Assembly (NCBI GenBank): GCA_051294375.1
Contig: CM119267.1
Span: forward strand, 24,048,111-24,112,110
Length of the DNA stretch: 64,000 nt
Direction: 5' to 3'
Source: Paraspadella gotoi
Lineage: Eukaryota > Animalia > Chaetognatha
Position 1 is the first letter of the stretch; every line of letters starts with the position of its first letter. Made by a program: the position numbers and the translations under genes. Below, piece by piece: positions 1 through 64,000 of this stretch. The notes beneath the pieces are model-generated. The model was not told where the DNA came from. It saw only the letters and a list, made by a program, of their open reading frames with translations, and made no database searches.

Positions 1-1960
1 AGGAGACAAAGGAGACCAAGGGGACAAAGGAGAAAAAGGGGATCAGGGAGATAAGGGTAACCAAGGGGACAAAGGCAACCAAGGAGATAAAGGGACCAAG
101 GGGACAAAGGAGAAAAGGGAGATCAAGGAGAAAAAGGTAACCAAGGGGACAAGGGTAACCAAGGAGACAAAGGAAATCAAGGAGATAAGGGTGAAAAAGG
201 AGATCAAGGAGATAAAGGAAATCAAGGGGACAAGGGCAATCAAGGAGACAAAGGGACCAAGGAGATAAAGGTGAAAAAGGAGATCAGGGAGATAAGGGAG
301 ACCAAGGAGATAAAGGCAATCAGGGAGACAAAGGAGATAAGGAGATAAGGGAGAAAAAGGAATACAGGGAGATAAGGGTAACCAAGGAGACAAAGGGGAA
401 CAAGGAGATAAAGGAGAAAAGGGATATCAGGGAGAAAAAGGTGTTCAAGGTGACAAGGGGAACCAAGGAGATAAGGGGAACCAAGGAGACAAAGGTGAAA
501 AGGGAGATCAGGGAGACAAGGGAATACAGGGAGAAAAGGGAGTTCAAGGAGACAAAGGGGAACAGGGAGACAAGGGTGAGAAGGGATATCAAGGAGATAA
601 AGGAATGCAAGGAGTTAAGGGTGACCAAGGAGACAAAGGGGACCAAGGTGACAAAGGAGAAAAGGGAGATCAGGGAGACAAGGGCAACCAAGGAGACAAA
701 GGCAACCAGGGAGAGAAAGGAGACCAAGGAGACAAAGGTGAAAAAGGAGACCAAGGAGACAAGGGCAATCAGGGAGACAAGGGTAACCAAGGAGACAAAG
801 GGGACCAAGGAGATAAAGGTGAAAAGGGTGATCAGGGAGACAAGGGAGATCAAGGAGACAAGGGGAACCAAGGAGACAAGGGGAATCAAGGAGACAAAGG
901 TGAAAAGGGAGTCCAAGGAGACAAGGGCAACCAAGGGGATAAAGGAAATCAAGGAGATAAAGGTGAAAAGGGTGATCAGGGAGAAAAGGGAGTCCAGGGG
1001 GACAAAGGTGACCAAGGAGACAAAGGAAACCAAGGAGACAAAGGTGAAAAGGGAGATCATGGAGATAAGGGTGGCCATGGAGATAAGGGTAACCAAGGAG
1101 ATAAAGGCAAGCAAGGTGACAAAGGAGATAAAGGTATGCAGGGAGATAAAGGAGACCAAGGAGATAAGGGAGTCCAAGGAGATAAAGGGGAACAGGGAGA
1201 CAAAGGCGATAAAGGAATGCAGGGAGATAAGGGTGAACAGGGTGACAAAGGGAATCAAGGAGATAAGGGGGAACAGGGAGACAAAGGCGATAAAGGAATG
1301 CAGGGAGATAAGGGTGAACAGGGTGACAAAGGGAATCAAGGAGATAAGGGGGAGCAAGGTGACAAGGGCATTAAAGGAATGCAGGGAGAAAAGGGTACTC
1401 AAGGAGACAAGGGGACTCAGGGAGATAAAGGAGACCAAGGAGACAAAGGTGATAAAGGAATGCAGGGTGATAAGGGCAACCAAGGCGACAAGGGAGTACA
1501 AGGAGTCAAAGGGGACCAAGGAGACAAAGGCGAAAAGGGTGTACATGGTGATAAGGGAGCTAAAGGTGACAAGGGTTTGGAAGGAGACAAAGGAAAACAG
1601 GGTGACAAGGGAGTGCAAGGTGATAAAGGTAATCAGGGAGAAAAGGGTATGCAAGGAATGCAAGGTGATAAAGGTGAGAAAGGAATGCATGGTGACAAGG
1701 GTGTCGCTGGAGAAAAAGGTGAACAGGGAATGCAAGGCGCTAAAGGAGATAAGGGACACCAAGGAAACCAGGGTGTTAAGGGAGTCAAGGGCGATCAGGG
1801 GGCTAAGGGAGAACAGGGAATGCAGGGCCAAAAGGGTGACAAAGGAATGCAAGGAGCAACGGGCTTACAGGGTCCTCAGGGATCACAGGGACTTCAAGGT
1901 GAAAAGGGTGAGCATGGACATAAAGGCGTTCAAGGAGACAAAGGACCTCAGGGTGAACAA
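1..1960 (+). repeat. Collagen-coding 9-bp-period repeat (GDK/GDQ/GNQ/GEK/GMQ triplets), about 650 aa in one exon
   Basis: Continuous Gly-X-Y in ORF 605-2026 and upstream. Three single-base deletions near 92, 253 and 339 shift and then restore the frame. Confidence 0.95.
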
Positions 1961-4900
1961 GGCGGTCGACCCATCTACTACTTTTCACGTAAGTTTCTGT
2001 ATTTTTTTGATCAATATTTTCTATAATGCAATTTTAATATGAGTTTATTTTTATATATTTATTAAGTTTAAAGAAAAATATTTTCCTGAATGACTGACTT
2101 TAGGATAATAAAGATACATGTACAAATTACTGCAGATATATTTTTGTCATATTTTGTTTTTTTTTAAATTATTTTACTTGATGCGATAAACCTTTCGTTT
2201 TCGTTGTTGTTATGATTTAGAGAAAAAACAAAGTTTTTAATTGTGTTACAACGAATTTAATTAGAGATACGGACATGTTTCGGCTCACATTTCGAGCCTT
2301 CATCAGCGTTTGATGAAGGCTCGAAATGTGAGCCGAAACATGTCCGTATCTCTAATTAAATTCGTTGTAACACAATTAAAAACTTTGTTTTTTCTCTAAA
2401 TTATTTTACTATAATTTTTTTATACTAAAAGCCATGAATAGCGATTTTAATAAATGACATAAACAACATCAAAATTCGTTATAAATTATTGGGATCATTA
2501 TTATTATTATTATTTAAAAAAGAAATTCTAAATGACAAAAGCAAATCAAAATCATGACATATTTTTAAAACTTTGATAAGAAAAAGTTGTTTAATAATCT
2601 GAATACAAGCCGCATTGAATTATTTTTCTTCTTTAAATAACTTAATAATTAATGCATCTTTTCACAACACTTCTCTTTGTAGGCTTGGGCCACGTTTCCT
2701 CCGTGGCTTATCTTCCCTCCTTCAGTGTTTGCACAGTCACTAATGGCGTCGTTTCCATGTGCACTTACCTTCGTGATGACAACAAGATGGTGACAGTCAA
2801 CGATCCTTCCACTGTCTTTAAAATATATAAAAATGTAACAACAGAGACGGGACTCTGCACCACTCCTACTGTCACCTATGCCAATGTAAGAGAGTTAAAA
2901 TGATTAAAATATTCTAATTACTATTTTTCTATAAATTTTGTCATTTTTTTTACATTTAGGTGGCAGACTATCGCGTTAATGGAATTGTGAAATTTAATCA
3001 ACCAAGACCTACAAACGCAACAGCAAGCAATCATGACTTGATTCGCATCTGTTTCAATGTCAATGATTGCGCAGAAAACGTGAGTGTGCTCAGTGAACTG
3101 TGAAGCTTCTGAAGTTTTTCACATCAATGATTATTGATTAAATTACCTTTTTATTGCCCCATCAGTCGACTTACACCCCTGCGTCCAGTAACTACTTCGC
3201 TCCCGACCATGTGCTGCCCGCCTTTGTCTCTGGCGTCAAAATCCTTGACAGCACACCTGGAATTACAGATGCGCAAAAGAAGAGAGAACTTAAATGCGCT
3301 TTCAACACCATCGCCGAAGGATCACTCAGCGTGGGCATGAGTGGCAACTTCTTGGACAGTATTTTGCCTTCTAACCTCACCATCACAATTGAGCTCTTCA
3401 CGAACAATAACCAACGTGAGTAGTCGAGTGAATCACGTAAACAAGGGTATTTTTGATTGGCCTTTTTTTTTGCACATTAAGAGATCAATCCTTTCAATTC
3501 TTCTTTACTTATACAGCTGCTGGATCTATTATCACTCTTGGACAAAACTATCGCCTGAGAATATCATTAGACCAAGCCGCAGCTTTTCACCATGATTACT
3601 ATATTGCTTTGGTCCAAGTTACCGTCGCTGACAACCGTGAATTCATAGGCGCAACTCAAGTTGATCTGGTTCAAAGCGGTGAGAACATATTATTAAAAAT
3701 GAAAATCATTTATACACTTAAAATAAGTGGTTGATGCTACTTAGCTAAGACTCTTCCATTTTAAAACTAACATGGTCAGTTTGAGTATGAACTTTTTCGG
3801 AATATAGAAATGATGAGATAGAAATGAGAACCATATCAAAGTTCAAATCATGCCTTGACTAAAAATGAGTTAAGTCAGGTTTTGGAATCTTGGGATGATT
3901 TTATTGTCATGCTAAAGTCATGAACTGAAAAAAAGTCAGTCTCTTCTTATGAAGGATAAGACAGTAAATGATGCCATTTTTGAATAAAAACTAAAAAAAC
4001 ATATCATTTAATTAATACATCTTAAAACTGGAAATTTAAAACAGATACCGGAAAGGTTAACTGCCTTGCAAACTCTGGATTCTTCACTCAAAATTCAATC
4101 ACAGCGATCTCGGGAAAATCGGTGGAACTCTTATTTCAATCTTTCAAAGTAAAAAAAATATATTCATTCTATGTATATTTAATTTGTATTGTAAAAATTA
4201 TAATCTTTTAATTTTAATATAGAATAAATTACTGATCTGTCTGAACCAATCTAATCCTAATCTGTCTTTAAAAACAGTTCCTTCAACAAGCTGGAACGAA
4301 CATTTACATCAAGGCCACAGTGGCCATTTGCTTCAAAGATAAGACCAAGTGCCAAGCGATTTGCCCGACGACAAATAGAAGATCTGGCATCGACGATGAC
4401 AGCGTGAAGAAAGAGTCTGTCTTGCCCATTTATATCGAAGACAAGGCTGCCCGCTGTCCTCAACAGGTTTGGAAGAGAGATTTTTTTATAATCTGCATTT
4501 GGCAACCACTAGTAGTTCAATAATTCCGCTACCTGCATTCAAATTTGATCGAATCTCACAATCAATTAAATTAAATTTAATTTGCTTTTCTCTCAATCTC
4601 TAGGGCGGTATTAATCACGGAGCGACCGTCTGCTCGAACGGTACCCTTCCAAACTCCGAATGTACTCACTCTTGCGAGAAAGGATTCATGAATATCGGCG
4701 AACTGGAACAAGTTTGCGAGACCGGGTACGAGACGCCCGGCGGCGGTATCTACTACGGACTCTCGGCGCGTTGGAATCCAGAGGGTCAACCCAAATGCGA
4801 GGGTAAGGTTTATTCATTGAAAAAAAAATGCTTGCTCTCTTTTTTAAAAGCGCCCCGTTTCTGCCCCTGATAATAACAATATTAATTAATAATTATAGTA

Positions 4901-5425
4901 ATAATAATACTGATTAATGATACATAAAATTTTGATTATTTAATTACCAGACGTGAATGAGTGCCGACAGGCACAGTCTCCATGCCATCCGACACAAGTC
5001 TGCTTCAACAAGGATGGATCGTACGAATGTCGCTGTCCGAGCAATACGGACTGGCGAAACGGAAAGTGTCAGCCCAAAAAGTCAGCGGTGATGAGCATGA
5101 GAGCGACGAAGCGGAACTTCACCAATGACCTTCACGATAGAACCTCGGAGGCTTTTGCCAAAGAATCAGCTGCTTTGACTAATGAGGTAAAAAAAGAAAA
5201 GACTTGAGCGTCATTCCGCAATTTTTTGTTAGTTTGTATCGGATCACTATTTCAAGACTGATGCCTGGAATGTTTTAATATACAACTTAGCTAAATCTTT
5301 TGAAAAAAAATAACTGGTTGTCAGGGAGGAGGGTAAGTAGGCATAGTTTAGCCTTTTATTTGTTTAAACATTATTACATGATTTAAAATCATTACACTTT
5401 AATCTCTCTCGTCTCTCTCTCATCC

Positions 5426-5470
<45 letters not shown>

Positions 5471-6242
5471 GCAATATCTATACCAATCTATACCAAAGTC
5501 ATATTTTAATTAAACGACTAAATATTTCGATTCAGCTCGCCCCGCTCTGCGCCTCCGCCTTGGACGCCCCTTGGACAAAGATAACTGTCCTCGGTCTCCG
5601 CCCCGGAAGCGTCATAGTTGACTTCCGCCTCGAGGTTGGCGCCACTGTCGCCAATCAAGACATCGACGCGGACGAATTAGCGAAGAGAATCAGATTCCAG
5701 ATCGAAACGTCGAAAAATGAGTTTGGATTCGACCCCACCTCAATTCGGGTTGTGGGTAAGTCTGACGGGAAAGTTTAGCAGGGATTTAAATTGGGTTAAG
5801 GAAATTTAGACTCGTTTGTCTAAAAATTCCCCATTTCCCAGACCCGGACGAGTGCCTCCTTCCCTCGACCCACGACTGCCACGCCCACGCCACGTGCGTC
5901 AACGAGAAACTCACCTTCTCCTGCGTCTGCAACGCTGGATTCGACGACGCGGGCGACGTCCGCGGAAAGGGACGCGACTGCGTCAAGGTCGACGACAAGA
6001 GCGACGTCTGGCGAGCGATCGCGGGCGTCAACGAGACGTTCGACGCCGTGGGACGTCGCGTCGATGTCAACGAAGACGACATCGCCTCGAACAAAGGGGA
6101 AATAGATTACATGTTCGATTCGTCGACGATAATGTTCGCCGTCGCCTTCGTCCTCATATTCTGTCTGCTCGTTGTTCAAGTCGTCAAGTTCGTTCGTAGC
6201 AGAAGAAAGGACGGGCACAACGCCTACATGAATTCGGTTTAA
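1..6242 (+). CDS. Multi-exon type I membrane protein: collagen (Gly-X-Y) - ZP-N/ZP-C - CCP/sushi - cbEGF - SEA - cbEGF - coiled coil - TM - short tail; 5' end outside the window
   Basis: Phase-consistent GT-AG exons: <1-1988, 2683-2885, 2960-3079, 3166-3415, 3517-3678, 4045-4148, 4278-4466, 4604-4802, 4951-5186, 5536-5755, 5842-6242 (TAA), with AATAAA at about 6253. Motifs: ZP-like ITDAQKKRELKCAF, LFQSFKF and IYIKATVAICFKDKTKCQAIC; sushi CPQQ..NHG..C..ECTHSCEKGF..W..PKCE; DVNEC and DPDEC EGF repeats; SEA LRPGSVIVDF; TM IMFAVAFVLIFCLLVVQVV. Confidence 0.88.
2215..2401. mobile_element. Perfect palindrome (91-bp arms, 5-bp loop), probably an inverted Penelope-like element terminal-repeat remnant
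   Basis: 2215-2305 is the reverse complement of 2311-2401, with loop GCGTT. It contains a hammerhead motif followed by an AT-rich tail, as in PLE pseudo-LTRs. Confidence 0.75.
2267..2311 (-). ncRNA. Minimal type I hammerhead ribozyme
   Basis: The minus strand reads AAACG-CTGATGA-AGGCTC-GAAATGT-GAGCC-GAAAC-AT-GTC-CGTAT: intact CUGAUGA/GAAA core, 5-bp stem II, palindromic mini stem III with GUC triplet, and ACG/CGT stem I. Confidence 0.75.
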
Positions 6243-7027
6243 AAAAAAAACAATAAATAAAAAAAGAATTAACTGTACAGTGTAGATAATTGGTTATGAG
6301 AGGTGTTAAGTGATGGACTTATTTATTGTTTTTGTTTGTACAATATTAACTCAAAAGTTTGGACGCTCAAAAGAGAATGCTTGGTGCTGAAAAACACCAT
6401 GACGCAAAACTATTGGATCTCAAAGCTCAACTAAAAAAAAAAATCGCAAAAAAATTGAAAAAAAAAAATTAATAAAAAAAAAGGAAACAAGAATAATAGA
6501 CTGGTACCTTTTTTTATGTATATATTGCGGTCTATTCTTCGAAAGCAATGAAACCTAAAAAGGGACGGTGCAGTTCTTGTATGCGACAAGGGAAGCCTTT
6601 ACAATTATAAGAACTTAAATACTGGTCCTCTCCGAAATTTAAACTGTAAATATTAGAAATAATGCATCAAAATTTCAAAATTGCTTAGCACGTGCATACA
6701 TTTACATAATTTCTAATGAATAGTTTTTAAAAACACTAAACTGTATAAATATCATTTACTCATAACCTACTTAAATCTACCGGAGAAAATAATATTATTT
6801 GATAAATTGTAGGTACAGTTTATTAGCTTTAAATGGTAGCTTTTAAATGTTTTAATCGCTTCTTTTTCTAATCGATAATCTATTATAAAACAATTTTATA
6901 AAACCGGGTTTGCTTATTTTCAGATTAATTAAGTTACTAGATTAACGCAGTGAAGCACTATAGTACAGATTCTGCCACTTTTTTTTCATCCACTGATCCT
7001 TATAATTTTTAGCTTAATTTTGTATAT

Positions 7028-7164
<137 letters not shown>

Positions 7165-8299
7165 TCTTTCTATTTTTTCTTTACTTTCTATTCTTTCTTT
7201 CCTTTCTATTCTTTCATTCCATTTATTTTTTTCTTCTTTTTCTTTCTAAATATATTAATTTTCTTTTCTCAAATTTGTCGTCAATCCAGATTTTTCTTAT
7301 GCGATTGCGACGATCCTTAAGATTTTTACTTTTTTATTCGGGCCTCATTAATTCGCGACGGCAATAGACGGCTCACGGATGGCCGACTATATTTTCGAGA
7401 CTGGTACCTAGTTTCTAATATAACATATATTCCGTCTATACCTCATTCATTTTCATGCTCAAAAAGGGTACCATAAGGAAACTTAAAAGAAAAGGGTATT
7501 GCACTTATGAGGGGAAAAAAAAAAAAACAGACTGCAAAAAATGCCAATTAATAATAAAGTACAATTAAACGGCCTGAAATGATAGCTAAAAAAAAAAAAA
7601 AAAAAAAAAAAAAATTCAAGTCTCCAAATTTTTCTCGGAATTTGACTCCCGGATCGACTCCTTTCTCTTTATATAGTATTCTATTTTTAGAACTGAAACC
7701 GGTCTATCCAACTTGTTTCAAATTTCGACGAATCCGTTCTCCTTTCGTCAACGACGGCAGCAGCCGCAGCTGCCGCGTAAAGAAAGAAAAAAAATCAGAA
7801 AGAAAAAGAAAAAAAAATTAACGTCACCGAAAATGAGTCAAAAGATCGAAAAAGATCGAAAAAATGTGGCAGGGACGCCCCCACTTCCGATTTCCGTAAA
7901 GTTCGAAAAGTGTCACAATTTCATTGACGAAGCGAAACCCAAATCGAAAGTCAATTTTATTTGAAAAGCCTGGAAAGGAGAACGAAGTATTGTAATTCAT
8001 TGAAACCGTAACTTTAGTAACAGTAGTTAATTTAAAACGGAACCAGGTTCATTTTTTTTGTAAAGAGTGGGGCGTTTTTTTACGTTTATATTTACTACTT
8101 CTATTATTATTAAGCCAGGGATTTATTTTCGTATTTCTAAAACGCTTAAATGCATTTAAGTCACTTCTTCCTCTTCCTGCTACTTTGCTCCCCATTTAAG
8201 CGTTGGAATAACTCAACTCCGCGTCCTCGATATTCTCCGCTTGATTTGCCCGCCTTACCTCACCCCGTCCTTTTCTCAGAGAGAGAGAGAAGAGAAGAG

Positions 8300-8358
<59 letters not shown>

Positions 8359-8363
8359 GAGAG

Positions 8364-8413
<50 letters not shown>

Positions 8414-10961
8414 AGATGAGAGAGAGAGAGAGAGAGAAGAGAGGATGAGAGGAGAGAGAGCATTCTTCCGTATTTCAAGGAATTCTTCGAAATGTCTTCA
8501 TTTCTATCGTCAAACAGGTTTCGTTTCCCGATCTTTGACTTTGAAGCGCGATTCGGCGGCAAAGACGTTGGGGGGGGGCGGTAGCCAACCGGCACCGGAT
8601 TGTTAGCGTCCGGGATGTTGGGAACGGCGGCCGAGACTAGCAGCCGGGCAACTGTGAAATGGTGTTGGGTCGTGTAAAAACACGTGCAAAAAATACCAAT
8701 AAAAAAGGAAAGGACTTTCCAAAAAATTGCGTTACCCGAAAAAACCCGACGAACGCGTGACGATGTCTCCAACGAGCCTTTTTAAGCGACTTGTCGGCTT
8801 GTCGGCTTTTTTTTTTTTTCCCCCTCAATTCGACCCGATCTAGATTCCGCGACAACGCGGCCCGTTCGAAAGCGATACTTTTGGGGTATACGAACCCGGG
8901 AACCTTGGATTTTTCGAAATCCCGCCGGTTGACATCGGGGCCAATAAGGGATATATACGTCGTTAAAACGATTAAATAATTATATCATGATGAATGAATG
9001 AATGAATAATCAATGAATCTTTGTCCGCAACAAGGGTTTGTTGAGAGATCTGGCGAAGGCGAAGGCGTTGGAGGCAAACGAAGGAGGAAGAAGCGGACCG
9101 CAACGATTCGGACCGCAGCGTGGCGGACCGCAGCGTCGCGGACCGCCCAAGCAGCAGCGATCGTCGATGAGTTAATAACTTTGACAAAATCTTGACTCCA
9201 GGTTGGGAGTTTGACTTCTGCGGTGGAGGAGGTCGTTGCTCTCCGTTTGTCGAGGTTGCTCACTCAGGCACTATTTTCCGAAGACTTTTTTTCAGCTTAA
9301 ATTCCGAATTATATTAGTTTTTTTATCTGAAATATTAGGTTAGGGGTTAGGATTAAGGAAAAAGTTGAAGAATAGGGTTATGGATTAGTGTTAGCGATGA
9401 GGCTTAGGGATTAGGTTAGGATTAGAAAATTTGGCAAAAGAACAAAATTAAACTTTATGATTACAATTAAATACAGGAACAGAAATTGGGCATTTTTGGA
9501 AAATAAATAAATAAATAAATTCTTAGTCTTTCATATCCTTAGTACTCTTTTTAATTATATCTTAACTCAAAAAATATTTAAATCCATTATTGGGAGAGGG
9601 CTGCTTGTGTTGTCTTCTGGAATTTCAGGAAACATCTATAGCATCTATAATTCTATATATATATTCTATACAACATAGGTCAATCTAATTACTCATTATC
9701 TCGTATCTAACCCACCGAGCGGTCCCAGGTCTCTGCTTCCACCGGATAAAGATTCATCTAAGTCACCTAAGTCACTAAGTCACGCAGCAGGGAGTCTCAT
9801 TTTATCGTAATTTATCGTTATGACAATTACTCTTATTAAATTTAAAAAGAGAGACGGAAAACCCCGCTCATCATATGGAATTTAATAATATCCTCATTGC
9901 TTTACAAACTTTATCCTCATCGCTATCAATTATCAAATCGAGAAATAAACAATAAAAACAATAAATAATAAACAAAAACAATGAATTCTCTCAAATCGAA
10001 CCAGACATCGAACAATCTGTCCGAACAAGAACAAGAAAAAGGAAGCGAAGATAAATCAGGCCTAGTGTCTGGCTCAGAGGCCGGTTGTCGGGCAGAGAGG
10101 CCGGTTGTCGGGCAGAGAGGCCGTAAAAAGGTTCGTCAAACTCTGTGGATCGATCGTCACTCGCACGACGTCATCGTCGGATCGATAGAAAATCTCGCTG
10201 GGAGACAAAATTCCGAAGGCGAAAAACACTAAACAGGTTTTTATTGTTAATTTTTGAGGTTTGAAAACCGCGAAAATTGGAGGGAGAGGCGGTTGGCTTG
10301 GTTGAGGGATTGCTTTGTAGGAGAGAGAGAGAGTCGGTTAGCTTGGTTGAGGGTTTCGAGAAACTTGAGGTCAGCCAGCCTCGCCAGTCACGCCGTCACC
10401 TCCCCTCGTCGCCGGAAGAGGGCGTGGCCGCGTCCAGCGCTCTCTCGGTGGCGCCGTCGCGAGTGACGCCGAGAGACTTCCTCTGCGTCAGTCGATCGAG
10501 AATGTCTGTTGGCGGGATGTAGTCTGACTGTGACAGGTCTCTTTGTGAGTGTAAAAAATGTAAAGAAATGTGAACAGAAATAGTGGACACAGAGTTGCTT
10601 GAGCAGACAAAAAGTAGAAAATGAATCATGATGAGTAACATAAACAAATGAGCAACGGCATCTCTCAACAGAGGGAGCGTTTCGTCCTTCCGTTTTTGGA
10701 GGAGTGATTCAAGGTGATTCAAAGGGGTGACTGATTTCGTGAATAAAATAATATAAAATTCACGAGACTCTATAGGACACATTTCTCCCTATCTGACTGT
10801 TTGCAGGTCCGTGGTCATTATGGGTGATCCATCGCGACCACGTTGAACATATTGTTGGGCCAAGGTTGGGTCATGGACTGAGTTTTAAAAAAGATCGTTA
10901 ACCCAAAAGAATCGACAATTGACTCCACTCGAAATGACTCCTTCACAACAAGCTCTTGACG

Positions 10962-11026
<65 letters not shown>

Positions 11027-11511
11027 GCCCACACAAATCGCGTTCAATGACAGAATCAAAAAATACTTTCAAACTGGATTTTTTGTCGTCGCCACCAAAA
11101 CGCACAACGGGTTTTTCTCGTTTTTAATTCGACTAATTTTACTTGTTTTTCATGAAGCTAAAAATAGTTCAGTATTTAAGCAAAAGTCGCTAGAAAAAGG
11201 TAGTCATTCTTCCGAAGCGAGAGATCGGAAGAGAGAGCTCTGGACTGTCTGTCTCTGGATTATTATTGTTATTAATTATTTATATATTTAACCATAAGAG
11301 ATAAGGAGTTGACCATATCAACAAAGATTTTAGATTTATCAAATTGAATAAAATAGTTTTTAAGCTTGAAAAATTATCTTATGCTTGATAGAGTACATTT
11401 GGTAAGGCTTTTTTCTAATTTAAATTTTTAATTTACACGTTTGGATATAGGTAATAATGGTATAATCCTATATATACTCTAATATATCTTACTTACAATC
11501 TTTTCATACAA

Positions 11512-12555
11512 TTTTTTTTTTTTTTTTCTGAAAGAAAACAGAGCAAACAAATAATTGCGGGAATGGTTGCAAAATAACTTCTGTCAACAATAAACGAGAA
11601 CAAATAAGGGGAAGATAAAAATGAAAAAGAAGAAGAGATCCGGGAGACAAAGTCAAGCAACTCCGTCCACATGAGACGGCAACTCAATCACGGCTTCGGG
11701 AAGCGAGCAGGTCCCCGTTCTCGCGCTGAAGGCAGACAGAAAGTCTCTCAAAAAAAGTGCTTAGACGTTTTGCCGATATCTAAGCCTGCATTCGTTGCTT
11801 GGAGTTTGGCGAAATCTTTTTAAGTTTGAGAAAGCATCCAGGTCCCATGCCCCGAAGGTAGTAACAACCAGAGGGATGAAGCCAACGTCGGCCGGCAGTT
11901 TGCCTCGTACTTAGCATGTTTGGCCTGGCGAGCTCGTTCCAGGCATAGGTGGGGTTGAGGATGGTATGACCAAACAGTCCTGGCGAAGGGGAGAGGTGAC
12001 AGTAACATCAAAGGCTGTGGTGGTCTTGTTCCGACATCTTTTCCAACCACGGATTGTGAAATCCCCTGGTCTAGAGGCATCATCCGCCAGGTTCCTTTCT
12101 TCTTTGGTGGGCGCAAGTAGGGCTGCTGAAGCAGTCGAGACAATGGCATCCCGAAGGAGGTATGACGGCGAATTTTGTCTCCAGTAGAGGAGCAAGCTGA
12201 AATGGCGTGGTCTCCATAGATGTCGGAAGGTCTGTCACAGGATAAGCAGGGACCAGGAGCTGGAAAGATGGGAAGCCCCAAACGGTATTTGACAGCCATG
12301 ATGAAGATTTGGGAGGTAGGCGCACAGCCAAGGGCAGGAGAAGGGATGACATTGAGGAAGTCTCCAGTTCTGGACAGGCAGACGGATTGGAGGACGGCTC
12401 GAAAACGCTCATCCAGGACCTTTGACTTGAGGTTTTTCAGCCTAGCTTCGTCCACACGTCGGAAAGGTATTTTTGGGTGATTGAGGCATCAAGCTGAGCA
12501 GGTGTGAGAGAGGAGGCTCCGGCGGAAAGGTTGGATAGGAGCTCTAAGGCCTGAG
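11512..12555 (-). mobile_element. 5'-truncated, frameshifted CRE-like non-LTR retrotransposon (zinc knuckle + restriction-like endonuclease, poly(A) tail)
   Basis: ORFs 11820-12455 and 11911-12195 give GDFLNVIPSPALG..YRLGLP..CLSCDRPSDIYGDHAISAC..RRH..E..RPGD..AFDVTVTSP, followed by AKHAKYEANC and ERLSVCLQRENG. A poly(A) run lies at 11512-11528 on the minus strand. Confidence 0.8.
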
Positions 12556-12610
12556 TGTGTGAGTGTGTACAATTGAAACATTCTTTGAAATATTTTCCAC
12601 TTAATGAAGG

Positions 12611-12770
12611 GAAGCCAGGTACTCTGGGAGTGAATAAACGAGACTGTGAGAGAGTCTTGATTGAAAGCTTGCAGGGACCTGCTATGTCATTATCTTGTAA
12701 GAGTGATGGAGGCCTTAAACCACAAAGCCTGTCCAAAGTCAGGGCAAGATAGCTTATCTATTAAATGAAT
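12611..12770 (+). repeat. ~170-bp dispersed repeat family (SINE/MITE-like, unclassified)
   Basis: Shared core GAGTGAATAAA..AGACTGTGAGAGAGTCTTGATTGAAAGCTT..TATCTTGTAAGAGTGATGGAGGCCTTAAACCAC..GCCTGTCCAAAGTCAGGGCAAGATAGC. Copies at about 28650, 28905 (partial), 34030, 34310 (partial), 43982 (minus), 55077 (partial) and 63076. Confidence 0.8.
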
Positions 12771-12994
12771 TTAATATTCTCTGCTTTAAAAGTGCTTAAC
12801 GTTCGCCTCCTACGCCAATGACCGGTAGGTGGTTCCTTAAGCTAAAGCAAAAGCAAAATTTTGCGTCATGAAAACGATTTTTCTTGGGCCATAAAGAAAA
12901 AAAGGTGGTCTCTGAATCGGAGCGGGTGCATGGTAATAAAAGATAATGAATCAATTAAAAAAAACGCATTAAACTTAGAAAAATAAATGAGAGG

Positions 12995-13037
<43 letters not shown>

Positions 13038-13795
13038 AGAGAGCGAGAGAAAAATGAAAAAGAGTTAGGGATAAAGTTTTCCTAACTCTATCGTTCGATG
13101 TTCATTTGTATCTCCCTACGACGTCCGCCGTATTCGCTACTCGTAGCGACACAACGAAACGTTTTTAGGTGAATGACATGGAAAAAAGCAAATAGTTTTT
13201 ATGTCTCATCCCGTTAATGAAGAAAACATTTAAATATACAATTATACATGGGCTTCTAGAGAACTATTGAGTCTCTCTATATTGACCAAAAAAAAACACT
13301 AATATTATTCAAAAAATCATAAAAACAGGTTGGCTAAAACGAGTCCACGTTCATAACGAGTTTAATATCAAATTTTCATCTTAGGTTTCATGTTGAAATC
13401 TCTGTCCACTTACTTAAATGTTAGTTTATTTTACAATCGATCATTAACATGAACTTGAGTCTTGAGGGGATTTCATTCGCTAAGGTCTTCCATTTTTTCG
13501 CGGCCTGTGCATCCGTGTTCCGCACGGCCTTATCTAAACGTCACAAATTTAATCACACAGATATTAACTGCCATATTTTATCGAATAACCGAATAAACTC
13601 GGCATCGTTATCGGGATAAAAGCGTTTTGCCCCGCACCACCCCAAAAAAAAACCAGAACCAGACAAAGCAAACCCGCATTTGTCCCTTCCACAAAAAAAA
13701 AAAGAAAAGAAAAATCTGGCATCGAGTAAATAAAACACCAAAACCGAAATCAGTTTTTTTTTCTCTCCCATTTTCACTTTAAATTCATCAAAAAA

Positions 13796-14644
13796 ATGAA
13801 AGGAAATAGCGTTTTCCTTTTGTTTCTTGTTGTTTTTGTCATCAACGTCGAATCGCTAGCGCCGCCGCCACCGGAATTCGGTCCGCCCTGTTACTGTTAC
13901 CTGGGAGAAGATGGTAAACGGCGTTTTGTTAAGTTATTTCATGTTTTATTACGTGAAGTTCATTTTTGACATGTTTCTCATGGTCTAGATTTCAGAGAGG
14001 GGAATTTTCGTGCCGCGTCTCTATCTATCTATTTATCTATCTATCTAATCTATTCTATATATATATGTATCTATCTATCTCGCATAGCAACAGTGGAATC
14101 AAATTTAAAATAAAGATAATGGTCCCAAAGAAAAAGAGCTTGTGAATTGGAATGATAAAGAAGCTGGTACATTTAGTAAGCCAACTTAATAATAGTAATA
14201 TTGATCTATAAAATCAAAAATACTTATCTTAGAAATAGTAGCTTTTCAAGGCAGTTAATTCAACGAGCCAAAATCTATCAATTTCTCTTTCTCTCACCCC
14301 CCCACACAATTCTCGCAGCCGACTCCAGCGATCCCGAATGCTCCTGCGATGAAATCAGCTCCACCTTCGAAACCGCCCGCTGCTCCTGCGACGGACGTCC
14401 GCTCCACTGGCGCGGCCGCCCCGACCTGACGACGTGCAACTGCAAAATCACTCGGCCCTTCGTGCTGCCGCCATGCCCGCCGACCGCAGCACGGCCGCCC
14501 GATGTCGCAACTGGCCGAGGGTCGCAGCCACAAATGGCCGGTCCGCCGGGATACGACGGCTGGCAGCCCTACCCATGCCGAAGCGGTCCGCCGAGGCTGC
14601 CTGGGCCGCCTGCGATACCTGCTTCGGGCTGCCATTGCGACTGA
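13796..14644 (+). CDS. Small secreted Cys(CxC)/Pro-rich protein, two exons
   Basis: Exon 13796-13913 (MKGNSVFLLFLVVFVINVESLAPPPPEFGPPCYCYLGED, signal peptide, phase-1 GT) joins exon 14319-14644 (ADSSDPECSCDE..RCSCDG..TCNCK..GCHCD*). The 3' end abuts an N gap and may be noisy. Confidence 0.6.
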
Positions 14645-16339
14645 AGGAAGGAGGATGGGGNNNNNNNNNNNNNNNNNNNNNNNNNGATGGGGGGGATATG
14701 CTGGAAACTAGGGCCGAGGGGCTAAGGGCTAAAGGCTCCAGTGGCTTGGAATTCTATCTCGCTAAGGAGCGTAATAACGGAAAAAACTTGTTTCTCCAAA
14801 AGGAGAGTGAAAAGTAAAAGGCTTAGATTGGATGTGAAAAGGGAAGAAAATGGAAAGTAAGGTAAAATAAGGAAAAAAGGATTAGGTAAGGCTGAGGGTG
14901 AGTAACATACGGAGAGGATTCGGGAAAAAAAGAGAAAGATTAAACAATGAATGTCGTGTTAAGAGTGATCTTAATTAGAGGTGCCGAACCAATTCAAAAT
15001 TTTAATGGAACAGCATTAAACTAAAATCCATATGGTAATTAATTATTGGTGTATCCAGATTATTTTTTTACAAAAATGTTCCGAAGCCATAGGAAGTAAT
15101 CGCTAATTATATTATTTTTATTGCTATATAATGTCAAAAAATTTTTTTTGGATATTTTAAGTTTTTTTAATTGATTCTGGGAATAGAGCTAAAAAAGTTA
15201 GGAGCAAAAAATATATTACAAGAAAAACTTTTTTTAAAATTTTGAATTTTTATTACTAAAAATTAGTAAAAACTGCTAAATCATGATGATATGATTGAAT
15301 GATGATTTTTTTAGGTTTTCTCCATTTAACCCACTTATATCAAATATTGAAAAAAAATTATACTTTGTGTAGATTAACTTTTCAATAAGCTATTTGATCT
15401 GCTTTAAAAATAAAATTCAAAAAAAAATTTTTGACATTTCCTATCTATAATAAATTAAAAAATTAATTACTAATGCTTCTTTTGCCAATTTTATAAAATT
15501 TTGCTCCATTGAAAAGTTTTTCTCAGAAATGTATGAAAGTTTCATTTGGAAAGGTTCCACAAATCAACTTCTGAACCCACCCCCATGAACCGAAGTTTGG
15601 CTCTACTTTAATAAAACCTAAAATCAAATTTTGGCAATTTTCTTCAATTTTTTATGTGGCAAAAGCCAAAAGTCTAAAAAAATAGCTTAATGAATTTTCA
15701 TATAACCCGAGGAAAATTTTATGGACAGAAGAAAAAATTAATTGTTTTAAAGGAAACAGTGTACTTCTGGTATCGTTGAAATGTTTTTTTTTTTTTTATT
15801 GTGATTTCAATAAGTTGATAAATTGTATTGAAATTAATTAGTTCGCTGTCGTTAATATTTAGTTCTTCAAAAATCTGGTTTCCCTCAAACTAAAAGAGAA
15901 ACAGGATTTGAATTAAATTTTTTAACCCAAAAACGAGATTTCCATCATCTTGATCTCCTGGTCTACAGTACATACAAGTAATTTTGAAATTTTCATATAA
16001 GTATATCATATTAATTGACAATTGCAAGATTACTTGTTTTTACTAAATAGACTTTTAAAAAATTTTAATATTAAAATAATATGTAAGAATTTTATTAAAT
16101 TTCATTAAATATTAAATTTTAATTATATTCTTTAATATAGAGTATAATTCTTAATATAATGTTATGGGAGAGGGATGTTAATTGTTGCTTCCTGGAAATA
16201 GAGGGGAGCATCTATACAACAACAGTTATTTAGTTTATTTACGTTATTGGTCAAAAAGATTTGATGTCGTTTTAGAACAGATTTAAAATCTTGTTTTTAA
16301 TCATATAATCATTATATTAAAAACGTTTATTTTACACGT

Positions 16340-16700
16340 TATCATTTTAACGGGTTTTAGGGGCCGTAATTTCGGGAAACTTGAATAGCCATCACAGTAG
16401 GGAGACAAATTAAATAATACGATTGGCGGGCTAGGGACCATTACCTGAGATGGATTTTTCTTGGGGCCACCAAATTTTGGACGACCGACGACAGAATTTT
16501 TAACTGACTGACTATGACCGACCCACGGTGCCAGATGATGCCGTGTCTAAAAAGTTGTGCGCAATTGGGCCCAACTGTCGACGACGATGGACGGTTGACG
16601 TCTTTGTTTATGAAGAGCAAATTTCGTCTGCTTGAGGTTTTCCGCCGAAAATGGTGCGACCTTTTGCGTGCGAAGACCATGAGTGCATGAGGGAAATACT
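16340..16700 (+). CDS. Possible terminal exon with a C-type lectin-like pattern (frameshifted; duplicate at about 20070-20440)
   Basis: The consensus of the two noisy copies gives LAIGGYG..DFW..QNFTD..PDDAVSKSCAQL..GATFACED, followed by a stop and AATAAA. It needs several indel corrections. Confidence 0.3.
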
Positions 16701-17249
16701 TGAGGCTTGCGAGATAAGTAATGAATAATAATAAAATAAAGATTTATAAATAATATATATTTTTTTTTTCCTGCAAAGAATGACATGTCGTTCTTTAAGC
16801 AAAAAAAATCTCTTCGACAATTGGCAAAAAAATCTTATCTTCTATTGATACCACCTATTGTCATCTTATTCTCTCTCCTCCTCCGCCTCCTCTCTTCTTC
16901 TTCTTCCTCCTCCTCACGCCTCCTTCACTTCTCTTTCCTCGCTCCTCCTCCTCCTTCCTCCCTCCTCTCTCTCTCATTTTTCGCCTGGTTTACGATTGCG
17001 TAGTTTAAATGTCTTCATTTGGATAGAATTATTTTTCGTAATAACTGTAGTAATTTAAAATAATGAAGAGAGAAAGAGAAAGTGAGGCGAAGACAGAGAG
17101 AGAGGGAGAGAGAGCGAGAGAGAGAGAGAGAAGGAGAGAAGAGAGAGCAGAGAGAGGAGGAGAGAGAAAAGAAATAGAGAGTGAGCGGATGAGAGAGAGC
17201 GAGAGCGAAAAAGAGTAAGGGCGGCGGCGAGAGAGAGAATCCGTTTTTA

Positions 17250-17753
17250 AAATTTCAATCGTCTTTTATTTTCAGTTCTTCGCTCCGTAATTAGCTAGTA
17301 GTGAAGTCACGCGGATTGACATTTCAAGGCATCGGACGTTTAGCTGGAATTGCCTACTAGCGCAATTGGACTCCACCTGTCCCTCTCCCCCCAAAAAAAC
17401 ACTGGGCATTTTCAGCATTGGCTCAATATCAACTTGACCCGAAACGAAAGGAACAGTGTGGGCTTACAAGATTAGAGATATATTTTATTCAACTCACAAT
17501 TTTTTTTTTCAGTGAAAAATCACGCTTTTTGCCGCACGATAAATCTGGAGCGGGCCGACACTGAGCCGACCGCCGCTTGTCGTCTCGGCGGCCGACAAGC
17601 GCACGCCTCTCCGTCAAAAGACCTGAGGCTAAGGCCTTTGCCATCGTGAACTTTCCTTATCTTCTGCTCGATCAACCATAACTGAACAATTCCTTCTCTC
17701 TCTCTCTTTTTTTTTTTTTCTCCTTTTTTTTTTTTTTTTTTTTTTTTTTTCTC

Positions 17754-17831
<78 letters not shown>

Positions 17832-18332
17832 CCTCCCTTCCCCCCAACCCTTCACCATGGCGATGATGACGACCTGGTGGGGAGCTCCTTCTCACCGCGC
17901 TCGCCGTCTTCTCCTTCTCTTCGCCTTCGGAGTCAAAATCGGCATCATCGCGCTTTCGGACGCGGCTGCAGCGCCGCGCCTGCCGGCGGCCGCTGCGCCG
18001 CCTACTGCTGCTGCTGCGAGGCGATGGGCGGGTCTCCCTTGGCTCTTCGAAGCCGGAAAGAGGGCGCCGTGTCGCCGGAAAATGGCGACGACGCCGGGAT
18101 GGAAAGGCGTCGTGGAACCGGGAGTTTGTATTCGGCCGGAAGCGGAAGTGAGCGTGGCGGAAACGGGGGAGAATGGGGTTGTGAGTTGTGTTTTGGGTGG
18201 TGTGGGTGGGATAGAGGTGGGGAATGTATTAAAGAGAGTCACAACAAAAACAATAAAAACAATTGTGAATCGTGATCGTGAAAGAAAACGAATAGAAATT
18301 TTAGAGTTTTGGTCTTTAATACGAGAGGAGAG

Positions 18333-18377
<45 letters not shown>

Positions 18378-18813
18378 GAGAGAGAGAGAAGAGAGAGAAA
18401 GAAGAGAGAGAGATAGAAATAGAAAGAGCTGTTGTTTGGTGTTCGAATCGATTCGGACGGAAGAGGCCTTCTGAATCTCAAATTATTTTCGGTAAAATTA
18501 TAATTCATCGTTCGATCCACCCTAATAATTAATCGAATTGAATCCACCTACGTAGACGGGACCAAGAGTCTACTCCGATTTACCCACTTACGAGGAGCGG
18601 CGGGTGGCGGCGGCGGCGGTGGCTGCGGCGGGCGGGGCCGACGAACAACGAGGCGGGTTTACTGCGTCAGCGGCGGCGGCGGCGAACGGCGCCACCGCCA
18701 GTAGAAAATTACATTACCGCCTACGGAATGGCGACGTTCGCCGTCGCCGGAAGAGGCGGTGGCGGGCGCTGGAGGTGGCGGGGGTGGCGGTGGAGGCGTC
18801 GGGGGCGCTAATC
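17250..18813 (-). CDS. 3' exons of an unidentified Pro/Ala/Arg-Ser-rich gene (duplicate at about 20950-22170)
   Basis: GC-rich blocks, most bounded by AG/GT: about 18813-18592 (LAPPTPPPPPPPPPAP), 18170-17856, 17662-17524 and a last exon VNALEAIPLNVDALKCQSGDFTTANYGAKNWKIKDDEI* (clean in copy 2). Confidence 0.4.
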
Positions 18814-20861
18814 TTGGAGGGGCGGGATAGGATTACGAAAAGAGCGAATACCATCGCTTACTTTATTTTATTTAATGTTTAATTTTTTTGAATTTCAAAA
18901 GTGACGTGTTATTTATAAAACGATTTTTACAATAAGTTATAACTTCTGCGTTTTTAAAAATACAGATAATTTTGATTGCATTCTTGTCTTTGTGCAAAAC
19001 CTCTGCCACGCCAATTGCTTTATCGTTTACCTATTTAATTAACGTTTTTAAATTTCGTGGAATGGAAAAAATGCTCCGAAGTGGAAAGTCCTGACTAAAT
19101 AGCGACTATTACATACATGTAAGGTTGCCCAATGCGCAGTTGTCTACAATGCGATACAATTGCTTAATTGAATAATAATTAATAATACAAATCGGTTGGT
19201 TATGCTCGTTTATTCTATACAAAGAGATAAAAGTCTTCGTGAATTAATCAACAGCAAATATCAATGTAATATAAATAAAAAACACATGAAAAAGATAACA
19301 AAGAAATGTTCAATAAAACCAATGAGCCATGAGTTAATACTATATTTAGATAAGGCATCACCGAGTATTCTACAAGTTTTTTTCAAATAATTCAGTCCGG
19401 GTTCAGTTTTCATGGGTTTTTTTAAAATCCAAATTTAGAGCAAAAAAGGGAAAAAAAATATTATATATTAAAAAAATATATTCCATTCTCAAATTAAAAA
19501 AAAAAATAAATGGATCACACTATATTTTATCAACCGTTTTTAAAAAATTCGCTCTTTGCAGAAAAAGATATTATTCGATAAAGCCTATCTATTAAATTTT
19601 AATTTAATTTTAATTATAATTTAATTTTAACTTAAATCTCAGCGAAATACGAGAAGATTAGATCAAAAAGAGTTGAATGTAGAATTAAATGACATATTAA
19701 AAAAACTAATTAGTTTAAAAAAAGAATAATAAAAGGACAGGCCAAAAATTAAGATAGGGTTTTTTTTTTGTGTGTGGTGTTGTTTTACTAAATTAGACTT
19801 TAAATTTTATATTAAAATTAAAATTTAAAGTAAATTTAAGAATTTAATAAATTTCACTATATATTAAATTTAATTATATTCTTTATATAGAGTATATTCT
19901 TTTATAATGTTATGGGGAGAGGGATGTTAGTGTTGGCTCCTGGAAATAGAGGGAGCATCTATACAACACAAAGTTATTTAGTTAGTTAGTAAAAAGATTT
20001 TATGTCGTTTTAGAGATTTAAAAATCTTGTTTATAATCATATATTCATGTATAAACGTTTATTTTACACAGTTATCATTTAACGGTTTAGCCGTAATTCG
20101 ACTTGAATAGCCACAGTAGGGAGACAATTAATAATACGTTCATAAATTAGCCGTCCATTAGCTTCGTATCCCTTGGCGATTGGCGGCTACGGGACCATAC
20201 CTGAGATGGATTTTTGGGCAAAACCAATTTTGACGCCGACCGACAGAATTTTACTGACTGACTGACTGACCGACCCACCGTGCCAGATGATGCCGTGTCT
20301 AAAAGTTGTGCGCAATTGCATGTCGACGACGACGGTTGACCTTTTGTTTATGAAGAGCAAATTTCGTCTGCTTGAGGTTTCGCCGAAAATGGTGCGACTT
20401 TGCGTGCGAAGACTATGAAGTGCATGAGGGAAAATAACCTTGAGGCTTGCGAGATAAGTAATGAATAATAATAAAATAAGATTTATAATAATAATATATT
20501 TTTTTTTCTCAAAGAATGACCATGTCGTTCTTTAGCAAAAAATCTCTTCGACAATTTGCAAAAAAAATCTTATCTTCTATTGATCCACCCTATTGTCATC
20601 TTATCTCTCTCCTCCTCCGCCTCCTCCTTCTCTTCCTCCTCCTCCTCNNNNNNNNNNNNNNNNNNNNNNNNNNNNNNNNNNNNNNNNNNNNNNNNNNNNN
20701 NNNNNNNNNNNNNNNNNNNNNNNNNNNNNNNNNNNNNNNNNNNNNNNNNNNNNNNNNNNNNNNNNNNNNNNNNNNNNNNNNNNNNNNNNNNNNNNNNNNN
20801 NNNNNNNNNNNNNNNNNNNNNNNNNNNNNNNNNNNNNNNNNNNNNNNNNNNNNNNNNNNNN

Positions 20862-20892
<31 letters not shown>

Positions 20893-23800
20893 AATAGAGA
20901 GTGAGCGAGAGAGAGAGCGAGAGCGAAAGCGAGAGAGAGAATCCCGTTTTTAAATTTCATCGTCTTTTATTTTCCAGTTCTTCGCTCCGTAATTCGCAGT
21001 AGTGAAGTCACCGGATTGACATTTCAAGGCATCGACGTTTAGTGGAATTGCCTCTAGCGCATTGACCCCNNNNNNNNNNNNNNNNNNNNNNNNNNNNNNN
21101 NNNNNNNNNNNNNNNNNNNNNNNNNNNNNNNNNNNNNNNNNNNNNNNNNNNNNNNNNNNNNNNNNNNNNNNNNNNNNNNNNNNNNNNNNNNNNNNNNNNN
21201 NNNNNNNNNNNNNNNNNNNNNNNNNNNNNNNNNNNNNNNNNNNNNNNNNNNNNNNNNNNNNNNNNATAAATCTGGAGCGGCCGACATGAGCCGACGCGGC
21301 TCGTCTCGGCGGCCGACAAGGCACGCCTCTCCGTCAAAGACCTGAGGCTCAGGCCTTTGCCATCGTGAACTTTCCTTAGTCTTCTGCTGCGATTCAANNN
21401 NNNNNNNNNNNNNNNNNNNNNNNNNNNNNNNNNNNNNNNNNNNNNNNNNNNNNNNNNNNNNNNNNNNNNNNNNNNNNNNNNNNNNNNNNNNNNNNNNNNN
21501 NNNNNNNNNNNNNNNNNNNNNNNNNNNNNNNNNNNNNNNNNNNNNNNNNNNNNNNNNNNNNNNNNNNNNNNNNNNNNNNNNNNNNNNNNNNNNNNNNNNN
21601 NNNNNNNNNNNNNNNNNNNNNNNNNNNNNNNNNNNNNNNNNNNNNNNNNNNNNNNNNNNNNNNNNNNNNNNNNNNNNNNNNNNNNNNGCTGCGGCGGCCG
21701 CTGCGCCGCCTACTGCTGCTGCTGCGAGGCGATGGAGCGGGGTCTCCCTTGGCTCTTCGAAGCCGGAAAGAGGGGCGCCGTGTCGCCGNNNNNNNNNNNN
21801 NNNNNNNNNNNNNNNNNNNNNNNNNNNNNNNNNNNNNNNNNNNNNNNNNNNNNNNNNNNNNNNNNNNNNNNNNNNNNNNNNNNNNNNNNNNNNNNNNNNN
21901 NNNNNNNNNNNNNNNNNNNNNNNNNNNNNNNNNNNNNNNNNNNNNNNNNNNNNNNNNNNNNNNNNNNGAAAGAGCTGTTGTTTGGTTCGAATCGATTCGG
22001 ACGGAAGAGGCCTTCTGAAATCTCAAATTATTTTCCGGTAAAATTATAATTCCACTCGTTCGATCCACCCTAATAATTAATCGAATTGAATCCACCCTAA
22101 CGTAGACGGGACCAAGAGTCTACTCCGATTTACCCACTTACGAGGAGGCGGCGGGTGGCGGCGGCGGCGACATCCGATCTCGCCCCCTCCCAAGGATTAA
22201 TGCGCCCCCGCCACCTCACGCCGCCTCCACCGCCGCCCCCGCCACCCCCACCCGCCCCACCGCCCCCCGCCTCTTCCGGCGACGCGCAACGTCGCCCATT
22301 TCCGTAGGCGGTAATTAATTTCCTCCTGGCGGTGGCGCCGTCGCCGCCGCGCCGCTGACGCAGTAATACCCGCCTTCGTTGTCGTCGGCCCCGCCGCCGC
22401 AGCCATCCGCCGCCAACGCCGCGCGCCGCCACGCGCCGCCGCTCCCACACGCGTCCTCTCGTAACGTATAACTAAGACCGTCTCCACGTATAGGGTAGGA
22501 TTATTCAATTATATAATTATATAGAGTGGATCAACGAGTGGAATTATTAATTTGACCAAAATAATTGAATTTCAGAAGGCCCTCATCCGTCCGAATCGAT
22601 TCGAACAAAACAACAGCTCGTTTCTCTTTTCTATTCTCTCTCTCTCTCTCCTCATCTCTCTCTCCTCTCCTCTCTCTCTCCTCTCTCTCTCGCTCCTCTC
22701 TTTCTCTCTCTCTCTAAGACCAAAATCTCATAAATCTTCTTTTTTCACGAATCTACTACATCATATGTTTTTATTGTAATCTCTCTCTTTTTTTTTTNNN
22801 NNNNNNNNNNNNNNNNNNNNNNGGATAGGATGACGAAAGAGCGAATACCATCGCTACCTTTATTTTTATTTAATGTTTAATTTTTTTTGAATTTCAAAGT
22901 GACGTGTTATTTATAAAACGATTTTTACAATAAGTTATAACTTCTGCGTTTTAAAAATACAATAATTTGATTGCATTTCTTGTCTTTGTGCAAAACCTCT
23001 GCCACGCCAATTGCTTTATCGTTTACCTATTTAATTACGTTTTTAAATTTCGTGGAATGGAAAAATGCTCCGACGTGGAAAAGTCCTGACTAAATAGCGA
23101 CTATTACATACATGTAAGGTTGCCCAATGCGCAGTTGTCTACAATGCGATACAATGCTAATTGAATAATAATTAATAAATACAAATCGTTGGTTATGCTC
23201 GTTTATTCTATACAAAGAGATAAAAGTCTTCGTGAATTCAATCAACAGCAAATATGAATGTAATATAAATTAAAACACATGAAAAAGATAACAAAGAAAT
23301 GTTCAATAAAACCAATGAGCCATGAGGTTAATACTATATTTTAGATTAAGGCATCACCGAGTATTCTACAAGTTTTTTCAAATAATTCAGTCCGGGTTCA
23401 GTTTTCATGGGTTTTTTAAAATCCAAAATTTAGAGCAAAAAAGGTTAAAAAAAATATTATATATTAAAAAAAATATTATTCCATTCTCAAATTAAAAAAA
23501 AAATAAATGGATCACACTATATTTTTATCAACCGTTTTTAAAAAATTCGCTCTTTGCAGAAAAAGAATATTATTCGATAAAGCCTACTATTAAATTTTAA
23601 TTTAATTTTAATATAATTTAATTTTAACTTAAATTCTCAGCGAAATACGAGAAGATTAGATCAAAAAGAGTTGAATGTAGAATTAAATGCACATATTTAA
23701 AAAAACTAATTAGTTTAAAAAAAGAATAATAAAAGGACAGGGCCAAAAATTAAGGATAGGGTTTTTTTTTGTGTGTGGTGGAGAGAGGGTAAGAGTTTGA

Positions 23801-26002
23801 TGGGGGGGGGGCGTTTAAAAAAAAAATCAACTCGTTTTTCTTTTGTTTTAATCTAAAAAATAAATCCTGAATTNNNNNNNNNNNNNNNNNNNNNNNNNTG
23901 TATTTGTTAAATTGTCGAATTTAGTGTAGAATAATAAATTAAACCATAGAAAGGCCGCCCAAACCGACGCGGTAAAAGAGCTCGGGGAATGAAAAAAGTC
24001 GGCCAAAAGACATGTCACCTTGAGAAGAATATTTATGAATTTAAAACAAAAATATTTTTATCAGATCAAACCTATTTTAACCTCATTAACTGTGCTGGTA
24101 ACTTATTTTCGATAATAATTTTTAAAAAGCAATAAAAATGGAATAATTGGCAGCAAGACTTAAAGCTGCCTCACTTGCTGTTCCCGTCCTCAGCCTTGTC
24201 TCGATGGCTGAAGCAGGCTAAAATCAATCTCGTTACCAATCCGTGCGTCTCCGTGCGTTCAATTCCTGGGCATCCCTGTTCTGCCTTAAATGCCGAGGGA
24301 GCCGGTGCTACAACCATGCCACAGTGACAGGTGACGGTCACACTAAGGAGTCACCTAAAGTGACGGTCCGTCACTAAGGGGTCCGCACTCCCGCCAGCCC
24401 TTACTGCCAGTTGCGGTGGAGATTCCCCGCGTCCCACGTATCTCAGGCATTCCTTCCCGTGCCATATATATAATATTATAGTTCTTATCATAACAAGGCG
24501 GTACAATATCGGACTCAGCATCATTATTATTTTAGATACCGTATAATATTTATATTATATTTGACTTATTAATAGTTATACGTTAATATGATCTATCTGT
24601 CTATTTAAATTAATCGTGTACAGATTTACTTATCTTTAAAAGATACACTCTACAGTTAACACGAACGTTTAAGATGTACTTAATAATTTTACCTTAATCG
24701 GTCCGCACTACACTCTTCCAATTGTCTACAGAGTTCGTAACTTTCTCTCGCAAGAACAAGGATTTACTTTTTCCTCTTAAGGAAAAGGGTATTTCCAAAC
24801 TCTCAATCTTGCTAAATAAGGGTCCATGAAAGTCGCGGACATGATTCACACAATTCAGACAGCTGGCTCCTGCCAATTCCGAAAGATGTTATTTCACTTT
24901 TAATACATTTGGATGCATATCTACGCCATTTTCTATCGGTATTTAATTTATAATAATAGAATTATAAAAAACCTATCTGAAGGTTGCAGGGTCAACCGAC
25001 AAGGCCAATCCAATCTGATATTTTTTATTTATATTTTATTAGTGAATTCGACAGTAAAATGTAATAGAAGGACATTTTTTTACAATTAACTGTGTATCAT
25101 GAAAATGAAAATTTTTAAAACTTTTTTAACTCCTGATGTATTCTTTCATAACTGGAACGCAATTTAATCACAAAATGTCTCTCTATTACAATTTTACAAA
25201 TGTTTTTGTAAGATAGTAACATAATTTTACAGAATTTCTAATGTGTGGTAATCGATACTATAGCAGTCGTTTAGGCTGCAAGCTTCTTTCAAATTCTGAA
25301 GTATAATTCATCTTTATAGCTTCAAATTTCACTTTACCATCTATTTAAGCTGAAAGATCTCCTTTCATTTGACTTGAAAATCCACACTACAGGGAGAGTA
25401 GCAGAGACTAATTGTTTTAAATTCTCCCCCTCAAATTTGCCTTTTACCGTTGATTTAACTTGCTTACCTTAGAAATTGTTAACAATCAATTGACAAGAAA
25501 CAAATTATAAAAATTGTGCTTACTCCATTTAACTTAACCAAGTTTTGTATTTACCGTTTAACTAAAACAAAATGATTGAGATAACAGAATGGTATGTAAA
25601 CCATAAATAATAAACTTTAATTTTTTGTGATTACTGATGACCTATAAAGTGCTATCTGTCTCGCATTATGTGTTATTAGCTTTAATACAATTCAAAGATT
25701 AACGGATTGTTTATGCTGAGATATCCCTTTCCTCTGTGAATACATGTAAGCATATTAACTTCAGCTATGTCCTATATGTCATTATCAATCTCACTGTTGA
25801 CATGTGCTCATACATATATCACTCTCAATCATCTTACCGATCTTCTCATTCGAACTTCCCCTTGGTCGATTAGATCGCAATCTCCACTTACTATTCATAT
25901 ATCATATTTCACTCACTATTCCTCAGCCACCAATCTCTCGTAGGATTTCCCTTTGTGACTAATCGCAATCACATCTATCATTTTACGAATCACAATTCTC
26001 AC

Positions 26003-26965
26003 CGATTCTAATCGCTGACTCCCCTTTGTGATAAAGCCAACCACCGAAAGGTCGTTTCAGTTGAAGTCTAAAACCGATTGCGAACGCTAGGAACACCATC
26101 CAAACGTCCAATCGCAACGATGTAGGCCACCTTGAGATATAGCAACAAACCTATATTATTAAATACTAATTATTAATTTTTTTAAAAATAAAAATAAGAC
26201 ACAGAGCGTTTAGCAAAGCCAGTCCACCGATACACGGTGACTCAGAAAACCCTTTTTCACAAAATTGTTGTCTCGATTCATTACTTCACGCTTTCGTCTC
26301 ACTTAATCATCATTCAGTCGTTTGTTCAGTTCATCGTTTGGTCATTACATCAATTCATTCATTAATTCATTTCATTCATTCAATCATTTATTCCATTCAT
26401 TCATTCCATTCATTTCACTCCATTTTTTCATTCCATTCATTATTCATTCCATTCATTTCATTCCATTCATTCAATTTCCATTCATTCAATTCCATTCATT
26501 GCATTCCACAATTCATCCTTACCTATTGGCAGCGGAATTCTGACTGCTCTACAACCCGAATAACCATTCGCCACGAAGCACAAAGCTGTTGAGGGCGAAT
26601 TGTACGGCGGCGACGGGAAAATCCAGAGGCCGACGAACCAAGTTAAGAACGACGATCATGAGGAAGGGATGTAGTTGTAGAAATGAAAGAAGCGATTGAC
26701 GGCCGAAGGTCATCTGGCTTCGAGACACGTGAAGGCGCCTTGCGAAAGAGGGGTCTGGTGGGGGGGAAATGGGCAGGGATGGGTGGTTGAGAGAGGGAGG
26801 GAGATCCTTAGTATTATTAATTATTATACTTTGTATAAGGAAAGAAAATAAAAGGAATTTCTCAGAAATTTCTAAAAGGTCGGTCGCAAAACTTATTTAG
26901 TAATGATTTTGCCATTGTTTATTTTCAAAAATTAAGTTTCTTCTCTCTCTCATCCTCTTTCTCTT

Positions 26966-27017
<52 letters not shown>

Positions 27018-29571
27018 TTCTCTTCTCTCTCTCTCTCAATGATAATGCACATTTCAAAATTATCCATTCTACTCCAATTCAACCTCACTCCCAAGAAATA
27101 CAGAAAAAAAAAGAGACAACCAATCAAAGATTTATTAATTTAATATGATAATTTATTTTATTATTTTTGATTAAATGAATGGAAATTTTTTATTGTTTTC
27201 ACCATTTTATACTACAAGAGACAAGACTTACCCCGTGCTGTAGACCTTAGTGCATTCTGCGTTTCCACTTCTTGTCGTTCTTTCCGATCAAGACGTACAT
27301 CGGATCGTCAGTCTCCTAGACAATTCAACCGGATTTGTGGCGAAACGAAAAGACAAACGTTTTCTGGTTTACCCGTAAAGATGTCCACTTGAAGCCGCAT
27401 TGCTGGACCAAGCCGAAATGGGGGGGTTGTAATTTGGTGAAATCGTGGGTAATATGATGGTAATAATATAGTTATTTCATTGAGCTAATGATGCAATAAT
27501 CAGGGGTAATATTTTAGTATAATCTAGTAATCCATCATCCGTTAATAATTTTTATAATCTGGTAATCATCTTTTGTAATCATGGTATAATTATCATGATA
27601 ATAAACAATTTGGTAATATCATCAACCATGTACTAAAACCATGTATCACCAGACGGACGACGGATATTCGCATTGAGAGATGGATACAATAATACAAAAT
27701 ACAAACGCGACTGGAGATTAATTAATAACGAAGACAAACCAATTTTTAGGCATGATTAAATAGCAACAACAATCAACTGGGAGTAACCAGACAGAAACAA
27801 AGAGAACAGAGAGGCAGACACGACCAGACAGACAGAACAGACCGACTTACGCGGTTTTCCGATTTACCTCGAATCAAAGGAAATCTGGCCAATGACTCGC
27901 GCAGTGGAAAGAGTGAGAAAGTAGAATCTTTGGCTGAGAAGAACTCACCGTTCGAGGCGATTGCGGATGTTCTGTTGGGCTAAGAAAGGGATTCGGATTG
28001 GCGGAGATCAGAATTTGGTTGGCTGAGATCAGAAATAAGATGTGGGTTGAGATCAGAAGATTGGGTGATATTAAAAAAAGTCCCCTCGCCCCTACTAATC
28101 TAATCTCTAAACCTTGATCCTTATCTTAATCCATTAAGCTAATCCTTAATTCTAAAAAATAACTTAATAATCCAATATAGTATGAGAATTAGAAATAAGT
28201 TCCCGAGAGGAGGGCTGAAGTAAAAATCTGAAAAACTACCTATGAAACTAAGGGATTCTTCTCAGTTCTAACCTTCACCTGGGTGATGTGTGTGAAGTTC
28301 TCCCCGCTTCTCGTTATGAAGAAACAATCGGTGATACCAATCTTGTCGACGAATTTGGCCGGAAACGACGACAGATCCCGTGAAGTTGGCATTGAGTCTC
28401 GCGCCACCCAACGCGTCTGTGGAGGGTGATGGGTTGTGGGGATGATGTGATAATTCTCAACCAATTTATTGTAAATTATCAATTAAATTTTTATAGATTA
28501 TTAAAGTCATACTTTATAAAGATTTCAATGGAGAGATCAGAGATATGGAAAATCTTAATCAAAATAAAATGCTAAAAGTAAATGCCCTTACAAAACTTTT
28601 ATCTAAATTAATCTTTATTCAAAAGTACAAATAAATAAGTTAATGTAAGAGTGAATAAACAAGACTGTGAGAGAGTCTGATGAAGCTTCAGCCTGCTATG
28701 TTATATCTGTAAGAGTGGATGGAGGCTAACCCAACGCTGTCCAAAGTGCAAGATAAGCTGTTTATTAAATGAATAGATAATTTTTAAATTGTTGTACCAA
28801 CTTCATATAATAAATGATATATAAAAACATTATTTCGCGGATTCATTGAATCTTTTTAGGCGGCTCAAAAGTCTAGATAGAAATAAACTGCTATTTATTA
28901 ACCACCAGGCTGTCCAAAGTCAGGGTTAAGATAGCTTGCTATTAAAGAATGGATAATTTGTTTTACCAATCCTAAGTTATAAAAAAAATAACTCAAAATA
29001 ATATATCGATTGTGAATCCATTATTTGATTCTGAAATGGAAGTAATGAGGCGACGAAAGCGTTAATACGATTTTAACTGGCTCGATCCATCGTCGGGTCG
29101 AAACGCGTGCGTCGTAGGTGGGTCTAAAATTGTTAAAAGTATGATTACAATTTAATTCTATCATTGTAATTGGTTTTCGAATCTTGCCTTCAGCGGAGCG
29201 TGATGGTTTCGAGGATAACTTTGTTTCTAAATACAGTTTAACTATTCTTTCTTTTCTTTTTTCTTTTCTTTATTTCTTTTCTTTTCTTTTTCTTTTCTTT
29301 TTTCTCTTTCATTCTCTATTTGTCTTTTTTTTCTTTTCTTTCTTATTTTCTTTTTCCGTTCTTTTCTTTCTTTTTCTTTTTTTTCTTTTCATTTTCTTTT
29401 TTTCTTTTCTTTTCTTTCTCCTTCTTTTCTTTTCTTTTCTTTCTTTCTTTCTTTACTTTATTTTATTTTTTTTCTCACCCTAGCAACGCGGTCATAATCT
29501 TCGTTTTCTCGAGATCTAGAAGCATCACAGCAGTTGAAGGAGTAAACAAAGAAACAATACAAAGGCGCCAT
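26003..29571 (-). pseudogene. Frameshifted second copy of the Cys-loop channel gene (probably an error-rich assembly duplicate)
   Basis: Contains the same seven exons as 31326-35039, each with several indels. Confidence 0.6.
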
Positions 29572-31325
29572 CGTGAGAAAAAATTATCCTTGAAAAGAAA
29601 TTATTACACAAATTCAAGAAACAAATAAAACAATTGAAGAAATGTTTGAACAAATGTCTTTCTTTTTACCTAATTTATAATTAAAAACTATTTCAGACTT
29701 GTATGATTCGGTATGATGAATTTTTAATTTTTGGTAAAGCCAACTGTGAATAGAAAACAATTTGAATTTGAAACTGTGAATAGAAATGTTGGAATCTGGG
29801 TCTGGACTATTTATTAAATTCTGATCAGTGATACACTTTCTCTCACTTAAACAAACGTTACGAGACAGAGAATTAAAGATTCAAGATGAATATGATATTG
29901 GACAATTGAATATTTATTTTTATTTTTTAGATTCAGAGCAAACAGTTTTTTTTTTTTTTTTTTTAATTTTTAGGTCATGCGTTTTTATAAAAAAAATGAT
30001 TATTGAACCGAAAGTCGCGATTTTTCAGCGGTTTTGAAAAAATGATAATAAAATAAAAACCAACGTCCCGGAATTTCGATCCGACTCGGCCCGGTTTTTC
30101 TATCCTTCTCCTGGTAGTTGTCCAATTGCAACAAGTTCGTTTTCTCCGCGAACCAGATTCCACTTTTTCCTCCTTAAGAAAAAGGGTGTCATTCAACTCA
30201 ACTTCAAATAGGGCACCAAAATGGAGTACAAATAGTTCAGAAAGTCTGAGCTCCTGCCGCAATTCCGAAAATGTTATTTCACTTTTTAAACATTTGATTA
30301 TCTACGCCATTTTTATCGGTATTTAATTATATATAAAATAAAACGTAAACCTATCTGAAGTTTGCAGGGGTCAAGGAAAAGTCCAATTCCTCTGATATTT
30401 TTATTTTATATTTTATAGTGAATTCGAGAAAAATGTAATAGAGGAACATTTTTTAAATGTTAACTTGTATCATTGAAAATGAGAATTTTTAAAAACTTTA
30501 ACCTCTGAATTCTTTTTCATAACCTGGAACGCAATTTATACACAAAATGGTTCTCTCATTACCATTTTACAATATGTTTTTTAAGATAGCTATCAAATTT
30601 TTATTAAATCAATATATAGCAGTCGTTTACGGCTGCAACTCTTTCCAAATTCAGTTATTAGATTTCATTTATTAGCTCAAATTTCCGTTTACCTCTATTT
30701 TAACTGAAAGATTTGTTTCATGGACTTTGGAAAGACCAACCAGAAGTAACAAAGACGTAATTGTTTAATTCTCCCCCTTCCTAAATTTGCCTTTACCGTT
30801 GAGTTTTTAACTTGCTTTACTAAGAATTTTTTTAAAACAATTCAGAAAAAACAAATTTTTTAAAAAAATGTGCTTACCCATTTAACTTAACTATTTTGGT
30901 TATTTACCGTTTAAAAAAAATGATTTAGATAACAGCAATGGTATGTAAACATAAATAAAAACTTTTAATTTTTTGTGATTACTGACATGACTATAAATGT
31001 AATTTCTCGGATTTTATTAGCTTTAATACAATTCAAAGATACGCATTGTTTATGCTGATGATGACCTTTCCTCTTAAAATGTAAGCATTAAACTTGGTTT
31101 AGTCCTATATCATTATCAATTCACGTCATCTCACTTGTTGGACATCTCACTATCATATTTCACTCACAATTATCACCAATCTCTCGTTGACTTCTCCCTT
31201 GTGATAATCGCATCTCACTATCATAAATCACTATCATATTTCACTCACAATTCTCACCAATCTCTCGTAGATTTCCCCCTTGTGATAATCGCATCTCACT
31301 ATCATATTACGCTCACAATTCTCAC

Positions 31326-32296
31326 CGATCTATCGTTGACTTCCCCCTTGTGATAAAGCCAACACACGAAGGTCGTTTCCAGTGAAGTCAAAACGATGAA
31401 GACAAGAGACATGATCATCCAAACGTCCAACGCAACGATGTAGGCCACCTTGAGATATAGCAACAAAACTAATTATTATTAAATACTAATTATTAATTTT
31501 TAAAAAAAATAAAAAATAAGACACAGTAGGTTTAGCAAGCAGTCACCGATACACGGTGATCAGAAAACCCTTTTTCACAAAATTTGTTGTCTCGATTCAT
31601 TACTTCACGCTTTCGTCTACTTAATCATTCATTCAGTTCGTTCGTTCAATTCATCGTTTAGTCATTACATCAATTCATTCATTAATTCATTCATTCATTC
31701 AATCATTTATTCCATTCATTTCATTCCATTCATTTCATTCTATTCATTTCATTCTATTCATTTCATTCTATTCATTCCATTCATTTCATTCCTTTCATTT
31801 CATTCAATCATTCATTCCATTCATTTCATTCCATTCATTTCATTCTATTCATTTCATTCCATTCATTTCATTCCATTCATTGCATTCACATTCAATCCTT
31901 ACCTTTGGCGCGGATCTCTTTGCTGCGTCTATCAACCCGATCATCGCCACGAAGCACAAAGCGTTGAGGGCGAATCTGGTGACGGGCGGCGACGGAGAAA
32001 TCCAGAGGCCGAACCAAGTTAAGACGACGATCATGAAGGAAGGGATGTAGTTGTAGAAGATGAAGAAGCCGATCTGACGGCCGAAGGTCATCTTGGCTTC
32101 CAGACACGTGAAGGCGCCTTGGAAAGAGGGGGGGTGGGGGGAAATTGGGCAGGGGTGGTTGAGAGAGGGAGCGGAGATCCTTAGTATTATTATATTATTA
32201 TATTTTGTATAAGAAAGAAAATAAAGGAATTCTTCAGAAATTTCAAACGTCGGTCGAAAAACTTTATTTTGGCATTGTTTATTTTTCAAAAAATAA

Positions 32297-32341
<45 letters not shown>

Positions 32342-35039
32342 ATGAAATGCACATTGCAAAATTATCCAATTCTACTCCAATTCAACCTCCACTCCAAGAA
32401 ATACAGAAAAAAAAAGACAACCAATCAAAGATTTATTAATTAATTTATAATTTATTCATTATTTATTAAATGAATGGATAATTTTATATTGTTTTTACCA
32501 ATTTTAACTAAAACATAGACGCGACCACAAGAGACAGACTTACCCGTGCTGTAGACCTTAGTGCATTCTTGCGTTTCCACTTTCTTGTCGTCTTTCTCGA
32601 TCAAGACGTACATCGGAATCTCAGTCTCCTCAGACAATTCAACCGGATTTTTGTCGGCGAAACGAAAGACAACGTTTTCTGTGTTGTACCCGTAAGATTC
32701 CACTTTGAAGCCGCATTGCTGGGACAAGCCGAATGGGGGGGGGGTTGTAATTTGGTGATAATCGTGGTAATAATGATGGTATTAATCATAGTTATAATCA
32801 TGTGCTAATGATGGCAATAATCAGGGTAATAATTTTATTAATCTTTAGTAATCCATCATCGTAATAATTTTAATAATCCTGGTAATCATGGTAATTAACT
32901 TGATAATAATCATGGTAATGATTTGGTAATAATATGGTAATCTTTGTAATCATGGTAATTATCATGACAATAACAATTTGGTAATAATCATCAAACATGG
33001 TACTGAAAAACATGTATCACCAGACGGACGGACGGATATTCGCATTGAGAGATGGATACAATAATACAAAAATATAACAACGGACGTGGAGATTAATTAA
33101 TAACGAGACAAACCAATTTTTAGGCATGATTAAATAGCAACACAATCTAACTGGGAGTCAACCAGACAGAGAAACAAAAGAGAAAACAGAGACGGGCAGA
33201 CAGACAGACAGACCGACTGACGAGGTTTCCGATTTACCTGCGAATCGAAAGGAAATCTGGCCAATGACATCGCGCAGGAAAGAGTGAGAGTGAATCTTTG
33301 GCTGAGAAGAACTTCACCGTTCGAGGCGATGCGGATGTATCTGTTGGGCTAAGAAAGGGATCGGATTGGGCTGAGATCAGAATTGGGTTGGGCTGAGATC
33401 AGAATTGTGTTGGGTTGAGATCAGAATTGGGGTGATATTAAAAAAGTCCCTCGCCTACTAATCTAATCCTGAACCTTGATCCTTATCTTAATCCATAAGC
33501 TAATCCTTAATTCTAAAAAAATAACTTAATAATTCCAAATATAGTATGAGATTAAAAAATAAAGTTCCGAGGGGGGCTGAAGTAAAAATCTGAAAAAAAA
33601 ACCTTACCTATGAAACTAAGGGATTCTTACTCAGTCTAACTCACCTGGGTGATGGTGTGTAGTTCTCCCCGCTTCTCGTTACTGAAGAACAAATCGGGAT
33701 ACCAAATCTTGTCGACGAATTTGGGCGGAACGACGACAGATCCCGTGAAGTTGTGCTTGAGTCTCGCGTCCACCCAACGCTGTCTGTTGGAGGGTGATGG
33801 AGTTGATGGGGATGATGATAATAATACTACAACAATTTTATTGTAAATTAATCAATATTTTTATAGATTGATTACAAGTCATGACATTGTATAAGATTTC
33901 AAGGGAGTGAGTCAGAGATATTTGGTAAAATCTTAATCAAAATAAAATGCTAAAAGTTAAATGCCTTTACATAAAACTATTTATCTAAATTAATCTTTTA
34001 TTCAAAAGTAGCAATATAAATAAGTTAATGGGAGTGAATAAACAAGACTGTGAGAGAGTCTTGATTGAAAGCTTGGAGGGACCTGCTAAGTTATTATCTT
34101 GTAAGAGTGATGGAGGCCTTAAACCACCAACGCCTGTCCAAAGTCGGGGGCAAGATAGCTTGTTTATTAAATGAATAGATAATTTTTAAATTGGTTGTAC
34201 CAACTTCATATAATAAATGATATATAAAAACATTATTTCGTCGATCATTGTAATCCTTTTTAGAATCGGCTAAAAGATAGAATAGAAATAAACTGCTATG
34301 TTATTAAACCACCAAGGCCTGTCCAAAGTCAGGGGTAAGATAGCTTTGCTATTAAAGGAATGGATAATTTGTTTGTACCAATTTCCTAAAGTTATAAAAA
34401 TTAACCTCAAATAAATATCGATTGTGAAATCCATATTTGATTCTGAAATGGAAGTTAATGAGGCGACGAAAGCGTTAATGACGATTTTAACTGGACTCGA
34501 TCCATCGTCGGGTCGAACGCGTGCGTCGTAGGTTTTGGGGTCTAAAAATTGTTAAAAGTATATTACAATTTAATTCTATCATTGTAATTGTTTTCTTGAA
34601 TTTTGCCTTCAGTCGGCGTGATGGTTTCGAGATAACTTTTTGTTTCTAAATTACAGTTAAAACTATTCTTTCTTTTTCTTTTTTTTCTTTTCTTTTTTAT
34701 TTTTCTTTTCTTTTCTTTTTTCTTTTCTTTTTTTTCTCTTTTCATTTTCTCTTTTTATTTGTCTTTTTTTTTTCTTTTCTTTTTTCTTTTATTTTCTTTT
34801 TTTCCGTTTCTTTTCTTTTCTTTTTTTCTTTTCTTTTCTTTTTTTCATTTTTTTCTTTTTTTTTCTTTTCTTTTCTTTTCTTTTCTTTTCTTTTCTTTTC
34901 TTTTCTTTTCTTTTCTTTTCTTTACTTTTATTTTTTTTCTCTCACCTAGCAACGCGTTCATAATCTTCGTTTTCTCCGAGATAGAAGCATCACAAGTCAG
35001 TGAAAGGAGTAAAACAAAGAAACAATACAAAGGCGCCAT
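31326..35039 (-). CDS. Cys-loop ligand-gated ion channel subunit, glycine receptor/GluCl-like (signal peptide to M3; M4 exon not located)
   Basis: In-phase exons: 35039-34946 (MAPLYCFFVLLLSLTCDA), 34541-34406 (YDARVRP..SISESNMDFTIDIYLR), 33783-33645 (QRWVDARL..IWYPDLFFSNEK), 33348-33238 (PNRYIRIASNG..LSCAMSLARFPFDSQ), 32718-32544 (QCGFKVESYGY..ECTKVYSTG), 32117-31903 (AFTCL..YIPSFMIVVLTWFGLWI..M2) and 31448-31326 (VAYIVALDVWM..LETTFV). Confidence 0.92.
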
Positions 35040-35630
35040 CGTGAAAAAAATTAATCCTGAAAACGAAATATTACACAAATTCAAGAAACAAATAAAACAA
35101 TTGAAGAAATGTTGAACAAAATGTCTTTCTTTTTACCTAATTTATAATTTAAAAACGTTAGTTCAGTTGTATGATTCGGATGATGAATTTTTATTTTTGT
35201 AAGCCAACTGTGAATAGAAAACAAAATTTCTGAATTTGAAACTGTGATTAGGAAATGTTGAATCTTGAGGTCAATGACTATTTATTAAAATTCTGACTCG
35301 TGACTACACTTTCTCTCACTTAAACAAACATTTACGAGAACAGAGATTAAAGATTCACAGATGAATATTGAATTGACAATTGAATATTGTATTTTTATTT
35401 TTTTAAGATTCAGAGCAAAACAGTTTTTTTTTTTTTTTTTTTTTTTTAATTTTTAGTCATTTTCGCGTTTTATGAAAAAATGATTCATTGAACCAAAAAG
35501 TCGCGTTTTTCAGCGGGTTTTGAAAAAATGAATAATAAAAGAAAAAACCCAACGTTCCCGGAATTTCGATCCGACTCTGGCGGTTGTTTTCTCTCATCTC
35601 TCTGGTAGTTGGTGTCGAACGAACAGAGAG

Positions 35631-35666
<36 letters not shown>

Positions 35667-36474
35667 GAGAGAAAGAGAGAGAGATAACGCAGATAATAGT
35701 AGAAAGAAATAATGACATAAATTTGGTGAAGATAATGGACGATTGGCCAATGACCAAAAAAAAAAGAAAGAAAGAAAGAAAAAGAAAGAAATTCCTTTTT
35801 TCGATCAGATCGACGAAGTAACTCAATTTGGGTGCAAAGGAAATGTGATTAATGTCGCTCGTTGTCGTCGTCGTCGTCGTCGTCGTCTTCGTCGTCGTCG
35901 TTAATGTCACAATTTGTCTTCAAATTGTCCATTGTAGTTTTTGGAAGGGAACAGTTTTTTAGATTCTAAAAGGCCGAAACAAGGAAAGTCACAAAATAAG
36001 TAAATGTTTAATGTTTATCTTTTTGAATTTGAGATAATTTTTTTTTAGAGAAGAAAAAAAAATATTATGAGTGTCTAAAAATAGAAAAACGTAAGATATA
36101 AATTCATCTTGTGGTTTTATTCAACTAACAAAACGAATAAAATTGCAAAACTGAAACATGAAAATGTTTAAATCCATACTTGTGTGTGTGTGTTTCTCTT
36201 TCTCTCAAAATGTCGAATCTGTCACGAGAGAAAGAAAAAAATTGGTAATGTCTTTTATAACAAATTCAAGTGAAAATTTAATTTTTAGTTAATTTTTCTA
36301 TAAATAAATAAAGAAAAAAAAATCTATCAATCAATACAATCAATCAATACAATCAATAAAACATTAATCAATCCCTCAATCCCTCATCCCCTCAATTAAT
36401 CAATCAATAAATCAAACCAAACAATGAATCAATCAATCCCTCAATCCTTCAATCCAATCAATCAATCCAATCAA

Positions 36475-53322
<16,848 letters not shown>

Positions 53323-53687
53323 GATTAGCAGTCGTTGTTGCTCGTCGTAGATAAACGGTCGTCGTTTTGAATTTCACTTCACATCACAATTTTATCCCAG
53401 TTTATCGTAGGATTTGATCAAGAAAGTTGAAGATGACATTTTTTTATTTTCCCTCGTGTAATGTTCAGGTTCGGGATTTACTTATCGATTTAGAAAGAGT
53501 TTAAGGTCGAGACGGAGAAGAATCAACGCAAAGAGAAGGAGAAGAGAAAAGCGGAGAGAAACGATCCTTCATAATCGAGTGACTTGGATTCATTTTACAT
53601 TTTTAAAATTGAAAGAAAACTGTAGACGAAAGTTTTAAAGAAAGAGAGTTAAGAAGGACGGAATTAAAATTAAAGAGACTCATAATC

Positions 53688-53718
<31 letters not shown>

Positions 53719-53961
53719 GAGAGAGACAGACAGAGAGATAAAAGCAAGCTCATGATTTATTACATTTATCCCACAATTTCTCGACCTTATCACACTTGCC
53801 CATATAAAAAATGATACAATCTTTTTTTTTTCCAATATTTATTTTCAAAATACACAAAACCATTTCCGAACTAACCAATCAAATACAATAAACCAATATT
53901 TTTCATGCAAAATTAAAAAAAAAAAAAAACATTCCGATCGGCGAATAGTTTAATCCTTTCC

Positions 53962-54111
53962 TTACTCGTATAATTTTTTGCCCTCGATCGGCTTTTTCAA
54001 TTTATTTAAGTTTTTCGTTAGTTTTTTAGCGAAATTATTTCTTATCATTTCCGAAGTTAAAGACTCGAGTGATTCCGTTTCGTCGTCGTCGTCGTCGCTG
54101 ACGTCTTCACT

Positions 54112-54143
<32 letters not shown>

Positions 54144-54280
54144 AACTCTCGTCTTCGCTGAACAACGATTCCGGAATCCAAGGGACAAACCCTTTCCAAG
54201 ATTCGATCCTTTTGTATCTGTTGTTGTTGTTGCTTCGATTTCTGTGGAAGTGATAACCGTTTATTACTGTACTTGCGATC

Positions 54281-54342
<62 letters not shown>

Positions 54343-55654
54343 CTCTTTCTCTTCTCTCTCTCTCTCTTCTCTCCCTCCCTCTCTCCTCCCCCTTCTCCTC
54401 TCCCTCTTCCTCCCTTCCCTCCATCTCTCCCTCCCCCTCCCTCCCCCCAAAAAAACACCTGTTTCTATTCTGATTCGCCATCTTCGTCTTTCTCCTATTC
54501 CTCCCCCCTTCCCCCTCCTCTTCTTTCTCTCCCTCCCCCTCTCCTTCCCCTCCCTCTTCCTCCCTTCCCTCCATCTTCCCTCCTCCTCCCTCCCCCCAAA
54601 AAATCACCTGTTTCTATTCTGATTCGCCGTCTTCGTCTTTCTCCTTTTCCTCTTACTCTCGTAAATCTTTAATCCATCTCCTTTATCCTCCGATTCTCCT
54701 TCTTCCCCCTCCTCCTCCTCCTCCTCCTTCGCCGCCGCTCTCCTCCTCTTCATGACTGCGATGAAGATGAAGACGCCGGCGACAACGGCGACGCCGAGAA
54801 CGAGTCCCGCCACCCAAGCGGCGATGGCGCCCTGCATCGGGTCCGCTTTGGAGGAACTGCCGGCTGTGACGCCGGAAAGCTGAGGTTTGAACGAGACGTA
54901 ATTTAAGAAATGATCATTAGATATATTCAATAATAATAGAACCTAATATATTATTTAATAAAATTTTTTTTGGGGGGTTCAGAGAATAATTTATTTTAAT
55001 AAAATTAATAATAATATTAGTTATATAATATTAAGCGAGTACGGTGTATACAAATTCGTTGCGATTCATAAACAGAGAAGCCAGGTACTCTGAAAGTTAA
55101 TTAACTAGTTGGAGAGTCTGGATTGATTGTTATGTTATTATCTTGCAAGGGAAAATGTAGAAAATGAAAAAATGAAAATGAGGAAATGTAGAAAATGTTT
55201 ATTTATTATGCTTGGAGGGTCGCGCGTTGGAAGCGTCGGCCCGAGGTTGAACTGGCTGATGGATTGCACCAATTTTCATTAAGCATTTTTTAAAGAAATA
55301 ATTTTCAAGGTTTATCACTCACTTGAGGACTGACAGGATTTCCGGGTTCGTTTGGTACCGTCTGAAAAATGTGACAAAATATATTATTGAAAATTGCAGA
55401 ATTAGTTGTTTCACTATTTTTGACATTTTAAGTTTTGATATTTTATTTTTAATTTTTCTATGTTTTATTCATTTATTATTATTATTGTTATTATTATTAT
55501 TCATTTCATTTTAAAATACATCTTTTATTTCAGATTTTATATTATATTTTCTATATTTTTCAATATTTCAATATTTTATATTTGAAATATTTAAATTTTA
55601 CATATTTTATATTTTAAATATTTTTTATTATATTTTCTAATTTTCTAATTTTTT

Positions 55655-55709
<55 letters not shown>

Positions 55710-55739
55710 CCACGAGTATCTTGAGGTCCGCCCTGCATG

Positions 55740-55821
<82 letters not shown>

Positions 55822-58371
55822 TAATCTCTCACCCACCGGAGTGATCTGAGGTTCGCCTGGCAATTTTCCACAAGATCCCGAACCTACGACGTTTTTTCCG
55901 TACATCCCTTTAGCAGGAAGCGTGAGATCGGGAGCTACCTGTGGTTGTTGTGTTATTGTTGATGTTGTTGTTTTAGATGTTGCTGTGGTTATTGATGTTG
56001 TCAGTTTTTTCTGACGGTAAATAGTCCAAGCAACAAAATCTTAGTTTTCAAAATTTCTTATTCAATCTATTTATCTTAGAATCAATCTAGTATTGTTTGT
56101 TATAATGATTTTTGTTATTGTGCATCTGTATCATTGACTTGATATGAATAAAAGCACCTCATATCTAAAGAACGTGGGCGGCATCGGACATTCGTAGTCG
56201 AGCCAAAAATCTAGATGCTCGATCCGCCCGACGAACGGGCTGAAGACGATGTCGGCCGTTTTGCCCGTCACTTTGTCCACTTGCACAGTTTTTTCGGGCT
56301 GAGACCCCAACACGTAGAAGGGCTGTTTGATCGGGTCCGCGGCTTGCGCCGTCTGGGGGAATGCGTTAAATTCATTACGATAATAATTATCGAGAATTAT
56401 ATGTAGATCTGTGGATAAGGCGCTACGTGGGCTGAAGATGACTGTCCGTAACTCTATAACCCCCTCTAGCAGCCATGGAAACGGGTCCCTGGGCTTGGAA
56501 CCAGGCTTGAGGGTTTGCCATTCCCCCAAGGCGCTTACGGCCGTCCTCACGCTTCCCGCAGGGTAGGTACCGGGTTCAATCCCAACCCGGTACCTAGTGG
56601 TCATGAGCTGATGGCTTTCCTCAATGAGCCACCGGGTCACAACTGAAAGTGTCATGATTCTAGGCGGGGTGAACCTAGGCAATGCCCGACTACATGCCCC
56701 CCAGATTGTAACCCACCCTGCACTGCTTCCAGTGGAGGAGGGGAGCAATCTTCAGCTAGACCAAGGGCCTGGAATCAGAAGGTTGGATACGCTCGACAGG
56801 ATGGGCTCACCAGTGTGGATAAGGCGCTACGTGGGCTGAAGATGACTGTCCGTAACTTCTATAACCCCTCTAGCAGCCATGGAACGGGTCCCTGGCTTGG
56901 AACCAGGCTTGAGGGTTTTGCCATTCCCCCAAGGCGGCTTACGGCCGTCCTCATGCTTCCCGCAGGGTAGGTACCGGGTTCAATCCCAACCCGGTACCTT
57001 GTGGTCATGAGCTGATGGCTTTACTCAATGAGCCACCGGGTCACAACTGAAAGTGATTCTAGGCGGGGTGAACCTAGGCAATGCCGCGACTAACAGATCT
57101 ACAATCTCCAAACGAGTATAATCCATATTATTTACCATTATAATTAATGTATTCGTGCATCAATATGTATCATTACTTGATATGAATAAAAACACCTCAT
57201 TATACTGCCACCGACTGAGAATTTTCTTTTTATCCCATTTTCATTTTGACTTAACTTCAATCAATTCAGATTTTTACCAATAATTCATTGGCCAATCAAA
57301 TTACCCTTTGCTTGATCATGTACTGCCCGAATTTCGTTTTTTCCAGTTTTCCATCTTTGGTCCTCACGTTGTGAAAGGCCAAATAACCGGGCAGCTTTGA
57401 CTTGTCCGCCTTCCTCAGCGAACCTGGAAGGACATCAAAGTTTTTTAAATATTTTATAATTTTATTTTAATATATATTTATATTTTAAATTTCGTTATTT
57501 ATAATTCATGAAATCCTTTTACTAAAACTCTTCACCTCACTTCTCTATTTAGTTCTCAATTTAGTTCCATCCATTCCCATAGCTCCACTTCACCGATTCA
57601 CTTCACCCCAGAATCCTCACTTCACCATATTTTACTATTTCACTTCGCTTCACCCCAGAATCCTCACTTCAGAATTTCATATCACTTTTGCCAATAGCCT
57701 CATCTAACTCACTTTATCATATTACTTCACTCACTTCATCAACTTCCTTCACTCCGACCAAATATCATCATTTTATCATCTCACTTCAAATTCTCCATCT
57801 CAACTCACTTCAATTACTTCGCCATCTCAACTCACTTTACTCACGTCGCCATTTCACTTCACACATTCTCCATCTCAACTCACTTCGCCATCTTATTTCA
57901 CACATTCTACATCTCAACTCACTTCACTCACTTTGCCATCCCACTTCACTCACTCCTAAGATCGTGATCGACTTTGGCGCAAAACAAAAGTCGAGTTGAT
58001 TTTCCTCGCGGAATCGAAATCTCGATTTTTCGACTCACGAATTTTTTTCTCATTTCTTCGCTTGTGAAATTGTAATCGGCGGGAACGAACCTGATTGGTT
58101 GAGAGGACGAGAGTTGATGAGTGTGATTGGTCGATTGGGGTGGATAGTCATTAGTTGAAAAAATTACAATGATTATTGCCAAAATAGCTTCTTTGTGAAA
58201 CATAAAAAACCGAAAGGGTTCGATGATAACTCAATAACTAACATAAAATTACTTTAATAGTTGTAAATCATGTTTGTTTGTCCATAATTTATGTACCTCT
58301 CTGTAAAAGTATGTATTGTTAATTTGTTGACTGTCACATTTTTGAGCATATTACCATGAATCAAATAAAAA

Positions 58372-58424
<53 letters not shown>

Positions 58425-60481
58425 ACTGTCGTCCTTGGATGTAGATCTTAAAAGGTTCGACTTGAAAGATAAACTGAGGAGTTTTGTGTTTCTTCGGAAG
58501 AAGAAGATTATCGAAGACGGTAAAGACAGTCATCGGATCTGAGGGAGGAGAGAAGGAGAGAGGGAGGGGAGAGAGGGGGAGGAAGAGAGGAAGAGAGGGG
58601 GTAAGATGGAGAGCGAAGGGAACGAGGAAGAAAGGGAGAGAGGCGAGAGAGAGAAGGGATAGATAGGGGAAAGAGAGTGGGAGAGCGGGGAGGGAGAGCG
58701 GGAGGAAGGGAGAAAACAAGATGAAGAGAAAGATTCTCGCAACGACTCCTCCTCTTCACTATTAATAAAAAATGGGGCTTTTTGGAAAATAGTGCCGATT
58801 ATTTCTTTATATTAAAAAAAAAAAACCTTAGAAACTTCTCACTTTCGGTCGACGTGTCTTCTGGTATGAAGAGAGTCACGTCCAGGGCGAACGCGCGATA
58901 AGTAGTCTTGTCCTCTGAAAGGGGTTGATAATGATAATATTAATAATAATGATAATGAGTTTAATGACAATGAGACCAATCGGTTTATCAATCCGTCGAT
59001 CAATCAGTTGAACAATCACTTGATCGATCAATCAGATAGTTAATCGATTTATCGATTGGTTAATTTTGATATTTGACAATTCTTTTGATAGATAACTATT
59101 TTTTAACAATCATCACCATCATCATCATTCACCGCATCAACTCCAGCTTAGTGGTCACTCCATCAAATTCACCGTTCTCAGCTGCGGCGATGAGAGATTT
59201 TGTTCCGTTGACCATCACGAATCCATCGCCTTTGAAGGAGAGGGAACAGGATTCGCGAGCTGAGGAGGAAGAGGAGGAGGAAGGGGAGGAGGAAGAGGAG
59301 AAGGAAGGGGAGGAGGAAGGGGAGGAGGAAGAGAAAGAGAAAGAAAAGGAGGAGGAAGAGGAAGAGAAGGAGGAAGAGAAGGAGGGAGAGACGGAAAGGG
59401 GGAAAGAGTTGCAATCTTTGTGTCTCTCTCTTAGTCTTAATCTCTTTCTCTTTTTGTCTCTCTCTCTCTCTTTCTGTCTCTCTCTCTCTCTCTTAAATCT
59501 TTCTTTCTTTCTTTTCCTCCTTTCTCTCTCTCCCATCTCTCTCTCTCATCTCTCTCTCATTCTATCTTTCTCTTTCTTTATTTCTTTTTCTCCCTCTCTC
59601 TCTCTACTTTTTTCTTTCTCTGTTCCTGTTTCTATTTCTCTCCCTGTTTCTGCTGCTCTCCCTCCCTCTCTCTCCTCCCCCCCCCCTCTCTCTTCTCTCT
59701 TCTCTCTCTCTCTCTCTCTCATTCAGCTCTCCTCTCTCTCACCAGAGTCGGCAGTTCTCCCATTGCCACTCCGCTTAATTCCCTCCGATTGTTTCACTCT
59801 ATTTTTTTCCTTTCGTCTTTTGTGATGTTTTCGTTCGTGGAGTTTATGTTTTTCGTGTTTATGTTTATGTTCCTTTCGTTTATGTTCTTTGCGTTTATGT
59901 TCTTGTTCTTCATGTTCTTTATGTTTATGTTCTCGATGTTTTCTTTTTCGATGCGTCGATTCTTCTTCATCCTCGTCTTCAACGGCGACGGCGTTTCGAT
60001 GCTGTTTTATTTCCTGCTCTTGTTGTTGCTCTTCTTGTTGTTCCTGCTTCTGTTGTATTTGTTCTTGTTGCTGTTGTTGTAGTTCTTGTTGTTGTTGTTG
60101 TTTCTCCGCCTCCAACGCCAACTGATAAAGGTCTTCGATTTCTGCGCGAATGTGTTGAACTTTTGAGAGGAAATCCGCATCGATCGGCGTCGCTGGTTGA
60201 GAATTGGGATTGCTCGGCGTCGCTGGTTGAAAATTGGGAGCGAGCAGAGTTTTTTGTTGTTTTACTTAGATTTTTAAAATCTTTCTTCTATTGTGAAAGA
60301 GTAACAATATTATTTCCAAATAGTTTAGCAAATAAAACCCAAAAAATTACTACCCTATCACAATTCCCTACCATTTCTGCTCACAATCACCGTTCACCGA
60401 AATCCGCGTTAACATCCGAAACCAAAGTATGACGGTTACCATGCCAACCGTTGTCGTTATCCTCGTCTTCGTCGTCCTCAT
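53962..60481 (-). CDS. Single-pass membrane protein with a divergent LamG/ConA-like domain, paralog B (apparently complete)
   Basis: Exons: 60481-60391 (signal-like), about 60264-59743 (Gln- and His/Lys-rich), ARESCSLSFKGDGFVMVNG (about 59259), YRAFALDVTLFIP (about 58914), PMTVFTVFD..FQVEPFKIYIQGR (about 58538), FVPADYNF..IPRGKSTRLLFCA (about 58090), KLPGYLAFHN (about 57423), PFYVLGS..PFVGRIEHLDFWLDYECP (about 56351-56158), VAPDL..SCGKLP (about 55938-55837), TM AIAAWVAGLVLGVAVVAGVFIFIAVM (about 54879-54608), and an acidic tail ending at 53962. Confidence 0.72.
56410..57095 (-). mobile_element. TRIM (terminal-repeat retrotransposon in miniature), non-coding, intronic
   Basis: Direct repeats 56410-56694 and 56814-57095, each TG..CA; 4-bp TSD GATC (56406-56409 / 57096-57099); 119-bp internal region with PBS-like TGGTGAGCCC next to one LTR and PPT-like GGGGGGCA next to the other, both on the minus strand. 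Confidence 0.88.
56456..56545 (-). ncRNA. Twister-ribozyme-like motif inside the TRIM LTR (also about 56861-56947 and 60746-60833)
   Basis: Consensus of the copies: TAAGCC-GC-CTTGGGGG..CCCTCAAG-CCTGG-TTCCAAGC-CCAGG..GGCT-GCTA-GAGGGGG, matching the twister order P2/T2/P3/P4/L4/GAGGG. The L1 register is non-canonical. Confidence 0.4.
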
Positions 60482-60698
60482 CGTCGTTGTCCTCGTCGTC
60501 GTTGTCTTTTCAAATATATGATTGCATTTTGTTCTTCTGTTTCAAATTTTTAATACTTAACGCGTTGAAAGTAAAACTCGATGGGAAAAAGAGAAGATAT
60601 TTTTTGGAATCGAAAATCTTTAGAACTGAAGTGGAAGGTTAATTACGATTCTGATATCTATCTATATATCTATCTATATATCTATATATCTATATATC

Positions 60699-60982
60699 TG
60701 TGGATAAGGCGCTAAGTGGGCTGAAGATGACTATCCGTAACTTCTATAACCCCCTCTAACAGCTATGGAACGGGTCCTGGGCTTGGAACGCGGCTTGAGG
60801 GTTTTCCACGCCCCCAAGGCGGCTCACGGCCGTCCTCACACTTCCCGCAGGGTAGGTACCGGATTGGGATTGAACCAGGTACCTAGTGGTCACGAGCTGA
60901 TGGCTTTTCTCAATGAGCCACCGGGTCACGTCTGAAGGTGTCATGCTTAGAGGCGGGGTGAACTTTGCAATGCCCGACTACA
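60699..60982 (-). mobile_element. Solo LTR of the same TRIM family
   Basis: TGTGGATAAG..CCCGACTACA, collinear with 56410-56694 and flanked by TATC on both sides within a (TATC)n tract. Confidence 0.88.
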
Positions 60983-61276
60983 TATCTATCTATCTATCTA
61001 TCTAACTATCTATCTATCTCTTTTAAAAGTTTTATTTCTTTTCCGCCAACAATTTGTTAAAAAGAAGCGGTTGAAAAACATATAAACGTCTTTATCATTT
61101 AAAGTAATAATAACGAAATCCACGTGTTTATTCGCCGAAAATTTTTGAAAATTAACAATTAACGTGAAAACATTGTAAATCACATGGTAGTGAACGAAAG
61201 AATATGTTTTAAATTCCACTCAATTTTTCCTTGCGCGATGTCGAAGATAGCAGATATGACGTCAAATAAACCGTTT

Positions 61277-62678
61277 TTAATTGTCATGTGGTTGTTGTTT
61301 CAACTGTTGTTTTTGTTGTAGTCGTCTCTCTCGCTCTCTCTTTTTCTCCTCTTCCTCCTCCTCCTTAGACGCAACTCGTTGATTGTCATGTTGTTGTTGC
61401 TGTTGTTGTTGTTTTAACATTTGTTTTTGTTGTATTCGTCGTATCTCTCGCTCTCTCTTTTTCTCCTCTTCTTCCTCCTTAGACGCTACTCGTTGATTGT
61501 CATGTTGTTGTTGTAGTTGTTTTAACTGTTGTTTTTGTTGTATTTGTCGTCTCTCTCGCTCTCTCTTTTCCTCCTCCTCTTCCTCCTCCTCCTTAGACGC
61601 CACGCGCTGATAACCTTTCCAATTCTCGTTGTTCTTGTTCTTGTCGTTGTTATCGTTTCGATTGTTGTAGTTCTTAATATTCCCCAGCCATCTCCTCCAC
61701 CTCCTCCTCATCCTCTTCCTCCTCCTCCTATTACTCTTCCTCCTACTCCTCCTCCTCCTGTTCTGATTCGCTTCTCCTTCCTCCCCTTCTCCCTCTCCCT
61801 CCCCTTCTCCCTCTTCCTCGTCCTTCTTCTTGAAGAAGAAGCCGATGAAGACGAAGGAAGCGACGAGGACGACGACGCCGCCGACGATCAGGCCGACGAC
61901 GCAGAGCAGCCCGCAGCCGCCGTCGCCCGGAGGGATCGGCTTCGTGGGCGGCGGGGGGCGGTTGCCGGCGGGAGGGCCGGGCTCTTTGGTCAAGCGGTGG
62001 GGCTGCGTTGGGGAGATAGATAAGGGGAAAGATAGAAAGAGCATAGTGGAGCGTAGTAGAGCATAGTAGGGTAACGGAACTAAATATCAACCAGAATTCA
62101 CTTTGTCTCCTCCAAAATAGGTATTTGAAAATATTTAACACTAGTTTTTAATTAAGGTAACTAGTTTTTCAAATAGAACACTATACAAGTGCAAAAATAA
62201 CATACCCTGTACGAAGTCAGGGACAAGTTAGCTTATTAGCAGTATTAATGTTATACAAGAAACAGTGATCCAGTGATAAAACGAAACAACAACAACAACA
62301 AAAACAACGAAATTTCCCGACCGGCTGCTGCGTCGCCGGCGGCGGCAGCAGCTTCCCGCAGGACGGATCGAGGACGACGTCGCGACCGAACATTTGAGAG
62401 ACGGGGAAAGAGAGATCCGGGCGTACCTGAAAATAAGGGGGGAGGAAGGGGGGTGGAGGGAGAGAGGGAGGAGGAACAGGGCAGGGAAAAGAGGGCGAAG
62501 GGACAGAGAAGGGAAGCGAGGGAAGCAGATAGAGAGGAAATCAAAGAGGAAAGGACGGAGAGAGGTAGGAAAAAAATAGGGATAGAGAAGAGGGAGAGGG
62601 ATAGAGATAAGGATAAGGATAAAGATAGGAGAAAAGCAGAAAATAATAGAAAGGAAAGGAATGGAATTAATTTCAGTA

Positions 62679-62737
<59 letters not shown>

Positions 62738-63792
62738 ATTTGACCAACCGGAGTCTTGAAGAACTCGTTCGGCACTGGACACTTGTAGTCGAGCCAAAAA
62801 TCGAACCGATCGATTGTCCCCTGGAATTTCTTGAAGTCGATCTCTTTGGCGTTGCCATTGACGACGGCGACCTTGTCCCTTTGCGTCCCGAAGAGATACT
62901 TGGGCGAGTAGACGGGAAGAGGGTCTTTGACTTTCTATATAAATAGATAAGGGTTTATTTATATTATTATATTATATTATTATTTATATTTATAAATTCA
63001 TGTTGGAAAAAGATGATTTTATGCATTTTCGCTGAATGAACATTGTTCAGTCTGAAATAAATGATCATATTTGCCTTGATTGAAAGCTTCTTATTCTGTA
63101 AGAAGGATGAAGGCTTTAACTAAATATAGCCTGTCCAAAGTCAGAGGCAAGAAATGAGGCGCTCTCGGAAAAGAGTGCCTAGGAAGCGGTCACTGAAGGT
63201 CCGCAGCCCATACACCAGTTGGTGAAATGCCCCGCGCCCCGAGTATCACAGGCAATCCTCCCGTTGCCATAGCGTCACATTAAAGTTCTTGGTTTCCCTA
63301 CCGTTCAGCTCCACTGCTGCGGCTTTGCTATTTCGCCCAAGGCTTACAGACCATACATCTTGCTTGGTCGCCTCACCCCTTGTTCGAGCATGTAATCCGC
63401 ACGGTCCTTATCGTTGAGCTCAGCCTGAGACATGTTGTTGATCGCCATGTACCCGGGGAGCTTCAGTTGGTCTTCCTTTACCAATCTCTCTGGGAAAGAG
63501 AGAGAGAGTGAGAGAGTGAGAGGCAGACATAAAAGATGGGTAAAAGAGGGTTTTTATTCTGCAAAAAGTACTGAATTTCCTTCATTATTAATAAATAAAT
63601 TTATTTTATTTAAATATTTTTTATTAGCTACTTTTATCGCCTTTCTCACCTCTCCTGCTCTTGTACAGCGCTGCACAGATAAATATGTCCACCGGTTTAT
63701 CTCGAGGAATTTTCATGTCCAAATTTTTTTGAATTAATTTCGCTTGAAGATTTTGATTAGCGCCGTCGTACTTGAAATTGGCGGGCTTCATC
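61277..63792 (-). CDS. Single-pass membrane protein with a divergent LamG/ConA-like domain, paralog A (5' end outside the window)
   Basis: Exons MKPANFKY..IPRDKPVDIFICA (63792-63650), KLPGYMAINN (about 63489-63378), KYLFGT..KFQGTIDRFDFWLDYKCP (about 62933-62748), VRPDL..SCGKLLP (about 62426-62322) and a last exon with TM CGLLCVVGLIVGGVVVLVASFVFIGFFF ending at 61277. These correspond exon-for-exon to paralog B. Confidence 0.78.
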
Positions 63793-63819
63793 CTTTGAGA
63801 ATCGATAAAAGAGTAAATG

Positions 63820-63821
63820 AA

Positions 63822-63853
<32 letters not shown>

Positions 63854-64000
63854 AAATAGGAATAAACAAATAAGATGAATAAAATAAATAAATAAATTAA
63901 ATAAATAAATAATAAATAAATAAATAAATAAATAAAAAATAAATAAATAAAATAAATAAATAAATAAATAAATAAATTAAAAAAAATAATAAATAAATAA
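63820..64000. repeat. (TAAA)n microsatellite
   Basis: Imperfect tetranucleotide run to the window end. Confidence 0.9.

What the first reader, a model, noticed from the sequence alone, without database searches (positions are those of the whole stretch)
1..6242. Membrane-anchored collagen fused to a ZP polymerisation module, CCP, EGF and SEA domains
Seen: eleven phase-consistent exons join a >=650-aa Gly-X-Y rod to ZP-N/ZP-C, sushi, cbEGF, SEA, cbEGF and a C-terminal TM. Established: ZP modules normally sit just before the membrane anchor and polymerise after cleavage, and the known transmembrane collagens (XIII, XVII, XXIII, XXV) are type II proteins. Inference: this is a type I collagen-ZP hybrid that could build ZP filaments decorated with triple-helical rods, i.e. 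an apical matrix, egg-coat or adhesive component. I do not recognise this architecture from any named family.
Basis: partly seen in the sequence, partly recalled or inferred. Interest (0 to 1): 0.82.

Follow-up and report, generated by a model that had tools for sequence, protein, structure and literature searches.

The report
Proline-free collagen fused to ZP module
An animal gene joins a long, almost proline-free collagen rod to a likely egg-coat-type (ZP) filament module and a predicted membrane anchor, so one protein would likely be cut loose at the cell surface and build a mesh of filaments tied together by collagen ropes, two matrix systems that are normally made by separate proteins.

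Summary
The gene is real. Eleven GT-AG exons give one open frame of 1,243 residues: collagen, likely ZP-N/ZP-C, sushi, EGF, SEA, EGF, transmembrane helix.

One correction: only 181 Gly-X-Y triplets (543 residues) are uninterrupted. The '>=650' needs reading through three one-base slips in 1-340, which are probably assembly errors. The N-terminus lies outside the window.

A contig of a probable RNA run matches the collagen end exactly and leaves the genome at the predicted donor. That run holds 0.49 of the downstream words, as expected for exons only. The letters beyond the donor were not seen.

EGF, sushi and SEA are supported by profile hits. ZP rests on cysteine spacing, FXF, cleavage-site and EHP motifs plus one weak language-model lead; no Pfam or structure hit confirms it.

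The rod has 2 prolines and is predicted to be held by Lys-Asp/Glu salt bridges. No paper with collagen and ZP in one chain was found.

The scan already reported a similar gene 79 kb upstream, so this is likely one copy of a tandem family. Verdict: new variant of ZP matrix proteins.

The parts
2..340 (+). Upstream collagen repeats in Gly-X-Y register with three one-base-short units (probable assembly slips); runs off the window edge
341..1988 (+). Exon 1 (open part): 181 uninterrupted Gly-X-Y triplets (341-1969; 2 Pro; Y position Lys 96 and Gln 76 of 180 counted) plus start of the linker; GT donor at 1989
   Evidence: X1 record 7 matches 1810-1989 with 0 differences and then leaves the genome
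1989..2026 (+). Intron-1 read-through to a stop at 2024-2026; contig depth of about 100 covers the intron start to about 2035: retained intron, pre-mRNA or short ZP-less form
2683..2885 (+). Exon 2: linker and first half of likely ZP-N (Cys at 2730, 2760, 2856)
   Evidence: ZP assignment by eye
2960..3079 (+). Exon 3: likely ZP-N middle (Cys at 3050, 3068)
   Evidence: by eye
3166..3415 (+). Exon 4: likely ZP-N end (Cys at 3295), interdomain linker, likely ZP-C first strand (3376-3399)
   Evidence: Atlas gave no ZP lead for this exon
3517..3678 (+). Exon 5: likely ZP-C strands B and C, without Cys5
   Evidence: by eye
4045..4148 (+). Exon 6: likely ZP-C with Cys6 (4062); FXF motif across the exon 6/7 join
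4278..4466 (+). Exon 7: likely ZP-C strand F (no Cys7), CysA/CysB/Cys8 (4329, 4350, 4362), dibasic site NRRS (4374-4385), EHP-like strand (4416-4439), first sushi Cys (4455)
4604..4802 (+). Exon 8: sushi/CCP domain (six Cys with the one from exon 7)
4951..5186 (+). Exon 9: calcium-binding EGF and first part of SEA
5536..5755 (+). Exon 10: rest of SEA with GSVIV motif (5605-5619)
5842..6242 (+). Exon 11: calcium-binding EGF, stalk, predicted TM helix (6129-6185), 18-residue tail, stop; AATAAA follows at 6252

Best explanation
The gene is spliced into one protein in which a nearly proline-free collagen rod precedes a likely ZP module and a predicted membrane stalk, and this precursor would likely be cut at the dibasic site behind ZP-C so that the freed ZP modules would likely polymerise into filaments that the three-chain collagen rods tie together or bristle from. 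Steps: (1) Shown: open 11-exon frame, splice-out at the collagen donor, domain order. (2) Inferred: three chains zip into a triple helix of about 155 nm or more, stabilised by Lys-Asp/Glu salt bridges instead of hydroxyproline. (3) Inferred from uromodulin: the CCP-EGF-SEA-EGF-TM part is a long C-terminal propeptide that holds the precursor at the membrane with the EHP strand blocking assembly. Cleavage at NRR/S releases EHP. SEA self-cleavage at G/SVIV would be a second release point. (4) Inferred: only 22 residues separate the rod from the first ZP-N cysteine, so each rod holds three ZP modules close together. In a 180-degree, 62.5 A filament neighbours point to opposite sides, so the three modules would more easily enter different filaments and the rod would act as a three-way cross-link. 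(5) Speculative: alternating Gln and Lys at Y positions could be transglutaminase cross-linking sites that harden the coat. Tissue (epidermal coat, egg coat, adhesive) is not determined.
For: Exon chain and open frame. X1 record 7: 729 nt, 0 differences over 1810-1989, then 549 letters off the genome. The break falls after a G that is also exon 2's first base. Of 7 pyrimidine-rich acceptors in 2000-6000 that fit that break, 2683 gives the longest open frame (73 aa; next 62). X1 holds 0.49 of 388 sampled words of 2600-6300; exon-only expectation is 0.486-0.502. Atlas: exon 7 resembles clusters with PF00100 on 34%, 49% and 28% of members (scores 0.89, 0.89, 0.87). ZP-C cysteines fit Cys6, A, B, 8 with paired loss of Cys5-Cys7, which has precedent in CUTL-28 and NompA (PMC7456536 passages). 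FXF, cleavage site and EHP appear in uromodulin's order (PMC7737619 passages). KGD/KGE make 45 of 181 triplets (24.9%; 163 possible bridges by the i+2/i+5 rule), against 3-6% in most collagens and 13% KGD in viral ones (PMC11923368 passages and section 7). 0 of 12 listed variant letters change a Gly. N-terminal arms cross-link ZP filaments in egg coats, and the fish coat is hardened by transglutaminase (bioRxiv 2023.06.21.544075 passages).
Against: The 549 letters beyond the donor were not printed, so collagen-to-exon-2 joining is deduced, and none of the other nine junctions was seen directly. X1 is only guessed to be RNA, one run, one study. No Pfam ZP hit and no ZP hit in PDB sequences for exons 4, 5, 7. 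Atlas scores for exon 7 are under 0.9 with recognition below threshold. Exon 4 drew unrelated clusters. NRRS is dibasic but not an R-X-X-R furin consensus (recalled). By eye, the ZP-N fg-loop arginine that uromodulin needs (R415) is not evident here. A trimeric rod and a dimer-to-filament module have mismatched symmetry. Contig depth in intron 1 points to a ZP-less form. Three frameshifts in 1-340 are unexplained by reads.
Confidence: 0.5

Rival explanations
1. The fusion is real but the ZP module does not polymerise. It serves as the C-terminal trimerisation/registration and anchoring unit of a membrane-tethered collagen bristle, like the non-polymerising ZP of endoglin or betaglycan, shed at SEA or at the dibasic site.
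For: Triple helices usually nucleate at the C-terminus (PMC11923368 abstract) and no other trimerisation domain follows the rod. The ZP is degenerate (no Cys5-Cys7, fg-loop Arg not evident, no Pfam hit). An intact SEA motif offers ZP-independent shedding (PMC9564314 passages).
Against: FXF, a dibasic site and an EHP-like strand are all kept in the order used by polymerising ZP proteins.
Confidence: 0.27
2. The main product is not a collagen-ZP chain. Either the collagen exon mostly ends in intron 1 or splices elsewhere, or exons 2-7 encode some other cysteine-containing beta domain that only resembles ZP.
For: Depth of about 100 over the start of intron 1 with an in-frame stop at 2024-2026. 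Junction letters unseen. All profile and PDB sequence tests for ZP were negative.
Against: The spliced-out contig is deeper (218.6) and exact. There is no signal peptide or start context apparent at exon 2. Pfam finds only 45% of nematode ZP modules even at full length (PMC7456536), and here only 34-97 aa pieces were scanned.
Confidence: 0.14
3. This copy is a decaying paralogue of a tandem family: the three slips in 1-340 are real and truncate the protein before the ZP module.
For: Three one-base-short units; the shifted frames hit stops. A second, 91%-identical collagen end exists in X1 (record 8).
Against: Two of three slips shorten a G run in the same context, typical of long-read errors (recalled). 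The 3,729 coding bases downstream carry no break. The copy is matched exactly by a probable RNA contig.
Confidence: 0.09

Closest known systems
Uromodulin / GP2 / tectorin-type polymerising ZP-module precursors (PMC7737619)
   Same: N-terminal branch, ZP-N, linker, ZP-C with FXF, cleavage site, EHP, membrane anchor; EGF domains nearby
   Different: Branch is a collagen rod of 155 nm or more, not about 12 nm of EGF/D8C. The propeptide is about 380 aa with sushi-EGF-SEA-EGF. Cys5-Cys7 missing; six Cys in ZP-N; TM instead of GPI.
Nematode cuticlins (CUTL-28) and Drosophila NompA (PMC7456536)
   Same: Invertebrate ZP modules that lack the Cys5-Cys7 pair
   Different: Those carry PAN domains upstream; 'collagen' occurs 0 times in that paper's main text. 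In C. elegans ZP precuticle and collagen cuticle are separate proteins and matrices (PMC10538796 passage).
Transmembrane collagens: MACITs (XIII, XXIII, XXV) and type II C. elegans cuticle collagens (PMC10538796)
   Same: Membrane-linked collagen released by cleavage at a dibasic site
   Different: Those have an N-terminal cytosolic end and are cleaved N-terminally of interrupted helices. Here the anchor is C-terminal and the helix is uninterrupted and nearly proline-free.
MUC1-type SEA proteins (PMC9564314); UMODL1 (SEA, EGF and ZP in one chain; recalled)
   Same: Membrane-near SEA with a GSV-type motif; SEA+EGF+ZP combination
   Different: In UMODL1 SEA and EGF precede ZP (recalled); here they follow it, and neither protein has collagen.
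Viral and bacterial KGD/KGE-rich collagen-like proteins (PMC11923368)
   Same: Proline-poor rod rich in salt-bridge triplets
   Different: Here in a spliced animal gene. KGD/KGE reach 24.9% of triplets. None of 15 database hits checked was as proline-poor (3.3-14.9% Pro against 0.4%).

Membership tests
ZP-module proteins | Match to ZP profiles (PF00100, ZP-N, CUT) | tested here: inconclusive
   No hit for 6 of 6 exon pieces and 5 of 5 frames; only short pieces could be scanned; Atlas lead under 0.9 for exon 7, none for exon 4
ZP-module proteins | ZP-N with Cys1-Cys4 and Cys2-Cys3 | tested here: inconclusive
   Six Cys over 136 aa; pairing 566-701, 608-654 and an extra 576-648 assigned by eye only
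ZP-module proteins | ZP-C disulfides Cys5-Cys7, Cys6-Cys8, CysA-CysB | tested here: inconclusive
   Four Cys fit 6, A, B, 8; 5 and 7 absent as a pair, as in CUTL-28/NompA; assignment by eye
ZP-module proteins | FXF motif, basic cleavage site, EHP strand, then membrane anchor | tested here: met
   FKF at the exon 6/7 join, NRRS 4374-4385, hydrophobic strand 4416-4439, TM 6129-6185; site is dibasic, not R-X-X-R
ZP-module proteins | Ig-like ZP-N/ZP-C fold | not testable with these tools
   Spliced region could not be folded; exon 7 alone gave pLDDT 45.7
ZP-module proteins | Polymerises into filaments after cleavage | not testable with these tools
   Needs expression and EM
Collagen-domain proteins | Long uninterrupted Gly-X-Y run | tested here: met
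   181 triplets, Pfam Collagen E 2.7e-95
Collagen-domain proteins | Forms a triple helix | not testable with these tools
   163 possible salt bridges computed; 2 Pro; needs CD
MACIT / type II transmembrane collagens | TM helix N-terminal of the collagen, interrupted helices | tested here: not met
   Only strong TM is C-terminal; rod uninterrupted for 181 triplets; the N-terminus outside the window was not seen
Self-cleaving SEA proteins (MUC1 type) | SEA domain with GSVVV-type motif near the membrane | tested here: inconclusive
   Both SEA halves hit Pfam below cut-off; GSVIV present; no SEA hit in PDB sequences; cleavage untested

The most novel reading that the evidence does not exclude
A lineage-specific tandem gene family has merged the two main animal matrix-building systems into one self-assembling precursor. 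Hydroxyproline-independent, salt-bridge-zipped collagen rods cross-link ZP filaments three at a time, are hardened through Gln-Lys bonds, and are released by two independent cleavage switches; this would be a new kind of extracellular coat, probably in arrow worms.
Probability: 0.35. Interest if true: 0.8.

Novelty: new variant of a known kind. Interest (0 to 1): 0.6.

Why it matters
Collagen triple helices and ZP filaments build matrices side by side (for example nematode precuticle and cuticle) but, in the papers searched, as separate proteins. A natural fusion tests how a three-chain rod and a head-to-tail filament can be coupled. It offers an animal collagen that would fold without prolyl hydroxylation, which is of interest for recombinant biomaterials. 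It gives a candidate for the uncharacterised fibrous secretions or coats of its lineage. The modules themselves are all known, so the novelty lies in the combination and geometry.

Tried and rejected
No whole genome is held for this window, so the N-terminus and paralogues could not be read. My first exon model with an acceptor at 4223 hit stops and was replaced by exons 4045-4148 and 4278-4466. One search listed no holder on record as RNA; X2 and X3 laid 0 records, which is no evidence either way.

Homologue searches found no relative of the non-collagen part:
- exon 7, longer proteins: no candidate
- exon 9: 5 candidates, 0 significant
- exon 4 against 1.84 billion representatives: 3 hits, all repeat proteins (LRR, TPR and a third with long repeats) judged spurious
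- exon 11 in metagenomes: 5 loci matching only the EGF
- collagen end: 120 listed of 6,628 hits, 0 of 120 with a ZP Pfam; phmmer of the non-collagen part against the 123 stored proteins returned only the three spurious ones

PDB sequence searches with exons 4, 5, 7, 10 gave nothing relevant. The single-exon AlphaFold model was too poor for a fold search. No second copy lies elsewhere in the window (tblastn).

Literature: searches listed no paper that describes collagen and ZP in one chain, judged from listings and abstract starts. Supplements held as text for PMC12460157 (3 files) and PMC9290575 (1 file) had 0 occurrences of the terms. Supplements of the bioRxiv Spadella atlas could not be seen and may bear on this. 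Most subscription papers are outside the library, and no InterPro/CDART architecture search was available.

Full report
Observation. The window starts inside a purine-rich Gly-X-Y repeat. Splicing by coordinates gives eleven exons with GT-AG at 10 of 10 introns and a stop-free frame of 1,243 aa from 341 to TAA at 6240-6242, followed by AATAAA at 6252. Exons are GC-richer (0.39-0.58) than introns (0.16-0.38). Phase consistency alone is weak evidence, since each donor has 5-15 downstream AGs that leave 30 or more open codons. The chosen acceptor is the first such one in 5 of 10 introns. The model therefore rests on domain continuity and the run data.

Correction on length. Only 341-1969 is an uninterrupted rod (181 triplets). 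Bases 2-340 stay in register but hold three units one base short, two of them shortened G runs in the same context. These look like long-read errors (inference) and were not tested with reads. The N-terminus is outside the window and no genome is held.

Transcript evidence. One run, X1, guessed to be RNA and kept as contigs, holds 0.49 of 388 sampled words of 2600-6300. Words lying wholly in my exons make 0.486-0.502 of that stretch, which fits a spliced copy of exons 2-11. Laid on 1500-2140, X1 gave 204 records; X2 and X3 gave 0. Record 7 (729 nt, depth 218.6) matches 1810-1989 without a difference and continues for 549 letters elsewhere. The break follows a G that is both the first intron base and exon 2's first base. 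Those 549 letters were not printed, so the join to 2683 is deduced: of 7 fitting acceptors it gives the longest frame. Record 8 (3,118 nt, 12 differences in 136) is a second collagen end with about 2,980 further letters, a paralogue or a distant allele. Against a single product, depth of 78-101 covers the start of intron 1, where an in-frame stop lies at 2024-2026. The other nine junctions were not seen directly.

Domains. Collagen and both cbEGF domains pass Pfam cut-offs. Sushi (E 0.07) and SEA (E 0.014) do not, but exon 8's three best PDB hits are CCP proteins and the two SEA halves map collinearly on exons 9 and 10. SEA carries GSVIV, close to MUC1's self-cleaving GSVVV (PMC9564314, passages). 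One strong TM segment is followed by basic residues.

Is it ZP? No profile or PDB sequence hit supports it, but only pieces of 34-97 aa could be scanned, and Pfam returned ZP for only 45% of nematode modules (PMC7456536, passages). The ESM Atlas placed exon 7 near clusters carrying PF00100 on 34%, 49% and 28% of members (scores 0.87-0.89, recognition below threshold); exon 4 drew unrelated clusters. By eye, exons 2-4 give a six-cysteine ZP-N and exons 4-7 a ZP-C with Cys6, A, B and 8 but no Cys5-Cys7, a paired loss reported for CUTL-28 and NompA. Then come FXF, NRRS and a hydrophobic EHP-like strand in uromodulin's order (PMC7737619, passages; coordinates). The fg-loop arginine that uromodulin needs is not evident. 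I put the ZP identity at about 0.8.

The rod. It has 2 prolines in 543 residues; Y is Lys in 96 and Gln in 76 of 180 triplets counted; X is mostly Asp, Glu or Asn. KGD/KGE make 45 of 181 triplets, and the i+2/i+5 rule of PMC11923368 (passages and section 7) gives 163 possible bridges per homotrimer. That paper reports 3-6% for most collagens and about 50 bridges per human subtype. None of 12 listed variant letters changes a glycine and 4 are silent, modest evidence of selection on the register. At 0.286 nm per residue (recalled) the rod is 155 nm, or 188 nm with 2-340.

Mechanism. Shown: frame, order, motifs and splice-out. Inferred from uromodulin: membrane-held precursor, cleavage behind ZP-C, EHP release, head-to-tail polymerisation. 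Here the propeptide is unusually long (sushi-EGF-SEA-EGF-TM). Only 22 residues lie between rod and first ZP-N cysteine. In a filament with 62.5 A rise and 180-degree twist neighbours face opposite ways, so I infer that the three modules of one rod tend to enter different filaments and cross-link them. This parallels N-terminal cross-linking arms in egg coats and transglutaminase hardening of the fish coat (bioRxiv 2023.06.21.544075, passages). The Gln/Lys pattern as transglutaminase substrate is speculation. Rivals are a non-polymerising anchor (0.27), no fusion or no ZP (0.14) and a decaying copy (0.09).

Comparison and novelty. It works like a ZP matrix precursor; formal membership is not established with these tools. 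It is not a MACIT-type collagen (anchor on the wrong side; PMC10538796, passages). No relative of the non-collagen part was found, and 0 of 120 listed collagen hits carry a ZP family. Searches listed no paper with the fusion. In passages of a ZP review (PMC13361971) and a lophotrochozoan ZP survey (PMC9290575; supplement) collagen is not named as a ZP partner.

Organism and earlier notes. An unreviewed note on this genome suggests an arrow worm; I did not test this. In passages of two chaetognath papers (PMC12460157; bioRxiv 2025.01.31.635879) no such protein is described. PMC13330366 (passages) mentions an egg jelly coat and fibrous adhesive granules of unknown identity, which are candidate sites only. 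The scan had already noted a similar gene 79 kb upstream and a tandem family. Those notes repeat the idea and are not independent evidence; record 8 is my own sign of a second copy.

Verdict: a real, probably expressed gene with an apparently undescribed collagen-ZP-sushi-EGF-SEA-EGF-TM layout; new variant of a known kind; interest 0.6.

Noticed in passing
window 1989-2035: X1 contigs cover the start of intron 1 at depth 78-101 and then stop; read-through would end the collagen at a stop at 2024-2026, a possible short form without ZP or anchor.
   Followed up: partly
window 1810-1945 (X1 record 8): A 3,118-nt contig matches the collagen end at about 91% and diverges at 1945 with a different collagen terminus: likely a paralogue with about 2,980 further letters.
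   Followed up: partly
window 1500-1543: Summed contig depth of 21,000-29,000 over the generic GDK/GxQ repeat against 200-1,700 over the rest of the exon: many related repeat contigs exist in X1; not a measure of expression.
   Followed up: no
window 54604-56751 and 61277-62934, minus strand: Two similar-looking genes: an exon with a shared DFWLDY-C-P motif, then a TM-like segment with a charged tail; no Pfam hit above cut-off.
   Followed up: partly
window 11820-12488, minus strand: ORF that by eye resembles the tail of a non-LTR retrotransposon (recalled); no Pfam hit.
   Followed up: partly
window 14180-14644: Cys/Pro-rich 154-aa frame with no Pfam hit.
   Followed up: partly
window 17500-22050: A GC-rich stretch appears twice (near 17.9-18.2 kb and 21-22 kb), the second copy broken by N runs; 979 N in the window in 8 runs.
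   Followed up: no

Follow-up and report, generated by a model that had tools for sequence, protein, structure and literature searches.

A non-coding LTR element and a related solo LTR

On the minus strand of the window, by which we mean the whole 64-kb stretch of DNA that was analyzed, lies a complete non-coding element of 686 bp with two ~285-bp TG..CA LTRs and a GATC TSD, and a solo LTR is found in the same window. Comparison of the LTRs, the ends, and the flanks confirmed this anatomy, which had been described previously from a reading of the sequence alone (the sequence-only reading).

57095-56410, minus strand: full non-coding LTR element of TRIM size (LTR, TSD, and end comparison)
57095-56814, minus strand: 5' LTR, 282 bp, TG..CA (sequence comparison)
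56694-56410, minus strand: 3' LTR, 285 bp, TG..CA (sequence comparison)
57096-57099 and 56406-56409, no strand: the two copies of the TSD, GATC (flank comparison)
56812-56797, minus strand: PBS-like site with a TGG start, the TGG lying 1 nt past the 5' LTR
56702-56697, minus strand: short PPT (G6), 2 nt ahead of the 3' LTR
60982-60699, minus strand: solo LTR, 284 bp, with GATA at both sides

The internal region between the LTRs is 119 bp. A 12-nt internal stretch of the element may be tRNA-Trp-like. By eye, the best match of the PBS-like site was tRNA-Trp (9 of the first 10 positions and 12 of 16 overall) within a comparison set that consisted of the tRNA 3' ends printed in Fig. S2 of Kojima 2024 (PMC10886601). 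The site is a candidate tRNA-primer binding site, and the PPT is made up of G6 only. The GATA flanks of the solo LTR sit within a GATA tract and are weaker evidence for a TSD. The target sites at 56406-56409 (GATC) and 60695-60698 (GATA) share a GAT start, which might reflect a target preference of the integrase (n = 2 sites).

Alignment of the full copy's two LTRs shows 3 substitutions and 9 indels (8 single-base). Judging from the likeness of its LTRs, the full copy appears to be a young insertion, and the pattern of differences may include assembly errors. The copy is inserted in the sense orientation within a predicted intron, with open exons at 57305-57421 and 56157-56352 that have AG/GT ends on either side. 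Nearby exons have matches to glycine/GABA receptors of animals and to calcium-binding EGF domains, which identifies the host as an animal. When one exon of the window was used as the query of a protein search, no match was found. Other features of the window are as follows:

216-2039, plus strand: 608-codon open frame with 9-bp repeats and Gly-X-Y triplets (collagen-like), with no Pfam match at E 0.001
2212-2404: inverted repeat of 94 bp, nearly perfect, with 5 nt between the arms
4944-5204 and 5790-6239, plus strand: exons of a calcium-binding EGF protein
33133-33851, minus strand: exon(s) of a glycine/GABA-type Cys-loop receptor

Thousands of Logan contigs from four runs matched the element, 6,803 of them in run X1. 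Run X10, a biofilm metagenome (5 contigs), was left out of the family comparison, and all read depths are sums over contigs, not copy numbers. Because ~100 contigs run from an LTR end into unrelated flanks (99-100 leave the LTR at 56694 and 56 at 56814) and there are thousands of contig matches, the family is both dispersed and abundant. The TRIM layout that had been proposed for the element is supported by the pair of TG..CA LTRs, the length of less than 1 kb, the TSD, the many dispersed copies, and the solo LTR. No reverse transcriptase or integrase was detected among 146 ORF pieces (of 170 candidates) in the 64-kb window, and a search of JGI metagenomes with an exact LTR 21-mer yielded 0 matches.

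A circularly permuted twister motif in each LTR

The sequence-only reading had assigned to the LTRs a twister fold of the P1 type, with P2 formed by AGCC/GGCT and with GAGGG downstream. A twister motif is present in each LTR, but its topology is the P5-type permutation. The fitting L1 partner is a GAGGA located upstream (56952-56948 in the 5' LTR, 56548-56544 in the 3' LTR, and 60837-60833 in the solo LTR), and neither the AGCC/GGCT pairing nor the downstream GAGGG could be confirmed. In the upstream GAGGA register, both irregularities that had been flagged, the shift of UAA and the insert of 4 nt, vanish. The LTR fold is a circularly permuted P5-type twister motif, with upstream GAGGA as the partner and with a predicted ribozyme function.

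56963-56884, minus strand: P5-type twister motif of the 5' LTR (register match), with the predicted scissile U/A at 56941/56940
56559-56481, minus strand: P5-type twister motif of the 3' LTR (register match), with the predicted scissile U/A at 56537/56536
60848-60770, minus strand: P5-type twister motif of the solo LTR (register match), with a private UGA and P4 mismatches
56559-55/56485-81, minus strand: P5 of the 3' LTR motif (register and folding)
56548-44, minus strand: GAGGA (L1) of the 3' LTR motif (register)
56543-38, minus strand: palindrome CGGCCG of the 3' LTR motif (register)
56530-23/56513-06, minus strand: P3 of the 3' LTR motif (register and folding)
56505-01/56492-88, minus strand: P4 of the 3' LTR motif (register and folding)
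56500-56493, minus strand: L4 of the 3' LTR motif (register and folding)

All three copies have the same order of parts, which is GCGGG, AA, 4 nt, GAGGA, C..G, U-A-A (UGA in the solo LTR), 3 nt, GC, P3, P4, UUCCAAGC, P4, and the P5 partner. In terms of the P5 permutation the order is P5, the 3' strand of P2, L1, the P1 region, U/AA with the slash at the scissile step, the 5' strand of P2, GC, P3, P4, L4, P4, and P5. The loop UUCCAAGC, P3, and the T2 GC were present as claimed previously. The spacing from UAA to the T2 GC is 3 nt, but 2 nt (one base short) in the 3' LTR. The conserved parts of L1 (GAGG-N and AA), the L2 GC, and L4 were found, both pseudoknots are pairable, and the 5' LTR has all of these. 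T1 retains three standard pairs, because its U at the second L4 position (C in most twisters) is compensated by an A at the last position of L1 (G in most).

P4 (CCTGG/CCAGG) exists as previously stated, but among the window copies all 5 bp are found only in the 3' LTR, the 5' LTR being one base short and the solo LTR having two P4 mismatches; the 5-bp P4 is also present in ~98% of the read depth (5' strand of P4). P2 pairs at 2 of 3 positions, or at 3 with a bulge, and the P1 region is a loopless 6-nt palindrome, CGGCCG, instead of a P1 hairpin. Each window copy has a private defect, which in the 5' LTR consists of a P2 change at 56954 together with the shortened P4.

Variation within the family

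Contigs were aligned to the solo LTR motif, which provided 47 scorable positions and left GAGGA outside the scorable part. In run X1, the UAA, the T2 GC, P3, the 5' strand of P4, three L4 bases, and the palindrome had ≤2.6% minor letters, and the UAA, the GC, and part of L4 were 98 to 100% conserved in family reads. The TGA of the solo LTR had been listed among the signs of a possible variant or inactive fold; the TGA is there, but, like the P4 mismatches, it is private to the solo copy, and the predicted catalytic A of UAA is conserved in 99.3% of the read depth.

Four sites had more than 5% minor letters. Three are in the 9-nt P3 loop (15, 20, and 44%; Fisher p = 0.019), and the fourth is the first P2 base, which alternates between G and A. 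Both of these letters pair with U in the P5 register, whereas A breaks the P2 AGCC/GGCT register. Among 40 of 140 variant rows, the unpaired P2 base at 56551 was variable (7-28%), and at 56962 (4-17%) a C-G pair of P5 became U-G. The low variation of the core may partly reflect recent descent, the family being young and the depths being summed over contigs.

Similarity to other twisters

A search with Rfam yielded a partial match to Twister-P5 with 19.8 bits (E 0.43), which is below the threshold of 37.6, and there were no gathering-level twister matches in the 64-kb window. The element had no Rfam hammerhead match up to E 10. A hammerhead reading of the GAGGAC..GCC hairpin was rejected, as it has no CUGANGA or GAAA core.

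Two covariance models were built from natural P5 twisters. Model R1, from 41 of 49 distinct viral twisters with a 4-bp P2 (7 near-duplicates and 1 likely chance match were dropped), ranked the 3' LTR at the top of 15 matches in the window (E = 0.0046) and matched the other two copies at the loop only. Model R2 was built from 39 of the 45 distinct twisters whose P2 is 3 bp (6 near-duplicates dropped) and had the three LTRs as the top three of four matches (E = 8e-6, 0.0055, and 0.055), with the solo LTR aligned in another register; this model is partly circular, as the element itself supplied its training pattern. A relaxed descriptor, which like model R2 was shaped after the sequence had been inspected, matched all three copies. 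In 300 Mb of Markov sequence with the composition of the window it matched 10 loci (0.004 per window), and in 300 Mb with the composition of the element it matched 113 (2e-4 per LTR). A strict descriptor had 0 matches in 200 Mb of null sequence and matched 0 of the 3 window copies.

When viral and metagenome contigs were scanned with a 4-nt P2 pattern, a perfect P2 with a paired P4 was found in 44 of 124 GAGGG loci and in 17 of 120 GAGGA loci; in these 17 viral loci, the T1 U-A pair of the element occurs naturally. A scan with a 3-nt P2 detected a perfect 3-bp P2 in 55 of 85 GAGGA metagenome matches and in 53 of 131 GAGGG viral loci, and this P2 covaries, with many types of compensatory pairs. 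The Rfam Twister-P5 threshold was exceeded by 7 of 8 sampled natural loci, including five GAGGA loci with a 3-bp P2. Twisters with a 3-bp P2 were at least as common as those with 4 bp (110 versus 55 distinct well-formed P5-type twisters, loci L248-L540, in scans uneven in size); reviews give P2 as 4 bp. A single 9.9-kb metagenome contig (Ga0194131_10012484; L394-L396) carries at least six tandem 3-bp-P2 twisters, ~540-1150 nt apart.

The P1 spacer was 15-33 nt long in 164 of the 165 distinct well-formed natural P5 twisters and 7 nt in the other one (L101). That viral twister (L101 / L595), with perfect P2 and P4 and a 7-nt P1 region, is below the Rfam threshold and is a candidate for a nearly P1-less twister. 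An exact short-P1 spacer like that of the element had 0 matches in the genome scan, and a palindromic short P1 was found in none of 60 viral and 119 genome pattern matches, 4 of the 60 and 2 of the 119 passing loosely. A 19-mer from P4/L4 matched two viral loci, which were rejected as twisters by eye.

According to PMC5408937, P1 is dispensable for twister catalysis, and the same paper cites a suggestion that changes in P2 length could disrupt the active site. Imperfections in P1, P2, and P4 are reported to be tolerated, but errors in the pseudoknots are not (PMC11662667, PMC5113685), and ~94% of tested twister candidates were active (PMC11662667).

A tRNA-like head upstream of the twister

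A tRNA-like head, absent from the sequence-only reading, precedes the twister in each LTR.

56638-56567, minus strand: tRNA-like head of the 3' LTR, with an A-box-like TGGCTCA and with CTCATGA in anticodon-loop register
About 57042-56971, minus strand: tRNA-like head of the 5' LTR, the same as that of the 3' LTR
60927-60856, minus strand: tRNA-like head of the solo LTR, in which the B box GGTTCAATCCC faces forward and lies exactly 45 nt past the A-box T

Reading on from TGGCTCA, the solo head has a C-T-N-N-N-G-A loop, which falls on tRNA positions 32-38, and then GGTTCAATCCC. The boxes TRGCY and GGTTC are at tRNA spacing, the A box being without the usual YGG, and this is the only such A/B pair in the window (chance, 2e-4 per LTR). 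The full copy differs in that both its LTRs carry the B-box loop in inverted orientation, within a 13-bp hairpin (56596-56564 in the 3' LTR). Comparison of the 7-nt hairpin loop at 56583-56577 and 56987-56981 of the full copy with that at 60873-60867 of the solo LTR shows it to be flipped, which reverses the B box. Two forms of forward B box, GGTTCAATCCC and GGATCGATCCC, occur in the loose-end reads.

The element has neither a T4 run nor an AATAAA, and the first T5 is 201 nt downstream. ARAGORN found no tRNA in the window, lowered thresholds giving mostly hairpin artefacts, and Rfam did not call the tRNA-like head a tRNA. The LTR head is likely a tRNA-type (Pol III) promoter, and its A and B boxes together with the 4-bp TSD in an animal match the design of Helenus / TRIMp3 elements (PMC10886601).

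Folding of the motif and of the unit RNA

Unconstrained folding of an 81-nt piece of the 3' LTR returned P5, a P2, P3, and P4 with an ordinary energy (z, -0.6), and the motifs of the 5' LTR and the solo LTR folded partly in other ways; both pseudoknots are omitted from these energies. With transcription from the tRNA-like start, the probability of the twister helices was ~0.7-0.8 just after P5 and <0.15 about 8 bases later. With the internal region upstream, the twister of the 3' LTR was disfavored (P5, ≤0.04), and 6-8 kcal/mol was needed to force it. These calculations are compatible with a brief co-transcriptional window for cleavage and a blocked mature RNA, but also with poor activity.

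The fold of the 404-nt RNA that would lie between the predicted cleavage sites was ordinary (z = -1.0; 15 of 100 shuffles were as good), unlike the highly stable units of plant retrozymes. Two copies of the palindrome pair at -16.3 kcal/mol versus -0.4 kcal/mol for one alone, and forcing the duplex between the LTRs in the whole transcript costs 1.4 kcal/mol in a calculation that was made without a control.

Possible function of the element

In our judgment, which is only slightly better than even, the element is likely a Pol III-driven, twister-based LTR retrozyme of an animal, with a circular unit of 404 nt. The observations behind this reading are the anatomy, the many dispersed copies, a motif in the P5 register with family-wide conservation, a head with A and B boxes, and the lack of a T4 run. 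Against it stand the folding that disfavors the twister in the 3' LTR context, the sub-threshold Rfam score, the loopless P1, the P2 mismatch, the private defects, the inverted B box, the sense insertion in an intron, and the ordinary stability of the unit.

As a retrozyme, the element would be transcribed by Pol III, beginning at the tRNA-like head and reading through. The 5' twister would be complete in the transcript because the Pol III start lies at the head, and the 3' twister would be transcribed complete because there is no Pol III terminator. Cleavage by the twister at U/A in both LTRs (56941/56940 and 56537/56536) would free a 404-nt RNA, a unit that had already been proposed and that is supported here as a prediction.

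56940-56537, minus strand: predicted 404-nt unit RNA, which would hold the PBS, the PPT, and one LTR equivalent

A host ligase would then close the 404-nt RNA into a circle, on which a helper Gypsy-type reverse transcriptase, primed by a tRNA, would regenerate two LTRs. Cutting at both sites would leave the RNA without the terminal repeat that ordinary strand transfer needs, and the two LTRs would therefore be regenerated from a circle or multimer. Copying of a circle to regenerate LTRs has been proposed for plant retrozymes (PMC4918200, PMC7761336).

The unusual P1 region might have a role in this process. In a domain-swapped dimer, the two LTR ribozymes could complete each other through their loopless palindromic P1, and only transcripts with two LTRs would be cut to the 404-nt circle. 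The idea is suggested by the perfect palindrome in the exact P1 register, as for the hammerheads of Penelope (PMC6765202), and we consider it improbable.

The imperfections of the motif could instead mean that the element is an ordinary Helenus-type TRIM whose twister has decayed and lost its activity; the motif would have arrived along with an ancestral SINE-like head and would persist because the family is young. The loopless P1, the P2 mismatch, the sub-threshold Rfam match, a defect in every window copy, and the sense insertion in a predicted intron fit such decay. However, the variants that reach high frequency are in a loop or preserve pairing, the predicted catalytic A is nearly invariant, and natural twisters tolerate imperfections of this kind, most tested candidates having been active (PMC11662667). 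We regard decay as unlikely, but as deserving real weight.

Another reading accepts an active twister but limits its action to trimming a linear RNA at a single end, most likely the 5' one, where the head would be removed. Ordinary LTR strand transfer would then proceed onto the intact 3' LTR of the read-through transcript, and no circle would form. In the folding calculations, the twister is favored directly behind the tRNA-like start but loses out when the internal region precedes it; 5'-end trimming by twisters is known from Perere-3/RTE non-LTR elements (PMC8501958; PMC7761336); and a circle of the unit would have no special stability. Yet the same motif is in both LTRs, the 3' copy would be fully transcribed for want of a Pol III terminator, the folding leaves out two pseudoknots, and plant hammerhead-LTR elements of the same layout make circles (PMC4918200). 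On these grounds we think trimming of one end improbable.

We give very little credence to the P1-type register, with P2 AGCC/GGCU and downstream GAGGG, as the active fold. The relaxed descriptor permits P1-type matches too, and the downstream G-rich tract is retained in divergent loose-end reads. Nevertheless, the register needs an insert of 4-5 nt, has no P1, puts a U.G in T1, and is broken by the frequent G/A alternation of the first base of P2; it has a single A before P2, and a 1A variant did not cleave in PMC8501958; and the corresponding 91-nt piece folds as a long hairpin instead. That the twister resemblance arose by chance is hardly credible: the Rfam E value is only 0.43 and the relaxed descriptor and model R2 were shaped after the sequence was seen, but the null rates of the two descriptors and the model R1 match argue against it.

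Comparison with known systems

The element is real in sequence, and its ribozyme function is predicted. If the retrozyme reading is true, the strategy of LTR retrozymes, a ribozyme-cut circular RNA that borrows Gypsy enzymes, extends beyond plants and can work with a ribozyme other than the hammerhead, and a link is made between Pol III TRIMs and retrozymes, which have been described separately. Eukaryotic twisters would have a second biological role besides 5' trimming in RTE elements, and viroid-like circles that bear twisters would have a genomic source. In a literature search that covered few subscription journals, no report of a twister in LTRs or of an animal twister LTR retrozyme was found. 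In the portions of these sources that were available, a 2026 preprint (bioRxiv 10.64898/2026.07.22.740005) describes LTR retrozymes as carrying type III hammerheads, mainly in plants; PMC13725137 ties twisters to retrotransposons only via the Schistosoma work; and PMC8501958 finds 1.6% of twister variants upstream of LTR-type reverse transcriptase domains, without placing them in LTRs.

As a ribozyme motif, the element shares the order and spacing of GAGGA, C..G-U-AA, 3 nt, GC, P4, and UUCCAAGC with members of Rfam Twister-P5 (RF02684), in particular those with a 3-bp P2 and a U-A pair in T1 (such as L284, L340, L366, and L377). In those members P1 is a true hairpin, P2 pairs perfectly, and the score exceeds the threshold; in the element, P1 is replaced by a loopless palindrome, P2 has a mismatch, P3 is long, and the score stays below the threshold.

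The twisters of Perere-3/RTE in Schistosoma are likewise weak-P1 twisters of an animal retroelement, but they are of the P1 type and occur singly, at the 5' terminus of an autonomous LINE, with no LTRs and no unit-length release (PMC8501958). Metazoan non-LTR retrozymes and Penelope-like elements (PMC7761336, PMC6765202, bioRxiv 10.64898/2026.07.22.740005) also use pairs of ribozymes to bound a few hundred bases in animals, and their dimeric type I hammerheads have a short palindromic stem that needs a dimer, as the palindrome of the element may. Unlike the element, they have hammerheads, are found in tandem arrays, and, as these sources present them, have no LTR, PBS, or PPT.

Helenus TRIMs / TRIMp3 (Kojima 2024, PMC10886601) share with the element a length of <1 kb, A and B boxes in the LTR, a 4-bp TSD in animals, a PBS, a PPT, and a presumed Gypsy helper. 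In contrast to the twister motif of the element, no ribozyme is described for them in the accessible part of that paper, and the twister loop motif had 0 matches in its Helenus consensus file, in which line breaks can hide some. In Data S1 of the paper, Helenus-2_SyJa-LTR and Helenus-2_SyUm-LTR, from gall wasps, show by eye a full type III hammerhead directly after the tRNA-like B box, with a CUGAUGA..GAAAC core and complementary loops I and II, which the main text, as available, does not mention. These two are candidate animal hammerhead LTR retrozymes, with the layout of the element and another ribozyme.

Much is shared, too, with plant LTR retrozymes (Cervera, Urbina, de la Pena 2016, PMC4918200), which are also non-coding, with a ribozyme in each ~300-bp LTR, a PBS, a PPT, a 4-bp TSD, and solo LTRs, and in which the ribozyme is predicted to be blocked in longer RNA, as is the case here. 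The plant elements have a type III hammerhead, a tRNA-Met PBS, and highly paired circles of 600-1000 nt that have been shown experimentally (PMC4918200). The element described here, known from sequence alone, differs from them in its P5 twister, its animal host, its tRNA-like head, and its 404-nt unit of ordinary stability.
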